Source: Candidatus Omnitrophota bacterium (GTDB taxonomy: Bacteria; Omnitrophota; Gorgyraeia; B26-G9). From it: a DNA stretch of 64,000 bases. The stretch covers positions 101,478 through 165,477 of the forward strand of contig JAZDHZ010000034.1 in assembly GCA_043805415.1 (NCBI GenBank), written 5' to 3'. The notes below the pieces were generated by a model. It was not told the DNA's origin. It made no database searches and saw nothing but the letters and a program-made list of their open reading frames with translations. Shown piece by piece: positions 1 to 64,000 of this stretch. The first letter of the stretch is position 1; the number at the start of each line of letters is the position of its first letter. Both the position numbers and the translations under genes were made by a program.

Positions 1-86
1 AGCAGGCGGGAGTTAATAGAATTAATAAAATATTTTTTAAGAAAAAAGCGGATAATTTCATTAAAAGTGTTTACAGAGAATATGAT

Positions 87-614
87 TTGCTAACTGATGA
101 TTATTTTAAAGAGGCAATCCAATGCGCTAAAAAAAATGAGCTGACATTATTAGAAAACAGAAAGTTGCAGGAGGAGGAATTTAGAAAACCATTTAATATC
201 CTTAAGCTGGGCCTAAAAAAATTTATAGTTGAAAGAAAAAGCATTATGCGGATAAAAGCTGAAATCATTGCCGATATTTTAGCAGCTATAGCTCAACCGG
301 ATATTTCTAATATTATTACGTATTATCATATTTTCTATAATAAATTAAATCTATGCAGGACTGTTTTAGCTGTAAAATTATATAAATCAGCTAAAGGAAG
401 CTTGCCGGATAGTTTAGCCTTGCTTGTGCCGGAGTATTTAGAAGAAATTCCCATGGATACCTATAATGACTTCAAGCCATTATCATATATTAAAACAGAA
501 AATACAGCTAAAATATACAGTATTGGACCGGACAGAAAAGATGATTCAGGAGCAATCGAGTTTAAAGAGGAGGATCTCTCTAAGGGAGGAGATATCCTGA
601 TTTCTGTTGAATGA
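87..614 (+). CDS. Hypothetical protein. The reading frame has no stop back to base 3, so the gene may begin upstream of the window (possible 3' end of a longer gene).
   Basis: ORF with TTG at 87. I checked the same frame back to position 3 and found no stop codon. No recognisable motifs. Confidence 0.35.
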   Translation: MLTDDYFKEAIQCAKKNELTLLENRKLQEEEFRKPFNILKLGLKKFIVERKSIMRIKAEIIADILAAIAQPDISNIITYYHIFYNKLNLCRTVLAVKLYKSAKGSLPDSLALLVPEYLEEIPMDTYNDFKPLSYIKTENTAKIYSIGPDRKDDSGAIEFKEEDLSKGGDILISVE

Positions 615-727
615 AAATAAAGAGAAACATTTCTGTAAAATTTTTAAATCAGGAAAACATGATCTTAAAAAACAGCCGGAGCAGTATTTACTTGTAGTTT
701 GATTAAGGAAAATAAATAGGAGAAAGC

Positions 728-1858
728 ATGAAAAATTGTCCAAAGTGCGCGAAAAAGTATGATGATTCATGCGAGGTGTGTCTTAATTGCAATGTGAAAT
801 TAGTCGATGTCAATGTCAGGCTTGCTCAGCTTGAAGCACAGGCCGATGCCCTGCGCCAAGAGGATCAAGGCATTGCTCGGGTGTCAGCAGTTGACCGCAA
901 CTCGTACCTTATCAGGAATGAGCTCAGAGAGATTCCAGCTGAGCTTGCCGGGAAGTTCTATTTCCAGGTTGAATCCCCGGTTGATCTGCCATGTGTCGGC
1001 GATTGGGTAACTGTGCGATATCACAGTAATGACACTGCGGCAATTATCCACGATGTGTTTCCGAGAAAGACCTTTCTCCGCCGTAAATCCGCTGGTGAAA
1101 AGGTGGATTTCCAGATGATTGGAGCCAACATTGATATTGCTTTCATTGTCCAGTCGTGCCATTTTGATTTTAACATGCAGAGAATGGATCGGTACCTGGT
1201 GATGGCAGCAGACGGGGGTGTTGAACCGATTGTTGTTCTTACTAAGACGGATTTGATTAGTTCCGAAGAACTGGAACACAAGCTTGTTGCCATTAAATCA
1301 AGCACCAGTACAGCCAGAGTCCTTGCTCTCAGCAATATCACGGGCAATGGTTTTGACGAATTTCAGCAGGTATTAGTTCCGGGAAAAACATATTGTCTTC
1401 TCGGTTCATCAGGAGTCGGCAAGACTACTCTGATCAACCGCTTGATTGGGCAGGACGCCTTTGACACAAAGGCAGTGAGTGGAACAGGAGAAGGTACGCA
1501 TACAACTGCGCGCCGCCAGCTTATTGTGCTTAAGCAAGGCTCCATGCTTATTGACACCCCAGGAATGCGGGAGCTGGGCCTTCTCGGTGCAGGCGCAGGG
1601 GTCAATCAAGGTTTTCAAGAAATCTTCCGGCTTTCGCTGGATTGTCGTTATCTGAATTGCGGCCATACCCATGAACCCGGTTGCGCGGTTCGAGCCGCGG
1701 TATCAAACGGGGGATTGAATGAAGAGCGCTATTCCAGCTTTATGAAGCTCAAGAAAGAGTCGGAGTTTCACGACATGTCTTACCTGGACAAACGGAAAAA
1801 GGACAGGGCATTCGGACGCTTTGTTAAGACCGCAAAAAAGAATATGAAAAATAAATGA
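728..1858 (+). CDS. rsgA: Ribosome small-subunit-dependent GTPase A (RsgA/YjeQ) with an extra N-terminal C4 zinc ribbon
   Basis: Walker A LLGSSGVGKTTLINRL and DTPGMRE; circularly permuted GTPase layout with a C-terminal zinc finger C..C.H.H..C (CRYLNCGHTHEPGCAV). N-terminus CPKCAKKYDDSCEVCLNC is an added zinc ribbon. AGGAGA RBS sits 6 nt upstream. Confidence 0.9.
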   Translation: MKNCPKCAKKYDDSCEVCLNCNVKLVDVNVRLAQLEAQADALRQEDQGIARVSAVDRNSYLIRNELREIPAELAGKFYFQVESPVDLPCVGDWVTVRYHSNDTAAIIHDVFPRKTFLRRKSAGEKVDFQMIGANIDIAFIVQSCHFDFNMQRMDRYLVMAADGGVEPIVVLTKTDLISSEELEHKLVAIKSSTSTARVLALSNITGNGFDEFQQVLVPGKTYCLLGSSGVGKTTLINRLIGQDAFDTKAVSGTGEGTHTTARRQLIVLKQGSMLIDTPGMRELGLLGAGAGVNQGFQEIFRLSLDCRYLNCGHTHEPGCAVRAAVSNGGLNEERYSSFMKLKKESEFHDMSYLDKRKKDRAFGRFVKTAKKNMKNK

Positions 1859-1925
1859 CGTGTGTCGAACAATCAGCTCCAGCGGACGCGCGCGGCTGAC
1901 CCATGTTTCTTAAACGAGAAAATAA

Positions 1926-2903
1926 ATGATGAAAACAAAAACAATTACAGTATTAGTAATGGCTTTTATCTTTGTTTCTGCAGGATTAGTTTTTCCTGAT
2001 TCTACCCAGGTAAAAGGAAAACCGCTTCCAGGTAAAATATTACTGATTGTGGGCCAGGACAACAAAACAATAGATGCGTATATTGAATCAACGGGAATAG
2101 TGCCCGGGGGATTCATGGGATATACTTCTATTCAGAAAATGGAAGGGCTCAATAGTCCTTCACCAGACTATGGGTCAGGTATTTTTTACGCGGATGAACT
2201 TATTCAAAAATACCCCAATACGGTTTTGCAGATCGGCTTATATATGGTAGATGGCCTGGAATCAACGTACCAGGGAGTATATGACGATAATATTAAAATA
2301 TTGGCAGATTGGTTGAAAAAAATAAATATCCCGGTATTCTTACGTATTGGCTATGAATGTGAAGGAATGCATAACCATTATGATCCCGAAAACTATAAGA
2401 AAGCTTACTGTTACTTGGTAGATAAATTGAAAGCTGCCGGCATTGGTAACGCGGTGTATGTATGGCATTTGCACGCGCACAGGACAGATACCAACCTTGA
2501 TCTTTGGTACCCGGGAAAAGATTATGTTGATTGGGTAGGTATTTCTTACTTCGCGCAAGACCCTAAAGCAATGGAACATGTAGTTAACTTCGCGAGAAAA
2601 GAGAATAAACCTGTGATGATTGCTGAATCTACCCCCTTAGGAGTAGGAACTATATGGGGAGAAATGTCCTGGAAAAGATGGTTTGAACGTTTTTTCCAGC
2701 TTATCGACGAATATGACATTAAAGCAGTCAGCTATATTAACAGCAATTGGGAAGAACAATCTATGTGGAAAGATCAAGGCTGGGGTGACGCGCGGATTCA
2801 AGCTAATTCCTATATAAAAGAACAGTGGCTCAAAGAAATCAGCAAAGATAAATATCTTAAATCATCCAAAGATTTATTTAGAAACCTGGGATTTGCTAAT
2901 TAA
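1926..2903 (+). CDS. Secreted glycoside hydrolase, clan GH-A TIM barrel, GH26-like (mannanase-like)
   Basis: N-terminal signal peptide. PVFLRIGYECEGM resembles the GH26 acid/base region (LRFAHEMN); MIAESTP resembles the nucleophile strand (ITE). Family assignment is tentative. Confidence 0.5.
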   Translation: MMKTKTITVLVMAFIFVSAGLVFPDSTQVKGKPLPGKILLIVGQDNKTIDAYIESTGIVPGGFMGYTSIQKMEGLNSPSPDYGSGIFYADELIQKYPNTVLQIGLYMVDGLESTYQGVYDDNIKILADWLKKINIPVFLRIGYECEGMHNHYDPENYKKAYCYLVDKLKAAGIGNAVYVWHLHAHRTDTNLDLWYPGKDYVDWVGISYFAQDPKAMEHVVNFARKENKPVMIAESTPLGVGTIWGEMSWKRWFERFFQLIDEYDIKAVSYINSNWEEQSMWKDQGWGDARIQANSYIKEQWLKEISKDKYLKSSKDLFRNLGFAN

Positions 2904-3056
2904 ATATCGAACAATTTTATCCGCCTGACTTTTTCCGCGTTTTCTTTGCTCCAAAAACAGAGAAGACTTGCTAACCCTAATCATTGGCATAAATTAGAGA
3001 AATAGTGTATAGTTAGGCAATATGTTTTGCGGATTACTTTAGAAAAAGCGGGAATC

Positions 3057-3809
3057 ATGGTTATGAAAAATATTGTTATAGGCTTTATTTTGCTGATTAG
3101 TGTGTGTGTTGGCAACTGCTTTGCCCTGGATGCTCTGTCTCCGCGTTTGAGTCTGGATAAAACTACTTTTCAGGGATACTTGCTTAAACCTCAATTGGAG
3201 CTGCTAAAAACCGCTCAGGAATTTACCGCGGAATCTCCGAGTCCGGCGGATAAACTGGGTAAAGTTATTTTTCGAGTAAATCTTAATGGAGAAAAACTAA
3301 TTGTCCGCAAGCGCGTAGAAGATTACGGCGATGAGGTGGAAGTTCATCATGCCTTGACCCGGGTAGAGGCCAAGGGCAGGGAAAAATACTTAGGACAATG
3401 CTGGTACACTATTGATGATGTTCAGGCTGTGTTGCAGGAATCCTATGATATGACTCCTGCTGTGCGGATTGAAGACAAAGACAAAGGCAAAGGATATGGC
3501 AGCGTGCTTTTTGCCGCGGTTATTGAAAACGCTGGGCAAAATGGAATTAATCGCTTTCTTATTTACCAGCCGACAACTTCTTTGTACGAAAAATTCGGAT
3601 TTGAGGAAATTGGTGATTATGGCCTGTCTTATAAAAACCTCAAGCCAGATGATCCATCCGCGTTTAGCATAGCGCGGGATTTGGCTGGGCAGCGCGGCAA
3701 ATTACTTAGTGTTGAAGGCATGTTTTTATTTGCCTTAAAAACCGCGCGGCAGCCGATAGCTAAGTTGCAGTTTGAGATAGTAAATGATGTTCTCGATGGT
3801 TCAGTCTGA
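3057..3809 (+). CDS. Secreted GNAT-family N-acetyltransferase-like protein
   Basis: Signal peptide then DALSPRLSL motif. GKGYGSVLFAAVIENAGQNGINRFLI matches the GNAT acetyl-CoA-binding motif A (Q/R-x-x-G-x-G/A). Confidence 0.45.
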   Translation: MVMKNIVIGFILLISVCVGNCFALDALSPRLSLDKTTFQGYLLKPQLELLKTAQEFTAESPSPADKLGKVIFRVNLNGEKLIVRKRVEDYGDEVEVHHALTRVEAKGREKYLGQCWYTIDDVQAVLQESYDMTPAVRIEDKDKGKGYGSVLFAAVIENAGQNGINRFLIYQPTTSLYEKFGFEEIGDYGLSYKNLKPDDPSAFSIARDLAGQRGKLLSVEGMFLFALKTARQPIAKLQFEIVNDVLDGSV

Positions 3810-3959
3810 TCCACGCCTTGTGCTGGTTCAAGCAGTAAGATATAATCAAAGTTTTCCTTCCGCGATGATTTTCCAAAGCAAAACAAGCCAGTTTCCTTTT
3901 ATCGGTTTTTAAGGTAAAATAAGATTAACCAGCGGAGAAGTCGGACGGGTCAAAAAAAT

Positions 3960-4424
3960 ATGCTGATGAACCTATACATTGACGGCGATGCTTTTCCCAA
4001 TAGTCTGAAGCAAATTTTATTTCGGGCGATTGAACGCTTTGCTTTGCCGACATTTGTAATCTCAAACAAGCGGATCAATATTGGAAATTCAAAGCACATA
4101 AATTATATTATTGTTGACGCTGGACCTGATGAAGCTGACCAGCGGATTGTGGAAATGGCTGAAGAAGGGGATCTGATCATTACCGCGGATATTCCTTTAG
4201 CTGACAAAGTGATAACAAAAAAAGCTTATGCCTTAGACCACCGCGGAAAGTTTTTCAGCGAGGATAATATCAAATACTATTTATCCATGCGTAATCTGAT
4301 GCAAGAGATCCGGGATAATGGGATGATGACTAAAGGCCCGGCGGCTTTTAGCCAAAAAGACGCGCATGAATTTGCTAATCAATTGAACCAATTTTTAATA
4401 GAGCAAAAACAGCTTAGGGGATAG
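3960..4424 (+). CDS. yaiI: UPF0178 / YaiI (DUF188) family protein
   Basis: Aligns along its length to YaiI: [23 protein letters not shown] ... [46 protein letters not shown] versus E. coli YaiI ...[46 protein letters not shown]. Confidence 0.75.
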   Translation: [154 protein letters not shown]

Positions 4425-4484
4425 AAGCTGGAAGAATAGAAATGTGCTAAGCATTGAATGTAATAATAATTGAAAGGGACAAAA

Positions 4485-5399
4485 ATGTCAGCAGAATGCG
4501 TGTATCCTCTGGACAATGAGACGCTTGAGTTATTTGCGGGAACACAGAATCCACAGGGTTTTAATCCTAATGCAGTTAAGATAAGACGGATTATGCAGAT
4601 TACCCGCGACTTGGCAAAAAAGCCTTTTGATCAGCTAAAGATTCTGGACTTAGCCTGCGGCCAGGGTGTTTATGCTATTGAAGCAGCATTGCGAGGCGCA
4701 AAGGTATTAGCCATTGATGCCAGAACTGAGCGGATGAACCAAGGAATAAAAATCGCGGAAAGTCTTAAACTTAAGAATCTTAAGTTTGAGCAGGTTGATG
4801 TCCGCGAGGTTAATCTTGCCTTAAAGGGAAGTTTTGATGTTGTGTTTTTCCTGGGGATTTTGTATCATCTTGATAAAAGCGATATATTTACTGTTTTAAA
4901 GAATATTTATGATATCTGCCAAGAGTTTATGATTATTGATACGCATATCTCCTTAAACGGAGAGCAGACAGTTGAGTATAAGGGACAGATATACTATGGT
5001 AAACAGGTGCGTGAGCATGATAATCGGGATTCAGCTGATATCCGGAGAAACAGATTATTATCTTCATTGGATAATGAAATGAGTTTCTGGTTTACCAAAC
5101 AGTCTTTATTTAAACTGCTTAATGATCTTGGGTTCACTAGTGTCTGTGAGTGCATGGTGCCGCTGGAACCGCTTAAGCCGCAAGATAGGATTTCGCTTAT
5201 TGCTTTTAAGGGAGAACCAGTAAAAATTTCCGCATATCCCTGGATCAATGGAAAAAGCGAGGATGAAATAAAGCGGATTCTCGCTGATGCGGAGGACATG
5301 TCTCGCGGGAAAAATAAAAAAACCGGGGTCAAAGGATTTATTAAATCCTTAATCAATGGGATATTGAATTGGTTTGGACTGGAGATTAGGCGGCTGTAA
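4485..5399 (+). CDS. Class I SAM-dependent methyltransferase
   Basis: Motif I ILDLACGQGVYAIEAA followed by KVLAIDAR and a DVVFF motif II-like acidic strand. I chose the ATG at 4485 (preceded by AAAGGGA) over the TTG at 4470. Confidence 0.6.
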   Translation: MSAECVYPLDNETLELFAGTQNPQGFNPNAVKIRRIMQITRDLAKKPFDQLKILDLACGQGVYAIEAALRGAKVLAIDARTERMNQGIKIAESLKLKNLKFEQVDVREVNLALKGSFDVVFFLGILYHLDKSDIFTVLKNIYDICQEFMIIDTHISLNGEQTVEYKGQIYYGKQVREHDNRDSADIRRNRLLSSLDNEMSFWFTKQSLFKLLNDLGFTSVCECMVPLEPLKPQDRISLIAFKGEPVKISAYPWINGKSEDEIKRILADAEDMSRGKNKKTGVKGFIKSLINGILNWFGLEIRRL

Positions 5400-5455
5400 G
5401 ATTGAATGGATCGCAACCCGCTGCAAAATAGCGTTGATCAAATATTATCTGAGCG

Positions 5456-5926
5456 GTGAGACCTTTGAGCTTGTCGGCATTTCAGAACCTTGCTCAGAAA
5501 ATCGGAATTAAAACCACGCGGCTGTGGATTAAAAAAATCAGCTATGGCAATCAGGATATATCCGCGGGAATCGACTGTTTCTGGCTTGCAGCCAAAGCTA
5601 GGAAGACGATTCTTATTTCGCCAATGGAACAGGCGCAGTTAATGTCTAGGCTTATTTCCGGGAACACGGCTTTTTCCGCTAAATCAATCGCTGTACTCAA
5701 GGAAATGATGCGAACTAAACAGACAGAACAGGGAACTGTTTATGGAAAAACCGGTTCTGGTGTAAATGAAACCGGCAGCTATGATTTGGGATGGTATGTT
5801 GGTTTTGTGGAAAACAAACAAAAAACATATGCCTTTGCTTGTCTGGTCAAAGGGGATAATCTTATGGGAAAAGACGCCAAAGAGATTGTGGAAACAGTTT
5901 TTTTCAACAAGGCTGATTATAAATAA
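5456..5926 (+). pseudogene. 3' remnant of a class D (OXA-like) beta-lactamase / BlaR1-sensor-type penicillin-binding domain; the N-terminal half with the STFK active-site serine is missing
   Basis: FQNLAQKIGIKTTRLWIKKISYGNQDISAGIDCFWL parallels OXA-10 [38 protein letters not shown] (YGN motif). KTGSG (KTG motif) and GWYVGFVE (W-x-x-G) are also present. The ORF begins at a GTG only 57 nt after the upstream gene stop, leaving no room for the first 110-130 residues. Confidence 0.6.
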
Positions 5927-6156
5927 TCGCGGAAAATATTGTTTCGCTGATTTTTAATATCTGCAAATATGGAAAAAAGATGTATTTTGATTAATAATTG
6001 TTTTATTATCCTTGCCTGAAAATACCCTGGAGTTAATAAAAACAGCAAAGAACAATAAACCCAGCCATGTTTTACTCTTATAATAAACCTAATACCTTAG
6101 TCATAACTAACTAAAAATAAAAGAGTAGTGTTTATTATAAAAAGCTCGCTAGTCCA

Positions 6157-6185
6157 TTGAAAAACATTGTTTTATGTGGTATACT
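6157..6185 (+). promoter_or_regulatory. Sigma70-type promoter for the giant amylomaltase-fusion gene
   Basis: TTGAAA at 6157-6162, 17-nt spacer, extended -10 TGgTATACT at 6177-6185. The gene starts about 70 nt downstream behind an AGGAG RBS. Confidence 0.55.
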
Positions 6186-6255
6186 TTCACGGTTTTTATA
6201 ATTTTTTATAACTCTAAATATGTCGGCTTGTTAGGTTAAGGTCAAAGGAGTAAAA

Positions 6256-9200
6256 ATGTTTTTTAGAAAAAGAAATAGTTATCGCGTTAAAATCACAACT
6301 TTTATTATTTTACAGTGTTTTATAATTATAAATAGTCAAAGTATTTTTGCCCAGGAACAGCGGATTGTTTTAAGCCGCCAGCAAACAAGTACTCTTTCTC
6401 CGCACTTAAGCATCGGAATGAACTTGATTCAAGCAATTTTTTCCGAAAAAAGTCAACAGCCGATTGCCGCATCCAATCTTCCCGGAACACTGATATCATT
6501 GCGTGATACCGGAAGTATCAAAGAATTATTAAGCGGCAAAGACGTATTTTTGAATGACCTTTGGGCTAGAAAAACCTTAGGAGTACCCACGGCAATCAGT
6601 AGCCTGCGCAGTGAAGATAATAATTTTGATTTATGGGATTGGGGAAAAGGGGACATGGGTGAATCCAGCCGCCAGCATATTTTATGGTTAGCCAAGAATG
6701 GCTTTTCCCGCTGGATGCGCTTACCTAACCGGAAAACCCGGGCTTTATTCGGAGACCCCAGCCCCTATGCTTCACGCAGCGCGTTTGCCGGGGAAGATTC
6801 GGATATTGCTGTGCCGGAAGTGGAGGAATTTATTAATTCAAAACAAGCGCAGGCTTGGTATGAGCAAAATAAAAACCGGATTAAGGATTTACATAATGCG
6901 AATAGAGTAAATGGAATGGAAGTAGCGAGATTGAAAAATGAGGCTTTGTGGCTGGCAATGGAGTATTTTAAAGAAAATCATTTAAATAAAAATACTTCGC
7001 GCGGTAAAGCTTTTGATAGTTTTTTAAATGATAAAGATAATGACTGGGTAAGTGAATACGCGGAATATATGGCCATAAGCGAATATTACTGGGATACAAA
7101 AAAAGCTGTTTTTTTTGAGATAAATGAAGATATCTGGTCAAACATCGACCAAAAATTAAAAGGCCTGGTGCATGACCTGAACGTGGCCATAAGCACTGAT
7201 AAAATTAAAGATGTCGGGCGTTTATATGAAATGATTGATGATTTTTTCGCGCAGTATTACCAGAATAGTATTGTGGCAAACGAAACCGATATCTTTAGAT
7301 TGAATATTTATCAGTCATTGCTGGACAAAATAAAACAGGGAATTTTAAAAGACCTTGTGCGGGGCAATATTAAATCGCTTGTTGAGGCAGATGAACCGGA
7401 ATGCGCGAAAATACTTTTGGATGGTTATGAGCGTTCCAAACAAGCGTTTCGCTATGATATCAAAGACGCGATTGGCCAGGAATGTATGGCTGACTGGAGA
7501 AATTGGGACAATGCCGGATTGGTGGAGCGCGATCCTATTGTTTTAGCCCAATTCCGGGAAAAACTGGAAGATAAAATATTGTTTCATAAGTACGCGCAGT
7601 TTATTTTTAATGAGCAGGAAAAAAACATGAAAGAATTTGCCAACAGCAATGGCATTGCCATAGAAGGAGATATTCCTTTTTATGTGTCAACCATAAGCTG
7701 TGAAACCTGGGTGTATAAAGATAAGATATTCCGGCTTGATCCGAAAAACCGCTATCAGCAGATGGCTGACAGCGGAGCGCCGCCAGACCAGTATGACCGC
7801 GAATACGGACAAAACTGGGGCGGGACTCCTTATTATATAAATGCGGCGTTTAAGCAATTTTTCTATAAACGCACAAAACATGAATTAAAGAACGCGGATG
7901 GTATCAGGATTGATCACTTCCGGGCGCTTAATGATTTCTGGGTAATTCCTCATGGCAAGCTTGGCCGGGACGGTAAGTTTGAAGATGGGCCAAAAGATGA
8001 ATTATTGCAGCCTTTGCTTAATCTGGCATTGGGACAGTTTAAACGTTTTTTTGCCGAAGATCTGGGCTCATATCTGGAAGGAGTCTGGGATCTGATGCGG
8101 GATAATGAAGTTAAGGGCTTTCGGGTAGCGATATTCGGCCATGGTGATGATGATGACATAGTTCATCGGCAATATTCCGGGCAGATTGCTTTTTCCGGCA
8201 CGCATGATACTCAGACCTGGTTTGGCGCTTGGAATCAATGGGATAGTGTTAAACGGAGAATATTCCTGGACAGGTTTACGCATGATGATATTCCGGAGAT
8301 TTGGCAGCGCTTAACATCTGAACAGAGAAAAGGGTTTTTAAAATACCTTAATTATTTAGTAAAGCAGTTAAAAGCAGATACAGCAAACATAAACAAACAT
8401 AGCGAGTTTCAATCTGAAAGCAAAGATTTTTTCACAGAGAATAATTTTAAAACGCAGTTGAAAAAAGTCCGCGTTATTACAAGGAGTTTGGTTGATCTTG
8501 AAGAATTGCCATTTGGCGTGCAAACCGCTGTTTTCGGAATCCTGGCTTTTTCCGAAGCAGATACAGTATTTCTGCCGATGCAGGATATATTCCGGCAGGG
8601 TGAAGAGTTTCGGATAAATGTTCCGGGCAGGCCCGGAGATTGGGGCTACCGCCATCCTTATACCGGACAGGAATTGAATAAAGCAATAAATGAAGAAATA
8701 AAAAAAGCTGATGAATTAATGCGGCTGCTGGCGCAAACTTCCGGCCGGGATGTTAGCGTGCCTTTGTACAAAAAAGGCCAAGGCGTGCATATTCTGGGTG
8801 TTTCTCCGGGTGTTAATGCCAAGAAGATGTGCAAACCAGGCGAGGAGTTTATTATCTGGGCGGCAGTACAGGGTGATAAACCAGCTAAGGTTAATCTGCT
8901 GACAAATATGCCTGAGCATAATGGCGCGTATCCTAAAGAACAGGCAGTGGCCATGGAATTAGTAAAAGAATTAAAGAGCGGAACCTATCTTTATGGAGTA
9001 AGAATAAGAGCAACACAGCCAGGCAAATGGGGAGTCGCGGTTGAGGCGGATAATGTAAGAGCCGGAGAGGTTAAGGAGAATACCAGTCTGGTTGTAAGCG
9101 CTTTGGATAAAATAGCGCCTTTGGCTAAAGAACAAGAAGCTGTGCTGCGGATCGCGGCCGGGATTTCCAAGGAAAAACTGCAAAGGATTTTAAATGAGTT

Positions 9201-11184
9201 GAATCCTGATTTGGCGCAGGCCCTGCGGCAGGCATTAAAAAATTATCAGGTAGAATATGCCGGTAATGATGAGGAAAAAATCATTAATCCCAGCGGACTG
9301 GATAAAGATTTATTATATGCGAATGTGAATTTAATCCGCGAAAAATTACTTAACCTTGATTACCAACAGTTAATCAAGGAAAATTATCCTGCTTTGAATA
9401 ATAAACTTATTGCTGAGTATATGAACAGGTCGGGATGGTATTCCGCGGCAGTGCCAAATAAAATAGCGCAGACTTTGCTTAATATCGCGGTTTTACCTGG
9501 AAATCCAGAGTCTGTTATGGAAAGTCTTACCACTATTCTTGGCCACGACAACACTATTAGCGGGGAAAAGCGGGTATTATTAGATCAGGCGTTTGCCAAT
9601 GCCGCCGCGATTGCTCATGACTCGGTATTTAGAAAAGGAGATTTGTTTGTCTTAAACAAGTTTAATGATCCTGAAGCTAATCAGAAGGTGCTGTCTTTTG
9701 CCCGGTATATGGGAAATGGCAGAAAGGCGATGGTAATCAGTAATTTCAATGACTCGCGCATTAACGGAACCCTTTTGCTCAATCAGCATAATTTTGACAA
9801 AATATTTAATATCTCCAGCACTCCAGGCAGTTATTATGCTTTGATTGACAGGGTAAGCGGAGAAATATACCTGCGTGAAGGAAAAGATTTGATCGCGCAT
9901 GGTTTGTATTTTGATCTTCCGGCTCAGTCCACGCATGTTTTTATGGTTCAGAGTTTACAGGATAATACAGCCAATGTTTTGCGGTCTAAATGTAATTATT
10001 ATAATGGCAAATCTCTGCCGCTGGAAGAAATTCTTTCGCTATTAAATAATTTTGGGCTGACTTTGGATTTTCCCTGTGTGGGAAAAACAGCGCGGGCTTT
10101 TGTTCTCCAGGGTCTTTTAAACAATGTTCCGGCAAATCAATTGATCCAGGCTTTTAAAAACAATCCGGAAATCAAGATAATCGAATTTGGGTTAAACCCG
10201 GCGGAAATCGCCGCTGAGATTAGCAAATTAGCGCAAGAGTATCAAGCTGATAAGCAAGTTCAGGCTTTATGCCAGGGCCTGCGGTTTTTAAATCAAAGAG
10301 GAGCATTAAATGAAATAAATCTTGTCCTGGTTTTAAATCAGGACAAAACATCAGTTGAGGCTGTTCAGTATTTTGATCATGGTTCAAAAAGCAGGAAAAG
10401 TTATTTGTATGTTAATTTGTCGCGGCTGAATCTGGATTCAAATAATAATTCTGAAACTAAACTTTCCGCCGCGTTAATAATCGGCGCGCGGATATCACGC
10501 CAAGGGTCGATCGCGGATTATGAATTAAGCCGAACCCTTAAAGCATTTTTAGCGCTTTGGGCGCGAGACGACGCGACTTTGCCAGGGTTAATCGACAGTG
10601 AACACAAAAGGATAAAAGGCATGTTGGAATATCTTGAAACAAATCTTAATTCAGTAATAGATGAATGGAAGCTGCCGTTTCATTATAACCTGGGACATGA
10701 TACGCTGTTAAGCCACTCTTTAAGGCGCGTAGTCATGGATTTGTTTTTAAAACAAAATACTGATAATCAAGTCAGTTTAGCCACTGTGCATAATTTTGCT
10801 TATTTCTTGGCGTATTATTTGGCTGATTCCGGACAGGCAGATAAGCTTCGCGATATTTTGCTTCAAGGATTTTCTGGAAAAAAAGCATCTTTTTATGAAC
10901 AATATTTTCTTACCAGCTTTATCTCCGGAGCACTGGTTTTAAGGGACAGCAGCATAGACGCGATTTTTATTGATTTACTGGAAAATCCTTTGCCGCAAAC
11001 GGATCTTGCCTTGCGGGAAAAAATTATAAAAACAATGTGCGGTCTAAACCGTTTTGATTTAAAATTAAACAAAATCTCAGTCAAAGAGTTGGGGGCGGTT
11101 CTCCAATCCGGCAAAGCTATTGAATCACTTCCTGAGGCAACAGTCGCGATCAGGCAGTATCAGGCGATTGGACAGGCGATTTAA
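6256..11184 (+). CDS. malQ: Giant (1642 aa) secreted protein: complete GH77 4-alpha-glucanotransferase (amylomaltase) domain fused to a ~800-aa C-terminal extension of unknown function; member of the N-terminal-leader giant family
   Basis: GH77 signatures in order: IEGDIPFYVSTISCETWV (amylomaltase GDLPIYVA), SGAPPDQYDREYGQNWGGTPYY, DGIRIDHFRALNDFW (GGFRIDHFRGF), SGTHDTQTWFGAW (TGTHDNDT), PMQDIF...RINVPGRPGDWGYR (PMQD...MNIPGT). Leader MFFRKRNSYRVKITTFIILQCFIIINSQSIFAQ then STLSPHLSI. AGGAG RBS. Confidence 0.8.
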   Translation: MFFRKRNSYRVKITTFIILQCFIIINSQSIFAQEQRIVLSRQQTSTLSPHLSIGMNLIQAIFSEKSQQPIAASNLPGTLISLRDTGSIKELLSGKDVFLNDLWARKTLGVPTAISSLRSEDNNFDLWDWGKGDMGESSRQHILWLAKNGFSRWMRLPNRKTRALFGDPSPYASRSAFAGEDSDIAVPEVEEFINSKQAQAWYEQNKNRIKDLHNANRVNGMEVARLKNEALWLAMEYFKENHLNKNTSRGKAFDSFLNDKDNDWVSEYAEYMAISEYYWDTKKAVFFEINEDIWSNIDQKLKGLVHDLNVAISTDKIKDVGRLYEMIDDFFAQYYQNSIVANETDIFRLNIYQSLLDKIKQGILKDLVRGNIKSLVEADEPECAKILLDGYERSKQAFRYDIKDAIGQECMADWRNWDNAGLVERDPIVLAQFREKLEDKILFHKYAQFIFNEQEKNMKEFANSNGIAIEGDIPFYVSTISCETWVYKDKIFRLDPKNRYQQMADSGAPPDQYDREYGQNWGGTPYYINAAFKQFFYKRTKHELKNADGIRIDHFRALNDFWVIPHGKLGRDGKFEDGPKDELLQPLLNLALGQFKRFFAEDLGSYLEGVWDLMRDNEVKGFRVAIFGHGDDDDIVHRQYSGQIAFSGTHDTQTWFGAWNQWDSVKRRIFLDRFTHDDIPEIWQRLTSEQRKGFLKYLNYLVKQLKADTANINKHSEFQSESKDFFTENNFKTQLKKVRVITRSLVDLEELPFGVQTAVFGILAFSEADTVFLPMQDIFRQGEEFRINVPGRPGDWGYRHPYTGQELNKAINEEIKKADELMRLLAQTSGRDVSVPLYKKGQGVHILGVSPGVNAKKMCKPGEEFIIWAAVQGDKPAKVNLLTNMPEHNGAYPKEQAVAMELVKELKSGTYLYGVRIRATQPGKWGVAVEADNVRAGEVKENTSLVVSALDKIAPLAKEQEAVLRIAAGISKEKLQRILNELNPDLAQALRQALKNYQVEYAGNDEEKIINPSGLDKDLLYANVNLIREKLLNLDYQQLIKENYPALNNKLIAEYMNRSGWYSAAVPNKIAQTLLNIAVLPGNPESVMESLTTILGHDNTISGEKRVLLDQAFANAAAIAHDSVFRKGDLFVLNKFNDPEANQKVLSFARYMGNGRKAMVISNFNDSRINGTLLLNQHNFDKIFNISSTPGSYYALIDRVSGEIYLREGKDLIAHGLYFDLPAQSTHVFMVQSLQDNTANVLRSKCNYYNGKSLPLEEILSLLNNFGLTLDFPCVGKTARAFVLQGLLNNVPANQLIQAFKNNPEIKIIEFGLNPAEIAAEISKLAQEYQADKQVQALCQGLRFLNQRGALNEINLVLVLNQDKTSVEAVQYFDHGSKSRKSYLYVNLSRLNLDSNNNSETKLSAALIIGARISRQGSIADYELSRTLKAFLALWARDDATLPGLIDSEHKRIKGMLEYLETNLNSVIDEWKLPFHYNLGHDTLLSHSLRRVVMDLFLKQNTDNQVSLATVHNFAYFLAYYLADSGQADKLRDILLQGFSGKKASFYEQYFLTSFISGALVLRDSSIDAIFIDLLENPLPQTDLALREKIIKTMCGLNRFDLKLNKISVKELGAVLQSGKAIESLPEATVAIRQYQAIGQAI

Positions 11185-11185
11185 T

Positions 11186-14100
11186 ATGTCAGGAATTTTT
11201 AAAACTAAAATTTTAAATAGATTTCTCTGTCTGGTTATTTTGCAGATATTTCTTGTTTCCAATTTTTCCTGGGCCGCGGATGATTTGCGCGCGAATGATT
11301 TAGTTTATTCCAGCGCAACGCTTTCTCCTTCGCTTCAAATCAGCGCTGATGCGCTAAAACAATATTTTGCCCAATCCTTTGATTTAAAAACCGCGGCAAA
11401 TATAGATCCGGTTATAAAAGATATTTGCTTAGAGCTGTATAAGGCCAAGGATAAAACCACAAAAATAGAAGTTCTGGCCCTTGAGCAAGGCTATAGAGTA
11501 AAGATCAGGACTCAGAGCAATACGCCGCTTGTTTTACATTGGGGGTTTAATAATTGGCAAAAGCCTTTTAAGGAAATCTGGCCCCAGGCAGAGAATATCC
11601 GCACTTATTTTGATGAGCAGACCAAAGCAATGCGGACCATAGTCGAGGCTTCAGCTGAGGGAGATTATGTTTTTAATATTGATATCCCCTGGGAATTAGT
11701 TTCAGGAATAAACAATATTGATTTCACCTTCTTTTGCCCAGAAACCAAAGAATATAAGAAAGCAATTGAAAATAAGGATTATGTTGTGCCGGTTTCTAAT
11801 GTCTTGAACCTGGCCTTGGCGCGCTTGGCTGAAAATGCCGGGGCAGATGATCCTGAAAAAAAGCACGATCTGCTTAATTTGATAAACAAAAGGCTGGCTG
11901 CGGCCAAAGATTCAGCGGAAATAGATGAAAACAATATTCCTTTGTTTTATGACGCGCATGAAAATATTATTACCCAGATTGTGAAAAACAAAGCAGGAAT
12001 CAGAATTGATTTCTGGGTTGTAAGTAATGAGCCGCTGGTTTTACATTGGGGAATAAATGATTGGCAGTTGCCGCCAAAAAGCATTTGGCCGGACCGGACA
12101 TTATATAAAACCCGGGCTTATGAAAAAAAAGCAGTGCAAACTCAGATGCATTTGGCTTCTAAAGACGGTTTGTACCAGACCTCGATTTACATCCCTAACC
12201 AGAATTTAAAAGAAGTTAAAAACATCAAGTACAATGTACATTATCCAAATAATGGGTATTGGGATAATAATAATGAAGAGGATTATAGTTTATCGCTGCA
12301 AGCCCAGGATCTTATAGCCGCTTTGCTGCCTTACGCGACAGGCAGATTCGCTGCCCACATAAACGCCAAACAAGCTCGCGGCTTGTTAAAGAACATGGCG
12401 TTTTTCTACGCTGAGAATATGAATTACACTGATTTGTTAAAGCTTTTTCAGGGGATGGAAGGCATTGCCCCTGGGGATGATCTTGAAAAAAAAGATGTTT
12501 TGGGATTAATCCTTATTGCCAAATTAATGAACGAAGGCGCGGTTTGGGATAGTGACAAAGCTAAGATTATTATCAGTAAACAAAAGATCAGCGCCGCGAT
12601 AGCGGAGTTGATTGATAAACTTGACCCCTTAAGTGTGCAGTGGGCATTATATATATTCGGACTGCTTGACCCTTCCTGGGTCTCAATCCTTACGCATCAG
12701 CTTGATTATAAGCAGATATACCAGGATGTGCAAAACAGCAAGATCAAAGACCTGCCGAAATTTATCCAAGGGATAATCAACAGTTATGATGATTTGGAAG
12801 GAGCGCCGCAGGTTCTTTCCGCTGAGAGTATTGATGAAACCTGCCTGATCATAAAATTGAAATTCAATGATCAGATCATCAGTACAAAATGGGGCTATCC
12901 GACAAAACAGCAAAAGTATTATTATCAAAATGGGATTTTTGAACTAAGAGATTTCGGGGGAAATGAATTTTCGCCGGTAGGCCGTAAGCTTTCGCGTTAT
13001 GTGGATAAAGAAGTGATAAAAACCCAGATCTCCAGGCTGCGTGGCAAAGGCAAAAAGGCGATTGTTGACGGAATTTCCTGGCAGTCTCCGGAAGCGCTTA
13101 ATTCGGATAATTATATGTATTATCATCATAGTCTGCTGGAAAAAGACGCGGATGTCAGGAATTTATTGCTTTCCCGTGGTTCTTCCACGATCTTAGAACT
13201 TCCGGACGGGAAAAAAGCCTGGGTATTTCATCGGCCTGATTCATCAGATCAGCTTTCGCCTAATCTTAAATTCGGAACAAAGGCAGCGGAATACTGGAGA
13301 AATTATTGGCTGGAGTATTATAAATATTTTATCAATGAATTTGACGTGGATGGATTCAGGGTGGATTTACCCGGAGAGTTGAATCATCATGGAGATTATT
13401 CGGTATTTAAGAGTGTTTGTTTTGATATAGTGCGGTACGCGGCGGCAAAAGGCAAAAAAATATATTTTATTTTAGAAACATATCATGGGTACGCGAATAT
13501 CTGGGGCTGGGATGAGTTTTCCGCGTTAAATCATGATCCGCAGATAGCGCAATACGGCTATAAACCTTTCCGCTGTTATTATAAGCCGGTAATGACCAGT
13601 ATTTACCGCGGCAGCGCGTTTGATCTAAGAGCTGCTTTTGAACGCATAGCCGGCAGTGTTCAGGAATTGGTTATTTCAATTACTAATTTTGACGAGAAAA
13701 AAGCCGAGGATATTATTCCTGAAAAACAAAGGCTTAAGCGTTATATGGAGCTTTTGTATAATTTTGCCCGCGCGGGATTTGATGTAATGATTTATTTACG
13801 GGATTTAGGTCTGGGCGATATTTTGCCGATGTGCGGCGGAGATCGGGTTCTCTGGGGCGGAAAGCTGAGGGTTGTGGCGCATAAGCCGGCTACTCCGCGT
13901 CAGTTTCGGCAGAGATTGGAGCAAAGCACAGGCGATTTGCTTGAACAATCTCCTTTATATCAGGCGTTTAAAAAATCGCCGCAAAGCCCCTTATCGCGGC
14001 TGTTCTTCCGCGGCAATAAGTTAGTTTTTTATCAGCCGGGAAAAACTCCGGAAGTGTTTGATCTGGATAAGATGGCTAAGCCTGCTCCACCGGTAAAAGT

Positions 14101-15142
14101 TATGGACAGTGAGGAGGATATAAATATTTGGCTGCAGCAGCAGGTTTATTCATTAACAAATAATGAGCCGCAAACCCAAGCCTTAAGAGAAATTGAAAAT
14201 ACTTTAAAACGATTTAAGCATAGTGCAAGTGCAATGGCGGGAAAAGCTGTTTTGGCTCTGGTCTGTTCTGAGACTAAGAATTTCGCGGTTTGGGATCAGG
14301 CAAAAGGCCAAACTCAATGCCTGCGCATGCCGGTAAATAAAGTATTGGCCATAAAAAATGACCATGCTTTTGTTGTGGATATTAAACAAGCTGGCAAAAG
14401 CGAATCCCGCAGAATCCCGGCGCTGCAAATCAAGCAAAGCGGCAAATATTTGGCAATGGTTTTTGGCTTGGCTCCGGGTAAATACAGGTTTAATTTTTTG
14501 TGGCAGGAAAAACATGAAAACCAGGGCTGGGAAGAAGGCAATGGCTATGAGCTTGAAGTCAGTTCTCCGAAGACCGGGCAACCAGAGCTGGCGGTCTATA
14601 TCCCGCGTTTATCCGCTGAATATTTAAGGGATTGGGATGAAATGTTTTATCAGGCAAAAGATGCTGGCCGCAATCTGCTGACCGGAGATATGCTTACAAA
14701 GGGAATGCTTGAAAATATAGAATCCTCGATTGATTTTACCCTGCGTTATGAGTATGGCCGGGAGATTTTAGAACAAATTAAAGACAAAAAGAAAAAGCAG
14801 GTTTTCAATATTTTATATAATCAAATTTCGCAAAACCCGCGAGGCCGATACAGTTTACTGCATCATCACCATGAAAAAGATTTTTTTAAATTAGCGGAAA
14901 CTGTGCTTGAGAGTATCCCGGGTTTAGCAAGACCAGAGGCAGCCCCAATATGGCAATATTTGGACGCGCTCAAACAAGCGGATAATCCTGACCAAGGAGA
15001 ACAAAGCCAAATAGCCGTAAATATAAAACTGCTTGGTTTTATGTCTGGTTTGTTCGCGCAGATCGAAGCCCTGTCCGCGGCTAAACCCCTTGAGCTTTGG
15101 CTTAATATTGAAGCGGAGTTTTTGATTGGACAGGCAATATAG
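11186..15142 (+). CDS. Giant (~1319 aa) secreted alpha-glucan-active protein: two CBM25-like starch-binding modules plus a GH13-like catalytic signature; N-terminal-leader giant family
   Basis: ATG 1 nt after the upstream TAA (coupled). Leader MSGIFKTKILNRFLCLVILQIFLVSNFSWA then ATLSPSLQI. Repeated LVLHWGFNNWQKP / LVLHWGINDWQLPP (CBM25-type HWGxNxW). DVDGFRVDLPGE (GH13 region II GFRxD), ILETYHG (region III Glu) and ALNHDPQ (region IV NHD). The GH13 assignment is tentative. Confidence 0.6.
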   Translation: MSGIFKTKILNRFLCLVILQIFLVSNFSWAADDLRANDLVYSSATLSPSLQISADALKQYFAQSFDLKTAANIDPVIKDICLELYKAKDKTTKIEVLALEQGYRVKIRTQSNTPLVLHWGFNNWQKPFKEIWPQAENIRTYFDEQTKAMRTIVEASAEGDYVFNIDIPWELVSGINNIDFTFFCPETKEYKKAIENKDYVVPVSNVLNLALARLAENAGADDPEKKHDLLNLINKRLAAAKDSAEIDENNIPLFYDAHENIITQIVKNKAGIRIDFWVVSNEPLVLHWGINDWQLPPKSIWPDRTLYKTRAYEKKAVQTQMHLASKDGLYQTSIYIPNQNLKEVKNIKYNVHYPNNGYWDNNNEEDYSLSLQAQDLIAALLPYATGRFAAHINAKQARGLLKNMAFFYAENMNYTDLLKLFQGMEGIAPGDDLEKKDVLGLILIAKLMNEGAVWDSDKAKIIISKQKISAAIAELIDKLDPLSVQWALYIFGLLDPSWVSILTHQLDYKQIYQDVQNSKIKDLPKFIQGIINSYDDLEGAPQVLSAESIDETCLIIKLKFNDQIISTKWGYPTKQQKYYYQNGIFELRDFGGNEFSPVGRKLSRYVDKEVIKTQISRLRGKGKKAIVDGISWQSPEALNSDNYMYYHHSLLEKDADVRNLLLSRGSSTILELPDGKKAWVFHRPDSSDQLSPNLKFGTKAAEYWRNYWLEYYKYFINEFDVDGFRVDLPGELNHHGDYSVFKSVCFDIVRYAAAKGKKIYFILETYHGYANIWGWDEFSALNHDPQIAQYGYKPFRCYYKPVMTSIYRGSAFDLRAAFERIAGSVQELVISITNFDEKKAEDIIPEKQRLKRYMELLYNFARAGFDVMIYLRDLGLGDILPMCGGDRVLWGGKLRVVAHKPATPRQFRQRLEQSTGDLLEQSPLYQAFKKSPQSPLSRLFFRGNKLVFYQPGKTPEVFDLDKMAKPAPPVKVMDSEEDINIWLQQQVYSLTNNEPQTQALREIENTLKRFKHSASAMAGKAVLALVCSETKNFAVWDQAKGQTQCLRMPVNKVLAIKNDHAFVVDIKQAGKSESRRIPALQIKQSGKYLAMVFGLAPGKYRFNFLWQEKHENQGWEEGNGYELEVSSPKTGQPELAVYIPRLSAEYLRDWDEMFYQAKDAGRNLLTGDMLTKGMLENIESSIDFTLRYEYGREILEQIKDKKKKQVFNILYNQISQNPRGRYSLLHHHHEKDFFKLAETVLESIPGLARPEAAPIWQYLDALKQADNPDQGEQSQIAVNIKLLGFMSGLFAQIEALSAAKPLELWLNIEAEFLIGQAI

Positions 15143-15160
15143 ACTTAGGTTTGTTTTTGT

Positions 15161-15189
15161 TTGCATTCCGCGCTAGAACTATTTATAAT
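15161..15189 (+). promoter_or_regulatory. Sigma70-type promoter
   Basis: TTGCAT at 15161-15166, 17-nt spacer, TATAAT at 15184-15189. The ATG at 15197 follows closely (short or absent leader). Confidence 0.5.
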
Positions 15190-15196
15190 AGTAAAC

Positions 15197-15937
15197 ATGT
15201 CAAATTCTTCTGAGAAAAAACTGATTCCTTTTCCGATTTTAATCATCTCGATTTCCGTCGGGGTGCTGGGCGTGCTCCTGGCTTTTGATCTGCCGCCGGT
15301 GAGCGCTTATGAGCGGCAGCTGCTAAAAGACTTGATCCTGATCCTGCTATTTATAATCTTTTCCTATTTTATTCTGCGCGCACCAATTAAAAAAATCAGA
15401 GAAAAAATTTTTACAATCGTAAATAATAAGCTTTTTGATTCAAAGAAAATCACGGCCTTAATTCCCGAGGATTTTGCTCAGGAGATAGTCAAAGAAAAAG
15501 GATTCGCGTTTTGCTATCCAAAGACTTGGTTTCTTACCGCTGCCTGCGAACCTGGTTTGTATAAAGAAGCCAGAGAACAGCTGCTTGAGCCGGGGATCAG
15601 CGGAACAAGAAATTTTAATATTTCTTATCATGATATCCGGCTTGCTCCGGACCTGGAGAAAATGTTTAAAGCGATTATTAATGCCGTGCTCGAGGTTTTA
15701 AAATCCTCGAAGCTTGAGTTTAAGCAGAGCTTTAAGAATGATCAATTTCTCGGCATGCGCTATAAAGTAGTTTATCGAAATGCGCAAGGATTAGACTTGG
15801 CTTGCTACCAAGTGGTGCTTACAAACCAGCATAAGCGGAATATGCTGATCTTTACCTTTACTTCCCAGACAAATGATTTTGATAAATCAAAGCCTTTATT
15901 TGATAAAATCGCCGGTCTGGCAAAAATCTTCGATTAA
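15197..15937 (+). CDS. Hypothetical membrane protein
   Basis: ORF with two predicted TM helices near the N-terminus (ILIISISVGVLGVLLAF; LILILLFIIFSYFIL). No recognisable motifs. Confidence 0.4.
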   Translation: MSNSSEKKLIPFPILIISISVGVLGVLLAFDLPPVSAYERQLLKDLILILLFIIFSYFILRAPIKKIREKIFTIVNNKLFDSKKITALIPEDFAQEIVKEKGFAFCYPKTWFLTAACEPGLYKEAREQLLEPGISGTRNFNISYHDIRLAPDLEKMFKAIINAVLEVLKSSKLEFKQSFKNDQFLGMRYKVVYRNAQGLDLACYQVVLTNQHKRNMLIFTFTSQTNDFDKSKPLFDKIAGLAKIFD

Positions 15938-16038
15938 ATTTAAATCCGCGGGAACTTTTTGTTTAAAAATTTGTCTAACTATATACAGAGGAAATGAGCC
16001 GGATTAAGGTCAGAGTTTAAGAATTAAAGGAGGCAAAG

Positions 16039-17487
16039 ATGAAGAAAATTCTGGTTTTATTAAGCTTTTGTTTATTGGTTAATCTGAACGCGAATGCGAT
16101 TGCTTTGGCTGGCGAAGAGACAAGCACGGCTTTAGATCAAAAACAAGTGGCGATTACGATTTACAATAATAACCTGGGCTTAGTTAAAGATGTGCGGGAG
16201 ATTAAATTAAGTTCCGGCGTGCATGATCTGAAATTCATGGATGTGGCCAGTCAAATCAGGCCGGTGACAGTGAATATAAAATCATTATCCGCGCCGGATA
16301 AACTCTCTGTGCTTGAGCAGAATTATGAATATGATCTATTGAACGCGCAAAAACTTTTGGATAAATATGTGGGCAAACAGGTAAAACTATTGGATAAAAA
16401 TTATTATACCGGTAAAGAAGAAATAGTAACCGCCGAGCTTTTAAGTAATAATGGTTCGCCAATATACAAAATTAATAATGAGATCCAGGTTAATCCTTTG
16501 GGCCGGATAATTCTCCCGGAGATTCCGGATAACTTAATTGCCAAGCCCACGCTGATCTGGATGTTGAAAAACAGCAATCCCAAGCAGCAGGATATTGAAG
16601 CCTCGTATTTGACTAATGGGATTAACTGGAAGGCTGACTATATCGCGGTGATTAATCAGGATAATACAATCGCGGATTTAAGCGGCTGGGTTACGATTGA
16701 GAATAATAGCGGAGCAACATATAAAAATGCTCAGATAAAACTGGTTGCCGGAGATGTAAACCGGGTGCAGGAAGATCGGGGTTATGCTGGCCGGGCAAAG
16801 GCAAGCAGGATGATGGAACAAGACGCGGTGAAAAGCTTTGCCGAAGAAGCGTTTTTCGAATATCATTTATATACATTGCAAAGACAATCGACAATTAAAG
16901 ATAATCAAACCAAGCAGCTCGAATTATTAAAAGCAATGGATATTCCGATCAATGAAAAATTGATTTATTATGGAGCGGATTATTATTTCCGCAACCAGTA
17001 TACCGGACAGGCGCAGTCAAAGGAAAAAATCGGGGTGTTTTTGGAAATTGAAAATAAGCAGAAAAATAATTTAGGCATGCCGCTTCCGGCCGGAGTTATC
17101 CGCGCTTATAAAAAAGATAAAGAAGGCAGTCTGCAATTTATCGGAGAAGATAAAATCGATCATACTCCTAAAGATGAGAAAATCACAATTAAAATGGGCG
17201 ATGCTTTTGATGTAGTTGGAGAAAGAAAACAGCTGGAGTATCGGATTCTTTCAAAAAACGCCGCGCAGCGTTTTGATACAGAGCAGCAATGGCAGATCAA
17301 GCTGCGCAATCACAAGGAAAAACCAGTGGAAGTGGAAGTTGTTGAGCCGATTCCCGGAGACTGGCAAATAGTTAATGCTTCGGAAAAATATATTAAAACC
17401 GAAGCCAATACCATTAAATTTGTGGTAAAATTAAATAAAGATGAAGAAAAAACAATTGATTATCAAGTAAAAATCAGATACTGGTAA
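16039..17487 (+). CDS. Secreted DUF4139/DUF4140-family protein (TIGR02231-like)
   Basis: Signal peptide. N-terminal VAITIYNNNLGLVKDVREIKLSSGVHDLKF resembles the DUF4140 start (VTVY..GA.V.R). AAGGAGG RBS. Confidence 0.45.
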   Translation: MKKILVLLSFCLLVNLNANAIALAGEETSTALDQKQVAITIYNNNLGLVKDVREIKLSSGVHDLKFMDVASQIRPVTVNIKSLSAPDKLSVLEQNYEYDLLNAQKLLDKYVGKQVKLLDKNYYTGKEEIVTAELLSNNGSPIYKINNEIQVNPLGRIILPEIPDNLIAKPTLIWMLKNSNPKQQDIEASYLTNGINWKADYIAVINQDNTIADLSGWVTIENNSGATYKNAQIKLVAGDVNRVQEDRGYAGRAKASRMMEQDAVKSFAEEAFFEYHLYTLQRQSTIKDNQTKQLELLKAMDIPINEKLIYYGADYYFRNQYTGQAQSKEKIGVFLEIENKQKNNLGMPLPAGVIRAYKKDKEGSLQFIGEDKIDHTPKDEKITIKMGDAFDVVGERKQLEYRILSKNAAQRFDTEQQWQIKLRNHKEKPVEVEVVEPIPGDWQIVNASEKYIKTEANTIKFVVKLNKDEEKTIDYQVKIRYW

Positions 17488-17497
17488 GAAAACGTAG

Positions 17498-17517
17498 GGC
17501 CACGGCGTGACGTGGCC
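17498..17517 (+). terminator. GC-rich 7-bp hairpin GGCCACG-GCGTGA-CGTGGCC just after the DUF4139 gene stop; no U-tract, so possibly a protein-binding palindrome rather than an intrinsic terminator
   Basis: Perfect inverted repeat visible in the sequence; unusually GC-rich for this AT-rich window. Confidence 0.3.
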
Positions 17518-17590
17518 GTATCATTAACCATAATTATTATATCCGTACCCACCATATATTGTGTTTAAAAAGTTTTTTTTAGCAAATATG

Positions 17591-17619
17591 TTGCATATAT
17601 TGCGTTAATCTGATATAAT
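17591..17619 (+). promoter_or_regulatory. Sigma70-type promoter for smc
   Basis: TTGCAT at 17591-17596, 17-nt spacer, extended -10 TGATATAAT at 17611-17619. Confidence 0.55.
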
Positions 17620-17668
17620 TTTTCCATGCAAGGGATTGCCCCTGCTTAAGATAATATAGGGATATAAA

Positions 17669-20600
17669 ATGTATTTTAAAAAGCTCGAACTCTTTGGATT
17701 TAAATCTTTCGTTGATAAAACAACTCTTATTTTTGAACCAGGCGTAACCGCGATTGTTGGCCCCAATGGTACAGGAAAAAGTAATATTTCTGACGCGATT
17801 AAATGGGTATTGGGAGAACAAAGTGCCAAGTCTATGCGTGGGGCAAAGATGGAAGATGTTATTTTTAATGGCACAGAAACCCGCCCTCCGGTAAATATGT
17901 CAGAAGTTTCGCTGACGCTTTCTAATGAAGAAAGAGTTTTGGCGATTGATTATGATGAAGTAACTGTAACCAGAAGGCTTTATCGCTCAGGAGAAAGTGA
18001 GTATCTTCTTAATAAAACCCCGGTTAGGTTAAGAGATATAAATGAACTATTAATGGGCACTGGCATAGGCACGGAATCGTATTCTTTGCTCGAGCAGGGC
18101 CGGATTGACGCGATTATTAGTTCCAAGCCGGAAGAACGCAGAGTGGTGTTTGAAGAAGCCAGCGGCATTACCAGATATAAGAAACAAAAAAATGAGGCAA
18201 TGCGCAAGCTGCAGGCAACAGAAGAAAACCTTTTACGGGTTAATGATATAATTGTAGAGGTTAATCGTCAGTTAAATTCCATAGCGCGTCAGGTAAGTAA
18301 AGCGCGCCGCTTTCAGGAAAATTTTGATGAACTTAAAACATTAGATACGCAGTATACATACCTTCAATATAAACAGCTTAAGGAAAAAAATGATTTACTT
18401 GCCAGTGAAGAGACTGCTTTTCATGCTGAGCAGGCGGGATTAGAAAAAGAGCTTGCTGTTTTTTCTGAAGAGTTTGACGCCTTAAAAGTAACCCTTTCTG
18501 AAGTGGAACATAATTACAGTCACTTGAACAATCAATTTGTCAGGACTACTTCGCAGATTGAGCAGAATGTTCACGCTGTGTCCATTAATAATGAACGCAT
18601 CCAGGAATTCAGCCAAAGAGTGCGGGATTATAACCGCGATCTGGAAAACTCCCAAAAGAAAATCAAAGAACTGCAGGAGCAGATAAACCAACTGCAAATC
18701 CGGATTTCCGCTTTTTCCGACGAGAAAAGCGCGAAAGAACTTAATTTAAATTTACGCCAGACAACAATCGCGGAAATTGAAAACCAAATAAAACTCGCGC
18801 AAAAATCCGGAGAAGAAAACCGGATCGTGGCGGTAAAATTACTCAGTGAACACGCGCAGATTAAAAATGAACTGGCCAAGCTTTCGGCGAATATCAGCAA
18901 TGCTAACGCGCGCTTATTGCGGCTTAATCAGGAAAAAGCGAAAACTAATCAGGAACGCGAGAAGATTGACGCGGAATTAAAAAGCAAAATAGCGGAAGTT
19001 GAAAATTTAAGAGGTAAGGTTAATAAAGAAGAAGGCGACGCTCAGAATCTTAAAAATAATTATGAAGAGCTTAATACTCAGATAAAAGAGCTGGAAGTAA
19101 ATATCCAAGACAGCAAGCAAGCTTTAGTCGGCTGTAAATCCCAGCTGGAAATGCTGGAAAGATTGAGCAAGGAATACGAATGGTTTTCCAGCTCAGTGAA
19201 ATCATTTATGCTCCAAAAAGAAAACTATCCCGAAGCTTTTGCCGGAGTCCATGATGTACTGGTAAATCTTATGGAGGTAAAGCCGGGATATGAAGTTTGC
19301 GTGGAAACCGCGCTAGCCGAATACTTGCAGGCCGTTGTTGTTGATAGCCGACAAGTGGCTTTAAGGCTGAGAGAATTTCTTAATCAGCATAATATCGGCA
19401 GAATTCGGTTTATTACTCTGGATTCAATTCCGCAAATAGCTAATCAGCAGTCTCAGATTGAAAATACAAAGAATTTTTTAGAAGTAATTACCTGCGATGA
19501 TAAATACGCGAAAGTTTTAGCGTTTCTGGTTAAGAACACTTTTATTTTACAAGAAAATATTTTTGACAATCCGTCAAATCCTTTGACTAATATCAAAGAT
19601 ACGCTGAGTGCTGAGCCAGATGCTTCTGGCTTGCTTGAAGCTGAGCTTTTGTTTTCTTTTAAAACAAACGCGGCCAATAGCGTTAAAATAGTCGGCGATT
19701 TTAATCGATGGAATGCTTCTTTTGACAGTGATCTGGAACGCAAAGACACGGAGCTTTGGCAAAAGGTTCTAAAGCTCGCGCCAGGACGCTATACTTATAA
19801 GCTGGTGGTTGATGGCCAATGGATCATTGACCCGAACAATCCGCTTAAAGAAATAGATGTAAACGGACATGAAAACTCAGTTATCGAAGTGCTGGCAAAA
19901 TCCCAGGATGCTTTGGTTGCTGAGGCTGATAAGCCGGCGGCATTTGATTTTAATTTTCTGGAAACGCTGGTGAGTATGAGCGGCGAGCTGCATTCAACCG
20001 CGGGATTAATCAGCCGGCCGGTTGCTGACCAGACAACAGGCCTGTTTTATCAAAAAGCAAAAATAAGGCAGCTTAAGCAGGAAAGTGTCGGCCTGGAACA
20101 AGCCGTAGTTAAATATAAACAAGAAATCGACACTAAAATCCAGCAGCTTAAGTTTGTGGAAACAGAATTTACTCAATTAAATGATGCTTTGCACGAAGAA
20201 AAGATTAGTCTGGCGAATCGGGACTCGGAAAAATCCAGTATTGAAATAAACCGGAAAAAACTTGTGGATGAGCTTTTAGTCATTGATCTGGAAATTGATG
20301 AAACAACTCTTGATGTTCAGGAGTTTGAAGAAAAAGAAGCGGCTAAGAGAGCTAGGCTGAGCATTGTGGATCAGGAAATAGTCGGCAATGAACAGACAAT
20401 GGCAAGTAATCATCAATTGATCGGGATAAAAAACAAGGAGCGGGAAGAGCTTTTAGTTATTATCGCGGAAATGAAAACAGAATTTTCTTTGCTCAATGAA
20501 CAGGAAGAATCTTTAAATCAGAGTTTTTCAATGCTGTATAATACGCTCAAAGAATTAACCCTGAACTCGGAAGAATTTGTCCGGTATAAGGATGAGAGTA

Positions 20601-21625
20601 TAAAGCGGATCGAGGCGCTGACGATTCAGGTAAGTGAACTGAATAAATCCACGCTTGTCCTTGAGCAGGAAAAAGAAGAAATCGGCATGTCTTTAGAAGA
20701 ATTTAAAGAAAAACGCGGTCAATTATTAAGTAAATTTGAAGATATCCAGAATAAAATAAAAGAAAAAGAAAACCGATTAAATTATACCAAGAATCGGATT
20801 CGCGATATTGATGTTAAAAAAGTCGAGATGAATTTTAAAACCGAGTCATTGGTAAATTCAGCGAGGCAGGCTTATAAAATCGAACTGGAAACCCTGGAAC
20901 TTGAATTGCCGGAAGATATAGACTGGCAGGCGCGGAAAGAACAGATCGATGGTTTAAAAAATAAGATTGACCGGATTGGGGCAGTTAATCTGGCGGCAGT
21001 AGAAGAAGAGGAAGAATTAAGACAGCGCGCTGACTTTCTTAATAGTCAAAGCGAGGATTTGTTCGCGGCTAAGCAGACATTAATGCAGGCAATCCAAAAA
21101 ATCAACCGCACAACTAAAGCGCTTTTTCTCGAGACTTTTGAGAAATCAAAAATCGCTTTTAAAGAGTATTTCAAGCTTTTATTCAGCGGCGGCGACGCGC
21201 AGCTTCTGCTTACCGAGGGAAAAGATGTTTTAGAATGCGGGGTGGAAATCGTGGTGCGGCCTCCAGGCAAAAGACTGCAAAGCATAACCCTGCTTTCCGG
21301 AGGCGAGAAAACGCTTACGGCAATTGCCTTATTGTTCGCGATTTTTAAGATTAAGCCAACACCGTTTTGCGTATTAGATGAAATGGATGCCCCCTTAGAC
21401 GAATCGAATATTGATCGGTTCACCCGGGTTTTACAGGAATTTTTGAAAAGCTCACAATTCATAATTATTACCCATAATAAAAAGACTATTTCCATGGCGG
21501 ATGTTATGTATGGGGTAACAATGGAGCAGCCGGGTATTTCTCGGCTGGTGAGTGTGAAATTCAGCGAATTTAAAGACTCGGATAAATTAAAACAAGAGCT
21601 TATTCCTGAAGAAGCTATAATCTAG
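17669..21625 (+). CDS. smc: Chromosome partition protein SMC carrying an inserted AMPK-beta/CBM48-type carbohydrate-binding module after the hinge
   Basis: N-terminal head MYFKKLELFGFKSFVDKTTLIFEPGVTAIVGPNGTGKSNISDAIKWVLGEQS (Walker A). Long coiled coils. Hinge near VHDVLVNLMEVKPGYEVCVETALAEYLQAVVVDS. C-terminal signature LLSGGEKTLTAIALLFAIFKIKPTPFCVLDEMDAPLD (ABC signature plus Walker B). At 1318 aa it is about 120 aa longer than typical, owing to the insert at roughly 19650-19890. Confidence 0.9.
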   Translation: MYFKKLELFGFKSFVDKTTLIFEPGVTAIVGPNGTGKSNISDAIKWVLGEQSAKSMRGAKMEDVIFNGTETRPPVNMSEVSLTLSNEERVLAIDYDEVTVTRRLYRSGESEYLLNKTPVRLRDINELLMGTGIGTESYSLLEQGRIDAIISSKPEERRVVFEEASGITRYKKQKNEAMRKLQATEENLLRVNDIIVEVNRQLNSIARQVSKARRFQENFDELKTLDTQYTYLQYKQLKEKNDLLASEETAFHAEQAGLEKELAVFSEEFDALKVTLSEVEHNYSHLNNQFVRTTSQIEQNVHAVSINNERIQEFSQRVRDYNRDLENSQKKIKELQEQINQLQIRISAFSDEKSAKELNLNLRQTTIAEIENQIKLAQKSGEENRIVAVKLLSEHAQIKNELAKLSANISNANARLLRLNQEKAKTNQEREKIDAELKSKIAEVENLRGKVNKEEGDAQNLKNNYEELNTQIKELEVNIQDSKQALVGCKSQLEMLERLSKEYEWFSSSVKSFMLQKENYPEAFAGVHDVLVNLMEVKPGYEVCVETALAEYLQAVVVDSRQVALRLREFLNQHNIGRIRFITLDSIPQIANQQSQIENTKNFLEVITCDDKYAKVLAFLVKNTFILQENIFDNPSNPLTNIKDTLSAEPDASGLLEAELLFSFKTNAANSVKIVGDFNRWNASFDSDLERKDTELWQKVLKLAPGRYTYKLVVDGQWIIDPNNPLKEIDVNGHENSVIEVLAKSQDALVAEADKPAAFDFNFLETLVSMSGELHSTAGLISRPVADQTTGLFYQKAKIRQLKQESVGLEQAVVKYKQEIDTKIQQLKFVETEFTQLNDALHEEKISLANRDSEKSSIEINRKKLVDELLVIDLEIDETTLDVQEFEEKEAAKRARLSIVDQEIVGNEQTMASNHQLIGIKNKEREELLVIIAEMKTEFSLLNEQEESLNQSFSMLYNTLKELTLNSEEFVRYKDESIKRIEALTIQVSELNKSTLVLEQEKEEIGMSLEEFKEKRGQLLSKFEDIQNKIKEKENRLNYTKNRIRDIDVKKVEMNFKTESLVNSARQAYKIELETLELELPEDIDWQARKEQIDGLKNKIDRIGAVNLAAVEEEEELRQRADFLNSQSEDLFAAKQTLMQAIQKINRTTKALFLETFEKSKIAFKEYFKLLFSGGDAQLLLTEGKDVLECGVEIVVRPPGKRLQSITLLSGGEKTLTAIALLFAIFKIKPTPFCVLDEMDAPLDESNIDRFTRVLQEFLKSSQFIIITHNKKTISMADVMYGVTMEQPGISRLVSVKFSEFKDSDKLKQELIPEEAII

Positions 21626-21657
21626 CCGATTATTTGATTATCCCCGCGAACCGCGAA

Positions 21658-22851
21658 TCAGATAAATTCTGTGCTGAACATGCACACCCGATTTCTTCCG
21701 GTTTCTTTAGCTACATACAGAGCCTTATCAGCAAAAGCAATTAAATCATCTTTGTTCGAGGCATCCTGGGGAAAACTGGCGACTCCGATACTGATCGTGA
21801 TTCTTTTGGAAGGTTGTCCCTCTTTATAATGGCAAGGGTGAGCGGCAGTTAATTTTCTTATTCGCTCAGCAGAGGAATAAGCTTTTTCTTTAAATGTTTC
21901 CGGCAGAATAATCGCGAATTCCTCTCCGCCATAGCGGGCGACCAGATCAACTTCCCGGCAGGTGGACTGGAGAATTTCCGAGATTTCCTGCAATAATTTA
22001 TCTCCGGCCAAATGCCCCAGGCTATCATTAAATTTCTTAAAATGATCGATATCGATCATTAATAAGCTGACATGGCGGTTAAACCGGTTTGCTCTTTTAA
22101 CTTCTTCCGCTAATTGGTGCTGAAAATATCCATAGTTCCAAAGACTTGTCAGGCGGTCGGTGTTGGATAAGATAAGGGTTTTTTCAAATTCCTGAGAGTT
22201 GCCGATTGCCAGTCCGGCATTATTGGCAAACATAGTCAGTTTCCAGATATCATCTTTGGTAAGATCTCTTTTGGAATAGAAATTATCAACCAGCATTACT
22301 CCGAGAACCCGGTTTTTTGCCATTAAAGGAATCGTCAGACCGTATTCCATATTAAATAAGGAGATGATCGGGTCGTTTTTTTAAATTTGTTTTTTATACG
22401 TAGGGGTTATTATCTCAAACTGTTTTTTCTGAAGCACTGTTTGGGCTAAAATTCCCGAACTTGGATTAATCGGCAGCTTGATATTTTTAACATTATTATT
22501 AAAATGCGAATCCTGTTTGCGGCCGAATTCTTTATAATCTTTTAACAGCTCCTCAAGAGTTTTATGCGTGTTTTCAATAAACTCCCAAATATTTTTCGCG
22601 TCAGCTTCTGAATCAGGGCCAATACCCATCCGGCCTTCCAGGATATTTTCTTTCTCATTAACCAGAAAAACCATAGCCCGGTTAAACCCCAGGCCTTCGC
22701 CGGAAGTAACACTGGTAAGAATAATGTATAAAATTTCATCCAGCCTGAGAGTCGAGCTCATGGCCATGCTGATTTCATAAAGCATCAGCAGTTCGGCGTG
22801 ATATTTATCTTGTAGGTTTTTCGGTGTTTCTTCGATTGACATAGCCTTCAT
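21658..22851 (-). pseudogene. GAF-GGDEF diguanylate cyclase gene interrupted by one in-frame TAA (plus-strand TTA at 22381-22383) inside the GAF domain
   Basis: The two minus-strand ORFs (22381-22851 and 21658-22350) are in the same frame (723 nt apart, divisible by 3). Read through the TAA, the protein is ...PTYKKQI*KNDPIISLFNMEYGLTIPLMAKNRVLGVML..., one continuous GAF domain followed by an intact GGDEF domain (RYGGEEFAIILPET; DIDHFKKFNDSLGHLAGDKLL). Confidence 0.65.
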
Positions 22852-23060
22852 TGTATAATTAGTGTCTTTAGTTTGTCAATCTCTTAGTTAGAAAATCGAT
22901 TAACTGAAATTAAGCTTTAAACTATTAAAAAAGAATAATTTAAATTTTCGCTTAAACTGTGTAAAATGTAAGCAGGTCAAGGCAGTTTATGCCCGGGCTG
23001 ATAAAGGAATCAATCTTAAGATCATAAGCTGGTTTAACTTTGTTTTGATTGGGGGAATGA

Positions 23061-24440
23061 GTGGTTAAGAAAAAAATAAATTCAGCAGGCATAATATGCG
23101 TGGTTTTTGTATTTCTCGCTTTACTTTTTGCTGCTTCTGGTTTTTGTGAGACTGAAGCGGAGTTTAAAGCTTTGATAAAAGAGTATGAGCAGAAATACGC
23201 TTATGATCCTTATGATGAAAATATTAAAAAACAATTAAGCGTTTTATATCATAATTACGCGATGGAGCTGGCTAATGAGGGTTTATGGGATGAAGCGATA
23301 GAACATGAAAAAAGAGCATTGGATATTGAGCCGGAGATCGCGAGCATAAAGAATGCTCTGGCGTATATGTACAATTGCCGGGGTTTGGAGCGGAAAGACG
23401 AAGGCTTGTATGATAAAGCGATTAGCGATTTAAAATCAGCGATAGAGTATAGCCCAGAAGAGCTGGTGCTTAAAAAAAATATCGCGGCAATTTATTTGGG
23501 CTGGGCTTATCAGTTTTTTGAAAACAATGAATATTCCAATGCTGAACGGATGCTGCTTCAGGTGCAGCATTATGATGATCAGAATCCATATCTCTATGTT
23601 GTCAGGGGAGACATTGCTTATACCCGGGATAGCTATTTTGCTACGCGTGATAATTGGCAGAAAGCTTTAAAGTTAAATCCCAGCCTTTATCAGGTTAGGA
23701 TGAAGCTGGAAAAACTGGAAAAGGAACAGGATGTGGAGAGAAATTTTAGTGTTCGGGAATTTGAGAACTTTAAATTAAAATTTGAAGGCATTGCCAGTGA
23801 GGGCTTAGCGGATAAAGCGGCGGAAATATTAAGAAATGCTTATAAGCAAGTGGGTAAAGACTTTGATCTTTATCCTCGGGCAACTGTTCCGGTTATTATT
23901 TATCCTTTTGTTAAGCTGAAAAAACTCGATTATTTTCCAGATTGGGCAGCTGGTACCTATGACGGGAAAATCAGGTTTGGCGAAGATTTAGGCAAAGACC
24001 CATTGCTGATGCAGGGAGTTTTATATCATGAATATACGCATGTTATTGTCAGGATGCTGGGCGGGGATAATGTTCCGCTCTGGTTAAATGAAGGCTTAGC
24101 GGAATATGAGGCAAAACAATTTAAAACCGCGCTTGTCAATAAATCAAGAAAAGAATTAATATCCAAGGCCATTGAAAAAGGAACAATCTTCCCTTTAGAT
24201 AAATTAGGAACAATGGATTTAAGTAAATTATCCTATCTTGCTCCGCACAGGATCGAGCTGGTTTATGCCCAGTCCGAGGCTTTTGTCCAGTATATTATTA
24301 ATCGCTCATCGCTTTATGACATAAAAAAGCTTTTGCAGGAGCTGGGCAAAGGCACGAATATTTATAAAGCGGTTAAAGATGTGCTGTATGTTGAAGTAGA
24401 GGTTTTGGAAAGAGACTGGAAAAATGAATATCAAAAATAA
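23061..24440 (+). CDS. Secreted TPR-repeat protein with an HExxH putative zinc-metallopeptidase motif
   Basis: Signal peptide. TPR-like repeats (YHNYAMELANEGLWDEAIEHEKRALDIEP...). LYHEYTHVIV contains HEYTH (HExxH). GTG start with GGGGGA upstream. Confidence 0.45.
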   Translation: MVKKKINSAGIICVVFVFLALLFAASGFCETEAEFKALIKEYEQKYAYDPYDENIKKQLSVLYHNYAMELANEGLWDEAIEHEKRALDIEPEIASIKNALAYMYNCRGLERKDEGLYDKAISDLKSAIEYSPEELVLKKNIAAIYLGWAYQFFENNEYSNAERMLLQVQHYDDQNPYLYVVRGDIAYTRDSYFATRDNWQKALKLNPSLYQVRMKLEKLEKEQDVERNFSVREFENFKLKFEGIASEGLADKAAEILRNAYKQVGKDFDLYPRATVPVIIYPFVKLKKLDYFPDWAAGTYDGKIRFGEDLGKDPLLMQGVLYHEYTHVIVRMLGGDNVPLWLNEGLAEYEAKQFKTALVNKSRKELISKAIEKGTIFPLDKLGTMDLSKLSYLAPHRIELVYAQSEAFVQYIINRSSLYDIKKLLQELGKGTNIYKAVKDVLYVEVEVLERDWKNEYQK

Positions 24441-24466
24441 AATGAAATAAGTTTAAAGGATTTTTT

Positions 24467-25600
24467 ATGCAGCCTATTGGTATCTATGTCCACATTCCCT
24501 TTTGTGTTAAAAAATGCGGTTATTGCGGCTTTAATTCTCTGGTTGCCAACAGCGCCGGGCAAATAAAAGCATATCTTAAGGCTTTATTCCTGGATATTCA
24601 ATTATCCGCTAAAAACCGGCAAGCCTTTGCGGTGGAAAGTATTTATATCGGAGGCGGGACGCCTTCTATATTAGAGGCAAAAGACATTGCTCATATCATA
24701 GCTGAAATTAAACAGTGTTTTCCGGTAGCAAGAGAATCAGAGATTACAATTGAGGTAAATCCGGCCAGTGTATCCAGGCAAAAGCTTCTCGAGTATAAAA
24801 AATCCGGGATTAATCGGATCAGCATGGGAGTCCAATCGTTTAAACCTAAGAATTTAAAATTTCTCGGCAGAGCGCACAGCGCTTTGGATGTGTTCAAGGC
24901 GCTTAAAATGCTTAAAAACCTGGAATTTAATAATATCAGTATTGACCTGATTTATGGCTTACCGGATCAGTCTTTAAAAGACTGGGAGGATGATTTAAAT
25001 CAATTCATTGATTGCGAGCTGAGTCATTTATCGCTGTATGATTTAACCATTGAAAAGGGAACGCCTTTTTATGAAATTAAAAATACGCTGTTGATCGCGG
25101 ATAATGATTTGCAGGCTTTAATGTATAAGAAAGCAGATGGTTTATTAAAAAAAAACCAGTTTAACCATTATGAGATTTCCAGTTTCGCTAAAAAAGGCAG
25201 GCAGTCAAAACACAATCTGATATATTGGAATAACTTAGATTATATTGGCTTGGGAGCAGGCGCTTATTCATATATTAATCGCCAGAGGTTTAGCAAAGCA
25301 AATGATCTTTATCTTTATGAACAGCAGGCAAAAAAAAACAAGTTTGAGCATTATGATTCAGAAAAGCTTAGTTTGGTAAAGCTGATGCAAGAAACATTAA
25401 TCCTCAGGCTAAGGCTGTTAAAAGGCTTTAGGCTTAAGGATATAGAGAATAAGCTGAATCATAAGATCAGGCAGGATAGTATGAACATTTTAAATGAATT
25501 TGTTAGGCAGGGCTTTATTTTGCTTCATAATAATCACTATAAACTGAGCAAAAAAGGTTTATTGCAATATGATACTATTGCCAGTGAACTATTATCATAG
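24467..25600 (+). CDS. hemW: Radical SAM heme chaperone HemW (HemN-like, oxygen-independent coproporphyrinogen oxidase family)
   Basis: IGIYVHIPFCVKKCGYCGFNS carries the CxxxCxxC radical-SAM cluster motif at the canonical HemW position; HemN C-terminal domain follows. Confidence 0.8.
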   Translation: MQPIGIYVHIPFCVKKCGYCGFNSLVANSAGQIKAYLKALFLDIQLSAKNRQAFAVESIYIGGGTPSILEAKDIAHIIAEIKQCFPVARESEITIEVNPASVSRQKLLEYKKSGINRISMGVQSFKPKNLKFLGRAHSALDVFKALKMLKNLEFNNISIDLIYGLPDQSLKDWEDDLNQFIDCELSHLSLYDLTIEKGTPFYEIKNTLLIADNDLQALMYKKADGLLKKNQFNHYEISSFAKKGRQSKHNLIYWNNLDYIGLGAGAYSYINRQRFSKANDLYLYEQQAKKNKFEHYDSEKLSLVKLMQETLILRLRLLKGFRLKDIENKLNHKIRQDSMNILNEFVRQGFILLHNNHYKLSKKGLLQYDTIASELLS

Positions 25601-25806
25601 AGCAAATAAATTCCAAATGACAAATGTCAAATGACAAAAATTGAAAGCAGAGAACAGAAACCGAGGGATGATCCTCCTTTGCCAAGGCTATGGAGGACAG
25701 ATGGACGATTGATGTGTTAGGATGAAGGACGAAAGAGCAGAAACAGAGAGTAGAAATTTGTTATTGTCCTTGTGTCTTGTGACTTTGTGTCTTGAGTCTA
25801 AATTGC

Positions 25807-25835
25807 TTGATATTTTTTTTGGTTCATGGTATAAA
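25807..25835 (+). promoter_or_regulatory. Promoter for tRNA-Leu
   Basis: TTGATA at 25807-25812, 17-nt spacer, TGgTATAAA at 25827-25835. The tRNA starts about 19 nt downstream. Confidence 0.5.
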
Positions 25836-25853
25836 TAGAACACTCAATATTTT

Positions 25854-25939
25854 GCGGGGATGGTGGAATGGCAGACACGCTAGCTTGAGGGGCTAGTGGG
25901 AGCAATCTCGTGAGGGTTCAAATCCCTCTCTCCGCACCA
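25854..25939 (+). tRNA. tRNA-Leu (anticodon GAG), type II with long variable arm, CCA encoded
   Basis: Acceptor GCGGGGA/TCTCCGC. Anticodon stem CTAGC/GCTAG with loop TTGAGGG (anticodon GAG). Long variable arm. T-arm GGTTCAAATCC. 3' ACCA. Confidence 0.85.
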
Positions 25940-25940
25940 A

Positions 25941-25966
25941 AAAACTCCTGAAATGGAGTTTTTTTG
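25941..25966 (+). terminator. Intrinsic terminator after tRNA-Leu
   Basis: AACTCC-TGAAAT-GGAGTT hairpin followed by TTTTTTT. Confidence 0.6.
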
Positions 25967-26013
25967 CTATTTATGATGATTTTTTCCTCGAAGCAAGTTT
26001 TTTTAAAAAATTC

Positions 26014-26042
26014 TTTGCCAGCCTTGTAATTTAAAAAAACCT
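26014..26042 (+). promoter_or_regulatory. Sigma70-type promoter driving structured leader A and the 26245 gene
   Basis: TTGTAA at 26014-26019, 17-nt spacer, TGgTATACT at 26034-26042. Confidence 0.5.
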
Positions 26043-26109
26043 ATGGTATACTTGCACTCCGTTGTAGCTGAATCTCAATATGTAACTATTAGTTAAAATG
26101 AAATATTAA

Positions 26110-26193
26110 GGGAATGCGAAGTTGAAACGTTCTTATTTATTAAGGCGTTTACGAAGACCCCTACTTCCCCCGTTCTTCGCATTCCTTTTTTTT
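26110..26193 (+). ncRNA. Structured leader RNA element, copy A (outer stem GGGAAUGCGAAG/CUUCGCAUUCC, conserved CCCCUACUUCCCC core, U8 tail); candidate cis-regulatory attenuator or riboswitch-like element
   Basis: Outer inverted repeat plus U-tract. Paralogous to 27177-27258 with compensatory changes in the stem. Lies between a promoter and the start codon of a secreted-protein gene. Confidence 0.4.
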
Positions 26194-26244
26194 ATTTGTT
26201 TGAGATCTAACACATTTAAACCAAAGTATTTATCCAGATAAGCT

Positions 26245-27012
26245 ATGAAAAATCCGCTGCATAACAAAATAATCTGTATGGTTTGCTTATTTATTGCAAT
26301 CAGCAATACTGCTTTACCGGTTTTTGCTTTGAATAATCCGGAATCAAGCCGAAAATATTGCCTTTCCCCGTTTTTACGTATAATCAATTCTGATTTTCAA
26401 TCCAGATTTGAGAGTCTAAACTCTGACTTATTAGACAATAATTTAAACATGCCAGGGGATCTGAAAAGCCGCGCGCTGGTAGTTGGCAGGACAAGCATAA
26501 TTTTTAATAACAAAGAAATGAGCTTTTTTGAATTAACAAAAAGCCTAAACCTTTTACTTGCCAATGATCGATTTACTTACTTTGCCAGAATTGAAAAAGA
26601 TATGGTTAAATATGCGGCATTAAGCACTGTAGAGCAGCTTTTACTTGCTTTAAAGCAGTCAGAATTATCAGAATATGCTGAGCAAATTGATATTATTCTG
26701 GCAATTTTGCATCTTTCCGCTGAAGACGCGGCAATTATCCTTAGCGGCATTGAACCTTTGCAGCAAAAATCAATTACTAATCTTACTGATAAGGCCTGGA
26801 CGAATAAATTCAGAATGAAACGATTCAGCTTAACCATGGGCTATGAGCTTGATATTGCTAAAGCTTGGTATGTTAAAACATTGGAAACAGAGGCTGAGGA
26901 AAGACAGTGGTGGCATGCTATGTGCCGCAATTCAATGCCTATGAATATGTTTAAGGGTTTGAATGCTGATTTGCAGAAAAAAAATCATGGCTTAATTGAT
27001 GCTTCAATTTAA
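26245..27012 (+). CDS. Hypothetical secreted protein (LSP-motif family)
   Basis: Signal peptide MKNPLHNKIICMVCLFIAISNTALPVFA then CLSPFLRI motif. No other recognisable motifs. Confidence 0.45.
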   Translation: MKNPLHNKIICMVCLFIAISNTALPVFALNNPESSRKYCLSPFLRIINSDFQSRFESLNSDLLDNNLNMPGDLKSRALVVGRTSIIFNNKEMSFFELTKSLNLLLANDRFTYFARIEKDMVKYAALSTVEQLLLALKQSELSEYAEQIDIILAILHLSAEDAAIILSGIEPLQQKSITNLTDKAWTNKFRMKRFSLTMGYELDIAKAWYVKTLETEAEERQWWHAMCRNSMPMNMFKGLNADLQKKNHGLIDASI

Positions 27013-27045
27013 TTCTATTCATGGCTTAAAAAAATCCTCTGAACA

Positions 27046-27074
27046 TTGAAATTCCTGGAATAATATGGTATAAT
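27046..27074 (+). promoter_or_regulatory. Near-consensus sigma70 promoter driving leader micro-ORF, structured leader B and the 27275 gene
   Basis: TTGAAA at 27046-27051, 17-nt spacer, TGgTATAAT at 27066-27074. Confidence 0.55.
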
Positions 27075-27176
27075 TCTAATGAAGTAAGGAAGTTATGGAA
27101 AAACGGGGGTTTTGGGGCTTTTTTATCGTCTAAAATTAAACAATTTTAAAAAGTAATTTAAAACTATATGTAAAAT

Positions 27177-27258
27177 AGGGATACGAAGACCAGAATCGCC
27201 TTATCCCCTAAGGTGATTATTGGCCCCTACTTCCCCTGTCTTCGTATCCCTATTTTTT
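27177..27258 (+). ncRNA. Structured leader RNA element, copy B (outer stem AGGGAUACGAAGAC/GUCUUCGUAUCCCU, same CCCCUACUUCCCC core, U-tail) ending 5 nt before the RBS of the 27275 gene
   Basis: See copy A. The terminator-like hairpin plus U-run is immediately followed by the AGGAAGG RBS and ATG. Confidence 0.4.
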
Positions 27259-27274
27259 AAAAAGGAAGGTTTAA

Positions 27275-28969
27275 ATGCATTGTATTTTTTTAAAAAACTT
27301 AGCAAGAGGATTGTTAGTTAATACTGGTTTGCTTGGTTTGCTGGTATTAGCGCAGCTGGTATTACCAGCAAGTTATTTGCACGCGCAGCAAAGCACTAGT
27401 TTTCTCAGCACCAAGATAGAAACATTGGAAGGCCCGAAGCTAAAGAAAACCGCCAAAGTAGAGCAAGTACTGAGGAACCTGGATATTCCCGCGGAATTAG
27501 GGTTTATTAAAGAAATCCACGTGCCCAAGACTCCGACAGAAAAAATGATCATCAATATCCAGGATCTGCATTGTAATTATAAAGCCCAGAAAAACATAGC
27601 CGGCATACTTGAATATTTAACCCAGACCTATGGCTTAAAACTAATCAGCGTAGAAGGCGGATCCGGGAAAATTGATACCAGTTTTTATCAGGATTTACCG
27701 GATGAAAAAATCAAAGAACAAGTCGCGGATTATTTTTTACGCGAAGCCAGAATAAACGGCACAGAATACTTTGCCATTACCACTGATCGGTTGATCCGCT
27801 TATATGGAGCGGAAGATGAAAAATACTATGATAAAAACCTGGACGCGTTTATGCGGGCCCTGCCGGCAAGGGAAATTATTCTGGAGACAATCGCTGTATT
27901 AGAAAATGATCTGAACATTCTAAAAAACAAAAGCTATAATAAAAAGCTCAGAGAACTTGATGATCATATCGTGGCCTATGACAATGGAGAAATGGGATTT
28001 GAAGACTATATCCAATACATATCCAGATTATCCGCGGAACAAAACGTAAAGCAGGAATTTGACCAGGTAAACCAGCTGGTAGAAAGCATTAAATTCAAAG
28101 ACTCGATAAGCATAGAAAAAGCCGAAGCCCAGAGAAAAGAACTGATTGATCATCTGACCAGTAATTTGTCTCGATACGAGATGGAAGAATTTTTAAAAGC
28201 AACCGTAGAATATAAAGCAAAAACCATGGACAATCTGACCTATCACAGCACCTTGCAGAAACTATACAATCAAATGGATAAAAAGAGCCTGACTTTAGAT
28301 CGGAAATGGCCGGATTTAAATGGATACATTGAATACTTAAAAAGACATGAGACCTTGGATAAATTCGCTTTATTTACCCAGATCGACAAACTAGTGGAAC
28401 GGATAAAAAACAGTTTATATACCAGCTATACGCAAAAGACATTAGATTATAATTTAAAGATCGTCAGACTAGCCAGAAGCTTATTTTCCACCAAGCTGCT
28501 GAATAAAGATCTAACTTTAGTCAGCAAATACCACACAGACTTTAATGCTAAAAAGATGAAGACATATATTCAAAAAGAAGCCAAGCGGTTAAAGCTTGAT
28601 TTAGCTATACCGGATGATGAGCGGTTAAAGCAAATGGAAGAGACTTTACCGGCAGTAGAAGATTTTTATCGCTATGCTTCGAAGCGCAATGATATCCTGG
28701 CCAATAATACTTTGGACGGCATGGCTAAAGAAAACGAAGACATCGGAATCCTGATCACCGGAGGATTTCATACTGATGGTATAACCGATTACTTAAAAGA
28801 CAAAAGAATAACTTATATTGTAATCGTGCCCAAGATCGAAGAGCTGGAAACAGATGATACCCGCTATATTAATGCTTTGCAGGGCAAGAAAACGCCGTTT
28901 GAGGAAATGATTGAAAAAGAAGATAAATCAGCAGTAACTCCAGAAACTGCTGATTCAGCAACCCCTTGA
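27275..28969 (+). CDS. Hypothetical secreted protein (564 aa)
   Basis: Signal peptide LLGLLVLAQLVLPASYLHAQQ. AGGAAGG RBS 6 nt upstream. No recognisable catalytic motifs. Confidence 0.5.
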   Translation: MHCIFLKNLARGLLVNTGLLGLLVLAQLVLPASYLHAQQSTSFLSTKIETLEGPKLKKTAKVEQVLRNLDIPAELGFIKEIHVPKTPTEKMIINIQDLHCNYKAQKNIAGILEYLTQTYGLKLISVEGGSGKIDTSFYQDLPDEKIKEQVADYFLREARINGTEYFAITTDRLIRLYGAEDEKYYDKNLDAFMRALPAREIILETIAVLENDLNILKNKSYNKKLRELDDHIVAYDNGEMGFEDYIQYISRLSAEQNVKQEFDQVNQLVESIKFKDSISIEKAEAQRKELIDHLTSNLSRYEMEEFLKATVEYKAKTMDNLTYHSTLQKLYNQMDKKSLTLDRKWPDLNGYIEYLKRHETLDKFALFTQIDKLVERIKNSLYTSYTQKTLDYNLKIVRLARSLFSTKLLNKDLTLVSKYHTDFNAKKMKTYIQKEAKRLKLDLAIPDDERLKQMEETLPAVEDFYRYASKRNDILANNTLDGMAKENEDIGILITGGFHTDGITDYLKDKRITYIVIVPKIEELETDDTRYINALQGKKTPFEEMIEKEDKSAVTPETADSATP

Positions 28970-29257
28970 TTTATTTTTTAAGGCTTATGAATATATCTTT
29001 ATATTTAGCAGTAAGTTAAGCGTTTTAAGCTAAAGAGTAAATACTGGCGGGAAATTTAATAATGTGGTATAATTTACCAGCTTTTTTACGGTTTTATAAT
29101 AGTGCAAGTAATTGAATATTAAAAATTAACAGCATTTTATTGCTGAAATAGTGATTATTTTATATTGCTACTTGTAGTGATTCTAAAAAAAAATAGAATG
29201 ACGAAAAGGTAGTGATTTATTCATTTTTATTTATTTACTTACCAAAAGCAAGGGAAA

Positions 29258-32200
29258 ATGAATTATAAACAGAAATCAAAATTCAGGCTGATATTTAGAG
29301 TCATTGCCAGCGTGCTTTTACAGGCATTTTTATTTACAAATTTTGCCTGGTGCGGTGCTGATCAGTTTATTCAAGGCAATACTGTTTGCGCGCCGGCAAT
29401 TAGCAGTACAACTATTTCTCCCGCGATCCAAGTCACTGAAGCTTCAATTCAAACTCTTTTTGTTCAATCCGCCGCGTTCCAAATGGGCAAAAGAGCAGAG
29501 TTTAAAGGCCTTGATTCTTTAAAGCAGGCAGAAGTGGAAAATGCTTTAGGCGATAAATTTAGTTTAAGCCTGAATCTAAAAGGAAAGCTAAACACCGCGT
29601 CAGTTATTCAAAATATCGAAAAAAGAACAGATATCAAAGCGGATTATAAGAAGATCCTAAACGCGATGATCCTTGAATTCGGCAAACTGGATGTTAAGTT
29701 CTATTCATATGAGACATTAGTTGAGGACTTGTTCGGGTTTGCTTCTGCTGGCAATAAGATGATCGCGATTCATTCCTCGGTATTCAGTAATCCGATTGCT
29801 CAGACGCATGAAATCGGGGAATTCTTAGCGCAAGCAGGAATGCTGAATTTTTCGCTTGGCCAGGATGACCAGCTATTGATCAGCTTAAATGGCAGTTTAA
29901 TCGGCAGGATAAAATTATCGGAAGATGCTTTGGCAATCGCGAAGAAAGATCCGTCCAGTAACCATTATTTGCTGCGGGCTTTTCAACGGGAGGTTTTTCA
30001 GGATAAGGATCGGGCTTTAACCGCTGGGATTAAAAACAAGCAGGGGGATTTATCTTCCGCGATGAAAATTTTTCTTAAAACCATAAATGCTGAGACTGGA
30101 AACAAAGTTGAAGCAAGTATGTCTTTGTCTAAACTTAATGACCCGATGTTCGAGGCGCTGTTTAAAGATATTGAGTTTAATCGGTTTTCCGAAAACGATG
30201 CGGCAAAATTAAAGATAGCGATACTATTGCAGAATAACATTGCTATTGAGCCTATTGCTGAACCCTTGCTTCAAGAGTGCGGGATGCTGAATAAGGAATC
30301 CGCTGATCTTTATGAAACCATATTCCCGGCTGCGGGAACTCCTGGTTTTAGCCCAAAAAAATTATTCGCGAAAGAAAATGTTAATCCGGATAATCTGCAT
30401 CTTATCTTTGAATTAGCTAAGCGCTATAGTCCGATTAAAGCGTTTAGCGATAAGTTAGACAGAATCTACCGCGAGCTTGCCTTATACACATTGCCGGTAA
30501 GTCCGGGAGCAAGATATCATATATCTTTGCTTAAAGATCTAAACAGTATTTTATTGTCCGGAGGACGGATTAAAGAATCAAAGCACTCGCTTAGCGGTCA
30601 GGGTGTTTATTTCTTTGAAATGGGAAATTCCGGCTTAGTCAATGCGCAGACACGCTTAGCTGAGTTTTTCCCTTTTATCTCCAGCTCGCCGCATGATCTG
30701 GCAGATGCGGATTATGTGGTTAAGGCGTTCAGGCAAAAGATTGCCCGAGACGCGAAAGATAATGCCCGGATATTCCCGGTTGTAATCCAGGTTGCTGAGG
30801 ATATCCCGGCTGAAGCTGCGATGGGCTGGGCTTTTCGTGAGGATTATAAAAAGGCGGGAAAGCTTATCCGCGATGAACTTAATGCCCAAGAGTATGAATT
30901 TTTAATCAACCTGAATTATTTATATCTTAGCGAGAACCAAGCGGTTAAAAACCATTTGCTCGCGAAAAATATTATTAGAGAAGAAAACGGGATAATCAGG
31001 CTGGTTGATGCTTCGCGGGCGATTCAGGATGAAAACAAAAAGAATACGGGTTGGGCCAGAATGAGATTTGCTGACTTGCGTTATGAAGTGATCAATCTTT
31101 CCTACACAAAGCTGGATAGTGATATCCAGAAGCTTAGCGCCAAGATGGCTCAATTACTCCAGAATCTTCTCGCTGATAAAATGAGCGTATCTTCGGTTGT
31201 GGATACAGGCTCATCAAATCGCGGGCTTACTGTGGAAAATCCGGATTTTGATTTTCTGATTAAAATTAATTCCCCAGAGGATTTTACGGCAATTGTTAAG
31301 CTGCTGCTTGATGAAAAAATATTAGAAAATTTTCTCAAGGAGCATAAAGCTGCTTTTGAAGCGATCTATGGCGATAAGTCCGTGAGTATTGTCACCGAAC
31401 AGCCGCATGCCGTAGGCAAAGGCAATTTATATTTGTTTCCGTTTAAATTTGTCGCGGCTAACCGGATTGTCGGCGGGGTTGATTTTAATTTTTCCAAGCT
31501 TTCAGCGGGAAAAGCCGAGACTTTGAGCTATCACGAGACAGCGCGGCAGCAGCTGCAAGCCATACTGGATAAAGTTCCCGAAGCAGAACAAAAACAGCTT
31601 TCCCGCTATCTTGCCGGAGAAATTAAAACCCTTAAAAAATTAATTATAAATCAGGGTTTATATAAAGATAAGGATACAAAACGAAATAGATTTATCGGCG
31701 TGGCAGTAGAACAAATGATCTACAATCTCAGCGATTATCTGTCTATGCCAAGCAATATTTCCACTGCTGAAATTAAGAGCATATTTTCAATAAAAACCGC
31801 GCTTTATTTAATCAGCCGGATGGAAAGCGAAAGATTAAATGGTCTGTCATTTTCTCTGTATCAAAGAGCAAATGGAAGCGGGTTTTCTAATCAATCGGTA
31901 AAATACGATTTAAGGGATAATGAAAAATCAGTTATCCCTAAAGTTGGGACGGCTTTTGCCGGTTTTAAAGAGTTTTCAGAAGCGGAAAATGCCGGAGTGA
32001 AAAATAAAATTAAAGGATTAATAACTGATTTTATTAGCCGGCCGGGGAATAAGGTAAAAATTATTGAGTTTTTTGCCAGGTACAATAATGAAGTTGACGC
32101 GGCGATTGCTTTAGGTCAGGCGAAACCTTTTAGTAACTGGGAATTTTTTGAAAGATGGGAATTCACGCACCGGTTTTTTACTCTGCATAAAACAGAGATT

Positions 32201-32560
32201 GATATATTCGCGATAGATAAGACTGATATGTCTCAGGACGCGAAGCTGAAAATAGCGGAAATGATCAACGGATTAAAAGCCGGGATAACTGAGTCAATGG
32301 GTGTGAGTGAAGATAAAATTACCGGTCGGGAAATCACGCGGTGGTTTAAAACTCCTTCTTCGCGGAATAAGCAGCTGAGAGATTTTTATTTTCAATATGG
32401 GGCAATAACAGCAGAACCTATATCCATCCTGGGTTTTGCTGGGTTTTTAATGAATATTCCGGCATTGCGTTCGGCAGCTGATGCTGAGCGAAAAGCGGCG
32501 CCTTTAAGCGGTATTATAAACCGCAAGCCGCTCGAACAATTAGTCGGACAGTCAATATGA
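29258..32560 (+). CDS. Giant-family secreted protein (1100 aa) with a Pol-beta-type nucleotidyltransferase motif
   Basis: Leader MNYKQKSKFRLIFRVIASVLLQAFLFTNFAWC then TTISPAIQV. VVDTGSSNRGLTVENPDFDFLIK (about 31195-31260) matches hG[GS]-x10-DhDh of the minimal nucleotidyltransferase fold. AAGGGA RBS. Extended -10 TGTGGTATAAT at about 29064-29074. Confidence 0.6.
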   Translation: MNYKQKSKFRLIFRVIASVLLQAFLFTNFAWCGADQFIQGNTVCAPAISSTTISPAIQVTEASIQTLFVQSAAFQMGKRAEFKGLDSLKQAEVENALGDKFSLSLNLKGKLNTASVIQNIEKRTDIKADYKKILNAMILEFGKLDVKFYSYETLVEDLFGFASAGNKMIAIHSSVFSNPIAQTHEIGEFLAQAGMLNFSLGQDDQLLISLNGSLIGRIKLSEDALAIAKKDPSSNHYLLRAFQREVFQDKDRALTAGIKNKQGDLSSAMKIFLKTINAETGNKVEASMSLSKLNDPMFEALFKDIEFNRFSENDAAKLKIAILLQNNIAIEPIAEPLLQECGMLNKESADLYETIFPAAGTPGFSPKKLFAKENVNPDNLHLIFELAKRYSPIKAFSDKLDRIYRELALYTLPVSPGARYHISLLKDLNSILLSGGRIKESKHSLSGQGVYFFEMGNSGLVNAQTRLAEFFPFISSSPHDLADADYVVKAFRQKIARDAKDNARIFPVVIQVAEDIPAEAAMGWAFREDYKKAGKLIRDELNAQEYEFLINLNYLYLSENQAVKNHLLAKNIIREENGIIRLVDASRAIQDENKKNTGWARMRFADLRYEVINLSYTKLDSDIQKLSAKMAQLLQNLLADKMSVSSVVDTGSSNRGLTVENPDFDFLIKINSPEDFTAIVKLLLDEKILENFLKEHKAAFEAIYGDKSVSIVTEQPHAVGKGNLYLFPFKFVAANRIVGGVDFNFSKLSAGKAETLSYHETARQQLQAILDKVPEAEQKQLSRYLAGEIKTLKKLIINQGLYKDKDTKRNRFIGVAVEQMIYNLSDYLSMPSNISTAEIKSIFSIKTALYLISRMESERLNGLSFSLYQRANGSGFSNQSVKYDLRDNEKSVIPKVGTAFAGFKEFSEAENAGVKNKIKGLITDFISRPGNKVKIIEFFARYNNEVDAAIALGQAKPFSNWEFFERWEFTHRFFTLHKTEIDIFAIDKTDMSQDAKLKIAEMINGLKAGITESMGVSEDKITGREITRWFKTPSSRNKQLRDFYFQYGAITAEPISILGFAGFLMNIPALRSAADAERKAAPLSGIINRKPLEQLVGQSI

Positions 32561-32602
32561 ATATTCTCTAGGGCAATATGATTGGGTAAATGGAACAAGA
32601 TA

Positions 32603-35600
32603 ATGAATTATAAAAAATCAAAATTCAGGCTAATCTTTAGAATAATCTCATTAGTGCTTATCCAGGCATTTCTGGTGCTTGATTTTGCCTGGGCAATAGG
32701 CGGAGAATTTCCTATTGCTGATAAAATTTCTCAGGCTGCTACGCTTGCCCCGAAAATTAGTTTAAACACTCAGGAAGTCTGGGATGCTTATGTTTACAGT
32801 TCGCAAAATTCAGCTAAGATCAATGAACTTTCCTTACCTTCTGATCAGCCGATGGTTAATATTCCCAACCAATCTCCCCTGATCAGCCGGAGAGCGTTTT
32901 TCAAAACTGTTGGGCAAAAGGTTATTGGGGCTGCCGCGGTATTAACCGGAGCGGATCTGATATTGTCGGCGCCGGCAGAAGCCAGAGACTTAACCGTGGC
33001 TTTAAGCGATTTAGTGATCAATTTTGATAAAGGGGTTGCTGAAGCGGAGTTAAATAAATATATCGCGATTATTGAAGCTCAGGGTTTTAAAGAGTTATAC
33101 AGTTTAGAAAAAAAACAAGCGCAGACATTAATCAGAATTAAGGGGTTATTCCCGCTGAACGCGGAAAAATTATCTTACGCGCTTAATGCTCAGGCTAAAG
33201 CCAGAGGTCTGGCCAAAGGGTTTGTGGTCACAGCTAGTGACGCGAGCTGGAAGCAATCGCTTACTTATCGGAGCATGCAGGCTTTTGCGAATAAAGTAGC
33301 GCGTCTTTCAGCCAGCCTGGGATTCGGGGAGATCGATTCTCCGCAGCTTATTGGGCTTTATGAGGGGATTACCTGGGTTGAGAGTAAATTTAACCAATGG
33401 GAAACCGATGCCCAGGGCAGAATCAGACCAGTAAGGTCATATACCAATGCTATCGGAGTTACCCAGGTTATAGAATCTCAGGCTGTTAAGCAGATTGCCA
33501 GGTGGATAGTAACGCATAAGGGTGGAATATCCCGCTACGCGGAAATCATGAATGAGCTGGAAAGAATGATTTCCTCTGATAGTGAAAAGCTAAAGAAATC
33601 ACTCAAGGCGAATAAGAAATTCGGGGAAGAAGCCGAAGCCCTGAAACAGTTTAATGTCTATGCTGATTTCGCGGCTTATAAAAATGCCGGATCAGATATT
33701 GAAAAACAAAAACAGATAATTCAACGAATTCACAGAAAGATCAATAGTAATCCTAAGCTTATCGGCGTGAATTTATATTACGCGCTTGCTGTTTGGCAGT
33801 ATTTACAAAACAGGAATAATCTGCGAGCGGGAGTTACCGCTGAGCTTGCCGAATCAATGGGGCAAACCGGACAAGGGCTGACCAGAAAAAATCTTCCGCT
33901 TATTGAATCCGGTTCCGGGGCATATCAGCCAATGGATCTGGAAAAAGCCGGCTTGCAGTTTGAGAGTGATTATTTCCGCTTAAATCTGCTTTATCAAATG
34001 ATTAATCCCGAGAAGATTGCTGAGCTTTTGCAAGGCGCGGAAAGTAAAATATTAGTCAACACCATGGAATACTTATCGCGGCAGATGATGACAAAAATAG
34101 GCAACCAAAAGCTTGGCTATACTTATCTTACGCTGAACTGGGATCGATACCGCCGCCTGGAACTAAGGAAAAATAAAAATAATCAATATGAGTTTACCGA
34201 AAGGCCTTTAAGTTATTTTCAAAATAAGCCTAATGGTTTTTCCGTGAGTCTTGCCGCGGCAGCTTCATATAATTCCGGGACTGGCAGTGTGGACGATGCT
34301 TTGCTGAATTTTGGTAATGCCGTAGACGCGAATAATCTTCCCTTATGGATTAAAAATATGATCGGAGCCAATCCCCAAAATATTCGGGAGCCGATAAATT
34401 ATTTAAGGGTTTTTCTGGAAGATAAGTTTAATAATACCGGAGATCTCTCGGCCCAAGAGCAAAAAATTAAAAACGAGCTTATTGCCGAACGCTATAAACG
34501 CGTTTATAAAATCCAAGACCGATTGCTGGAAAAAAGAGCTTTAATCCACAAAAACAAGGTTCGGATATACGCGGCTTATCGGCGCGATGATGGTTTTGAT
34601 TATAAGCTGGCTGCCTGGGTTGCCCAGATCGCGGGCAGTGATTATGTGGATAGTTTTTTAAGAACCCATGGATTGGATAAAAAATGGCAAGAGGAAATTC
34701 TTAAATCTTCCCAGACACTTGATATTTTAGCACCGGCTTTGGCAGATGTGAATTCGCCGGGATATGCTGCCGCGGTAAATATCCGGCGGTATTTAGATTC
34801 AAAACAGCTGGCTTCTTTGGCTAAGCGGCAAGAAGCCTTTAAGTCTAAAGAACAGGCCCGGATCGCGAGAATTGAACTGGCTAAACAAATATCTAAGGAA
34901 AAACAATGGCAGAAAACCCTGGAGGGAATGACCAGCTGGGCAATGCGTTCCACGGTCGGGGTTGCTTCGCTTGGCGCGGCCGGCGCGATTGCCTGGATTA
35001 TAAACCGCAGGGTCAAGCTGGGTAAAAAACCAGTGCCTTCGCTTATCTATCGGCTGCCATTGCAGGGTTTTTGGATTCTGGGATTTGTTACTGTCCGGCT
35101 GTTCGCGATAGTTGGAAAAATTCTGTTTGGAACCGGTAAATATGTATTCAGCTTTTTTGCTAAAGCAAAACCGCGGATAAATAAACCAAGAAGCGCGCTT
35201 CTTGCCGATCAAAAGGTAGTTAGAAATAACCGGGTTAAACAAGCGGAAAACAGATATAAAAATAAGAACCGCTTTTTTTCAATAGCTAATTTAAAAAAAC
35301 TGATTCTGGGATCAATCTTACTGGCAATAATTGCCTGGCCTTTTGCTTCCCCGGCTTTTTCTCACGCGTCGCAAAAGCAGGCACAAGCTCCTCCGGCAAT
35401 TAGTTTAAGCCAAGAATTTAAAAAAGGCTTAATTGAAATCAGTAAGAAAAGTGACCATAAGCAGCTGAATGCTCAGGGCGAGCTTACCACAATAAAAGCT
35501 AATTTAAAAAAGAATCTTGAATTCAGCAATAGCAAAGCCCGGGAAAGGGTAGAGCAGATCAATCAGTTAGCGGAAAGAAATTGGCAAAAAGCGTATGTTA

Positions 35601-38600
35601 ATGGCGAATTAGATGAATACATAACAAAAAGAGGGCAGTCAGAAGATGCTCTTGCGATTGGCAAGGCGCTGTTTATTTTGCAAAGCGCTGCTCCGGAAAT
35701 TTATCAAGGTTTAAAAAAATATAATGCTTCTATATATCTGGCAGAGATCCCCTTCTATGGTTACGCGCGCGGTTCACGAGTATTTGGGCTTGGCGGCAAA
35801 CCAATGGTATTTGTAAATAAAGATTTTCTGAATAATCCTTTCAAAATCGCGCTTGTTTTATCTCACGAAGGTCATCACGCGATTCTTTTGCCCAAAGATT
35901 TACTGGAATCCGCGCTGCGGTATAATTTTTTTACTTTTATCAGGGATGTATTGTACAGTATTCCCCAGGGGGAAAAAGAAGCTTTCGAGATCCAGGCGGG
36001 AGTGGCCAGAGTTTTTTATATTGAGCCGATAAAAGGAAATATGTCTTATGACCCGCTTGATGTGGAAATTGCTTATGGTAGTCAGAAATGGCAAATAGTT
36101 GGGTTGGATATTTTAGGTACCGGCTTGTTCAATGTTATTCCTTTGATTGCCGGATGGTTAATCCTAAAGTTTTTTATGAATAGCAGCCGCGCTGGAAAAA
36201 GCCGAGATTATCAAAGATCAGGCAGCGGGGGATTGTCTAATCTGATAAACAGCAATTCAAGAAATAACAAGCGTCTGATTAGAAAAGGACGCGGTAAACG
36301 CAAAGGGAATTTCTTTTGGTCAATTATTTTAATCCCTTTGCTTGCTTTTCAATTCAGCAGTTTTCTTAGTCCCGCGATTACTCAAGCAAGTGATGTTTTT
36401 ATCCAGCCTCAGGAGAAAACAGAAATAACCGAGTATAAAAATGAACAGATTATAAATCCGATCCTTGGCACTGATCTTAAAGTAAACTCCCATTTTGGCC
36501 CACAGGAAGGAAAGCATAATAACGCGTTAGCTGATTGGTCCGAGGCGGTGATCAGAGGAGTTATTCAGCCCAACGCGGATATAATCCATGTTGATTTTCA
36601 TGCTGATGATTCCGGCGCGGTAATGGACGCGGATATGCTGGCCTTGAACGAAGTTAAGAATTTAAAAACTTCTCAGGAAAAAATCCAGGCAGTGCGGGAT
36701 ATCGCGGCTCATCTGAGAATAGATTCGTTTTATTACCCGGCTTATTTAACCGGACCAACCGGTCAATCAATATTGGGCACAACCTTTTGGGTTCGTCCGG
36801 AAGCAGAATGGCAGGGCGCGGCGAAAGAGCAATATATTGTCAGTGCTCCCTATGGAACGTTCCCCACGGATCATCCTGAGAAATATCCAAATGACAAGAG
36901 GATCAAAAGGTATGAGCTTAATGCCGATGATTTATCTTTAGTCGGGAAAAATGCTCAGTTAAAAAATGGGTTTATTCTGGACATTGATCTGGATTATTTT
37001 ACTTTGCATCGGGAAGATATGAATTGGGTTTATATGCGGGAGCTGCTTGAAAGAAAAGATGAAGCTTCTCAGAAATTAGCAAAGTCGATTCTTAAGACAG
37101 TCCACTATCAGCCGACCAGGCAGCAGCTGCAAAAAAATATTGATTTGTTTATTGACCAGCTCGCGAAGCTGCATGAACGCGGTATAGACCCGGGAATCAT
37201 TTCTGTTTTTGAATCACCGAATTTTACAGCTTATGCTGATGCTAAATGGGTAAATGACCAGTTAGTAAAGGGGTTCAAAGCTATTTACGGCAAAGGCTCT
37301 GCTTTAGCCGCGAAAGACCAGAAACCAAAGAGCGCGGCAAGCTCTGGCTGGAAAAAAATCTCAATCATGGGATTGGTGTCTGTAATCTCCGCGTCTTTTG
37401 CTAATTTGTTTTCCGTGGCTAATCTCTGGGCCATGGAAAATGGAGCGGATAAGGCTTTTGCTTCCTCTGATTTTAAATCAATAGTAACCTACCTTATCAC
37501 AATCGCCTTAATTGGCTTTTTAGTTAAATCGGGATTAAAAGCGCTTAGTTTAGCTAAACAAAAAAACGCGGAACAGCAGGCCGCGGTGATTGTTCCCAGC
37601 CAGGCGGCTTTGGATAAATTAAAAAAATTAGACACTGACATCAGCGCTTTATTTGCTCAAGGGAAAACTCAGGTTATTATCGCCTTTGACGGTCCCTCCG
37701 GCGCGGGCAAGACAACATTGGCTAATTATATTAAGGCAGTTGGTATTGCCGGAATACAGCCATCTGAAATACAGGTATTGTCGCGTGATGATTACGCGGT
37801 TGGCGGTGATTATAATGAGGCGAATATCGTGATTTTAGAAAAAATCTGGCATCGCGGAAAATTAGTTATTGTTGAGGGCAATGGAATCCAGTGGGCCAGT
37901 GCGGTATTAGCAGCAGATGCCGCGTATGCTAATCCGGATATATTTGTTAAAATAACCGCTGCTGAACAGCTGCGCAAACAAAGGCTATTAGAAAAAGGCT
38001 TGTCAGAGTCAGCGGCAAGTGAGCGGATTAGAACAGCATCTGGTCCTGATTCCGGTTTGTTTGATATTATTATTCAAGATCCTTATATCGAGGTTAACAG
38101 CTTGCGCAAGTCCGCGGAATATATAAAGGCTGAGAGCATATTGCGTTCATATCCTAATGACTCCGGCCTTGCTTTAATTCGTGAATTTGTCTTAGATCAA
38201 ATGCTTAGTTCTGATCGGCGCGGTATTATTGTTTATCATAATGAGCGCCATCTTAATGAGTTGTTTGAGTTTTTTGATGCAATATCAAAGCATTTACCGT
38301 TTAAAAATAAAGCCAGCGCCGAGCGTTTGATCCGCATGGCGATTTATCTGCATGATCTGGGCTACTTTTATTCAGAAGATGGATTGCTTATTCCTGGGCA
38401 TGAACAAAGAAGTAAAGATGAGGTTCTTGAATTTGTTAAGAAAAATCCCGGAATATTGTCCGCGGTTGAAGTCCAGTCGATTATGTATCTGATTGATAAA
38501 ACGCAGCTTAAAACCGGTGACGCGATTAAAAATGAAATCAGCGATGATAATAAAACCTATGACTTGCTGGATCGAATTAATAACGCGCAAGAATCAGGTT

Positions 38601-41542
38601 TAACTGCTGAGGATCAACAGTTTTTAGCAAGTTTTATGGAAAAAAACTTTCCGGACGCGAATCCGCGGAATCCGCGAGACCGGCAGCTGGTGCTGGATAC
38701 TATTTTGGGTGGCAAAGCCTTGGCTTTAGCGGATATCTGGGGCCAGGACCAGACATATCTTTATCAGGTTGCTTTATTAAGTCAGGAATTCCGTTATGAT
38801 AAACAGATAATGCTGAATAATAATGATCCTAACGCAGCCAAAAGCCCGGCAGCTATGAGCAATCTGGAACAGGTCGGGGGAAGCAGCGGATTCCAAAGCT
38901 TTGCTCAAGACATGAGGTTTGTTTTCTTTTTAAATAGCGCGGATTATCCGATGCTGGGCATGCAGCAGTATCTTGACGCGGAACAAAAGGAAAAACAAGC
39001 AAAAGGGGAAAAAGAAAAAGCGCTTATTGACCGCAGAACAGCGATGATTGAAAAGAGCAATCAGGTTCAATCTTTAACCAATGTTTTGACCAGCGGAGTT
39101 GATGAAAACCTTAATATCATCGGCCTGGCTAAAGACACTGATCAGCTTCCTCAGGTTATAGCTTTAAAAGAATTTATCGATGAAGGCCTTGGATTAGGCA
39201 TATACGATGACGCGCAAAAAGCGCAGTTAATCTCGGAAATAAACAGCAGAAACGGACTGATTTTCCGGGGAATAGACAATCAGTTTGATCTAGCGGTAGA
39301 CGCTGCTTACATCGCGGAGCTTGCTCCGACTGTTGATGATATATTAATCAGTTCAAAATTTGCTGAAATTTTAAGTGAGCAGGAATTAGCGGAATTGACT
39401 TCTTCCTGGGAGATTAAGAAGTTTTCTCCTGGTCAAGCGATTGTCCAACAGGATATTCCTGATGCGCAAGGGGTTTTTCTGATCCTATCCGGAAATCTGG
39501 ATGTTTTTGTCAATGGATATCATGTGGGGGAAATTCCTCAGGGTGAGCTGTTTGGGGAAATGTCAGTGCTTGATAGTGCTTTGCGCAGCGCCACTGTAAG
39601 AGTTTCTCAGCTTGCCAGCCAGCAGGCGGTAATCGCGGAAATACCAGCGCCTGTATTCACTAAATTATTCGGGGCAAACCGACAGCTGAAACAAAAGATT
39701 AAAGCCCTGATTCAGACAAGAAAAGAAAATTCGCGAAAGGTTTTGGACGCGGAAGAAGAAAAAGATGATGAAGTAAAATTAAAACATAAATTTGAAAGCG
39801 GCCAGCTGGATACAGTGGTTTTTGTTGATGTTGATCTGATGCGTTTAACCAATCAGTATGTTGCCAAGAAAAATGTGAATGTTTTGCTTGATGTTCTGGA
39901 AACAGAATTTGAAAAAGTGATAAAAGCTCTGGGCGCTGAAAATGCCGTAAGCCTGCGCCGCGGAGGAGATGAATTTATTCTGGCAATTAATTCCCGCGAA
40001 AATAAGCAGCAAGCGATTGATATTGCCGCAAAACTTAAAAATAATGTTCAGAGCGCGAAATTTTCGCTTGCTTCAATCGGAACTGACAGGCTTTCTCAGG
40101 AAAGAATCGCGGAAATCGAAAGTTTTGGATGCGGCATAGACACGATCGGTAAGCATAATATTATAATTGTTGGGCAGAAAACAGGCGGTAAAACAGGCCG
40201 GGCTTGTGTGCAGGAATTTCTCGATACAGTCAATGCCATTAGCAGCTTAAAAAATCCGGAAAACCCGGAAGCGGAAGTTTTAAGCATTCAAAGCTCTTGG
40301 CTGGACCAGCCGGCTGTTAACAATGAAGTTAGTTTTACCTTGTCAATCGGCTTGGCAAATGTATCTGAAATTGACAATGTGCCTGGATCTAATCTTTATG
40401 AAAAAGCGCGCAACTTCGCGGCGCAAAGAAAAGATAAATCAAAAGAAATATTTAAAAAACTCGGAGATGGACATATTGAAGCTGTTTCCAGTTTCGCGCC
40501 CTTGGGCGTGGCTGGGGAGAGTATTCTTTTGACTGAGCAAGCAATTGCTGAGCACGCAGATTTCGAACAGCTGCAGGCTGAAGCTAATCGCCTGGAAGCT
40601 GAGCAAATGGAAGCTGAGCAAATCCCGACAGGCATCAGGCATAAGTTTGCCGAAGGTGAGGAGGTATTGTATTTTTCTTCAGAAAATGCCGCGCGGAGTC
40701 ATCTTAACGCGATGCGAGACAATCAGGAACTTAATGCGGCGATTGCTTTTTCGCTGCAAGGATTGGGTTATTATGATCAGGAAGGAAAGATTGATCAATA
40801 TAAAGCGGAATACTACACTTCCCCTGGGGCAGTTAAAGATAATCGGATAGATATCCGTGATTTTAAAGTGGTTAATGAAGCGCATGGCTATGTGGCGGGT
40901 GATGAAATTATCGCGCGCCTGCGCATCGGCGCGATGCGCTTTGCCAGGTTATTTGAGAACTTTGATCTGGTATTTGCCCGCGGCCCTCCGGCAGGACCAA
41001 ATGGATTTCTTATTCCAAAAACAAAACAAGCCGCTGAAATGAACCCAACAGAAGTGCAGGTAATGTTTGTTGAATATATGCGGCAAATAAGAGATTATTT
41101 TAATAAACCGAATGAATCGGCTGTAAAAGTCGGGCAGTTAAGAGTTGTTTGGGATCGAGTTAGCCAAGAGGATAAAAATATCGGAAATGTGATCGAGCGG
41201 ATTAGTCAGACACGCGCGGTTTATGAACAAAAAACTAAACCGAAAAAAGGCAGAAACATGGTTTTAAGATATGATCCTAGTATCCCGGATAAGTGGAGCT
41301 CATTAGCGGAACTTAATGCCCCGGATGCTGTCGCGCAGCTTGAGAATCTTAAAATTATATGGCAGCAAAATAAGCAGCAGTTAGATGCTTTTGCTAATTC
41401 CCGGAAAGTTAGCGGAACCCTGAGACTTGGCACAAAGATTGATTCCATAGATCCTGGATTGCGCGGACCTGCGTTTTCTCTGCAAGGTGATAATCTTAAT
41501 CAGCAATCAAAAAATATCTCTCTTCTGGAACAAGCGATTTAA
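32603..41542 (+). CDS. Giant-family mosaic membrane/secreted protein (~2979 aa): SLT-like lytic transglycosylase, HExxH, uridine-kinase/PRK-like P-loop, HD phosphohydrolase, cNMP-binding, GGDEF, degenerate GGDEF
   Basis: Leader MNYKKSKFRLIFRIISLVLIQAFLVLDFAWA then ATLAPKISL. Internal Tat-like ISRRAFFKTVG...ILSAPAEA (~32883). SLT-like GITWVESKFN...NAIGVTQVIESQA (~33300-33560). SHEGHHAIL (~35866). IIAFDGPSGAGKTTLANYI...QVLSRDDY (~37690). HD: YHNERHLNELF...IYLHDLGY (~38230-38560). cNMP: ELFGEMSVLDSALRSATV (~39380-39720). GGDEF: VVFVDVDLMRLTNQYV...SLRRGGDEFILAI (~39790-40280). Second GGDEF-like DIRDFKVVNEAHGYVAGDEIIARL lacks the GGDEF residues (~40830-41050). Several TM helices. Confidence 0.7.
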   Translation: MNYKKSKFRLIFRIISLVLIQAFLVLDFAWAIGGEFPIADKISQAATLAPKISLNTQEVWDAYVYSSQNSAKINELSLPSDQPMVNIPNQSPLISRRAFFKTVGQKVIGAAAVLTGADLILSAPAEARDLTVALSDLVINFDKGVAEAELNKYIAIIEAQGFKELYSLEKKQAQTLIRIKGLFPLNAEKLSYALNAQAKARGLAKGFVVTASDASWKQSLTYRSMQAFANKVARLSASLGFGEIDSPQLIGLYEGITWVESKFNQWETDAQGRIRPVRSYTNAIGVTQVIESQAVKQIARWIVTHKGGISRYAEIMNELERMISSDSEKLKKSLKANKKFGEEAEALKQFNVYADFAAYKNAGSDIEKQKQIIQRIHRKINSNPKLIGVNLYYALAVWQYLQNRNNLRAGVTAELAESMGQTGQGLTRKNLPLIESGSGAYQPMDLEKAGLQFESDYFRLNLLYQMINPEKIAELLQGAESKILVNTMEYLSRQMMTKIGNQKLGYTYLTLNWDRYRRLELRKNKNNQYEFTERPLSYFQNKPNGFSVSLAAAASYNSGTGSVDDALLNFGNAVDANNLPLWIKNMIGANPQNIREPINYLRVFLEDKFNNTGDLSAQEQKIKNELIAERYKRVYKIQDRLLEKRALIHKNKVRIYAAYRRDDGFDYKLAAWVAQIAGSDYVDSFLRTHGLDKKWQEEILKSSQTLDILAPALADVNSPGYAAAVNIRRYLDSKQLASLAKRQEAFKSKEQARIARIELAKQISKEKQWQKTLEGMTSWAMRSTVGVASLGAAGAIAWIINRRVKLGKKPVPSLIYRLPLQGFWILGFVTVRLFAIVGKILFGTGKYVFSFFAKAKPRINKPRSALLADQKVVRNNRVKQAENRYKNKNRFFSIANLKKLILGSILLAIIAWPFASPAFSHASQKQAQAPPAISLSQEFKKGLIEISKKSDHKQLNAQGELTTIKANLKKNLEFSNSKARERVEQINQLAERNWQKAYVNGELDEYITKRGQSEDALAIGKALFILQSAAPEIYQGLKKYNASIYLAEIPFYGYARGSRVFGLGGKPMVFVNKDFLNNPFKIALVLSHEGHHAILLPKDLLESALRYNFFTFIRDVLYSIPQGEKEAFEIQAGVARVFYIEPIKGNMSYDPLDVEIAYGSQKWQIVGLDILGTGLFNVIPLIAGWLILKFFMNSSRAGKSRDYQRSGSGGLSNLINSNSRNNKRLIRKGRGKRKGNFFWSIILIPLLAFQFSSFLSPAITQASDVFIQPQEKTEITEYKNEQIINPILGTDLKVNSHFGPQEGKHNNALADWSEAVIRGVIQPNADIIHVDFHADDSGAVMDADMLALNEVKNLKTSQEKIQAVRDIAAHLRIDSFYYPAYLTGPTGQSILGTTFWVRPEAEWQGAAKEQYIVSAPYGTFPTDHPEKYPNDKRIKRYELNADDLSLVGKNAQLKNGFILDIDLDYFTLHREDMNWVYMRELLERKDEASQKLAKSILKTVHYQPTRQQLQKNIDLFIDQLAKLHERGIDPGIISVFESPNFTAYADAKWVNDQLVKGFKAIYGKGSALAAKDQKPKSAASSGWKKISIMGLVSVISASFANLFSVANLWAMENGADKAFASSDFKSIVTYLITIALIGFLVKSGLKALSLAKQKNAEQQAAVIVPSQAALDKLKKLDTDISALFAQGKTQVIIAFDGPSGAGKTTLANYIKAVGIAGIQPSEIQVLSRDDYAVGGDYNEANIVILEKIWHRGKLVIVEGNGIQWASAVLAADAAYANPDIFVKITAAEQLRKQRLLEKGLSESAASERIRTASGPDSGLFDIIIQDPYIEVNSLRKSAEYIKAESILRSYPNDSGLALIREFVLDQMLSSDRRGIIVYHNERHLNELFEFFDAISKHLPFKNKASAERLIRMAIYLHDLGYFYSEDGLLIPGHEQRSKDEVLEFVKKNPGILSAVEVQSIMYLIDKTQLKTGDAIKNEISDDNKTYDLLDRINNAQESGLTAEDQQFLASFMEKNFPDANPRNPRDRQLVLDTILGGKALALADIWGQDQTYLYQVALLSQEFRYDKQIMLNNNDPNAAKSPAAMSNLEQVGGSSGFQSFAQDMRFVFFLNSADYPMLGMQQYLDAEQKEKQAKGEKEKALIDRRTAMIEKSNQVQSLTNVLTSGVDENLNIIGLAKDTDQLPQVIALKEFIDEGLGLGIYDDAQKAQLISEINSRNGLIFRGIDNQFDLAVDAAYIAELAPTVDDILISSKFAEILSEQELAELTSSWEIKKFSPGQAIVQQDIPDAQGVFLILSGNLDVFVNGYHVGEIPQGELFGEMSVLDSALRSATVRVSQLASQQAVIAEIPAPVFTKLFGANRQLKQKIKALIQTRKENSRKVLDAEEEKDDEVKLKHKFESGQLDTVVFVDVDLMRLTNQYVAKKNVNVLLDVLETEFEKVIKALGAENAVSLRRGGDEFILAINSRENKQQAIDIAAKLKNNVQSAKFSLASIGTDRLSQERIAEIESFGCGIDTIGKHNIIIVGQKTGGKTGRACVQEFLDTVNAISSLKNPENPEAEVLSIQSSWLDQPAVNNEVSFTLSIGLANVSEIDNVPGSNLYEKARNFAAQRKDKSKEIFKKLGDGHIEAVSSFAPLGVAGESILLTEQAIAEHADFEQLQAEANRLEAEQMEAEQIPTGIRHKFAEGEEVLYFSSENAARSHLNAMRDNQELNAAIAFSLQGLGYYDQEGKIDQYKAEYYTSPGAVKDNRIDIRDFKVVNEAHGYVAGDEIIARLRIGAMRFARLFENFDLVFARGPPAGPNGFLIPKTKQAAEMNPTEVQVMFVEYMRQIRDYFNKPNESAVKVGQLRVVWDRVSQEDKNIGNVIERISQTRAVYEQKTKPKKGRNMVLRYDPSIPDKWSSLAELNAPDAVAQLENLKIIWQQNKQQLDAFANSRKVSGTLRLGTKIDSIDPGLRGPAFSLQGDNLNQQSKNISLLEQAI

Positions 41543-41728
41543 ATTATTCCTAATTTATAAGTAATTACTTGCCAAGCACTTACAATCCTGGAAAACCCTG
41601 CGCCAAAACCCCTGATTTGCTTGTAAAACCATAAGCTTTATGGTATACTTAAAACCTTTTTAAATTAATACAAAAGTGTGTAACATCTTTATTTACTATT
41701 AGTTAATGTTTAATGCGAGGAGTTGATT

Positions 41729-43429
41729 TTGAACTTAAAATTTCTTAAATGCGCAATGATTTTATTTATGGTTTTTCTCCTGAATACAAAAAATTGCTTT
41801 GCTGATTTGCTTTCTGAATCTTTTCTTAGCCCGGTATCAAATATTGATCTGGGATCATTGCAAAAAACATTTACCTATTTAGTAAATGAGCAAACTTATT
41901 CAGAATATAAAGCAATCTTTGAAATCAATGATCAGGATAAACCGCGGCGCGATCTTAAAGCGCGGGATTTAGAAGATTTTTTACAAGTCATAACCGATAT
42001 TCGCTTGATCCTGGAAATGTTTTCCCAGGGAAATGCGTTTAAAGGAATTATGAACCAGGCAGATAAAGAAACAATAGATGATTTCCTGAGCAATCATCCG
42101 GATGAGATTGAGCTGCTGAAAGATTCAGGAATTAAACCTGTTCTTAGCGCTATCCTTGAGCGCGCTTTGGCGCAGCTGGCTGCAAGGCAAAGAGCGGTCC
42201 CGTCTTTGGCTGAAACCATGTATAAGGAATTAATTTTTAGATTAAAAACAAAGCTGGAAACAGCCGCGGGAATGCTTAAGACAGGCATGCCGATTAAATC
42301 AATCAATTTTAATCAGGAAATACTTTCCTATCTAAAACCAGAAACCCTTAACCGGATAATCGAAAACATTAACTGGCAAAATCAAGACCCTGATGATTAT
42401 AGCGGGCAAAGAAAGATTATTTTAAACCTGGATAAACCAATTGTTTTGGAAAACGGTAAAATAATCAACTCAATTGAAATCAAAGGAGTTGTTTACCGAA
42501 AAGATGAGGTTGCGGTTACTCCTTTACAGGAGAGGTTTAACACAATAAAAGTTCCAAGATTAGACAAAAACAATCTAACTGCTTTGAAAAAAAGAGTACA
42601 TTTAAAAGGCGGAATGCCTTTTGCCGCGGCTAAAAGAGAATATATGATTTTAGAAAAACTTTACGCGCAAGGTAATTACCAGTATGATTATCCCATCGGA
42701 TACGGCAGGTATAAGAATTATACGTTCCAGGGCAAACAATTTGGATTTATCATCACAGGTGTGGAAAATTCAAGGCGAACAAGAATGGGCGACTGGTTTT
42801 TTGATAACTATCAGGAGATTTTTGATTTACTCACGATTGATAAAGTCAGATTCGCTAATTTAGCAGTAGAACTCTTTGAGGTTCATGAAACTTTTCTCAG
42901 GCATTATGGCCGGGAGTTGCGGAGGTTTCATGACAGCGGATTTTATCATGGTTATCCGCATACTTTAAATGTAAGCTGGGATAAAGAATTTAAAAATATC
43001 GTGCTTAATGATTTTGAAGCCAGCAAGCTGATTTCCCATTTGCCTGTTGAAAAAAGAGTTGGCTACCGATTGATAGATCTAAGCTCGGCTTATGCCCATT
43101 TTATTTACTTTCTTACCAATGATCGGGATTTAATGGAACTAGCGGCGTTTTCCGAAGGCATGAATCATCTGAATAATCCTTTTCGCTATTTTCTTCAGGG
43201 GTATTTTGGCAATGATTTGCCAAATTTTAATTTTGATGGTTTTATGAGTGAAGCTATTTATCCGGCGGTTGTGTCCGGGGTAGATGTGATTAATGACCTG
43301 GATCAGGATATTGTGAGTAAACTTTTGAATATTGAAGGCGCGGATTATAAGCGAGTTAAGTATATTGATCAAATTGTTTTTGATGCGCAGGGCTTTGTAA
43401 ATGAACTTGCCTGTCAAGAAGCGATCTAG
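41729..43429 (+). CDS. Hypothetical secreted protein (LSP-motif family)
   Basis: GAGGAG RBS 6 nt before the TTG at 41729 (alternative starts at 41723 or 41756). Signal peptide ...FLLNTKNCFA then FLSPVSNI. No recognisable catalytic motifs. Confidence 0.45.
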   Translation: MNLKFLKCAMILFMVFLLNTKNCFADLLSESFLSPVSNIDLGSLQKTFTYLVNEQTYSEYKAIFEINDQDKPRRDLKARDLEDFLQVITDIRLILEMFSQGNAFKGIMNQADKETIDDFLSNHPDEIELLKDSGIKPVLSAILERALAQLAARQRAVPSLAETMYKELIFRLKTKLETAAGMLKTGMPIKSINFNQEILSYLKPETLNRIIENINWQNQDPDDYSGQRKIILNLDKPIVLENGKIINSIEIKGVVYRKDEVAVTPLQERFNTIKVPRLDKNNLTALKKRVHLKGGMPFAAAKREYMILEKLYAQGNYQYDYPIGYGRYKNYTFQGKQFGFIITGVENSRRTRMGDWFFDNYQEIFDLLTIDKVRFANLAVELFEVHETFLRHYGRELRRFHDSGFYHGYPHTLNVSWDKEFKNIVLNDFEASKLISHLPVEKRVGYRLIDLSSAYAHFIYFLTNDRDLMELAAFSEGMNHLNNPFRYFLQGYFGNDLPNFNFDGFMSEAIYPAVVSGVDVINDLDQDIVSKLLNIEGADYKRVKYIDQIVFDAQGFVNELACQEAI

Positions 43430-43625
43430 GCTCAAATATTAAAATTTTTAAAAAAATTGTAATCTTTATACTTATTCAAAAGAGGTTGTTTTTTTTAGTG
43501 GCTGTTCTGCCGCGGGTAGTGAGCTTATTGAGTTTTTTGTGGCTCAATCAATATAGTCGAAGTATTTATCTTGCCTTGTTGTTTCTCCCTTGCTAAAATG
43601 ATATTTATCAAGGAGGACACTAAAA

Positions 43626-45791
43626 ATGCCTTTATATAATTCCCAGCAAAAAGTACAATCCGGAATGCCTTTGGGCGGTATCGGCGCCGGCAAATTCGAA
43701 ATCACGCCTTATGGGACCATTGATTATATAACCTATCAAAATAACTGGAGCCGGCCGATAGCCAATCAAAGTAATAAAGCCCAAGGTAAGGCTCTGGGAA
43801 TTACGGGTTTTCACTTTGCCTTATATGTTAATACGCAGGCAGCGGCGATCTGCAAGCTTCTGCAAACCGAACCCATCAGCGCTTATAATACAATTCAAGC
43901 CATAGATTTCTTTGGAAAGTTTCCCTTGGCGCGGCTGGTATATAAAGACGATAATCTGCCGGTGGACATATCGCTGACTGTTTATTCCCATCTTATTCCC
44001 GGGGATATTAAAAACTCCAGCTTGCCAGGGGCGGTGTTTGAATTTGATCTTAGCAATAAACTGGATAAAAATATTGAAGTGGCAATAATGTTTATCGGCC
44101 GAAATCTTGTTTCAAGAAATTCCGTGGGCAGAATTAATAATTTTAAGCAGGAACATGATTTGGCTGGTCTGGAGTTTACCCACACAAAACCTTTAAGCCA
44201 TGATGAACAAGCTGGAGATACTTTTATCTGTTTGCCCAAAGACATTGGTAAAATCAGTTTTTTAAGCGGCTGGAACATGCAAAAGGAAAACTTTATTTTT
44301 GAGCCAAAAGTCGGGCTGGATGCTTTGGATTATTTTAGCAGTCATGGCAGATTGCCGAATATTAAAATGAAAGAACCGACCCAAAGCCAGAGCATTGAAT
44401 TAGGCGGGGCATTAGCAGTTAGTTTTAATTTAGCGGCGCGGCAGAATAAAAAAGTTCCGTTTATTTATTCTTGGCATTTCCCCCAGCATTTTCAAGGCCA
44501 TGTTTATGAAAAGTATTTTAAAAAAAGCCGCGATGTCGCGGTATATATTAATCGCAACAAAGATGAGCTTTTTAAAAAAACCGCTTGCCTGCCGAATATA
44601 TTGGAGCGCATGGGCTTAGAAGACTGGCTGTCTGACGCCTTATTAAATAATCTATATACCTTGTTTTCTTCGAGCTGGCTTACCCGCAAAGCTGACTTTA
44701 CCATGTATGAGGCCCCGATAATCTGTCCTTTAATGGGTACGCTGGATGTTTATTTTTACGCTTCAACGGCAATTGGTTTATTGTTTCCTTCATTAGATAA
44801 AAAAGCATTGAGTTTATTTAAACAGCATATTCGTAAATCAGGATATGTGCCGCATGATATTGGTTTAGAGCGGATTGATCTTCCTTCTAATGGGACTACG
44901 ATGGTATTGTGGAAAGATTTAAATCCCAAGTTTATTCTTTCCTGTTACCGCGCTTTCTGCGAGACAAAGGACCTTAAGTTTTTAAAAGAAGTTTATCCGG
45001 TTATGAAAAAAGCCTTTGAATATAGTTTAAAACTGGATAAAGACGGAGATGGTTTGCCGGATAATGAAGGTTTTGACACCACCTTTGATACTTGGGGATT
45101 TAAAGGCGCCAGTGCTTATAATGGCGGAGTGTTTCTGGTCAGCCTTTTGGCTTTAAGACGCGTGGCTGAGCAGTTTAATGATAAAAAACTGGCGAAAAGA
45201 TGCATTGATCTATTTAGCAAAGGAAGAAAGAGTTTTGAGCAAAAACTCTGGAACGGCAAATATTATATTACTGCCAAAAGCGCGGAGCAAAGTTATGAAT
45301 CCTGCATTCTTGGCCAGCTGACGGGCCAATGGTACGCTTATTTACTCGGCCTGGGCAGAATTTTCCCTGAAGAAAATATTAAAAGCGCGATAAAGTGGAT
45401 TTTAAAATTAAATGAAAAAGATTCAAAATACGGCGCGACCAATTCAGTATTTATGGATAAAAAAAGAGATCTGGAATCTTATCACTCCCAGAATATCTGG
45501 CCTGGAGTGTGTTATTCTTTTGCTGCTTTAGCCATATATGAGGGATTTGTTAAAGAAGGTTTGAAATTAACTAAAAAAGTCTGGAATACAATATCAGTAA
45601 AAAATAAAAATCCCTGGAACCAGTCGGATGTGATTATTGCTAAAGACGGCAGTTATGGTTTTGGCGATTATTATATGCGCAATTCAGTTATTTGGGCTGT
45701 GCTGATTGCTTTGGCTGAGAATAATCCCGCAGTTGCCAGCGGAATAGCTGAGATCCGGAAAATGGTTCAGTCTTCAGAGCCAAAAGGATAG
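43626..45791 (+). CDS. GH116-family (GBA2/glucosylceramidase-type) glycoside hydrolase-like protein
   Basis: N-terminal GMPLGGIGAGKFEITPYG matches the conserved GIPLGGIGxG of the GH116 N-domain. Large (alpha/alpha)6-type C-terminal region. Good AAGGAGG RBS. Confidence 0.55.
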   Translation: MPLYNSQQKVQSGMPLGGIGAGKFEITPYGTIDYITYQNNWSRPIANQSNKAQGKALGITGFHFALYVNTQAAAICKLLQTEPISAYNTIQAIDFFGKFPLARLVYKDDNLPVDISLTVYSHLIPGDIKNSSLPGAVFEFDLSNKLDKNIEVAIMFIGRNLVSRNSVGRINNFKQEHDLAGLEFTHTKPLSHDEQAGDTFICLPKDIGKISFLSGWNMQKENFIFEPKVGLDALDYFSSHGRLPNIKMKEPTQSQSIELGGALAVSFNLAARQNKKVPFIYSWHFPQHFQGHVYEKYFKKSRDVAVYINRNKDELFKKTACLPNILERMGLEDWLSDALLNNLYTLFSSSWLTRKADFTMYEAPIICPLMGTLDVYFYASTAIGLLFPSLDKKALSLFKQHIRKSGYVPHDIGLERIDLPSNGTTMVLWKDLNPKFILSCYRAFCETKDLKFLKEVYPVMKKAFEYSLKLDKDGDGLPDNEGFDTTFDTWGFKGASAYNGGVFLVSLLALRRVAEQFNDKKLAKRCIDLFSKGRKSFEQKLWNGKYYITAKSAEQSYESCILGQLTGQWYAYLLGLGRIFPEENIKSAIKWILKLNEKDSKYGATNSVFMDKKRDLESYHSQNIWPGVCYSFAALAIYEGFVKEGLKLTKKVWNTISVKNKNPWNQSDVIIAKDGSYGFGDYYMRNSVIWAVLIALAENNPAVASGIAEIRKMVQSSEPKG

Positions 45792-45798
45792 AAAACTT

Positions 45799-46215
45799 AT
45801 GCGCCGGTTCAGAGTTCCCGATAGCTTATCAATGCTTACGGTTTTTATTTATAAATATCCGCTGTTTTGTTTGTTTGTGTTTTTAAGCGTGGTTTTAATG
45901 CTCATAACCATGGCCTTATCTTTTGGCGCGATAAATTATAAATGGGAAAAACGCTGCGCCAGAATGCTGATTTTTTGCATGATTCCGGTTTGCAGCTGGA
46001 TGGCGTATTTTCTTCAGCCGGTTTTCTCTCCTTGGTTAATTACTGCGCTGCTCTGGCTGATTTTTCCTTTGAGTTTTCTTAAAAACAAAATCAAAGCCAA
46101 AATAGAAAAAAATATTCAGGTTTCTAAAATAAAAGGCTGGGTATGCAAGCAGTGTAAAACTGTTAATGAAGATCTGTTTCTGGTTTGCAAAAAATGTAAA
46201 GTTCCTAAGCAATAA
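45799..46215 (+). CDS. Small membrane protein with a C-terminal CxxC...CxxC zinc ribbon
   Basis: Three hydrophobic helices then WVCKQCKTVNEDLFLVCKKCKV. Confidence 0.4.
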   Translation: MRRFRVPDSLSMLTVFIYKYPLFCLFVFLSVVLMLITMALSFGAINYKWEKRCARMLIFCMIPVCSWMAYFLQPVFSPWLITALLWLIFPLSFLKNKIKAKIEKNIQVSKIKGWVCKQCKTVNEDLFLVCKKCKVPKQ

Positions 46216-46238
46216 CTTGTTTGTCAGCAGTGAAGTAA

Positions 46239-46267
46239 TTGCAAACATATCGCTACTGTGGTATAAT
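46239..46267 (+). promoter_or_regulatory. Sigma70 promoter for smpB; predicted transcript start lies at or within 1-2 nt of the smpB ATG (leaderless or near-leaderless)
   Basis: TTGCAA at 46239-46244, 17-nt spacer, TGgTATAAT at 46259-46267. The ATG at 46276 is only 8 nt after the -10, and there is no SD sequence. Confidence 0.5.
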
Positions 46268-46275
46268 CCTCGTCT

Positions 46276-46731
46276 ATGGAAAAAAAAATCATTGCGTCTA
46301 ATAAGCGGGCAGCGCATCGCTATGAGATTATTGAAAAAATCGAAGCTGGCATTGAATTGCAAGGCACAGAGGTTAAATCACTCAGAGCCAATCAGGTTGA
46401 CTTAAAAGACAGCTTTGCCAGAATTGACGGCGGACAGATTTTTTTGCATAGTTTATACTTAAGTCCCTATGAAAAAGCAAGTTATAATAATGCTGATCCC
46501 AAAAGAGTCAGAAAGCTTTTACTGCATAAAAAGCAGATTACCAAGCTGTTTGCGAAAATGCGGGAAAAAGGCTATACTTTAATAGCTTTGAATATTTACT
46601 TTAATGATAAAGGCCGGGCAAAAGTCGAACTGGCTTTGGCCAAAGGCCGCAAATTGTACGATCAGCGGGAAAAGATTAAAGATAAAGAAACTGAACAGCG
46701 TTTGCGCAAGATAAGCAGCATTCGGAAATAA
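46276..46731 (+). CDS. smpB: SsrA-binding protein SmpB
   Basis: IASNKRAAHRYEIIEKIEAGIELQGTEVKSL...LLLHKKQITKL...ALNIYFNDKGRAKVELALAKGRK are typical SmpB motifs. Lies immediately upstream of the tmRNA. Confidence 0.9.
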   Translation: MEKKIIASNKRAAHRYEIIEKIEAGIELQGTEVKSLRANQVDLKDSFARIDGGQIFLHSLYLSPYEKASYNNADPKRVRKLLLHKKQITKLFAKMREKGYTLIALNIYFNDKGRAKVELALAKGRKLYDQREKIKDKETEQRLRKISSIRK

Positions 46732-46820
46732 ATGGCTAATGGTCAATGGTCGATAGTCAATAGTTTTTACTTTAAACTATAAGCCATAAGCTATTAGCTA
46801 TCGACTTTTTTTTAGATTGG

Positions 46821-47251
46821 GGGGTGAAGGGTTTCGACTTATGTGGATGTTATAAGGGCAGCATGTCGAGGTGGTCGGGAGGCCTCGTTAAACACCTGGC
46901 AAAATAATAAATGCTGAAACTAAAGTTCCAGTAAGTGTAGATGCACTTCTTGAGAGAATTGGATCGGGCATTGCTCATCCGACTTTCACAGGATTTGTAC
47001 CTGCAGCAGTGTTACTTTAATAAAATAAAGTAACCCGTTTTTTGGCCTTTTGTCTGGGGGGTCAGAGAACGTCATTTACAGGCTCGCTTTACCTGGTTGG
47101 TTTTTGACAGGTAAGGTTAAACACTCAAAAGCTGCCTGTTTAAGTACCTCGCCTATTGGGGATTTAAACAGAAAGATAAACAATAGGCTAAACATGTAGA
47201 TACTCTTATTTGTCGCTTAAGGACGCGAGTTCGATTCTCGCCACCTCCACC
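46821..47251 (+). ncRNA. ssrA: tmRNA (ssrA), standard one-piece
   Basis: 5' GGGGGUGAAGGGUUUCGAC pairs with 3' ...GGACGCGAGUUCGAUUCUCGCCACCUCCACCA (tRNA-Ala-like acceptor with G3-U, T-arm GGTTCGATTCC, CCA). Internal tag reading frame ends ...PAAVLL followed by UAAUAA. The resume codon could not be fixed by eye. Confidence 0.8.
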
Positions 47252-47258
47252 AAATAAA

Positions 47259-47297
47259 CAAAAACCTCTGTTCTGAGAAATCAGGGCAGGGGTTTTT
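47259..47297 (+). terminator. Intrinsic terminator (repeat copy 1) after ssrA
   Basis: CCUCUGUUCUGA-GAAA-UCAGGGCAGGGG then UUUUUU. A 12-bp stem with three G-U pairs, so it is stable only in the plus-strand RNA. Confidence 0.6.
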
Positions 47298-47469
47298 TGT
47301 GTGCGGAGATCAGGGAGATTTCTCCTGTTTTAAGAGAATAAATTTGGTTTTTAATCAGCAGAGATTAATCGTTTTAACGGTTTTTTTATTTAGCTTTTTT
47401 AAATAAAAAGAGTATAATTATAATGTGGAAAATTTAATTTAAACTTAAACAGTCAAAAAGGGGGGGGGT

Positions 47470-47886
47470 ATGAACAAAATTAAGGCAAAGCTTATTCTGG
47501 GTATTTGTGTTTGTTTTCTTCTGTTTGCGGCCTCAGTGGTTAAAGCCGAAGAGGGATCAACAATTGTTAATCAGCTGAGCAATGAACTGCAGCATGAAGG
47601 TAAGATTACGTCTGATGAGGCAAAGGCGCTAGAGCCTTCGATTCAAGAGATGATTGAAAAAGGGGAAAGTAAGCAAGAAATAAAAACTTTTATTGCTCAG
47701 GCAGTAGCCCAGGCTCATGCCCAAGGACTTAAAGGCAAAGATTTGGCAGCTAAAGTTCATGTTGCAATTCAGGAGCGCAAAATGCAGAGGACTGAAGCTA
47801 AAACAGCGGCTAAAGATAAAAGTAGTAAAACGGACGGAGCAACTAAAGGAAAAAGCAGCAAAAAGAATAGTAAAGGAAAAAAATAG
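47470..47886 (+). CDS. Small secreted lysine-rich hypothetical protein
   Basis: Signal peptide. C-terminus KSSKTDGATKGKSSKKNSKGKK. A G9 tract lies immediately upstream. Confidence 0.4.
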   Translation: MNKIKAKLILGICVCFLLFAASVVKAEEGSTIVNQLSNELQHEGKITSDEAKALEPSIQEMIEKGESKQEIKTFIAQAVAQAHAQGLKGKDLAAKVHVAIQERKMQRTEAKTAAKDKSSKTDGATKGKSSKKNSKGKK

Positions 47887-47936
47887 TTTAAATAGTTAGA
47901 GATTGTTCTGGAAACGCTTATGCTTGCGGAGGAATT

Positions 47937-48470
47937 GTGAAGTATTTACTAGTTTGTGTTTTTTTTGTTTGCTTTGTCTGCGGCTGCGCCGGAGCAATAC
48001 AACCGTATATACTTTATTCCGATGCCGGGGTATCGCCGGAAGACATTGTGGTATTAACATCAAAAAACAATGCTGAGGTTAAAGAATTAGTTTGCCAAAA
48101 AATAGGATCATCTGCTGGGCAGCTAATCTCTATGGCGGTTGTTAAATCTGTCGATGGAGAGACCGGAGATTCTACGTTGCCGTATATGGGGCAGGTTTTT
48201 AACAGTGGGTTTAATTGTCAGTTTGAAATTCAATTAATGCCTGGGAAGCATCAATTAGTAGTATTGCCGAATTGTTATCTGGCAAGCGGAAGAGATTCCG
48301 TGCCTATGACTATCAATGCCCTTGCCGGTCATCACTATTTTATCGGGAATATTCTCGAGATTCTTCAAGTTCCGAGCCTGGGTGTACGCGGAAAATACCG
48401 CTGGCGGCCGTTTATTGTTGATATGACAACAAATGAAATGGTCAGTCTTTATCCATTTATATCTCACTAA
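47937..48470 (+). CDS. Hypothetical secreted protein or lipoprotein
   Basis: GTG start 5 nt after GGAGG. N-terminus LLVCVFFVCFVCGCAGA is signal-peptide or lipobox-like. Confidence 0.4.
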   Translation: MKYLLVCVFFVCFVCGCAGAIQPYILYSDAGVSPEDIVVLTSKNNAEVKELVCQKIGSSAGQLISMAVVKSVDGETGDSTLPYMGQVFNSGFNCQFEIQLMPGKHQLVVLPNCYLASGRDSVPMTINALAGHHYFIGNILEILQVPSLGVRGKYRWRPFIVDMTTNEMVSLYPFISH

Positions 48471-48520
48471 TCAGTGGGGTATAAGGCAGCACAATACTTA
48501 ATTAACCGATTATGCTTTTT

Positions 48521-48567
48521 AAACTAAACCTTTGTTCTGATAATTTATCAGGGCAGGGGTTTTTTTG
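48521..48567 (+). terminator. Intrinsic terminator (repeat copy 2)
   Basis: AAACUAAACCUUUGUUCUGA-UAAUUUA-UCAGGGCAGGGG then U7. Confidence 0.6.
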
Positions 48568-48990
48568 TTTTGGGCGGGGATTATCGCAAAAATAATAGCA
48601 GTATTTCGAGACCTTTTTAGGGAGCCAATTAAAAATCCAAACTTTTTATGCTTACTTTCTGTAATATGATGTGGGTATAATGTATCTTAAGTGGACTATG
48701 GAAATAGTTCGGATATTAGAGGCAATTGAGGTAGTTAATTAGAATTAATGTCCCAATACCTGATCTTACCCTGTTAAGTAATTAAGTATTGTGTCCCCTT
48801 ATATGATGTTAACGTTGTAAATTATTGAATTATATGGTATATTTTACAGTCCAAGTTGAGGCTAATTAATAAAGTTATTATAAATATAAGAACAGGTTAT
48901 AGCATTTAATTGCTGGTTTGGACTTTAAAGATATAAGTTGTTTTCTCAAAACTTATTAGACGAAATTAATTTTTTCTGGAATAGGCAGGT

Positions 48991-51357
48991 ATGAGAAAGT
49001 TTAAAAATATTTTCATAAAGGTACTTATAGCAGCGTTTCTGTTGCAGACGCCATCTGCTTTTGCGTTGAAAAGTGCCCAAGACAGTGTATGTGCCAACGC
49101 GGGTACAGTTTTTCTGGCGCCTTATCTGACCATTGATGCCACATCAATTCAAACGAGTGCCTCCAAACTATATGATTTTTCCCAACAGGCTGCTTTACAA
49201 CCTGTTCTCGAAACTCTTACAGATAATTTCGGATGGCCGGAAGAGATTGCTGTTTCTGTTAGCCAGCGAGTGGCGTTTACACTCAGTCAAACAGAGACAT
49301 CAGTAGATTATCGGCCGGATATTGCCATTATTGCTACCGCGACTACGTCAGATCAACAGTATATCCGTTATGTTTTTCCGTTAAACCAGGAAAATTCTAT
49401 TAGCGTGGTTGATCAAGACATGAGGATAATCCGTTTTGTCTGGAATGGAAACGAGTTATCAATCGCGGAAATTGGAACAGGGGATCGAGGAACTGTGCGC
49501 TATGCGGATCAACAGATGCTTTTATCGCTTAAGGATCACATTAAAGATAGAATGGAAGAACTGCTTAAAAGAGATTCTGTAACATTAGAAGACTTGCAAG
49601 AATTATTGTGGATGGACCCCCTAACTTTTTTAAAAGACCAAGACTATGAGCCGCGACCCTTAGAAAACGACGAAATATTTTTTCTCATGAAGCGTTTAAA
49701 CGATTTATTCTTTGAATTGAAGGTTGATGATCCATGGGTTCTTCCCAAGATTAACGATCCTAATGCTTTGGCGGCAGATGATCCGTATCACCTGTTAACC
49801 TCCAGACGACGTGTCCAGATTGATGAGCGTGTTGTTGATCATGGAATTTTGTTTGAAGCAATGAAGTTAGAAGCTGATGAGTTTGCTCTGTTTCTCGCTC
49901 GGGATGCGATGAGCGCGCATGAATTTATCACCCATCTGCAAACCTTACAAGGCAACTCACAAGCCCTGTCAGGATTAGTTTATCAGCCAGGGCTTCGCAG
50001 CGCGTTTCAAACTGATTTTGACAAGAAACATAAGCGGACAGCATATGTGGATGAGGAAAGTTTAGAACATACCATGAGAAGAATAACCCAGGCTTTTCAG
50101 GGCACTTTGCAAAAATTGGGAAAGCCTGTTCAGAGAATAACCCGAGGCGAGGCTGATAATAAAGAATTTAACGCTGATGAATACAATGAGTTTTATTCGC
50201 TTTTTAAGCAGAAAATAATCGAGCTGATTAATTCCGAAGAGCATGTTCGCAAAGAATCGGAACTTATATTGAACCAGATAAAAAGAGCGATTCATGGAGA
50301 TTTTAAGAAGATCCGGGTTATTGATTTGGATGCGACAGGGAAAACAGCGCTTTATGTAAGAGCGGTTATTGAGTATTATGCTGAGAAGGGAGAGCTTGAT
50401 GTGGAGAGCGCTGAAGTATTTATCGGCAACGGACGTGGAAGCTCGGTAAATGTTCCCAAGGTGCGTCAAGGCGCGACAGACCCTCAGGTGAGTTTTGTTG
50501 ATTTGAACTGGCCATTTATTGCTGAGCAAAGAGATGCTGCTACGGGAATGGTTAACTTTAGAGTTACTAAGTCTCGCTATCGCTTCCTTGAGCTTACGTA
50601 TCAGAGTTTGCGTTTGTACAATGAAGCAATCAGTTTTTTTGAAAACGGGCAGAAAGGCTCAGTGTCCAGGCTTTCAAAGAAAGAGAATGCGAAGGCGTCC
50701 AAAGCTAAACCAAATAATATACTGGATATGACAAAGTATGAATTTTTAAACCAGTATCAGAGAAACGGGTTTTTCCGTCCAGGGTTTTATGGAAGCAAAC
50801 GATTGGCAATTGAAGCGCGGCTCAATGAGTGGTTTGGAAAAGGTAATTGGCAGGAGCGTTATGCGATCAATGGGAATCTTAGTACTAAGGATGAGATGCT
50901 TGTGTTTTATGAAGATGCCTATGTCGCGTATTTACGGGATAATAGTCCTCTAGCCACTTGGTTGGAAGAAACAGCAATCGACGTATTTGATAATAGTACA
51001 TCTAATCTGGATAGCAGGATGGATTATTCCATTCAGGAAACGACAAGCAACCATTACCAGGATATTGCTATACGCAGAGCATTTGATCGTTTAGGCAAAA
51101 GTTTTGGAGGTTCTGAACTGATTCAAGTTCGCGGAAAGGATTCGAAAGGGGCTAAATTAAGTCCAGGGGTGGTACCTTTTAATAAGCCGTATCTGCTTTT
51201 CAATCCTCCGCTCAAAGGTTGGTGGAACAAAGGTTCTATCGAAGAATTTTTGCAAAGCTCAAAAGTTATTGTTATCCTGCCGGCTACCTTTAATATTGAA
51301 ATAAAAAGTGCTGTTCAATACAGCAGAGAGCAGTTTGTTATCGAGCATTCGATATAA
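48991..51357 (+). CDS. Hypothetical secreted protein (788 aa; LSP-motif family)
   Basis: Leader MRKFKNIFIKVLIAAFLLQTPSAFA then FLAPYLTI. No recognisable catalytic motifs. Confidence 0.45.
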   Translation: MRKFKNIFIKVLIAAFLLQTPSAFALKSAQDSVCANAGTVFLAPYLTIDATSIQTSASKLYDFSQQAALQPVLETLTDNFGWPEEIAVSVSQRVAFTLSQTETSVDYRPDIAIIATATTSDQQYIRYVFPLNQENSISVVDQDMRIIRFVWNGNELSIAEIGTGDRGTVRYADQQMLLSLKDHIKDRMEELLKRDSVTLEDLQELLWMDPLTFLKDQDYEPRPLENDEIFFLMKRLNDLFFELKVDDPWVLPKINDPNALAADDPYHLLTSRRRVQIDERVVDHGILFEAMKLEADEFALFLARDAMSAHEFITHLQTLQGNSQALSGLVYQPGLRSAFQTDFDKKHKRTAYVDEESLEHTMRRITQAFQGTLQKLGKPVQRITRGEADNKEFNADEYNEFYSLFKQKIIELINSEEHVRKESELILNQIKRAIHGDFKKIRVIDLDATGKTALYVRAVIEYYAEKGELDVESAEVFIGNGRGSSVNVPKVRQGATDPQVSFVDLNWPFIAEQRDAATGMVNFRVTKSRYRFLELTYQSLRLYNEAISFFENGQKGSVSRLSKKENAKASKAKPNNILDMTKYEFLNQYQRNGFFRPGFYGSKRLAIEARLNEWFGKGNWQERYAINGNLSTKDEMLVFYEDAYVAYLRDNSPLATWLEETAIDVFDNSTSNLDSRMDYSIQETTSNHYQDIAIRRAFDRLGKSFGGSELIQVRGKDSKGAKLSPGVVPFNKPYLLFNPPLKGWWNKGSIEEFLQSSKVIVILPATFNIEIKSAVQYSREQFVIEHSI

Positions 51358-51457
51358 CAAGCCATGACTGAGCCTGGATGCAGTTGCTTGAGACTATTTT
51401 GTTTATGTGTAATCCCCTTTTTGCTTAAGTAATAATCGCTAACTTTCTTTGGATATA

Positions 51458-51493
51458 GCCCCAGTTACCTATCGTAGCTGGGGATTTTTATTT
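51458..51493 (+). terminator. Intrinsic terminator after the 788-aa gene
   Basis: GCCCCAG...CTGGGGA hairpin followed by TTTTTATTT. Confidence 0.45.
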
Positions 51494-51737
51494 GTTTAAT
51501 AATTAAAGTATAATGAGTTATAATATATTTATTATAGATTGAAAAATTTTGGATATTTGGGTCACTTGAGAAAGGAATCGAAAATTAAAACTTCCTGAAT
51601 AAGGAAATGCGCTAAAGCATTTTTTGAGTAAATATGCCTATTTAACGTTGGATATGAGAATTGAAAATATAGGCGGATTTTGACTCGTGCGGTTTTAGTG
51701 TTTGTGATGTATTCGGGAATATTATTGGGAAATAAAT

Positions 51738-52823
51738 ATGATTAAATTAAAAATAAAATTTAGCATATTGCTTTTAGCTTTATGCCTTGTGTTTATCATC
51801 GGCTCTAAGGTTAACGCGGCGGATAACACTCCTTTTGGTGTCGGCACATTCCTTTCTTGGAACCATGAGTGGAATAATTATATGTACAATAATGAAGAGG
51901 AAGTAGATAAGGCTGTAGCGATCCTAAAAAAGCTCGGAGTTTCCATTATTAGAAATGAATTCTCTTGGAATGAAATAGAATCAAATCAAGGGGTTTTTAA
52001 CTTTGAGCGATATGATTATATTGTAAAGGTCTGCCAGGAGAAGGACATTGAAATATTAGCTATATTAGGATTTTCAGCTCCATGGACAGGAAAACAGTGG
52101 AATGATGCTCCGACCGATGAAACAGCATTCCTGAATTATGTGAAGGTTGTTGTGCGACGCTATAAAAATTCAATAAAATATTGGGAATTTTGGAATGAGC
52201 CGGATACAAACCTATACTGGAATCCGCAGGACAAAATGAAAACATATACACAAATGCTAAAGAAAGTGTATAAAACTATTAAAGAAATTGATCCCTCCGC
52301 CGTAGTTGTTTTAGGTGGATTAGCAAACAGTCCCTATTTTTCCTTAAAGAATGTATTGAAAAATGACGGGGCTGACTACTTTGACATTGTTAATATCCAT
52401 CCCTATGTAAGCCCGAATAATGGCGAGGGGATAAAGCAGGTGAGATCTTTACTGAATAGTATAGATAAGGAACTAGTTAAACGTAATCTTAATAAAAAGA
52501 TCTGGATAACCGAAATAGCATGTCCTGGCATAGACCAATCCAGCGCAAGCAAATGGTGGCTTGGTGAATCTCAAAATGAGCAGCAACAAGCTCAATTTTT
52601 AAATGAAGTCTATTCTTTAATAGATACGCATAAAAATGTAGAAAAAATATTTTGGTCAATGTTTCGGGATACAGATCATTTTAAGGATGGGGTTGATTAT
52701 TTTGGATTGCTGTCTTGGGATTATGGCCCCAAGACAGCATATTTTGCCTATAAGCAGCTGATTGATGATGCTTATAAAAAAAGTGAAACAGGTCTTACCC
52801 CGAATAATAAAATATATAAATAG
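51738..52823 (+). CDS. Secreted glycoside hydrolase, clan GH-A (GH5-like)
   Basis: Signal peptide. WEFWNEPD (NEP acid/base) and KIWITEIACPG (TE nucleophile) at the spacing typical of GH5/GH39-type TIM barrels. Confidence 0.55.
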   Translation: MIKLKIKFSILLLALCLVFIIGSKVNAADNTPFGVGTFLSWNHEWNNYMYNNEEEVDKAVAILKKLGVSIIRNEFSWNEIESNQGVFNFERYDYIVKVCQEKDIEILAILGFSAPWTGKQWNDAPTDETAFLNYVKVVVRRYKNSIKYWEFWNEPDTNLYWNPQDKMKTYTQMLKKVYKTIKEIDPSAVVVLGGLANSPYFSLKNVLKNDGADYFDIVNIHPYVSPNNGEGIKQVRSLLNSIDKELVKRNLNKKIWITEIACPGIDQSSASKWWLGESQNEQQQAQFLNEVYSLIDTHKNVEKIFWSMFRDTDHFKDGVDYFGLLSWDYGPKTAYFAYKQLIDDAYKKSETGLTPNNKIYK

Positions 52824-52907
52824 TCAAATCCTCTTGCCTGGATATACGGGGGCACAATTGAAAATGCATGGATGCAATCCTTAATTATCCAATCATGTTT
52901 TTTTAAC

Positions 52908-52951
52908 AAACTAAAACCTCTGTTCTGAGAATTTATCAGGGCAGGGGTTTT
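52908..52951 (+). terminator. Intrinsic terminator (repeat copy 3)
   Basis: AAACUAAAACCUCUGUUCUGA-GAAUUUA-UCAGGGCAGGGG then UUUUCUGGUUUU. Confidence 0.6.
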
Positions 52952-53146
52952 CTGGTTTTAGGCTTCAGAAAGTTAATTAGCCGGATTATTTGCTTTTTTA
53001 GCTGAATTCAGGTATATTTTTGGTAGTTTTTGTTAGGCTGATTTTGCTGTTTATCGTTAATTTTCAAATGGTTGCGTTCCTGGCAGCTGTTTATACGCTA
53101 ATTTTCAGACATATCCGCCTTATTCATAATTAAGAAAGCAAAAAAA

Positions 53147-55489
53147 ATGATTTATCAAATAAGAAAATTTATTTTATTGCTCCGATTTATATGCCTAATC
53201 CTGGGACAGTTATTGCTGATTAATGGCTTTGCCTGGGCAGGGCAGATGAATACTTTGTCTCCGGTAGCAGTTGTAAGCAATGCTAATTTTAAAAAAGCTT
53301 TTGATGATAATTTAGACGAGATATACGCGCTTAATAATAAAATTAAAAGCATCAAACAGGTTTATAGCATGATCACGGAATTAGATGCTTATCCGGGTTT
53401 TACCCGAATGCTTGATTCAGATGATGGATACAGAGATATCGGCATTTTTCTGGTTTCTGATCTTGATGAGGTAAATAAAATTATAAACATATTGCCAGTA
53501 GATAAACATTCTGAGGTTTGTGAGCTGGGCAGCGGCATTGGTAATGTCAGTGCTTTATTTGCCGCCAGAGGGGCAAATGTAATTGGTTATGAAATTGACC
53601 AAAAGCTGGTATGGTTAAGTAATAATATAGCGCAAATTGATTTAAAAGATATTCTTGCTCCGGAAAGAATAAAGTTTGAGCGCGCGAATTTTTTAAGCAA
53701 GGATCTTTCTAAATTTGACATTATATTCTATTACTGGAACAGCATGGTTTCTGAATATAAAGATGAGCTGCAGAATAAAATTTTAAAAGAACTTAAGCCC
53801 GGTGCTTTATTGGTATTGTTCGGGGTGAGCAAGGATAAAGCATATTTCTCGGGATTAAAAGAGATGACTGGCTTACCGGGCTATGAATCAATAAGCGCGT
53901 ATGCCAAGGTATATGCGCAGCCGGATAAACCTATTGCCCAAACCAATGAACAATCAAAGCTGCAATCATTTCGCGATGATTTAGATTCGCCGGATACAGA
54001 GGCGCGTTTGCAGGCAGCGCTTGCTTTAGCGCAAAGCAAGCATGCTGATGATAAAGCATACGCGATTATTAAGGAATCAGCAATTAATAAAAACTTAACG
54101 CTGAATGAAAGAATAAGAGCGGCGAGATTCTTAAGCGATTCAGACCGGATGGAATATGCCGGGCAGCTTATAAGCGATGAACAACAGTTTGCCAGAATAG
54201 AACGCGACGATAAAAAAGACTTTGACAGTTTGGAGCTATCAGCGGCAAGTCTAGAGCAAGTTCAAGGGCAAATAAAAATGATATCAGGCATAGATAAGCA
54301 AGTTGCTGATGAACTTATGCTCAAGGCGGGTAAACTTGCTTTTTTAAGTGAGGAGCTTTCCCGGCTTAGTAACGCGATAAGATATTTTGAGGGAAATTGG
54401 CATGCGCTTTTAGAGGAAAAACTGGATAGCGAATATGGCTATGCCAAAGAAGTAAATGAGGCAATGATCGCGGACGATATGCTAGGGGTTGAGCTTTTTA
54501 ATGCCGTAGATTATGTAAAAGCTTATTTGGTTTGCCAAAAGTTAATATCCCGGCTTAGAGATAAAGGGATAATAGTTATGGGCGGAGATAGAGAATGGTT
54601 TTTGCTTGAGGCTTTTCAGTATATTTTTAAGAGAAATTATACAATGGAACAAGCAGAAAAGATGCTGGAAAATAAATGGGAAGTATCAACAGCGGCAATA
54701 AGAGCAAAAGAAATATTTAAAGATTTAATAACAATTGGCCTTAGCCCGAGTGGGTTTATGTCAGAAGTGAAAATAGGATTTTTCGCTAATACGGCGCAGC
54801 AGTTCATCTATCGGGGTTATGACGACGCGAATCATCTTGAATACGCGCCCGGCCCGAATTATGATGCCAGAAATATTTCCATTGGAGTGGAGAACAATAT
54901 TGGTTCAGTAAATGCCATGCACATTAATCTTGGGGTGCCCTGGGCCTCAAAATATATCTGGGCATCATATTTGGCATTGCATAATTTTATTGATTCAAAT
55001 ACTATGGCCAAAGGTTATTATGATTATTTTTATGATCAGCAAATCAAAGACAGCAGTCAATTATTCCCCGGCCAGCGCAGGGTTTCTTATATCGGGGTTT
55101 GGACCGAAGACCTTGATGATCTGGATTCAATAATCGAGACTTTTGTGCCCTTGAGCATTGGTTTAAATAATTATATGTCAAAAGAAAATCCGGAAATAGC
55201 GGAAATCTGGAAAACTTTTAGAATCGAATTTGAAGAGATTATAAATTCGCAAAATGATCAACAGTTAAAAACGGAATTTTTTGAACAAGCCAGGATGGTA
55301 AGATTCGTGGAATTGATATCGGAAAAAAATCGCGGCAATATTTTTTACCAGCAAGTTGAAAATCTTATTCAAAAAACAATCAAACAAATTAATCATAATC
55401 TCGCGAATCAAAACAAGAATCAGGCTTTAATCAAACATTCCCCGGAATTTCTTCAATTTCCAGAAACCGCGGTACTTAATTCAATTTAG
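53147..55489 (+). CDS. Giant-family protein (780 aa) with a SAM-methyltransferase fold motif and HEAT/PBS-lyase-like repeats
   Basis: Leader MIYQIRKFILLLRFICLILGQLLLINGFAWA then NTLSPVAVV. VCELGSGIGNVSALFAARGANVIGYEID (MTase motif I). LDSPDTEARLQAALALAQSK...ERIRAARFLSDSDR (HEAT-like). Confidence 0.5.
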   Translation: MIYQIRKFILLLRFICLILGQLLLINGFAWAGQMNTLSPVAVVSNANFKKAFDDNLDEIYALNNKIKSIKQVYSMITELDAYPGFTRMLDSDDGYRDIGIFLVSDLDEVNKIINILPVDKHSEVCELGSGIGNVSALFAARGANVIGYEIDQKLVWLSNNIAQIDLKDILAPERIKFERANFLSKDLSKFDIIFYYWNSMVSEYKDELQNKILKELKPGALLVLFGVSKDKAYFSGLKEMTGLPGYESISAYAKVYAQPDKPIAQTNEQSKLQSFRDDLDSPDTEARLQAALALAQSKHADDKAYAIIKESAINKNLTLNERIRAARFLSDSDRMEYAGQLISDEQQFARIERDDKKDFDSLELSAASLEQVQGQIKMISGIDKQVADELMLKAGKLAFLSEELSRLSNAIRYFEGNWHALLEEKLDSEYGYAKEVNEAMIADDMLGVELFNAVDYVKAYLVCQKLISRLRDKGIIVMGGDREWFLLEAFQYIFKRNYTMEQAEKMLENKWEVSTAAIRAKEIFKDLITIGLSPSGFMSEVKIGFFANTAQQFIYRGYDDANHLEYAPGPNYDARNISIGVENNIGSVNAMHINLGVPWASKYIWASYLALHNFIDSNTMAKGYYDYFYDQQIKDSSQLFPGQRRVSYIGVWTEDLDDLDSIIETFVPLSIGLNNYMSKENPEIAEIWKTFRIEFEEIINSQNDQQLKTEFFEQARMVRFVELISEKNRGNIFYQQVENLIQKTIKQINHNLANQNKNQALIKHSPEFLQFPETAVLNSI

Positions 55490-55737
55490 CAGAAAGATTA
55501 TAAAGGATAATAACCGCGAGCTTGTTGTTAACCTAAATGGATATATTTTTTTTAGTGTAAATATCGCCTATTTTAAACAGGGAATATGGTGAGCAAAGAG
55601 TAAATTAAGTGCGGGAAATAAGGGGAAATCCCGGTTTATTTGCGCGATGTTTGTTTTCTACTGGAGAATAATAAGTTTGCATGATATAATACATTTTACA
55701 TAATAAAACTATGACAGATAATTAGTGAGCAGGATTT

Positions 55738-56805
55738 ATGCTTTTTAAGAAGAAAATAGAGATAATATTATTAGTAGTGCTTTTTTGTGTTTTATCAGGA
55801 TGTGCTGGTTCTCAAAAGGGGCTAAGGTTAAACAAGGACAAATATCGATCTATTGCTCAGGTTTGTGCTGATATTAATTTAACCTGGGATTGGGACGGTT
55901 TTTCCAATATTATCACTGTTAAAAATCTTAAAGTCAGCGCTAAGTTGTATCCGGGCAGCAGCTTAGTTCTCTATGATAATCAAGTATGTGATTTAAAAAG
56001 CCCGGTAATAATAGACCAGGGTATAATCAAGGTGCCAGCGTCTTTTGCTAGGTTGTTTGCTGGAAAAGTAGTGCCTTATAGAGAAACAAAAGCAAAGCCA
56101 AGCAATTTCAGTATTCGGAAAATTGTAATTGATCCTGGCCATGGATCCCAAGACCCCGGAGCGATTGGGACCAAAGGAATTCAGGAAAAAGATATTGTCC
56201 TGGATATTGCCCTGCGTTTAAAAAAAGAACTGGTTGCTGATGGAATGGAAGTTGTCTTAACCCGGCAAACAGATGTTTTTCATGCTTTGGAAAAAAGGGC
56301 GGAAATCGCTAATCAGGCAAAAGCGGATTTTTTTATCAGCATCCATGCTAATGCCGCGGAAGCAAAATCCGCCAATGGCTTTGAGGCCTACTTTTTATCA
56401 ACAGCTTATGATGATTTTAGCAAAGCCGTGCAGATCAGGGAAAACGCGGTTATTAAATATGAAGAAAACGCGGATTATAATAAAGCCGATGACTTAAATG
56501 CCACGCTTTGGGATATGATCTTGTCGGAAAATAGAATCGAGTCAATTGAAATGGCAAACTCGATTGCCGAAGAATTAAGAAAAAGCTTAAAGTTAAGAAC
56601 CCGCTTTGTAAAAGGCGCGAAGTTTTTAGTGTTAAAAGGAACGCGGATGCCGGCGGTATTACTGGAAGCCGGGTATTTGAGTAATCCGGAAGAAGGGGCG
56701 AAATTAAATAACCCTTATTATCGTCAGATGCTTGCTGAGTCAATTGCTCAGGGAATTATAAGTTATAAAAAAATGTTTGAACTAAGTGATGGGTTTAGCA
56801 GATGA
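55738..56805 (+). CDS. amiC: N-acetylmuramoyl-L-alanine amidase (Amidase_3, AmiC-like) lipoprotein
   Basis: Lipobox LSGCAG. Catalytic domain IVIDPGHGSQDPGAIG...FFISIHANA...LLEAGYLSN is typical of the zinc amidase family. Confidence 0.8.
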   Translation: MLFKKKIEIILLVVLFCVLSGCAGSQKGLRLNKDKYRSIAQVCADINLTWDWDGFSNIITVKNLKVSAKLYPGSSLVLYDNQVCDLKSPVIIDQGIIKVPASFARLFAGKVVPYRETKAKPSNFSIRKIVIDPGHGSQDPGAIGTKGIQEKDIVLDIALRLKKELVADGMEVVLTRQTDVFHALEKRAEIANQAKADFFISIHANAAEAKSANGFEAYFLSTAYDDFSKAVQIRENAVIKYEENADYNKADDLNATLWDMILSENRIESIEMANSIAEELRKSLKLRTRFVKGAKFLVLKGTRMPAVLLEAGYLSNPEEGAKLNNPYYRQMLAESIAQGIISYKKMFELSDGFSR

Positions 56806-57611
56806 ATGATCCAAGGCCAATTGGAATTTTTGATTCAGGAATGGGCGGGTTGACTGTGGTTAAAGAAGTCATGCGCAATCTTCCCAATGAAAAGATTGTT
56901 TATTTCGGCGATACAGCGCGGGTGCCTTATGGTCCGAAATCCAAAGAAACAGTTATCCGCTTTTCGATTGAAAATATTTTATTTTTGCTGAAAAATAATG
57001 TAAAACTGATTATTGTCGCCTGTAATACCGCCTCGAGCGTAGCTTTATCGGCTATAGAGAAAAACTTTAAAGTGCCGATAATGGGAGTAATCGAGCCCGG
57101 GGTCAGTGAAGCAATCCGGATAACGAAAAATAAACGCATTGGGATCATCGGCACAAAAACCACGGTTAATAGTCTGGCTTATGAAAAACAAATAAAAAAA
57201 ATTGACCCCAGGATCAAAGTTTATAGCAGCGCCTGTCCTTTATTTGTGCCTTTGGTTGAAGAAGGCTGGCTTAAGACAAAGATCACCAAAGAGATTGTGG
57301 CTAAGTACTTATTGCCGCTTAAAAACAAAAATATTGATACAATTGTTCTGGGATGCACGCATTATCCCTTGCTTAAACCAGTGATAAAAGATGTTTTAGG
57401 GCCAAACGTTAAGCTGATTGACTCAGCAAGACAAGTAGCTTATCAAGCAAAATACATTCTTGAAACCCAGGGTTTATTAACAACTAAAAAAAATACTAAG
57501 CAACCCAATGTTTATTTTTATGTCAGTGATGAACCTGACAATTTTGCCCATCAGGGTCAAAAATTCCTTGGTTTTGCCTTGAAAAATGTAAGGAAGGTAG
57601 CTAATGTTTGA
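56802..57611 (+). CDS. murI: Glutamate racemase
   Basis: IGIFDSGMGGLTVVKEV, VYFGDTARVPYG, IIVACNTAS (Cys1), VLGCTHYPLL (Cys2). 4-nt overlap with the amidase gene. Confidence 0.85.
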   Translation: MNDPRPIGIFDSGMGGLTVVKEVMRNLPNEKIVYFGDTARVPYGPKSKETVIRFSIENILFLLKNNVKLIIVACNTASSVALSAIEKNFKVPIMGVIEPGVSEAIRITKNKRIGIIGTKTTVNSLAYEKQIKKIDPRIKVYSSACPLFVPLVEEGWLKTKITKEIVAKYLLPLKNKNIDTIVLGCTHYPLLKPVIKDVLGPNVKLIDSARQVAYQAKYILETQGLLTTKKNTKQPNVYFYVSDEPDNFAHQGQKFLGFALKNVRKVANV

Positions 57612-57972
57612 AATCAGCGTGATTATGGATTTTAGCGCGGCGCATAATTTAAGAGATTATAAAGGCAAGTGTGAGAATCTGCATGGACATAACTGGCAGG
57701 TAGAAGCGGTTTTTGCCGCAGAACAGCTGGCTAAAGGCGATATGGTAATGGATTTTAATGCGGCAAAGAAAATGCTGAAAAAGCTGCTGCAGTATTTTGA
57801 CCATGGCTATATTAATGAAACTGAATATTTTAAAAAATATAACCCGACTTCGGAAAACATTGCCAAATTTATTTTTCAAACTCTGGTTAAAAAAGTAAAA
57901 AAATATAAATGTATTGTTAAGCAAGTTAGCGTTTGGGAAAGCCCGCGGAGTAAAGCAACATACTACGAGTAA
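57604..57972 (+). CDS. queD: 6-carboxy-5,6,7,8-tetrahydropterin synthase
   Basis: MFEISVIMDFSAAHNLRDYKGKCENLHGHNWQVEAVF (Cys...HxH zinc triad, PTPS fold); size 122 aa. Confidence 0.85.
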   Translation: MFEISVIMDFSAAHNLRDYKGKCENLHGHNWQVEAVFAAEQLAKGDMVMDFNAAKKMLKKLLQYFDHGYINETEYFKKYNPTSENIAKFIFQTLVKKVKKYKCIVKQVSVWESPRSKATYYE

Positions 57973-58002
57973 TGGGGATTACTCGTAAATGACAAATTAC
58001 AA

Positions 58003-58692
58003 ATGACAAATTACAAATTCAAAAAAAACAGAAAAAAGAAGGCTGTTGTTCTATTGTCCGGAGGATTGGATTCTTCGGTCAGCTTGTATTATGCCTTAAG
58101 TAAAGGTTATGAGGCGCATTGCCTGACTTTTGATTATGGCCAAAGGCATAAAAAAGAGATTGAGTTAGCGCGGCAAATCGCCAAAAAAGCGAAAAGTAAA
58201 TGGCAGCTGGTAAAAATCGCGTTGCCCTGGAAAGGCTCATCTTTACTGGATCGAAAACAAAAGATTCCCCAGCAGAGAAAAATTGACGCGGCAGTGCCAT
58301 CGACTTATGTTCCGGCAAGAAATATTATTTTCTTAAGTTTTGCCGCCTCTTTTGCTGAGAGCGTAAATGCCCAGGCGATTTTTATCGGCGCAAATGAAAT
58401 TGATTATTCCGGTTATCCTGATTGCCGGGAGGAATTTTTAAATGCTTTTTCCCTGGCTTTGGAAAAAGGCACAAAATGCGGAATACAGGGATTTAAGACG
58501 AGAATTCGCGCTCCCCTGGTTAAAAAGAATAAACAGCAGATTGTGAAATTAGCTGTGCGTTTAGGAGTGCCGCTGGAATTAACCTGGTCTTGTTATCTGG
58601 GCGGTAAAAAACCCTGCGGCGTGTGTGACAGTTGCCGTTTGCGGCAAAAGGGTTTTGCCCAAGCAAAAACGAAAGACCCGGCAGGATGTTAA
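58003..58692 (+). CDS. queC: 7-cyano-7-deazaguanine synthase
   Basis: AVVLLSGGLDSSV PP-loop and C-terminal Zn site CGVCDSCRLR. Confidence 0.85.
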   Translation: MTNYKFKKNRKKKAVVLLSGGLDSSVSLYYALSKGYEAHCLTFDYGQRHKKEIELARQIAKKAKSKWQLVKIALPWKGSSLLDRKQKIPQQRKIDAAVPSTYVPARNIIFLSFAASFAESVNAQAIFIGANEIDYSGYPDCREEFLNAFSLALEKGTKCGIQGFKTRIRAPLVKKNKQQIVKLAVRLGVPLELTWSCYLGGKKPCGVCDSCRLRQKGFAQAKTKDPAGC

Positions 58693-59366
58693 AAGCTAAA
58701 ATATCGGAAATATTTTTTAGTCTTCAGGGCGAAGGGATTTACGCCGGCACGGCGCATGTTTTTATCCGGTTTTTCGGCTGTAATATTAAGTGTCGATATT
58801 GCGACACAAATAAAAACAGTTTTAAAGAATATAGTGTTGCCCAACTGATTGCCCGGGTCCGGAAACTAGTAAAAGAGCATAAGGCAAAGTATATTACCCT
58901 AACCGGCGGCGAACCGCTTTTACAAGCTGATTTCATTAATCGGTTTTTAATTAAATCGCAATCAAATAAAACTCGGATTTATCTGGAAACAAATGGGCTG
59001 CTGTGTTCTGAGTTTTTAAAAATAAAAAATCAGGTTGATCTTGTGGCAATGGATTTTAAGCTGCCTGGGGCAACCGGGCTGAGTGATTTTTGGGCTGAGC
59101 ATGAGCGGTTTTTAAAATTATGCAAACCAAAGTCGGTATTTATTAAAGCAGTTATCAGTCTGAAAACAAAAGCAGCGGAAATAAAAAAAGCAGCGGAATT
59201 AATCAGCCAGGTAAATAAGGATATAGTTTTGGTATTACAGCCAAATCATGATGAATTATCTCCTGAGCTGATAAAAAAAGCCATGCTTTGGCAAACAAAT
59301 AGCCAGCAGTATTTAACTGATGTCAGAGTAATTCCGCAGATGCATAAACTTATAGGAGTCCGTTAA
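58686..59366 (+). CDS. queE: 7-carboxy-7-deazaguanine synthase (radical SAM)
   Basis: ISEIFFSLQGEGIYAGTAHVFIRFFGCNIKCRYCDT (CxxxCxxC with the QueE-type N-terminus). I chose the ATG at 58686, which overlaps the queC stop by 7 nt. Confidence 0.85.
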   Translation: MLKAKISEIFFSLQGEGIYAGTAHVFIRFFGCNIKCRYCDTNKNSFKEYSVAQLIARVRKLVKEHKAKYITLTGGEPLLQADFINRFLIKSQSNKTRIYLETNGLLCSEFLKIKNQVDLVAMDFKLPGATGLSDFWAEHERFLKLCKPKSVFIKAVISLKTKAAEIKKAAELISQVNKDIVLVLQPNHDELSPELIKKAMLWQTNSQQYLTDVRVIPQMHKLIGVR

Positions 59367-59779
59367 TGAAAAAGCAAACACAAAAGAAAAGCTTGTATGA
59401 GAATCTGCAAAAAGACATTCGCGACTTAAAACTGCCGGATATTGAAGTTTGGCAGAATATGTACGCGGATAAAGATTATTTGATTCAAATGGATGTGCCG
59501 GAATTTACCTGTATCTGTCCCAAAACCGGATTGCCGGATTTTGCTAAGATCACGATCGCGTACACTCCGGATAAATCCTGTCTTGAGTTAAAATCATTCA
59601 AGCTGTATATTAATGCCTATCGTGATGTCGGGATTTTTCATGAACATGTGGTTAACAAGATCTTAGATGATTTAGTCATAGCTTGTAAACCCCGTTCAAT
59701 CAGCGTTAAGGGTGAATTTAATCTCCGCGGGGGAATTAAAACCAGTGTCTCGGCTGAGTATAAAACAAGGAAAAAATAA
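59366..59779 (+). CDS. queF: NADPH-dependent 7-cyano-7-deazaguanine reductase (YkvM-type, single domain)
   Basis: EFTCICPKTGLPDFAKITIAYTPDKSCLELKSFKLYINAYRD carries the QueF motif with catalytic Cys and E(S/L)K(S/A)hK(L/Y). Confidence 0.85.
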   Translation: MKKQTQKKSLYENLQKDIRDLKLPDIEVWQNMYADKDYLIQMDVPEFTCICPKTGLPDFAKITIAYTPDKSCLELKSFKLYINAYRDVGIFHEHVVNKILDDLVIACKPRSISVKGEFNLRGGIKTSVSAEYKTRKK

Positions 59780-59783
59780 TAGG

Positions 59784-60623
59784 ATGAGAAAAATATCATC
59801 TGAATTAATTAAAAATAAAGTGACAAAACTGGCTATTGAGGCAAATACCAAATTGCGTTCAGACGTATTGGTATTGCTTAAAAAAGCATTATTAAAAGAA
59901 GACCGGGCTTTATCCAAAAAAGCGATTGCCGCGATTATTGAAAATGCCAGGATTGCTTTAAGCCGGAAATTGGCGATTTGCCAGGATACCGGCATGCCGG
60001 TAGTATTTGTCGAAATGGGAAGCAATGTTTATATTAAAGATAATATTAATCAGCTTATCACTCAAGGCATAAGCCTGGGCTATAAGCAGGGCGGCTTAAG
60101 GGCATCGATTCAAAAAGATCCGATATTCAGACAAAGTAAATTAGCTTATGACCCGATTATTACGCATATTGATATTGTAAAAGGGGATAAACTTAAAATA
60201 ACTGTTTTGCCTAAAGGATTTGGCAGCGAAAATAAAGCGCAGGTTAAAATGCTCAATCCCACTGCTTCTATCGCGGAGATTGAGGATTTTATTGTTCAGG
60301 CTGTGAAAGTTGCCGGAGCTGGAGCTTGTCCGCCTTATATTATCGGCGTGGGCATTGGCGGCACTCAGGATTATGCTTGTTTGCTGGCAAAAAAAGCATT
60401 ATTAAAACCAATTACAGCTAGAAACAGGAATAAAGAATTAGCGGGATTAGAGCAAAGCTTACTTGAAAAAATCAATAAACTTGATATCGGGCCATTTGGC
60501 TTTGGGGGTAAGGCAACCGCGCTTAAAGTAAATATTTTAACTTATCCCACGCATATAGCAGGATTGCCGGTCAGCGTTAATATCAGCTGTCATGCTTTGC
60601 GCAGCGCGAGTATTATTATTTAA
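59784..60623 (+). CDS. fumA: Fe-S hydro-lyase, tartrate/fumarate family, alpha subunit (class I fumarate hydratase N-terminal-type)
   Basis: CQDTGMPVVFVEMG matches the class I fumarase / TtdA alpha region. I chose the ATG at 59784 after the queF stop. Confidence 0.7.
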   Translation: MRKISSELIKNKVTKLAIEANTKLRSDVLVLLKKALLKEDRALSKKAIAAIIENARIALSRKLAICQDTGMPVVFVEMGSNVYIKDNINQLITQGISLGYKQGGLRASIQKDPIFRQSKLAYDPIITHIDIVKGDKLKITVLPKGFGSENKAQVKMLNPTASIAEIEDFIVQAVKVAGAGACPPYIIGVGIGGTQDYACLLAKKALLKPITARNRNKELAGLEQSLLEKINKLDIGPFGFGGKATALKVNILTYPTHIAGLPVSVNISCHALRSASIII

Positions 60624-60647
60624 ATTAAAAAACTGATATAGGATAAA

Positions 60648-61178
60648 ATGAATAAATTAAATGTAAGTTTAACCAAAGAAAGCATAAAAGACCTGGTTGT
60701 CGGTCAGGAAATTCTGTACACTGGAGTTTTATATACAGCCCGCGATCAGGCGCATAAGCGTTTGATTGAGCTGATTGATACAGGTAAAAAACTCCCTTTT
60801 GATATTCAGGATAAAATAATTTATTACTGCGGTCCGACTCTTGGCCTGAAAGGCCAGATAGTGGGTTCCTGCGGGCCGACAACTTCCAGCCGCATGGATA
60901 TGTTTACTCCCAGGCTTTTGGAAAACGGATTATTAGCCACTGTGGGCAAAGGAGAGCGGTCGCTTGAGGTTATTAACGCGATCAAAAAAAACAAGTCAGT
61001 TTATTTTTCCACTTATGCCGGCTGCGGCGCGCTTTTAGCTCAATATGTGATAAAAAAACAGCTGGTTTGTTTTAAAGACTTAGGCGCGGAAGCTGTTTTC
61101 GCGTTTACGGTCAAAGATTTTCCATTAATTGTGGCCATTGATTCCAAGGGGGGTAATATTTATGCCAAGAACAGCTAA
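60648..61178 (+). CDS. fumB: Fe-S hydro-lyase, tartrate/fumarate family, beta subunit
   Basis: [18 protein letters not shown] matches the conserved beta-subunit start (GxIYTARDAAHK). Confidence 0.7.
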
Positions 61179-61896
61179 AAAAAAGCCGGATGCTTTGCGC
61201 AAGGTTTGCATTACCCGAAATTATATGAAATATGCCGAGGGTTCCTGTTTGATTGAAGTCGGCAATACAAAAGTTATCTGCACTGCTTCGGTTGAAGATA
61301 AAGTGCCGGCTTTTTTGCGGGATAAAGGTACCGGCTGGATAACTGCCGAGTACTCAATGCTGCCCAGATCCTGTCTTACCCGCAGTCCGCGGGAATCAAG
61401 CAAAGGCAAGGTCGGCGGCCGGACGCATGAAATTCAGCGCTTGATCGGCAGATCGCTGCGCACAGTAGTTGATTTAAAAAAATTAGGAGAACGCACGATT
61501 TGGATTGATTGTGATGTTATTCAAGCAGACGGCGGCACACGCACAGCCAGTATTACCGGCAGTTTTGTCGCGCTGGTAGATGCTTTATACGCTTTGCAGA
61601 AAGCAGGCAAAATACAGTTATTTCCAGTAAAGAAATATGTCGCGGCAACTAGTGTCGGGATTGTTGCCGGAACGCCGACATTAGACCTTGATTATGAGCA
61701 GGATTCTAACGCTGATGTGGATATGAATGTTGTCATGACCTCATCCGGAGAATTCATCGAACTGCAGGGAACAGCAGAGCGCGTGCCGTTTAATCAAAAG
61801 CAGCTTATCCAATTAACCAAACTGGCGAAAAAAGGCATTGATAAACTGATCAAGCTGCAGAAAAAAGCCTTGGATGATTTACCATTTAACATATAG
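61162..61896 (+). CDS. rph: Ribonuclease PH
   Basis: [35 protein letters not shown]...[16 protein letters not shown]...[19 protein letters not shown] is typical of RNase PH. The ATG at 61162 overlaps the upstream gene by 17 nt. Confidence 0.85.
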
Positions 61897-62083
61897 AATA
61901 ATTATTAATGACAAGTTATGAATTATGAGTTTAAAAATAAAGAAGGTAAAAGTATTCAGCATATATAAAAAATTAAAAAACGCGCAAACACGATAACTCT
62001 AAAACTTTTTGTTATCAATTTGACTATAGACTATTAGCTATTAACTGTGATCTGGCAACCGGTGAACTGGAGAACTCTTAGAA

Positions 62084-62713
62084 ATGGAAGTTATCGTATC
62101 AACGAGAAATAAAAATAAGTTTCAGGAAATAAGCAAGATCTTATCTGATGCCAAGATCAAAGCGCTTAACTTGCAAGGATTTCCGCTTGCGCCTAAAAGA
62201 ATAAAAGAAGACGGCGATACTTTTAGCGCTAATGCTTGTATCAAAGCTTTAAAAATTGCCCGCAGTACCAAGCGGTTAACCGTGGCAGATGATTCGGGTT
62301 TGGAAGTAAAATCCTTAGCCGGCGCTCCCGGGGTTTATTCCGCGAGATTTTCCGGACAAGGGGCTACCTATCAATCAAATAATACTAAATTGCTGAAACT
62401 TTTAAACCATTTGCCGAATAAAAAGGACCGCAAGGCCAGGTTTGTCTGCGCTGTGGCGATTGCCGATGCTAAGGGGATTATTGCTGTAGTCGAAGGAATT
62501 TGCCCTGGCTATATCGCTCTGGAAGAAAAAGGGACAAAAGGATTTGGCTATGATCCATTGTTTGAAGTCAGCCGATATAAAAAAACATTCGCTCAATTGA
62601 GTCCTAAGCTTAAAAACCAAATAAGCCATCGGGCAAAAGCGTTTGCCAAAGCAAAAAAAGTTGTTCTGAGATATATCAATAAAGCTCAAAGAACAAATAA
62701 AATTTTTACTTAG
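62084..62713 (+). CDS. rdgB: Non-canonical purine NTP pyrophosphatase (RdgB/Ham1)
   Basis: VIVSTRNKNKFQEISKIL..., ADDSGLEV, GFGYDPLFE, SHRAKAF motifs. Classic rph-rdgB pair. Confidence 0.85.
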   Translation: MEVIVSTRNKNKFQEISKILSDAKIKALNLQGFPLAPKRIKEDGDTFSANACIKALKIARSTKRLTVADDSGLEVKSLAGAPGVYSARFSGQGATYQSNNTKLLKLLNHLPNKKDRKARFVCAVAIADAKGIIAVVEGICPGYIALEEKGTKGFGYDPLFEVSRYKKTFAQLSPKLKNQISHRAKAFAKAKKVVLRYINKAQRTNKIFT

Positions 62714-62730
62714 TCTGGAAAGGTGATTTC

Positions 62731-64000
62731 ATGAAACTGTATTACCGCTTATTAAAAAACTTTATTGGGCCGCACTTATTCACATTGGGGCTTTCGGTGC
62801 TGTTTATGTTTTTATCAGCTATTTTTGACAGCGCGTCCTTAACTATGCTCGTTCCTTTAAGTGATAAAGTTCTTGGACAAAATAAGATTGTTTTTGATAA
62901 GCCGCTGCCGGAGTTTTTGGCAAAAATTGTTGAACAGATAAATGAAACTCCTCCTTTAGAAATGCTGAATATAATTGTAGTTATAATTCTAGTGGTATTT
63001 ATCTTAAAGGGAATATTTTCTTTTGGCCGGACATATTTAGTAACTAAATTAAGTCAATTGGTTATTCGGGATATTAGAGATACGATTTACCGAAAAATAC
63101 AGAATTTTTCTCTGGATTATTTTACCCAAAGCGTTACCGGGCATTTGGTTTCCCGGATTACTTATGATGTTGATATTTTAAAAGGCACAATATCCGTTGG
63201 CTTGACAATGATCTACAATTGCCTGACCATGGTTTTTTTGGCAGCGATTGTATTTTATATAAATTGGAAATGGGCGCTGATGTCCGTGGCGCTTGTGCCT
63301 TTAGTTGCTTGGCCAATTGTTAGCATCGGACGGATGATAAAGAAAATCAGTACGCAAGCGCAGGAAAAAATGGGAGATTTAAATCGGAAATTATTTGAAA
63401 CAATTTCCGGAGTGAGAATTGTAAAAGCTTTTTCCATGGAAGATAAGGAAATTATTAAAGTCGGTAATCATAATCTTTCTTTTTATAAAATAATGATGAG
63501 ACTGGAAAAAAGGTCTCAAATCCTTGGGCCGTTTACTGAATTTATCGGTGCCTGTGGCGGTCTGGCTTTTCTTTATTATGGAGGCAGGAGTGTTATTAAC
63601 GGCAATATGTCTTTTGGAATTTTTGTGCTTTTTCTTACTGCTTTATTGTCATTAATTAAGCCGTTTAGGCGATTAAGTGAAATCCACAGCATAAATCAAC
63701 AGGGCTTGGCAGCGGCAAAAAGGGTTTTTGATGTTTTAGATTCGCCGATAAAAGTAGCGGAAGCTAAAAACGCGATCAAATTGCCGGGGTTTAAAAAGGA
63801 TTTGGTGTTTACCAACGTGAGTTTTGGTTATGACGAAACAATGATTTTAAATCAGATTAATTTAACCGTAAGCAAAGGTGATATTATTGGCTTGGTGGGA
63901 GCCAGCGGTGTGGGAAAAACTACTTTAGTTAATTTAATCCCCAGATTCTATGACCCGACTCAAGGTTCAATAAAGCTGGATGGAATAGACATAAAGGATG
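62731..64000 (+). CDS. msbA: ABC exporter, fused permease-ATPase (MsbA/lipid A exporter-like); 3' end lies outside the window
   Basis: Six-TM ABC-exporter N-domain, then Walker A GASGVGKTTLVNLIPRFYDP at the window edge. The ORF is open to the end of the window. AAAGGTGA RBS. Confidence 0.7.
   Translation, partial: MKLYYRLLKNFIGPHLFTLGLSVLFMFLSAIFDSASLTMLVPLSDKVLGQNKIVFDKPLPEFLAKIVEQINETPPLEMLNIIVVIILVVFILKGIFSFGRTYLVTKLSQLVIRDIRDTIYRKIQNFSLDYFTQSVTGHLVSRITYDVDILKGTISVGLTMIYNCLTMVFLAAIVFYINWKWALMSVALVPLVAWPIVSIGRMIKKISTQAQEKMGDLNRKLFETISGVRIVKAFSMEDKEIIKVGNHNLSFYKIMMRLEKRSQILGPFTEFIGACGGLAFLYYGGRSVINGNMSFGIFVLFLTALLSLIKPFRRLSEIHSINQQGLAAAKRVFDVLDSPIKVAEAKNAIKLPGFKKDLVFTNVSFGYDETMILNQINLTVSKGDIIGLVGASGVGKTTLVNLIPRFYDPTQGSIKLDGIDIKD

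Follow-up and report, generated by a model that had tools for sequence, protein, structure and literature searches.

What does a short LSP box do when it directly follows the signal peptide of proteins that otherwise have nothing in common? The question is raised by a 64,000-nucleotide stretch of a Candidatus Omnitrophota MAG contig (hereafter the window), in which 9 of 39 proteins, accounting for 51% of the coding residues, carry such a box after a Sec-type signal peptide. In the GNAT-like protein, nt 3057–3200 encode MVMKNIVIGFILLISVCVGNCFA followed by LDALSPRLSLDKTTFQGYLL. The other small proteins read ...VFALNNPESSRKYCLSPFLRI (26245), ...CFADLLSESFLSPVSNI (41729) and ...AFA...TVFLAPYLTI (48991), as a preliminary description of this DNA had given them. 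BLASTP found no other similarity among the nine, and similarity between the large ones was limited to the first ~70 residues. What that description called a giant family is therefore not a family in the usual sense, its members being alike only in the first ~70 and the last ~6 residues.

The motif first described exists but was too short. The conserved unit is TL[SA]PxhxI[DN]xxx[FL]QxxF, in full (S/D)-T-L-(S/A)-P-x-h-x-h-(D/N)-x3-(F/L)-Q-x2-F. The regular expression [LI][SA]P.h.h matched nine times in the 19,002 aa of window proteins, with eight of these matches at residues 27–53. A 20-column matrix was trained on 132 boxes, none of them from window proteins. It gave 22.1 (3057), 13.9 (26245), 16.4 (41729) and 21.0 bits (48991) for the four small proteins and 18.7–40.3 bits for the five large ones, so the earlier count of nine in 64 kb stands (range 13.9–40.3 bits). 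All nine boxes lay directly after the hydrophobic N-terminus, at residues 27–53. In 200 proteome shuffles, a control of the kind that the preliminary description had proposed for a genome-wide search, the mean maximum was 3.5 bits, and 0.07 matches of at least 10 bits were expected per proteome against 10 observed. The matrix scan found no high-scoring match in the signal-peptide proteins 1926, 16039, 23061, 47470 and 55738, which had been described as lacking the motif, or in 27275, 47937 and 51738. Only 55738 appeared among the 22 top-scoring sites listed, with an internal site (residue 332) of −1.1 bits. As a possible tenth member, protein 27275 (FLSTKIETL) was dismissed, having no matrix score, no HMM match and no tail.

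Counted from the conserved Q of the leader, the box follows at a modal distance of 27 residues (usual range 19–31). AlphaFold modelled the N-terminal module as a helix (residues 4–31), a coil that includes TLAPKISL (32–55) and a second helix (56–68), with no tertiary packing. This makes the box a short linear motif within a stretch predicted to be non-globular. It is kept across non-homologous passengers and across orthologues. The orthologue P0163 of the GNAT-like protein keeps NTLSPRLNLDRTAFQTYL; at this distance (46% identity in the alignment), box and tail are retained and the flanks have diverged. In an AlphaFold model of the GNAT-like protein based on a 3-sequence alignment, both ends had pLDDT below 50 and most of the core (residues 69–213) about 70–82, and neither box nor tail was confidently packed on the fold or on each other. 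The resemblance of the box to a TonB box (DTL...) was rejected because the box Pro is invariant and Pro is known to uncouple Ton boxes.

Most family members share a strongly conserved leader, K-x-K-h-h-F-K-I-I-A-h-h-L-I-Q-A-F-L-h-h-D-h-A-W-A-G-G, and the box follows some 15 residues on. Its logo shows a K/R-rich n-region, a 13-residue core and A (60%)-W-A/C (87%) followed by GG. The most conserved positions were K/R (97%), Q (92%), F (91%), D/N (87%) and the L and P of the box (89% each), and the net charges flanking the leader were +3.5 and −1.5. The logo shows the Sec/SPase I features of a basic n-region, an h-region of 10–15 residues and small residues at −3/−1, and cleavage of the leader is predicted from the −3/−1 rule. 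In the four small window proteins the sites are CFA, VFA and AFA, and none of the four has the LIQAFL...AWAGG signature, so some of the leader's conservation may stem from a shared ancestral N-terminal cassette. The whole-module HMM score of the 566-aa protein was weak (E=0.07) because its leader is non-canonical. Module identity between paralogues was only ~20–45%, yet specific positions were 80–97% conserved phylum-wide. Codons and stop codons of the tag vary synonymously, which argues that selection acts on the protein and not on the DNA.

A second hydrophobic segment, often signal-peptide-like or Tat-like, lies 40–60 residues past the box in about 36% of the family. No such segment was found in ~40–65% of members, a figure that depends on the hydropathy threshold; the outcome of a transmembrane-segment parity test, which asks if the two termini share a side of the membrane, shifted with the threshold as well. 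Where a second segment is present, the bulk of the protein may return to the cytoplasm, so the N- and C-terminal marks need not share a compartment.

The tagged proteins share a second mark, ending h-h-(E/G)-Q-(A/S)-I-COOH. The last residue was I in 93% and V in 7%, and the tail was invariably terminal. In the window it was present in all nine box proteins and in 0 of the 30 others; 11 of 347 six-frame ORFs ended in [AS][IV], 9 of these being the box proteins. Two independent sets of loci agreed. About 27 of 28 module proteins in the GTDB loci carried the tail (24 matched the regular expression, three more end in YAI, ISI or IAI, and the one left is split by a frameshift). The metagenome loci gave 23 of 24; of the 7 tail-bearing ORFs there that were classed as 'non-module', 6 are 5'-cut. 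The tail was also found in 105 of 149 cluster representatives, the remainder being mostly short proteins or fragments on small contigs. One protein of 7,410 aa carries both marks. The features of the window are listed in Table 1.

Table 1. N-terminal modules and C-terminal tails of the nine tagged proteins in the window
Feature	Gene	Coordinates	Strand	Sequence and scores
GNAT-like protein, N-terminal module	3057–3809	3057–3185	+	non-canonical signal peptide MVMKNIVIGFILLISVCVGNCFA; box ALSPRLSLDKTTFQGYLL (nt 3132–3185), 22.1 bits
GNAT-like protein, tail and stop codon	3057–3809	3789–3809	+	VLDGSV; orthologues end DASI and DQSI
1,642-aa GH77 (MalQ-like) protein, N-terminal module	6256–11184	6256–6444	+	box TLSPHLSIGMNLIQAIFS; HMM E=9.7e-14; 40.3 bits
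GH77 protein, tail and stop codon	6256–11184	11164–11184	+	AIGQAI; next module gene starts 2 nt on (ATG 11186)
1,318-aa protein with glucan-water-dikinase-like Ig domain, N-terminal module	11186–15142	11186–11371	+	box TLSPSLQISADALKQYFA; E=2.4e-17; 35.1 bits
1,318-aa protein, tail and stop codon	11186–15142	15122–15142	+	LIGQAI
255-aa protein without Pfam domain, N-terminal module	26245–27012	26245–26412	+	box CLSPFLRIINSDFQSRFE; HMM E=1.3e-3; 13.9 bits
255-aa protein, tail and stop codon	26245–27012	26992–27012	+	LIDASI
1,100-aa protein, N-terminal module	29258–32560	29258–29464	+	near-canonical leader ...VLLQAFLFTNFAWCGAD; box TISPAIQVTEASIQTLFV; HMM E=5e-18; 18.7 bits
1,100-aa protein, tail and stop codon	29258–32560	32540–32560	+	LVGQSI
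2,979-aa protein, canonical N-terminal module	32603–41542	32603–32794	+	MNYKKSKFRLIFRIISLVLIQAFLVLDFAWAIGG...ATLAPKISLNTQEVWDAYV; HMM E=3e-23; 21.3 bits
2,979-aa protein, tail and stop codon	32603–41542	41522–41542	+	LLEQAI
566-aa protein, N-terminal module	41729–43429 (TTG start, uncertain 41723 vs 41729)	41729–41875	+	box FLSPVSNIDLGSLQKTFT; 16.4 bits
566-aa protein, tail and stop codon	41729–43429	43409–43429	+	ACQEAI
788-aa protein, N-terminal module	48991–51357	48991–49164	+	box FLAPYLTIDATSIQTSAS; HMM E=1.8e-7; 21.0 bits
788-aa protein, tail and stop codon	48991–51357	51337–51357	+	VIEHSI
780-aa SAM-methyltransferase protein, N-terminal module	53147–55489	53147–53305	+	box TLSPVAVVSNANFKKAFD; HMM E=6.7e-10; 20.4 bits
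780-aa protein, tail and stop codon	53147–55489	55469–55489	+	AVLNSI; 68%-identical homologue P0002 ends AIINSI

A profile built from the N-termini was searched against 1.84 billion proteins at a cut-off of E≤1e-3 and recovered 170 cluster representatives, with the match at residues 1–80. This exhaustive HMM search was the informative one, as a profile search of a word-indexed protein database returned only three short fragments. The names recovered for the matches that were checked were Omnitrophota, Omnitrophica or PVC, except for one cluster containing short fragments labelled Pacebacteria. The 14 related loci were recovered with a 10-sequence subset and one narrow pattern, and they under-sample the family. 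No N-terminal Pfam or NCBIfam match was obtained for the nine full-length window proteins or for 67 further members, and NCBIfam gave nothing relevant for the nine N-terminal peptides at E≤10. No mention of leader, box or tail was found in the literature searched, papers on Omnitrophota giant proteins included. The N-terminal leader and the ...Q-A-I C-terminal end form a previously undescribed two-ended tag, present on hundreds of otherwise unrelated, often very large Omnitrophota proteins. In the window the large tagged proteins have only their first ~70 and last ~6 residues in common, and the set reaches half of the coding capacity; elsewhere the tag extends to proteins of more than 7,000 aa. 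The tagged genes stand in tandem arrays of three to six with near-zero spacing.

The passengers in the window include GH77, SAM methyltransferase, GNAT, GGDEF, cNMP-binding and P-loop domains; the 2,979-aa protein alone combines cNMP-binding, GGDEF (with RRGGDEF), P-loop kinase-like and UPF0489 domains. Elsewhere, methyltransferases, GGDEF, GT1/GT4, PGM, HTH and HEAT domains are tagged. The passengers are "cytoplasmic-type" enzymes that need GTP, ATP, SAM or acetyl-CoA, and their motifs are intact. Such needs are odd for the periplasm or the exterior, unless the proteins end in the cytoplasm of another cell. The untagged signal-peptide proteins of the window are a GH26, another GH, an Amidase_3 lipoprotein, a DUF4139 protein and a TPR-metallopeptidase. 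Ordinary secreted hydrolases and lipoproteins carry neither mark, so the window holds two classes of signal-peptide protein. The conserved tail and the cofactor-dependent passengers had no place in the preliminary description, and they change what needs explaining.

A comparison of the neighbourhoods found no partner gene (receptor or enzyme) consistently adjoining the tagged genes. The arrays are flanked by housekeeping genes in conserved synteny, with SMC, GGDEF, TPR-peptidase and HemN upstream and GH116, SmpB, amidase, MurI and queuosine genes downstream. A secreted TPR and Peptidase_MA_2 protein (23061–24440) with intact HEYTH and NEGLAEY motifs stands upstream of the module arrays in the window and likewise in L002 and L004; in L021 and L029, ORFs similar to it in sequence are found close to module genes. 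This adjacency is conserved synteny among related genomes and is not independent evidence. As a candidate partner, the TPR-metallopeptidase is a lead only.

Apart from the Sec-type leader, the marks did not match the export or anchoring signals compared. At the lipobox position ([LVI][ASTVI][GAS]C), Cys was found in only 16% of members, preceded by W, and the true lipoproteins of the window (47937, 55738) lack box and tail. The n-region reads K-x-K..F-K/R, with no twin arginine of the Tat type (S/T-R-R-x-F-L-K); a Tat-like SRRAFFK occurs only internally, in the 2,979-aa protein (residues ~93–130). The type IV prepilin or class III signal (G|F-T/S-L-I-E) was absent from the module logo. An unrelated pilin-like ORF (...GFSLIEL) lies ~8 kb upstream in L014/L027. 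Double-glycine leaders are amphipathic, with hydrophobic residues at −4, −7, −12 and −15, GG at −2/−1 and no Sec-type core. A leader of this kind (C39/PCAT) was rejected for the module, whose GG residues are conserved at only 59% and 37%, with D/N at −7 and an uninterrupted 13-residue hydrophobic core. The C-terminus has no terminal transmembrane helix or basic cluster, and no PEP-CTERM, LPXTG, GlyGly-CTERM or T9SS CTD model matched. The pattern h-h-x-Q-small-I is non-alternating and lacks the terminal aromatic of an outer-membrane beta-signal. T1SS export of the RTX type does not fit a Sec-type leader, and RTX or HemolysinCabind matches were not found. A PDZ or tail-specific-protease ligand would offer a free hydrophobic C-terminal residue to a carboxylate-binding loop; the tail closes with I or V and is confined to the extreme C-terminus, and no PDZ protein is encoded in the window. 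Mimicry of the tmRNA degradation tag was rejected, since the predicted tag ends ...AAVLL.

Several known systems resemble the tag in part. ESPR (type V), YSIRK-G/S and KxYKxGKxW (accessory Sec) are likewise lineage-restricted, conserved signal peptides on many unrelated, often very large exported proteins, and they coexist with ordinary signal peptides in one genome. The Omnitrophota tag differs in having no Pfam or NCBIfam match, in placing conserved residues in the h- and c-regions (LIQAFL..D.AWAGG), and in carrying two further marks, a box ~15 residues past the signal peptide and a C-terminal tail that is obligatory. To our knowledge, none of the known signal-peptide variants has both a post-signal box and a C-terminal tail. 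PEP-CTERM/exosortase, GlyGly-CTERM/rhombosortase and LPXTG/sortase signals also join a signature motif to a conserved hydrophobic helix and a cluster of basic residues, and they too occur on many unrelated proteins within a single lineage. The module mirrors their order (basic cluster, helix, GG, spacer, motif) and likewise has its motif at the periplasmic side, but it is N-terminal, the C-terminus has neither helix nor basic cluster, no NCBIfam sorting signal matched, and no sortase-like enzyme was found. The tail resembles PTS1 (-SKL), KDEL, PDZ ligands (OMP YxF for DegS, non-polar tails for Prc/Tsp) and EEVD (TPR) in being very short and invariantly terminal. Like such carboxylate-read signals, it ends in a hydrophobic residue on proteins of any length and fold, yet (E/G)-Q-(A/S)-I matches none of them in sequence. 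We know of no bacterial system in which a tail of this kind accompanies an N-terminal signal-peptide module. CsgA N22 (for CsgG) and the TPS domain (for TpsB) likewise use the first mature residues as the signal to cross or plug the outer membrane, and LapA-type adhesins, with a retention module and a C-terminal T1SS signal, carry sorting information at both ends of a giant protein. The tagged proteins share no sequence or domain similarity with these; neither TPS domains nor RTX repeats nor T1SS-type signals turned up in them, and their Sec-type leaders set them apart from T1SS substrates. Plasmodium PEXEL (RxLxE/Q/D) and oomycete RxLR have the same layout, in which a signal peptide is followed 15–30 residues on by a motif, with diverse effector bodies and large repertoires, encoded by an organism that depends on a host. 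Plasmepsin V cleaves PEXEL. Both systems are eukaryotic, with unrelated motif sequences and no C-terminal tail, so only the layout is analogous, and the host or prey dependence of Omnitrophota is itself inferred from a few studies.

The observations to be explained are the motifs, their positions and co-occurrence, the restriction to Omnitrophota, the unrelated passengers and the absence of the marks from ordinary secreted proteins. We favor, at a probability of about 0.55, a bipartite cargo tag that is specific to the Omnitrophota lineage, serves a dedicated sorting route and has the LSP box among its elements. Three parts make up the N-terminal element. A basic n-region comes first. The hydrophobic core behind it is 13 residues long, has an invariant Gln at its center (canonically FKIIAhhLIQAFLhh) and ends in D-h-A-W-(A/C)-G-G, which fits the signal peptidase I −3/−1 rule. 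Then ~15 variable residues lead to the box, an extended TL(S/A)PxhxI with an N-capped amphipathic helix (D/N)xxx(F/L)QxxF. The extreme C-terminus is the second element. That the proteins are exported and cleaved, that a dedicated factor recognizes them, and where they are sent, we infer from these features. Sec would carry the chain across the inner membrane by means of the leader, with the N-terminus staying inside. A dedicated factor at the periplasmic face may then read the box as a linear peptide while the chain is still membrane-held, and a carboxylate-binding module of the PDZ or TPR type may read the free C-terminal tripeptide, certifying complete cargo. Together, the two marks would route the cargo away from where ordinary periplasmic proteins go, and onto the cell surface, into an assembly tethered to the membrane, or to a cell of the host or prey. 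The second-step sorting or processing determinant proposed in the preliminary description is supported in part. It fits the non-globular setting of the box, its spacing, its conservation across diverse passengers and orthologues, its absence from the ordinary signal-peptide proteins of the window and its co-occurrence with the tail; propeptide cleavage and lipid or glycan attachment found no support.

A bolder version, which we consider rather unlikely, makes the two-ended tag a bacterial host-targeting code, by which Sec-exported effectors from 250-aa acetyltransferases to proteins of more than 7,000 aa would be handed to a dedicated machine for delivery onto or into prey or host. One candidate machine would be the T2SS/T4P-like locus with a parvulin-type PPIase that is reported to adjoin Omnitrophota giant genes (West-Roberts et al.). 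The PPIase might read the invariant S/A-Pro and a PDZ domain the tail, and the GTP-, ATP-, SAM- and acetyl-CoA-dependent domains would become active once in the host cell.

Other readings dispense with a sorting route. The leader could be an uncleaved signal anchor, and box and tail docking peptides that bind in trans or to a common scaffold, with the products of an array forming large membrane complexes, non-covalent assemblies resembling 'giant proteins'. The tandem arrays, the further transmembrane segments in many members and the predicted position of both marks as short peptides at flexible ends are in line with such a tether, cofactor-dependent domains would make sense if held at the cytoplasmic face, and a 2026 preprint takes most long Omnitrophota proteins as membrane-anchored. 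We nevertheless give it a low probability. The textbook A-x-A cleavage site, the 13-residue core and the strong positive-inside bias place the passenger outside, and the ~40–65% of members (threshold-dependent) without a second hydrophobic segment count against it. As box and tail hardly differ between members, pairing would lack specificity, and a tail always at the very last residue points to free-carboxylate, receptor-type recognition rather than a docking helix. The same terminal position would suit marks of processing or quality control, in which QAI is a degron or the ligand of a periplasmic PDZ or tail-specific protease (Prc/CtpA/DegP type) and the box a propeptide cleavage site, so that the maturation or turnover of costly large proteins is controlled and not their destination. 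A non-polar extreme C-terminus is a classic determinant for tail-specific proteases and PDZ domains, and the TPR and Peptidase_MA_2 protein and its similar ORFs lie near the arrays. We regard this reading as improbable, as the predicted tmRNA tag is unlike the tail, nothing points to cleavage at the box, the peptidase adjacency reflects synteny, and it would be wasteful to put a degron on half of what is encoded locally.

The marks might also be inherited cassettes with no dedicated function, gene ends spread by recombination or duplication in a fast-evolving repertoire like those of variable surface-protein families, their conserved residues reflecting shared ancestry and generic Sec requirements. 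Tandem arrays and extreme passenger diversity are compatible with this, and the internal signal-peptide-like or Tat-like segments suggest a module fused ahead of proteins with signals of their own. It is very improbable in light of the low paralogue identity set against phylum-wide conservation of specific positions, the synonymous codon variation, and orthologues that keep box and tail at 46% identity while the flanks diverge; the ordinary signal-peptide proteins of the window lack both marks, which argues that generic Sec export does not need them. Chance or composition, to be considered for a motif of common residues (L, S, P, I) whose short core tripeptide LSP occurs 13 times in the window proteome, retains practically no probability. 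We rejected it on the shuffle control and the independent co-occurrence of the tail (9/9 vs 0/30); moreover, the nine top matches all fell at residues 27–53 and the matrix had been trained on external sequences only.

Omnitrophota are widespread, uncultured, nano-sized bacteria, probably dependent on hosts or prey, and are known for the largest bacterial proteins. The N-terminal profile together with a C-terminal regular expression offers a simple handle on the cargo set, making the repertoire definable genome by genome. The tag allows phylogenetic profiling for the machinery, predicts the exact N- and C-terminal peptides to seek in proteomes, and provides portable signals for reporters. It also sharpens the paradox of nucleotide-cofactor enzymes behind signal peptides, the resolution of which would bear on the lifestyle of the phylum. 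If the host-targeting reading is true, the tag would be a functional analogue of PEXEL and RxLR in bacteria and would explain the presence of 'cytoplasmic' enzymes with signal peptides in Omnitrophota.

The box, a TL(S/A)P-type motif soon after a hydrophobic leader, occurs in nine window proteins. Nucleotides 3057-3200 form the 5' end of a gene (3057-3809, 250 aa) whose product has weak GNAT acetyltransferase matches and an N-terminus reading MVMKNIVIGFILLISVCVGNCFA followed by LDALSPRLSLDKTTFQGYLL. The three other small proteins and five large ones named in the preliminary description carry the box as described; one protein (53147-55489) matches NCBI 'V1747_07900' at 100% identity. A relaxed regular expression gave 9 matches in the 19,002 residues of 39 window proteins, 8 of them at residues 27-53. 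To avoid circularity, a 20-column log-odds matrix was trained on 132 boxes from non-window proteins only. With this matrix, the nine module proteins scored 13.9-40.3 bits, all at sites directly behind an N-terminal hydrophobic segment. Ten sites reached at least 10 bits, against 0.07 per shuffled proteome; across 200 shuffles, the maxima averaged 3.5 bits and peaked at 15.3 bits. Chance, to which we give almost no weight, thus does not explain the box in the window. Away from the N-termini, a single site exceeded 10 bits, the weak box-like SDYLSMPSNISTAEIKSIFS (11.0 bits) at residue 828 of p29258, the product of gene 29258-32560; this site could be a vestige of a former gene fusion or chance. 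Other remaining sites scored at most 4 bits. The same scan found no box in the signal-peptide proteins previously listed as lacking it, nor in 27275, whose FLSTKIE is only superficially alike.

All-against-all BLASTP of the motif proteins confined their similarity to the first ~70 residues. They are therefore unrelated proteins with a common N-terminal module of leader, spacer and box, and the 'giant family' is not one of homologues. An exhaustive search of 1.84 billion cluster representatives with a profile built from 11 module N-termini returned 170 proteins at E<=1e-3. Their lengths run from about 55 residues, the shortest being fragments, to about 3,700, and nearly all matched at residues 1-80. 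The leader consensus is K-x-K-h-h-F-(K/R 97%)-I-I-(A/S)-h-(I/V)-L-I-Q(92%)-A-F(91%)-L(80%)-h-h-(D/N 87%)-h-A-W(66%)-(A/C 87%)-G-G, with net charges of +3.5 before and -1.5 after the hydrophobic core. After about 15 poorly conserved residues comes the box, (S/D)-T(62%)-L(89%)-(S 58% / A 32%)-P(89%)-x-(L/I/V)-x-(I/L)-(N/D/S)-x3-(F/L/I)-(Q/K)-x2-F(68%), its Leu mostly 19-31 residues from the conserved leader Q (mode 27). This layout reads as a Sec signal peptide with a predicted A-x-A cleavage site; to our knowledge, generic signal peptides never reach this degree of conservation. The four small window proteins keep the box behind ordinary-looking leaders (…CFA, …VFA, …AFA) without LIQAFL…AWAGG. 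In the alignment, a 46%-identical orthologue of the GNAT-like protein kept NTLSPRLNLDRTAFQTYL while its flanks diverged. AlphaFold, using a 122-sequence alignment, modelled helices at residues 4-31 and 56-68, the latter from the conserved D/N, with residues 32-55, including TLAPKISL, as low-confidence coil and no tertiary packing. On this model, the box would behave as a linear motif in which an N-capped amphipathic helix comes after an extended segment. The GNAT-like protein's core was modelled with moderate confidence, and both its ends, box and tail, without confidence.

The preliminary description made no mention of common protein ends, which were spotted while full-length members were aligned. 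The last six residues follow L/F/I - I/V - E/G - Q(63%) - A(62%)/S(38%) - I(93%)/V(7%), with the stop codon directly after. Association of this tail with the module is almost perfect: it ends 9/9 window module proteins (…GQAI, …GQAI, …GQSI, …EQAI, …QEAI, …EHSI, …LNSI, …DASI, …DGSV) versus 0/30 others. Only 11 of 347 six-frame ORFs of at least 50 aa end in [AS][IV], namely the nine module proteins and two short antisense ORFs. Of the 28 module ORFs complete at their 3' end in 14 GTDB loci, 24 matched the tail expression; three of the misses end in -YAI, -ISI or -IAI, and the last is a gene apparently split by a frameshift, whether through an assembly error or as a pseudogene. Across 16 independent loci (14 metagenome and two other), 23/24 module ORFs carried the tail, and 6/7 'non-module' ORFs with it were 5'-cut by the locus boundary. 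Among cluster representatives, 105 of 149 had it, the remainder being mostly short proteins or fragments. The tag, module plus tail, reaches the giant-protein size class, since P0155, a 7,410-aa 'AAA family ATPase' of Candidatus Omnitrophica, has a canonical module from residue 1 and ends NILVEQAI; P0016 (a 3,711-aa 'partial' entry, the front half) and P0154 are its halves. Codons of box, tail and stop vary synonymously from gene to gene, so constraint acts on the protein rather than on a DNA or RNA element. A tmRNA gene (Rfam 176 bits) directly follows smpB in the window. The tag peptide that ARAGORN predicts for it, ALLERIGSGIAHPTFTGFVPAAVLL, is of unusual length and may have been read in the wrong frame; being unlike the QAI tail, it led us to reject the tail as a tmRNA-tag lookalike.

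The majority of tagged passengers have no Pfam match, and those with matches carry domains of a normally cytoplasmic kind. In the window these are GH77 4-alpha-glucanotransferase, a glucan-water-dikinase-type Ig domain, SAM methyltransferase, GNAT, cNMP-binding, GGDEF, P-loop kinase-like and UPF0489. Sixty-seven further members add methyltransferases, GGDEF, HEAT, GT1/GT4, trehalose synthase, phosphoglucomutase, CBM48/AMPK glycogen-binding modules, ATP-grasp and HTH_3. Cofactor motifs look intact (RRGGDEF, GPSGAGKT, ELGSGIGN, KGKGYG). Window signal-peptide proteins without box and tail are of the classic envelope kind: GH26, a second glycoside hydrolase, an Amidase_3 lipoprotein, DUF4139 and a TPR-metallopeptidase. 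This division therefore points to two classes of putatively exported protein, told apart by the tag. A second hydrophobic segment lies 40-60 residues beyond the box in about 36% of family members, often with basic residues before and an A-x-A-like site after, and thus resembling an internal signal peptide. In p32603 (product of the gene at 32603), it looks like a textbook case, comprising a Tat-like SRRAFFK, a G/A-rich core and APAEA; in one subfamily, it reads …PFASPALSAAS…QAQAPP. Related proteins P0008, P0014, P0015, P0018, P0028, P0031 and P0037 also have it. Either a hairpin topology or, as the segments suggest, fusion of the module ahead of proteins already having their own signals would fit. 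Most of the chain may come back to the cytoplasm in such proteins.

All source names recovered were Candidatus Omnitrophota/Omnitrophica or 'PVC group bacterium', apart from MAGs that are unclassified or probably mislabelled; 'Candidatus Pacebacteria' fragments in one cluster (P0089), on 1-2 kb contigs, are probably mis-binned. Module proteins make up 9,678 of the 19,002 coding residues of the window. Their genes form tandem arrays of 3-6, also seen in related loci L001, L002, L003, L004, L005, L009, L012, L023-L026 and L030, and often nearly abut, suggesting translational coupling; genes 6256 and 11186 are joined as TAA-T-ATG, with one base between stop and start. The flanks of module loci hold housekeeping genes in conserved synteny; a dedicated partner gene that is consistently adjacent was not found there. 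Of the 39 window genes taken as real, 37 lie on the + strand, GC skew is positive along its whole length and cumulative skew rises monotonically, which places the window inside one replichore. Coordinates are collected in the table.

Coordinates of features in the window and in related loci
Feature	Location	Position	Remark
Truncated gene or pseudogene remnant (probable)	Window	5456-5926	156-aa ORF; match restricted to C-terminal part of penicillin-binding-protein transpeptidase domain (profile 106-296 of 299)
Close module-gene junctions	Window	11182-11188; 32560-32603
Mechanical ORF	Window	11120-15142	Overlaps upstream gene 6256; likely true start ATG 11186 (gene 11186-15142)
GAF-GGDEF pair	Window	21658-22851 (-)	Sole minus-strand genes
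TPR + Peptidase_MA_2 protein	Window	23061-24440	Just upstream of module array
TPR + Peptidase_MA_2 protein	L002	6077-7495	Just upstream of module array
TPR + Peptidase_MA_2 protein	L004	4197-5594	Just upstream of module array
ORF resembling TPR-peptidase by sequence	L021	3473-4654	Near module genes
ORF resembling TPR-peptidase by sequence	L029	13644-14957	Near module genes
Second segment of p32603	Window	32879-32992	Residues ~93-130
smpB	Window	46276-46731
tmRNA	Window	46820-47252 (+)
Apparently frameshift-split module gene	L006	3615-4262; 4249-6879	First part with N-terminal module; second part ends FINQAI
Type IV pilin-like ORF (…GFSLIEL prepilin motif)	L014	1905-2399	With several unannotated genes
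Type IV pilin-like ORF (…GFSLIEL prepilin motif)	L027	28-522	With several unannotated genes

By layout, conserved signal-peptide variants (ESPR, YSIRK, KxYKxGKxW) are among the closest to the leader. PEXEL/RxLR, a signal peptide then a downstream motif on diverse effectors, resembles leader plus box; the tripartite PEP-CTERM, GlyGly-CTERM and LPXTG signals are the mirror image of the module, and the tail is reminiscent of PTS1, KDEL and PDZ-ligand terminal peptides. The module showed no lipobox or prepilin site, its own leader no twin arginine or double-glycine pattern, the tagged proteins no C-terminal transmembrane helix with basic cluster and no RTX repeats, and the tails no aromatic beta-signal; curated HMMs of known signals did not match. 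Generic n-h-c and A-x-A signal-peptide features were the only ones shared with known signals. Each of these defining features failed, and the tag is a member of none of the systems that they define; its tail, always terminal and ending in I or V, may be a PDZ-type ligand. Conceptually, the tag has its place among lineage-specific protein-sorting signals. No description of leader, box or tail was found in Pfam, NCBIfam, the Omnitrophota giant-protein papers covered or full-text searches, in which literature coverage is incomplete.

We favor, at a probability of roughly 0.55, a bipartite sorting tag, inferring export, cleavage, recognition and destination from sequence. The leader would drive Sec export, and the box would be read as a linear peptide close to the inner membrane on its periplasmic side, which would account for the constrained spacing and the conserved polar Q and D/N of the leader. 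A carboxylate-binding module would read the free C-terminal tripeptide, and complete cargo would be sent where ordinary periplasmic proteins do not go. Alternatively, an uncleaved leader could act as anchor with box and tail as docking peptides, assembling array products into membrane complexes. The tandem arrays suit such assembly and the A-x-A site speaks for cleavage; we consider this alternative unlikely. Processing or quality-control marks at the two ends are less probable still; a putative peptidase adjoins some arrays, in a neighborhood explained by synteny. Inherited cassettes without a dedicated role would agree with a module shared by unrelated proteins and sit poorly with constraint at the protein level, and are less likely again.

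As leads to the machinery, we note the T2SS/T4P-like locus with a Rotamase_2 PPIase that is reported to adjoin Omnitrophota giant genes (West-Roberts et al.) and PDZ domains of GspC or CtpA type. The secreted TPR + Peptidase_MA_2 protein of the window, whose HEYTH and NEGLAEY motifs are intact, could be an enzyme that binds or processes the tail or the box. A block of SMC, GGDEF, TPR-peptidase and HemN-like radical SAM genes is conserved in the window, L002 and L004, so the peptidase's position next to arrays reflects synteny and is not independent evidence. In L014 and L027, two samples of one region, a module gene has a pilin-like ORF about 8 kb upstream, which was not seen in other contexts.

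The observation of the preliminary description stands, and the sorting or processing role that it proposed is partly supported, in that the motif is position-specific and separates tagged from ordinary secreted proteins. The feature is wider than that claim: a phylum-wide, two-ended tag on a large and puzzling set of cargo.

Follow-up and report, generated by a model that had tools for sequence, protein, structure and literature searches.

The hinge of known SMC complexes serves in dimerisation and in the handling of DNA, and about 50 nm separate its tip from the heads that clamp the DNA; we are not aware of any SMC hinge to which a ligand-binding domain has been added. The nucleoid is used by PHB, polyphosphate, and carboxysomes, and, to our knowledge, the placement and inheritance of bacterial glycogen granules are largely unexplored. 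PhaM of Ralstonia eutropha tethers PHB granules to the nucleoid (PMC3556143), and the polyphosphate granules of Caulobacter undergo chromosome-coupled inheritance (PMC3806658). As for carbohydrate-binding modules (CBM), glycogen inhibits the AMPK kinase via the CBM of its beta subunit (PMC6274970), and PTST of plants is a long coiled-coil protein that docks on the alpha-glucan granule through a CBM48 (PMC4339375). A literature search that covered few subscription journals returned no published description of an SMC with a CBM48 at its hinge, of a nucleoid tether for glycogen, or of fusions between ParA and CBM48.

The window, i.e. the whole 64-kb stretch of Omnitrophota DNA that was analysed, contains an smc gene whose product is a full, otherwise canonical SMC with a CBM48 module in its hinge. 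The gene, its parts, and its two neighbours are:

16039..17487 (+), upstream neighbour, a DUF4139 protein (Pfam) with a signal-peptide-like N-terminus; same position in L002 and L003; synteny marker
17669..21625 (+), smc gene, 1318 aa; open reading frame with a 100% match to P0001 and identical to NCBI MFH1062768.1 (Candidatus Omnitrophota MAG)
17669..18163 (+), N-terminal ATPase head, aa 1-165; Walker A GPNGTGKSN and Q-loop; 90% mean pairwise identity within the clade
19169..19549 (+), hinge, N-terminal part, aa 501-627, last strand LVKNTFIL; PF06470 model positions 2-106 of 116; pLDDT 94-98
19550..19648 (+), linker 1, aa 628-660; unconserved, predicted flexible; mean pairwise identity 0.14; 8-36 aa in orthologues; pLDDT 50-67
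19649..19894 (+), CBM48/AMPK1_CBM beta-sandwich module, aa 661-742; PF16561, 50 bits; predicted sugar-contact residues W681, K711, W718, G733, and N736
19895..19957 (+), linker 2, aa 743-763; unconserved; identity 0.11; 14-26 aa in orthologues; pLDDT 56-76
19958..20068 (+), hinge, C-terminal part, aa 764-800, final beta-hairpin TLVSMSGELHSTAGLISRP and coiled-coil re-entry; aligned to 1gxl chain residues 166-210
21029..21568 (+), C-terminal ATPase head, aa 1121-1300; signature LSGGEK, Walker B VLDEMD, D-loop, and H-loop ITHN; 84% mean pairwise identity
21658..22851 (-), downstream neighbour, GAF-GGDEF diguanylate cyclase, here two open reading frames (Pfam GGDEF); synteny marker

The smc reading frame is continuous, and its whole protein matched TIGR02168 with 960.2 bits (cutoff 567.35), in two stretches that break at aa 628, whereas Pfam retrieved SMC_N (aa 3-1291) and SMC_hinge (PF06470; aa 525-627, 84 bits). 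The split ABC-type ATPase head is complete (GPNGTGKSN, LEQGRID, LSGGEK, VLDEMDAPLD, and ITHN, all conserved in the clade), and the hinge fold lies between long coiled-coil arms, as seen from PF06470, from the AlphaFold2 prediction (hinge pLDDT 94-98, long flanking helices), and from Foldseek matches to 5h69 and 1gxl. Compared with the bacterial Smc of Smc-ScpAB (1GXL and 1GXJ of T. maritima, 5H69 of G. stearothermophilus), the head motifs, the length minus the insert, and the hinge fold are shared (Foldseek target TM 0.73-0.74 for 5h69 and 1gxl), the N-terminal part of the hinge aligning to 1gxl chain residues 10-124. A first difference consists of about 135 additional residues, namely the two linkers and the CBM48, which are situated within the hinge, in its C-terminal half; the protein thus counts 1318 aa versus about 1180-1210 aa in Omnitrophota SMCs lacking the insert, in agreement with an earlier, sequence-only note on this DNA that had put it at approximately 120 aa above the typical length. 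A second difference is the presence of S-K/R-P where the canonical hinge has GG(S). Indeed, this motif is replaced by I-S-R/K-P across the 28-member clade, with the insert present or absent, and G772, in the strand before the replaced motif, is retained. In B. subtilis Smc, the conserved C-terminal hinge glycines (GG motif) are implicated in hinge dimerisation.

The insert itself is a beta-sandwich of the CBM48/AMPK1_CBM type (E-set fold) which, as predicted, is superposable on solved CBM48 modules. The earlier note had reported an AMPK-beta/CBM48-type insert in a canonical SMC at 19650-19890, and this was borne out by the profiles, the alignment with AMPK CBMs, the predicted fold, and the conservation in orthologues; the peptide FSFKTN...NSVIEV occupies aa 662-741, corresponding with nt 19652-19891. 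Upon profile search, PF16561 (AMPK1_CBM) was found in the whole protein with an E-value of 3.4e-13 (50.0 bits; gathering cutoff 26.8) and in the excised insert with an E-value of 1.1e-14, and PF02922 (CBM_48) scored 25.7 bits in the excised insert (cutoff 22.4) and 21.1 bits in the whole protein, so that the family placement of the insert holds. A phmmer search against the PDB retrieved AMPK beta2 (2f15; E=2e-6) and beta1 (1z0m; E=3.6e-6), and the FNxW and VDGQW.DP cores were matched in the manner noticed before. A six-frame HMM scan of the window revealed exactly one such module (nt 19646-19897; 120.9 bits). The AlphaFold model of the hinge plus insert gave the module a pLDDT of 95-98 and, as the check on the proposed fold, the predicted module superposed on the AMPK beta1 glycogen-binding domain (1z0m_C) with a target TM of 0.90 and an rmsd of 1.5 A, and on 4yef with a target TM of 0.84-0.90. 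The module has the fold, about 30% identity, and five glycogen-binding residues in common with the AMPK beta CBM (1Z0M, 2F15, 4YEF), but its host is a chromosome ATPase instead of a kinase scaffold and it is internal, on two linkers.

Concerning its placement, the module had been thought to follow directly after the hinge; alignments and AlphaFold put it within the hinge, where it is flanked by the strand LVKNTFIL (about aa 620-627) on one side and, from aa 764 onwards, by the final hairpin TLVSMSGELHS on the other. This hairpin, whose counterpart in the T. maritima hinge is chain residues 166-185 and which is immediately preceded by the module, belongs to the hinge dimer interface. In linker 2, a short helix is predicted for aa 746-753 (QDALVAEA; H267-274 in local numbering), at the position where MAFFT puts the canonical 'DA..LL' helix, of which it may be a remnant ('dA..Ll'). 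The prediction for the hinge plus insert as a whole (pTM 0.66 with pLDDT 90) suggests that the placement of the module relative to the hinge is undefined.

The module is carried by 23 of the best 120 SMC clusters, down to 48% identity and from NCBI, JGI, ENA, and Logan assemblies, so that the expectation under which the insert would have been discarded, namely orthologues uniformly lacking it, was not borne out. As a negative control, a genome-collection scan with full-length SMC alignment found a CBM48-like segment in none of the 80 SMCs of other phyla among the matches listed. For a MAG sequence, an assembly chimera or a chance similarity is an a priori concern, but the insertion is in-frame and at an identical site in all 23 clusters, which stem from independent assemblies and sources and therefore do not reflect an assembly artefact. 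In addition, the open reading frame is continuous, the base composition of the module is that of its host gene, and E-values of 1e-13 to 1e-39 come with a confidently predicted fold, which makes the probability of this explanation practically negligible. A recent horizontal insertion was ruled out as well, based on the same composition and on a module that is ancestral to the clade.

The insert-bearing protein looks like the organism's own Smc, orthologous to the chromosomal smc, since its gene lies at the chromosomal position that the ordinary SMCs of Omnitrophota occupy. Indeed, the SMC gene followed by a GAF-GGDEF gene on the opposite strand was retrieved in six other loci (L001 and L002, with the insert; L003 and L004, of the insert-less sister; L085 and L086, canonical Omnitrophota), in all of which the GAF-GGDEF neighbour is a single gene of 338-397 aa. 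Upstream, ACAD-ETFbeta-ETFalpha was present in five of these loci; L086 has no upstream sequence. This positional orthology and the TIGR02168 equivalog score ruled out a paralogue or a defence-type SMC.

Phylogenetic analysis recovered the SMC clade with 100% bootstrap support and with module-bearing basal branches. The insert-less P0018 is nested among module-bearing SMCs, at nodes supported by 100% and 91%, and has retained EG--NSQIEQ as a remnant. This indicates, as far as sequences can tell, a single ancient gain of the module and at least one well-supported loss; the losses were probably two to three in number, the further candidates being the lineages of P0020/21/24 and of P0023. As the module was lost at least once, it is dispensable, and the SMC works without it; together with the location of the insertion site, a loop or helix on the surface that differs from one SMC to another, this fits a passenger of little or no function that a permissive loop of the hinge tolerates. 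However, the module was retained in SMCs that diverged to 48% identity, and its mean pairwise identity (0.47) equals that of the hinge (0.47-0.51), whereas the flanking linkers have decayed to 0.11-0.14. Moreover, ten columns of the module are invariant, including ligand residues, and a mere passenger is therefore regarded as very unlikely.

The residues W100, K126, W133, G147, and N150 of AMPK beta1 correspond with W681, K711, W718, G733, and N736 of the module, respectively, with N150 presumably being a carbohydrate-contact residue according to the AMPK CBM-cyclodextrin structure. Four of these residues (W681, K711, G733, and N736) were present in 22/22 SMC-borne modules and W718 in 21/22, and the equivalents of L146 and T148, contributors in AMPK, are variable. 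In the AMPK CBM, glycogen binding is abolished by W100G and K126Q and reduced by W133L and G147R (PMC6274970). The consensus of the SMC-borne modules matches that of 493 free or tandem modules, except for D677 and E728, which are conserved in SMC-borne modules only.

Glycan binding by the module may be inferred from this residue conservation and by analogy. Alternatively, sugar binding may have been lost in vivo, the E-set fold on the hinge now serving to contact DNA or a protein, such as a partition factor, a loader, or some other protein of the nucleoid. CBM48/E-set folds do serve as protein-interaction modules in some contexts, and the AMPK CBM packs on the kinase domain too. The two SMC-specific residues D677 and E728 and the lack of conserved glycogen genes at the SMC locus agree with such a repurposing. 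However, the main residues for sugar contact show no or almost no variation, although solvent-exposed aromatics on a repurposed surface would normally drift, and the consensus is indistinguishable from that of modules on GH13 enzymes or in glycogen clusters. A repurposed domain is thus considered improbable. Both tethering through glycan binding and repurposing had been offered in the earlier note; of these, glycan binding gained support and repurposing less so. Because the module has kept its sugar-contact residues and the consensus of its family, and because its nearest relatives sit in a cytoplasmic glycogen gene cluster, glycan binding by the SMC-borne module is better supported than a repurposed domain.

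These relatives, the closest scorers to the SMC module, are small stand-alone cytoplasmic CBM48 proteins and ParA-CBM48 fusions. The latter surfaced in a search with a hinge-plus-module profile and comprise the ParA/MinD-type ATPases P0317, P0323, P0327, P0331, P0333, P0340, P0343, and P0347, and the gene at 348-1454 of L090. The ParA-borne modules display 44-49% identity and score 88-98 bits against the SMC-module HMM. On one Omnitrophota contig, a stand-alone CBM48 and a ParA-CBM48 fusion occur in a glycogen cluster that also has genes for GH77, a GlgA-like protein, and a GH57 branching enzyme; another ParA-CBM48 gene is two genes away from a GH57 branching enzyme gene. Small proteins encoded next to the fusions (219 aa in L090; 259 and 181 aa in L088) are possible partner factors. 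A fusion to GH13 alpha-amylase domains is seen in some of the less closely related modules. The bacterial modules form a subfamily of their own with an extra conserved tryptophan (W697), which is found in 88% of the free modules too. The ParA and SMC proteins share this module subfamily, carried in the case of ParA by an ATPase family that typically acts on the nucleoid, but the CBM48 is C-terminal in ParA and internal in SMC, and the ATPase families and presumed mechanisms (cargo positioning versus SMC) differ.

The surroundings of the smc gene had also been described as rich in alpha-glucan genes. GH77 was confirmed, but the supposed CBM25 modules were not (E<=1e-3) and match PF23166 (Pfam) instead. 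Both giant alpha-glucan proteins of the window (GH77 and GWD-like) have a signal-peptide-like start and look exported, and they are absent from the conserved SMC neighbourhood in the six other loci. An argument based on them is weak for these reasons, and the alpha-glucan genes of the window were rejected as the reason for the module. Furthermore, glgA, glgB, and glgC were absent from the 64-kb window, and a 1340-aa protein encoded therein had no sequence relative in the PDB. Glycogen synthesis genes have been reported across Omnitrophota MAGs (PMC8542988).

The explanation that is tentatively preferred is that the organism's own Smc acquired a CBM48 in its hinge once and mostly kept it, and that the modules tether glycogen to the chromosome-bound SMC. 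According to this explanation, the ancestor of one Omnitrophota lineage would have gained a single CBM48 inside the hinge, which most descendants would have retained, and the hinge tip of an SMC dimer would display a pair of sugar-binding modules. These may bind cytoplasmic particles of glycogen or of another alpha-1,4/1,6-glucan, whereby granules would be tethered to the chromosome-bound SMC. The likely payoff would be a carbon store kept beside the nucleoid and divided between the daughter cells. Such a tether would parallel PhaM and would complement the ParA-CBM48 partition ATPases of the same phylum. PhaM and the Caulobacter polyphosphate system are functional analogies to this proposed mechanism, as their polymers and proteins differ and a sequence relationship is lacking. 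Similarly, PTST is a plastid scaffold without an ATPase or a DNA link, and represents an evolutionarily unrelated fusion.

Retention of the ligand-site residues would equally be expected if the module were a metabolic sensor, with its occupancy by glycogen or maltodextrin altering hinge opening, DNA contacts, or SMC turnover, and compaction or segregation thus being tuned to the carbon reserves. The module directly precedes the dimer-interface hairpin, so that a bulky ligand could affect the hinge, the whole clade has the altered hinge motif, and the inhibition of AMPK by glycogen through its CBM provides a precedent. However, the linkers are long, variable, and unconserved, pointing to a loosely tethered module that is poor at passing on allosteric signals. 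Moreover, the altered motif, being also present in insert-less clade members, is uncoupled from the module, and no conserved residues for a contact between module and hinge were found outside the family consensus; D677 and E728 alone are SMC-specific. Sensing is therefore deemed unlikely.

For the preferred tethering explanation, the ParA-CBM48 fusions in glycogen gene clusters constitute an independent pointer to a theme connecting glycogen and the nucleoid. A wider proposal, which is possible but doubtful, is that glycogen is a nucleoid-organised cargo in Omnitrophota, with one CBM48 adaptor on two unrelated families of chromosome-acting ATPases, at the hinge tip of SMC and on ParA in glycogen clusters. 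A conserved, predicted sugar-binding module at the hinge would offer a concrete link between chromosome organisation and carbon storage. If the wider proposal is true, it would describe the first chromosome-coupled system for the positioning or inheritance of glycogen, and also the first case of an SMC that contains a domain of its own for binding a non-DNA cargo. The module is small and easily expressed, and glycan binding and point mutants are therefore accessible without culturing the organism. In addition, the natural insertion site reveals a place in the SMC hinge where a folded domain is accepted, and this is of use for tagging.

Regarding annotation, MFH1062768.1 is named 'AAA family ATPase' by NCBI. 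The same name, instead of SMC, is given to most insert-bearing SMCs, which are therefore easily missed in SMC surveys.

The earlier note had proposed, from sequence inspection, that one window gene encodes an SMC with an inserted AMPK-beta/CBM48 glycogen-binding module:
17669-21625, + strand: smc, 1318 aa

Its product has the same sequence as NCBI MFH1062768.1, a protein of a Candidatus Omnitrophota MAG. The NCBIfam model TIGR02168 (SMC_prok_B) recognized it with 960 bits (cutoff 567), in two stretches with a break at aa 628, and Pfam assigned SMC_N to aa 3-1291 and SMC_hinge to aa 525-627. Walker A, Q-loop, signature motif, Walker B, D-loop and H-loop were intact; indeed, the protein displayed every SMC character looked for except the hinge GG(S) motif. 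Judged by these features, it is a full-length bacterial SMC and a predicted functional orthologue. The peptide quoted in the earlier note corresponds to aa 662-741 (nt 19652-19891), and the proposed module was borne out by profiles and by sequence comparison. Pfam AMPK1_CBM (PF16561) matched aa 667-744 (E=3.4e-13, 50 bits, gathering cutoff 26.8), and the excised insert alone scored above the cutoffs of both PF16561 (E=1.1e-14) and CBM_48 (PF02922; 25.7 bits versus 22.4). Among PDB sequences, phmmer retrieved the AMPK beta2 and beta1 CBMs (E=2e-6 to 5e-6), with which the FNxW and VDGQW.DP cores align as claimed, and more weakly a GH13 pullulanase and the starch phosphatases SEX4 and LSF1. A six-frame scan of the window with an HMM of SMC-borne modules found exactly one copy (nt 19646-19897, 120.9 bits). 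Profile, fold and ligand residues all place the module in CBM48.

The module does not lie immediately after the hinge, as first described, but inside it, ahead of the last beta-hairpin. An alignment of 40 Omnitrophota SMCs delimited the following parts of the window SMC:
aa 628-660: linker 1
aa 661-742: CBM module
aa 743-763: linker 2
aa 764-800 (nt 19958-20068): altered hinge motif region, same columns in P0001 (the window protein) to P0028

The insert lies between the hinge strand LVKNTFIL (about aa 620-627), on which it follows directly, and a strand plus hairpin, TLVSMSGELHSTAGLISRP, from aa 764. The first hinge part pairs with residues 10-124 of the T. maritima hinge chain and the hairpin with residues 166-185 (RIATLDGELISGRGAITGG); since hinge sequence aligns on both sides, the module sits within the C-terminal hinge half. 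An AlphaFold2 model of aa 480-830 (52-sequence alignment) had a mean pLDDT of 90, with 94-98 for the hinge, 95-98 for the module, 50-67 for linker 1 and 56-76 for linker 2. Foldseek separated it cleanly into a hinge part, matching the SMC hinges 5h69 and 1gxl (target TM 0.73-0.74), and a module matching the AMPK beta1 glycogen-binding domain 1z0m (target TM 0.90, rmsd 1.5 A, 31% identity) and its cyclodextrin complex 4yef. The pTM of 0.66 for hinge plus module, beside the high pLDDT, suggests that their mutual arrangement is not fixed. The predicted structure is thus that of a folded CBM48 on flexible tethers within the hinge. The C-terminal GG(S) glycines of canonical SMC hinges are linked to hinge dimerisation. 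This motif is replaced by I-S-K/R-P in all 28 SMCs of the Omnitrophota clade P0001-P0028, with or without module. One canonical relative, P0030, likewise lacks GG.

The insert is also carried by related SMCs, namely 23 clusters among the 120 best homologues, originating from NCBI, JGI, ENA and Logan assemblies and down to 48% identical in SMC sequence. The insertion site is the same in every module-bearing SMC, and GC and GC3 of the insert equal those of the remainder of the smc gene. The module is not an artefact, an explanation of vanishing probability, but a conserved feature of the clade. As a negative control, none of the 80 SMC loci of other phyla among the matches listed contained a CBM48-like segment in its SMC. 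A neighbour-joining tree of 1168 columns, from which the insert was left out (100 bootstraps), united the 28 sequences in a single clade (100% support). The module is present on its deepest branches (P0026, P0022+P0028 and P0025), and its five insert-less members are nested inside. Among the latter, P0018 is sister to the P0008/P0010-P0014 group (100% support) within a module-bearing clade supported at 91%, and keeps EG--NSQIEQ where its sisters show EGIENSVIEV; P0020/21/24 and P0023 are nested with weak support. Most simply, the module was gained once, long ago, and lost once with good support (P0018), with probably two or more further losses. In NCBI, most module-bearing SMCs are named 'AAA family ATPase' and the insert-less ones 'chromosome segregation protein SMC'. 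Module-bearing variants are therefore easily overlooked in annotation-based surveys, although TIGR02168 scores the window protein well above its cutoff. The Candidatus Omnitrophica SMC P0085 (1756 aa) matched the intein-type Pfam families PF14528 and PF14890 and probably carries an intein, which, if real, would be another large insertion tolerated by SMC in Omnitrophota.

The genomic position of smc was compared with six other loci:
L001, L002: module-bearing SMC
L003, L004: insert-less SMC of the clade
L085, L086: canonical Omnitrophota SMC (about 41-43% identity)

An opposite-strand GAF-GGDEF gene lies downstream of SMC in all six, and acyl-CoA dehydrogenase, ETFbeta and ETFalpha genes lie upstream in the five with upstream sequence (L086 begins at a contig end and informs on the downstream side alone). 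A DUF4139 gene sometimes follows ETFalpha, and rpmF-plsX-fabD-fabG-acpP-fabF occurs farther upstream in several loci. The window retains the order DUF4139, SMC, GGDEF, peptidase_MA, HemN, and its SMC appears to be the organism's own; positional orthology with the six loci argues against a paralogue or defence-type SMC. The GAF-GGDEF gene, which encodes a diguanylate cyclase and is a single gene of 338-397 aa in those loci, is split in the window:
21658-22350 and 22381-22851, - strand: GAF-GGDEF parts (230 aa and 156 aa, about 30 nt apart)

The gene could be a pseudogene, or a stop, frameshift or sequencing error could account for the split.

Residues W681, K711, G733 and N736 occur in 22 of 22 full-length module-bearing SMCs and W718 in 21, aligning with AMPK beta1 W100, K126, G147, N150 and W133, respectively. 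We take N150 to be a sugar contact in the AMPK CBM-cyclodextrin structure. The equivalents of L146 and T148 vary. In the AMPK CBM, W100G and K126Q abolish glycogen binding, and W133L and G147R lower it (PMC6274970). Conserved positions of the SMC modules follow the general consensus of 493 modules from non-SMC proteins, except D677 and E728, and comparison with these 493 gave no sign of a remodelled binding surface. This intact CBM48 consensus makes it unlikely that the module was repurposed as a protein- or DNA-binding domain. Conservation differed by region.
Mean pairwise identity by region of the SMC
ATPase heads: 0.84-0.90
coiled coils: 0.52-0.54
hinge: 0.47-0.51
CBM48 module: 0.47
linkers: 0.11-0.14

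Linker lengths spread over 8-36 and 14-26 aa among orthologues. A folded domain that is under selection and hangs on free tethers would be expected to show such a pattern. The regional differences in conservation speak for selection acting on the module and render a tolerated passenger domain quite improbable. AMPK-like sensing of glycogen status that tunes the hinge is hardly a likely role, as unconserved, length-variable linkers run contrary to allosteric coupling. The module has kept its predicted sugar-binding residues and is constrained, ancient and occasionally lost.

An exhaustive HMMER search with the module retrieved 6895 representative proteins (E<=1e-3), headed by tandem arrays of 2-17 copies, some fused to GH13 alpha-amylase catalytic domains (P0123, P0129). 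Per-domain scoring placed among the closest relatives stand-alone single-module proteins (92-130 aa, up to 102.6 bits) and C-terminal modules of ParA/MinD-type ATPases, eight of eight within the top 45 of 750 domains (88-98 bits; SMC-borne modules score 88-129 bits). The deviant Walker A motif, NQKGGCGKTT, is intact in the full-length fusions.
ParA-CBM48 proteins: P0317, P0323, P0327, P0331, P0333, P0340, P0343, P0347
L087, 8001-9029: ParA-CBM48 gene
L088, 8001-8966: ParA-CBM48 gene
L090, 348-1454, - strand: ParA-CBM48 gene
L091, 3362-4420: ParA-CBM48 gene

Sequence comparison indicates that the subfamily has been joined to two different nucleoid-acting ATPase families, of SMC and ParA type. 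Locus L090, a compact glycogen cluster, has a GC content of 0.40, equal to the window, and its stand-alone module is identical to an NCBI Candidatus Omnitrophica protein.
Gene order in L090
genes 1-3: GT4/TreT-like transferase; ParA-CBM48 fusion; 219-aa protein without known function
genes 4-5, then: GH57; GH77; two-component system
continuing: stand-alone CBM48 (without signal peptide); GlgA-type synthase; DUF4912
end: GH57 branching enzyme; further GH57; GalT-like protein

In L088, a GH57 branching enzyme gene lies two genes downstream of ParA-CBM48; the ParA-CBM48 neighbours in L087 and L091-L093 are less telling. Glycogen synthesis genes are reported throughout Omnitrophota MAGs (PMC8542988). 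Gene context ties the module subfamily to cytoplasmic glycogen. ParA-CBM48 may be a glycogen-granule positioning system. Small unannotated genes adjoin it in L090 and L088 and could encode partner factors.

By analogy, the hinge modules could quite conceivably tether glycogen granules to chromosome-bound SMC, a reading we favour tentatively. An SMC dimer would present two CBM48 modules at the hinge tip, distant from the DNA-clamping heads, where they could bind multivalent glycogen particles with DNA handling unobstructed; granules so tethered would be held by the nucleoid and shared out at division. The closest functional analogies are PhaM, acting on PHB granules (PMC3556143), and plant PTST, in which a coiled coil and CBM48 dock to starch (PMC4339375); chromosome-coupled inheritance of polyphosphate granules (PMC3806658) and the ParA-CBM48 proteins offer further parallels. 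Neither an SMC with a carbohydrate-binding module nor ParA-linked glycogen positioning was found described in the literature, most subscription journals lying outside the searchable set; public databases already contain the module-bearing proteins, whose Pfam matches were assigned automatically. A CBM48 in an SMC hinge would surprise SMC specialists, and the module offers a simple biochemical entry point to how bacteria arrange glycogen spatially, an open question.

The alpha-glucan enzymes that the earlier note saw in the window were found in part:
6256-11184: 1642-aa protein, GH77 4-alpha-glucanotransferase (amylomaltase) domain in mid-protein only (aa about 400-800)
11120-15142: 1340-aa protein, two modules like the glucan-water-dikinase Ig-like N-terminal domain (PF23166)

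GH77 was confirmed; the supposed CBM25 of the 1340-aa protein had no match at E<=1e-3, nor was a sequence relative of this protein found in the PDB. Since both giant proteins have signal-peptide-like N-termini and are absent from the conserved SMC neighbourhood of other loci, they say little about what a module in a cytoplasmic SMC does. The 64 kb window showed no glgA, glgB or glgC. The largest share of both proteins is unannotated, and their genes form an insertion ahead of the conserved unannotated-gene/DUF4139/SMC block, at the place that fab/ETF genes take in related loci. Omnitrophota are reported to carry giant genes (bioRxiv 10.1101/2023.11.21.568195), and a further window protein of 2986 aa (32582-41542) showed only a cNMP-binding domain and weak GGDEF and UPF0489 matches. 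Further hydrolases are present:
43626-45791; 51738-52823; 1926-2903: other glycoside hydrolases (GH116 beta-glucosidase-like, GH-cc/GH10-like, GH26-like)

The window is rich in carbohydrate-active genes generally, not in alpha-glucan ones specifically.

Follow-up and report, generated by a model that had tools for sequence, protein, structure and literature searches.

Comparative sequence analysis of a 64-kb stretch of Omnitrophota DNA (the window) confirms that two elements within it, A and B, are members of an undescribed, Omnitrophota-specific family of structured RNAs. In our judgement the RNA family is new, and its unusual feature is the twinning of one copy that would act in trans with another that would act in cis. 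Exported and giant proteins are encoded by the operon immediately behind this very strongly conserved RNA pair. The uncultivated Omnitrophota are very small bacteria, probably predators or parasites, whose giant genes are under active study, and the combination of an apparently free small RNA, a twin in a 5' UTR and a G-rich block complementary to both provides a testable entry into their gene regulation. A and B together represent a candidate new Rfam family; the literature searched contains no report of a regulatory RNA in Omnitrophota, nor of this motif.

An RNA pair confined to one locus

A reading of the window from its sequence alone had described two structured elements at 26110-26193 and 27177-27258, each behind a strong promoter, and had proposed from compensatory differences between their outer stems that they belong to an undescribed structured RNA class, with homologue and covariance-model searches as the check. 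Both elements occur at these positions, and both promoters are near-consensus with an extended -10 box (Table 1). The compensatory stem differences between A and B are upheld across 32 distinct homologues, and the searches returned further copies that support the pairings beyond the two in the window. The proposal of a new class stands, given the lack of an Rfam match, the recovery of homologues and the covariation of both helices, P1 and P2.

Table 1. Positions of the features of the A and B units and their neighbours in the window
Feature	Position	Strand	Remarks
tRNA-Leu(GAG)	25854-25939	+	own terminator hairpin at 25939-25964; conserved upstream neighbour of the module
A-unit promoter	26024-26052	+	TTGTAA-17-TGgTATACT (extended -10); inferred TSS near 26059
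Element A	26110-26185	+	P1, P2 hairpin and 3'-side single strand with the core; from folding and covariation
A, P1	26110-26121 with 26175-26185	+	GGGAAUGCGAAG pairs with CUUCGCAUUCC; 12 bp
A, P2 inner hairpin	26125-26150	+	
A, core	26158-26171 (13-mer 26158-26170)	+	predicted unpaired, C-rich CCCCUACUUCCCCC; same in all of the at least 32 distinct copies
A, U8 tract	26186-26193	+	with P1, predicted to terminate the A RNA intrinsically and to form its 3' end
255-aa ORF	26245-27012	+	signal-peptide-like N-terminus; lineage-specific cargo in the variable A-B slot
B-unit promoter	27046-27074	+	TTGAAA-17-TGgTATAAT (extended -10), 11/12 matches; inferred TSS near 27081
G-block	27104-27118	+	CGGGGGUUUUGGGGC; complementary to the core; U6 directly after, at 27119-27124
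Box in the B leader	27144-27153	+	UUUUAAAAAG; conserved columns in an alignment of 13 B units
Element B	27172-27256	+	P1, P2 and core; from covariation and folding
B, P1	27177-27190 with 27238-27251	+	AGGGAUACGAAGAC pairs with GUCUUCGUAUCCCU; six more A:U pairs, to 27172/27256
B, P2	27194-27218	+	loop UCCCC at 27204-27208, invariant
B, core	27224-27236	+	same as in A
B, U-run	27253-27258	+	
SD and start codon	27264-27269; 27275	+	GGAAGG; AUG
564-aa gene	27275-28969	+	conserved; first in the operon preceded by B

At least 32 distinct copies, divided evenly between type A (16) and type B (16), are present in about 20 Omnitrophota contigs. The pattern scan, which took one genome per species, returned mostly chance matches in high-GC genomes, together with true homologues in Omnitrophota contigs; among the 125 pattern matches in 119 genome loci listed, a complementary P1 arm is found only in Omnitrophota, 'PVC' and mislabelled 'Planctomycetia' contigs. 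A stricter metagenome scan contributed 11 more loci. Both elements were also recovered at three loci that were reached through proteins and hence independently of the core: the 564-aa protein encoded behind B led to L134 and L135, and the peptidase encoded upstream of A led to L153. No element was found in viral contigs, where all 11 pattern matches are chance ones, at the loci of distant homologues of the protein behind B (L131, L132) or at distant peptidase loci (L149-L151).

Every copy found sits in a single syntenic locus, with one A-B pair per locus. The order of this module is a peptidase-MA/TPR gene, a HemW-like radical-SAM gene, tRNA-Leu(GAG), a promoter, A, an optional gene, a second promoter, B, the gene of a ~560-aa protein (550-570 aa across loci) and genes of giant proteins. 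The same tRNA-Leu lies upstream of A in L047, L073, L125, L127, L135 and L153. At L152 the peptidase and HemW genes are kept and the tRNA, A and B are all missing, which indicates that the module is present or absent as a unit. The covariance model found no further copy in the 64-kb window and none in the loci of paralogues from the same genomes, L133 and L136. A dispersed repeat of the REP or MITE kind was rejected, since the 64 kb hold just two copies, each genome has a single locus and L133 and L136 have no copy.

Among the 4227 models of Rfam 15, only tmRNA and tRNA pass the gathering threshold in the window. A search of positions 25800-27400 at E up to 10 yielded no meaningful overlap, with rli60 at 23 versus 60 bits and mir-240 at 23 versus 67.5. 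Sensing of the neighbouring tRNA-Leu in the manner of a T-box was likewise rejected, there being no Rfam T-box match at E up to 10 and just a 3-nt CUU codon to set against the GAG anticodon.

Covariation and the invariant core

A and B have a fold in common, in which a closing outer stem P1 of 12-14 bp encloses an inner hairpin P2 and an unpaired 3'-side CCCCUACUUCCCC, the whole RNA measuring ~75 nt. When 26 copies are aligned with MAFFT, 92% of P1 is paired and 9 of its 14 pairs are changed on both sides, a result equalled by none of 500 shuffles, and slid controls on the same alignment are just 41-57% paired. Separate alignments of the two types support P2 as well. For type A 98.5% of cells are paired, with a covariation score matched by 0/500 shuffles; for type B 94% of cells are paired and seven pairs are changed on both sides, again matched by 0/500. 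A model-guided alignment of 32 distinct copies, which is biased towards the model's own structure, has 93.6% of cells paired and 16/26 pairs double-changed (0/500 shuffles). Folding energies compared with shuffled sequence give z -3.9 for A and z -7.0 for B. Two observations assign the RNA to the + strand: read from the opposite strand, the G-U pairs of P1 would become A-C mismatches, and the covariance model gives the reverse strand a much lower score.

The covarying helices frame a conserved unpaired core. The exact 13-mer occurs twice in 64 kb, where 0.79 matches would be expected by chance with up to two mismatches. It is identical in every copy, including those of L134, L135 and L153, which were reached via proteins alone; no variant was found, even at the loci of distant relatives, and where the core is constant the neighbouring proteins are just 46-65% identical. 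The predicted mean unpaired probability of the core is 0.71 in A and 0.89 in B, and in A its CUUC is able to pair with an upstream GAAG. We read the invariant single-stranded CCCCUACUUCCCC(C) as a putative base-pairing seed.

These features bear on the simplest account of the elements, that they are ordinary intrinsic terminators or repeated palindromes with no further function, to which we give almost no credence and which is already contradicted. P1 followed by a U-run is indeed terminator-shaped, and A is U-rich in every copy. Against this, the 13-nt bulge is invariant while the flanking proteins diverge to the extent given above, there are just two copies per genome locus and none elsewhere, and B is often without a U-tract. 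That the elements are simply terminators of upstream genes, the alternative raised alongside the original proposal, was rejected for the same invariance of the bulge, and on the further grounds that a promoter and not a gene precedes each element and that the upstream tRNA has its own terminator.

The helices are conserved in more than their pairing. The stem sequences GGGAUACGAAG and CUUAUCCCCUAAG are themselves near-invariant, much of P1 does not vary and 26 columns are invariant across A and B, which may point to recognition by a protein or some other macromolecule. The C-rich strand with P1 and P2 would then be the site of a conserved RNA-binding protein, which B would recruit to the 5' UTR with an effect on translation or stability. 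A would titrate this protein as a decoy, and an intramolecular competitor would be present in the G-block of the B leader (see below). Conservation of the stems beyond structural need supports such a site, as does a P2 loop, UAUCCCCUAA, that is invariant in every B copy, and a free copy alongside one in cis is an arrangement typical of titration systems. We nevertheless consider a protein site unlikely: no candidate protein emerges, the conserved neighbours being without an RNA-binding domain, and RNA-RNA pairing accounts more directly for a conserved complementary G-block.

Type A elements resemble small RNA genes

Element A has sequence signals for its own promoter and terminator, independent of the flanking genes. 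The box CTTG(T/C)AA ... TGnTATACT is kept upstream of A in 14 loci and a free U-run follows P1 in all 15 of the A copies examined. The intervening leader is 5-190 nt in length across loci and without sequence conservation; at L115 the -10 box lies 5 nt upstream of the element. In six or more genomes (L046, L047, L054, L073, L115, L135) the slot between A and B is empty and the B promoter directly follows A. In other loci the slot holds unrelated genes of 258, 406, 663, 693, 695 and 852 aa, and loci with a slot gene have an additional extended -10 promoter between A and that gene. With the B promoter directly behind A, and slot genes that have promoters of their own, A looks like an autonomous small RNA gene composed of promoter, RNA and terminator.

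In the window the slot is occupied by the 255-aa ORF, which has no Pfam match and no homologue in the A-B slot of the other loci examined. No good promoter was found between A and this ORF in the window, and it may depend on read-through of A, an arrangement that looks secondary. The sequence-only reading had taken both elements for paralogous leaders of secreted-protein genes. For A this does not hold, the 255-aa gene being without a homologue in the slot. The B half of the claim stands, as in 13 of 16 loci B belongs to the 5' UTR of a conserved gene for an exported protein and immediately precedes its RBS.

Type B elements lie in the 5' UTR of a conserved operon

Association with a 5' UTR is kept across species by B, mostly before the 560-aa gene, and not by A. 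An orthologue of the 564-aa gene directly follows B in the window and in L046, L047, L092, L107, L123, L129, L134, L135 and L153, with 10-20 nt between B and the SD of this gene in most loci, and the B promoter is the same, and at the same distance, in relatives. This conserved context makes B a genuine part of the 5' UTR of the 560-aa gene. The protein family encoded by this gene is almost exclusively found in Omnitrophota. Its AlphaFold model is good (pLDDT 85), and a Foldseek search of the PDB returned no significant match, the best being EreC with an E value of 0.065.

Two accounts of the B leader were tried and rejected. A leader peptide could be envisaged from a 12-codon uORF at 27095-27133 in the window, which is unconserved, its start reading ATA in L107 and the ORF being reduced to ATG-TAG in L031. 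Direct masking of the SD by the core is also not supported, the complementarity between the two being 4-6 nt and inconsistent between loci.

The shape of an intrinsic terminator, a stem followed by a U-tract, is shown by A (12-bp P1 and U8) and by B in the window, and B had been proposed to include a terminator-shaped expression platform. The observation itself is correct for the window, where the B stem and its U-run lie beside the RBS; there UAUUUUUU follows the stem and is partly paired with an upstream A-run. It does not extend to the family. As judged from its orthologues B is not generally a terminator, since a U-tract is present in just 9/15 of them and is missing in L122, L123, L127, L129, L134 and L135, which have four or fewer U in the 8 nt after P1. 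The A:U extension of P1 is often retained in the copies without a U-tract.

Predicted pairing between the core and the G-block

The B leader extends ~90-107 nt from the inferred TSS, within an operon 5' UTR of ~180 nt, and contains in sequence a bipartite G-block, a U-run directly after it and then a UUUUAAAAG box. The G-block has the form G5-11, N1-7, GGG(C), is complementary to both C-runs of the core and is always positioned 53-64 nt upstream of B. In the window the duplex of G-block and core has a predicted energy of -24.5 kcal/mol, which none of 500 shuffles equals; the values range from -20.8 to -26.6 kcal/mol across 12 of the 14 B leaders, and in no case do more than 2/500 shuffles reach them. 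Among 2,664 background windows on both strands of the 64 kb, the elements' own antisense aside, the G-block is the best site for the core, and the other good core sites in the window are inside ORFs. No G-block was found in A leaders. It is absent in L115 and cut to GGG in L073, the very two loci at which the 560-aa gene is not immediately preceded by B. The support from covariation covers P1 and P2, and the proposed pairing of core and G-block rests on complementarity to a constant core.

The G-block pairs with the bulge and with at most 2-3 nt of P1. When folding is restricted to nested structures this pairing competes with P1 in several species, and RNAalifold applied to the B leader returns only P1 and P2 as the nested consensus structure. 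The pairing and P1 could coexist as a pseudoknot. As the predicted partner of the G-block is the bulge and not P1, the G-block is not a classical antiterminator. A hairpin between the 5' purine-rich stretch of the leader and the U-run is weak.

Our preferred model, to which we attach a little less than an even chance, is regulation by C-rich:G-rich RNA-RNA pairing through the seed, with A competing in trans. The G-block would fold the B leader back onto its own core and so set the level of operon expression, through read-through of P1 and the U-tract, where this is present, and through access to the SD 5-15 nt downstream. Free A RNA, which carries the same seed, could reach the G-block before the core of B is transcribed and so compete in trans. 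We infer from sequence the transcripts themselves, their pairing in vivo, the direction of regulation and the action of A on B. The pairing model leaves two features unexplained, namely the U-run behind the G-block and the UUUUAAAAG box.

The same elements might instead form a riboswitch or another ligand-sensing attenuator, in which a pseudoknot of core and G-block is the pocket, and the expression platform consists of P1 with the U-tract or of P1 beside the SD. An aptamer-like pattern is seen in the strictly conserved unpaired nucleotides enclosed by helices that covary; B lies in a 5' UTR beside the RBS, and a long-range pseudoknot partner exists. We consider this reading improbable nonetheless. 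A is without a downstream gene in six or more genomes and is without a G-block, while in B the G-block varies from 3 to 11 G with a linker of 1-7 nt, which is unlike a ligand pocket and better fitted by simple base pairing. In addition, the U-tract is absent in 6/15 B copies, no ligand is suggested by any metabolic function of the downstream genes and no Rfam riboswitch matches.

Relation to known regulatory RNAs

Several known systems share features with the A-B pair. In its proposed mode of action the pair comes closest to C-rich-seed small RNAs such as RsaE/RoxS and to paralogous small-RNA pairs, and it belongs to neither of these families. RsaE/RoxS of Firmicutes (RF01820) is, like A, a short stand-alone RNA with an intrinsic terminator and unpaired C-runs in a low-GC genome, well suited to G-rich partners, and has no sequence or structure match to A or B. 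It differs from the A-B pair, where the putative seed is a bulge on the 3' side within the terminator stem, an mRNA leader contains the second copy, and conserved complementarity was found only in that leader and not at an RBS. The likeness nevertheless raises the question of whether the two copies have independent roles. A would then be a trans-acting small RNA whose C-rich seed targets G-rich RBSs elsewhere in the manner of RsaE/RoxS, and B a passive stabilising or insulating hairpin derived from a duplicate of A, with the G-block merely masking its seed. Unpaired C-runs are rare and specific in this ~40% GC genome, with 59 CCCC compared with 150 GGGG in 64 kb; several genes have G-rich SDs, such as the one with a G9 run before 47470; and the L115 copies are both stand-alone, with strong U-tracts and no G-block. 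We regard independent roles as rather unlikely. The seed is invariant and predicted to be unpaired, as for a trans-acting small RNA, but the search for conserved complementary sites returned just the G-block of the B leader; no conserved target in trans was found, and the other good sites in the window, as noted, are intragenic. The sequence of B is also as constrained as that of A, and such constraint would not be expected of a passive hairpin.

GlmY/GlmZ and the tandem PrrF1/PrrF2 are, like A and B, paralogous RNAs of the same fold that lie side by side with their own promoters, and in these pairs, as here, one copy is plausibly a competitor of the other. The present case differs in that one paralogue lies inside a 5' UTR, and in the unrelated phylum. 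Riboswitch and attenuator leaders, including the trans-acting SreA/SreB of Listeria, are similar to B in placing a structured element between promoter and RBS, and the likeness extends to the terminator-like stem of B in the window and its possible pseudoknot partner. In contrast to such leaders, there is no ligand candidate here, the U-tract of B is unconserved, A is an orphan and the alternative pairing spares the terminator stem.

Antisense attenuation of the pT181 and pIP501 type resembles our model in that a small RNA acting on a nascent leader decides whether transcription continues, and the G-block and U-run of the B leader resemble the 3' half of a terminator. The difference is that A is not antisense to the leader, the complementarity being limited to about 10-14 nt of G:C pairs. 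The position of the U-run directly after the G-block suggests a further reading, one that we hold to be a long shot, in which the G-block and U-run (27104-27124) are the 3' half of a split intrinsic terminator and A supplies the C-rich 5' half in trans. Expression of the giant-protein operon would then be switched off by A, through formation of a bimolecular terminator on the nascent transcript, and the identical core of B would act later as a cis decoy or reset. Termination induced by oligonucleotides in vitro was reportedly described by Yarnell and Roberts in 1999, and we know of no natural precedent for a terminator completed in trans. If correct, the split terminator would represent a natural case of intrinsic termination completed by a small RNA.

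The variable slot and the downstream gene

What lies between the paired structured RNA elements A and B differs across the loci compared: some have a gene there, unrelated from one locus to another and coding for 255 to 852 aa, and others have none. The slot gene has its own promoter in both loci given a promoter scan (L134 and L153), and signal-peptide-like N-termini are present in both slot products read, those of the window and of locus L031. These observations suggest that the slot is a hot spot for cargo insertion.

The 564-aa protein encoded after B belongs to a family with 84 matches, nearly all in Omnitrophota, with invariant residues Q96-D97, H99, E127-G128 and G496-G497-F498-H499. 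Its AlphaFold model is good (pLDDT 85); the top structural matches, the erythromycin esterase EreC and 3b55, fall short of significance. The modelled protein may fold like the EreA/ChaN/TIKI hydrolases, with a large insert of helices.

In L152, a locus from one related MAG whose peptidase is 61% identical, genes for a polyprenyl synthase and a CheX-like protein come next after peptidase and HemW (9412-12970). The module of tRNA-Leu, A, B and the 560-aa gene does not occur there and is thus missing or moved in that lineage.

Small features of the B leader

The 12-codon ORF MEKRGFWGFFIV is probably not a leader peptide, since conservation was looked for in relatives and none was found. Halfway from the G-block, a G-rich stretch of the leader, to element B lies the conserved UUUUAAAAG box, around which the AU-rich leader is otherwise poorly conserved among the 13 loci.

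Features of the window
Feature	Window position	Strand	Remarks
A-B interval, variable slot	26194-27045	+	Same slot in L031, L107, L125, L127, L129, L134, L153
12-codon ORF MEKRGFWGFFIV	27095-27133	+	Overlaps G-block; SD-like AAGGAAG
Conserved UUUUAAAAG box	27144-27153	+	Also at the corresponding columns of alignment A6 (13 loci)
564-aa protein gene, after B	27275-28969	+	
Several very long ORFs	6256-21625 and 29258-41542	+	1642, 1340, 1318, 1100, 2986 aa
tmRNA gene, complete	46820-47252	+	Rfam RF00023, 176 bits

Long ORFs and the tmRNA gene

Genes in the window lie nearly throughout on the + strand. Among the very long products, the 1100-aa and 2986-aa proteins are 42% identical over a shared stretch of about 70 aa at their N-termini. 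Orthologues of the 2986-aa protein are located 3' of B in loci L073 and L129. The tmRNA exceeds the 374-position Rfam model by about 60 nt, since it carries about 75 inserted nt downstream of the tag region.
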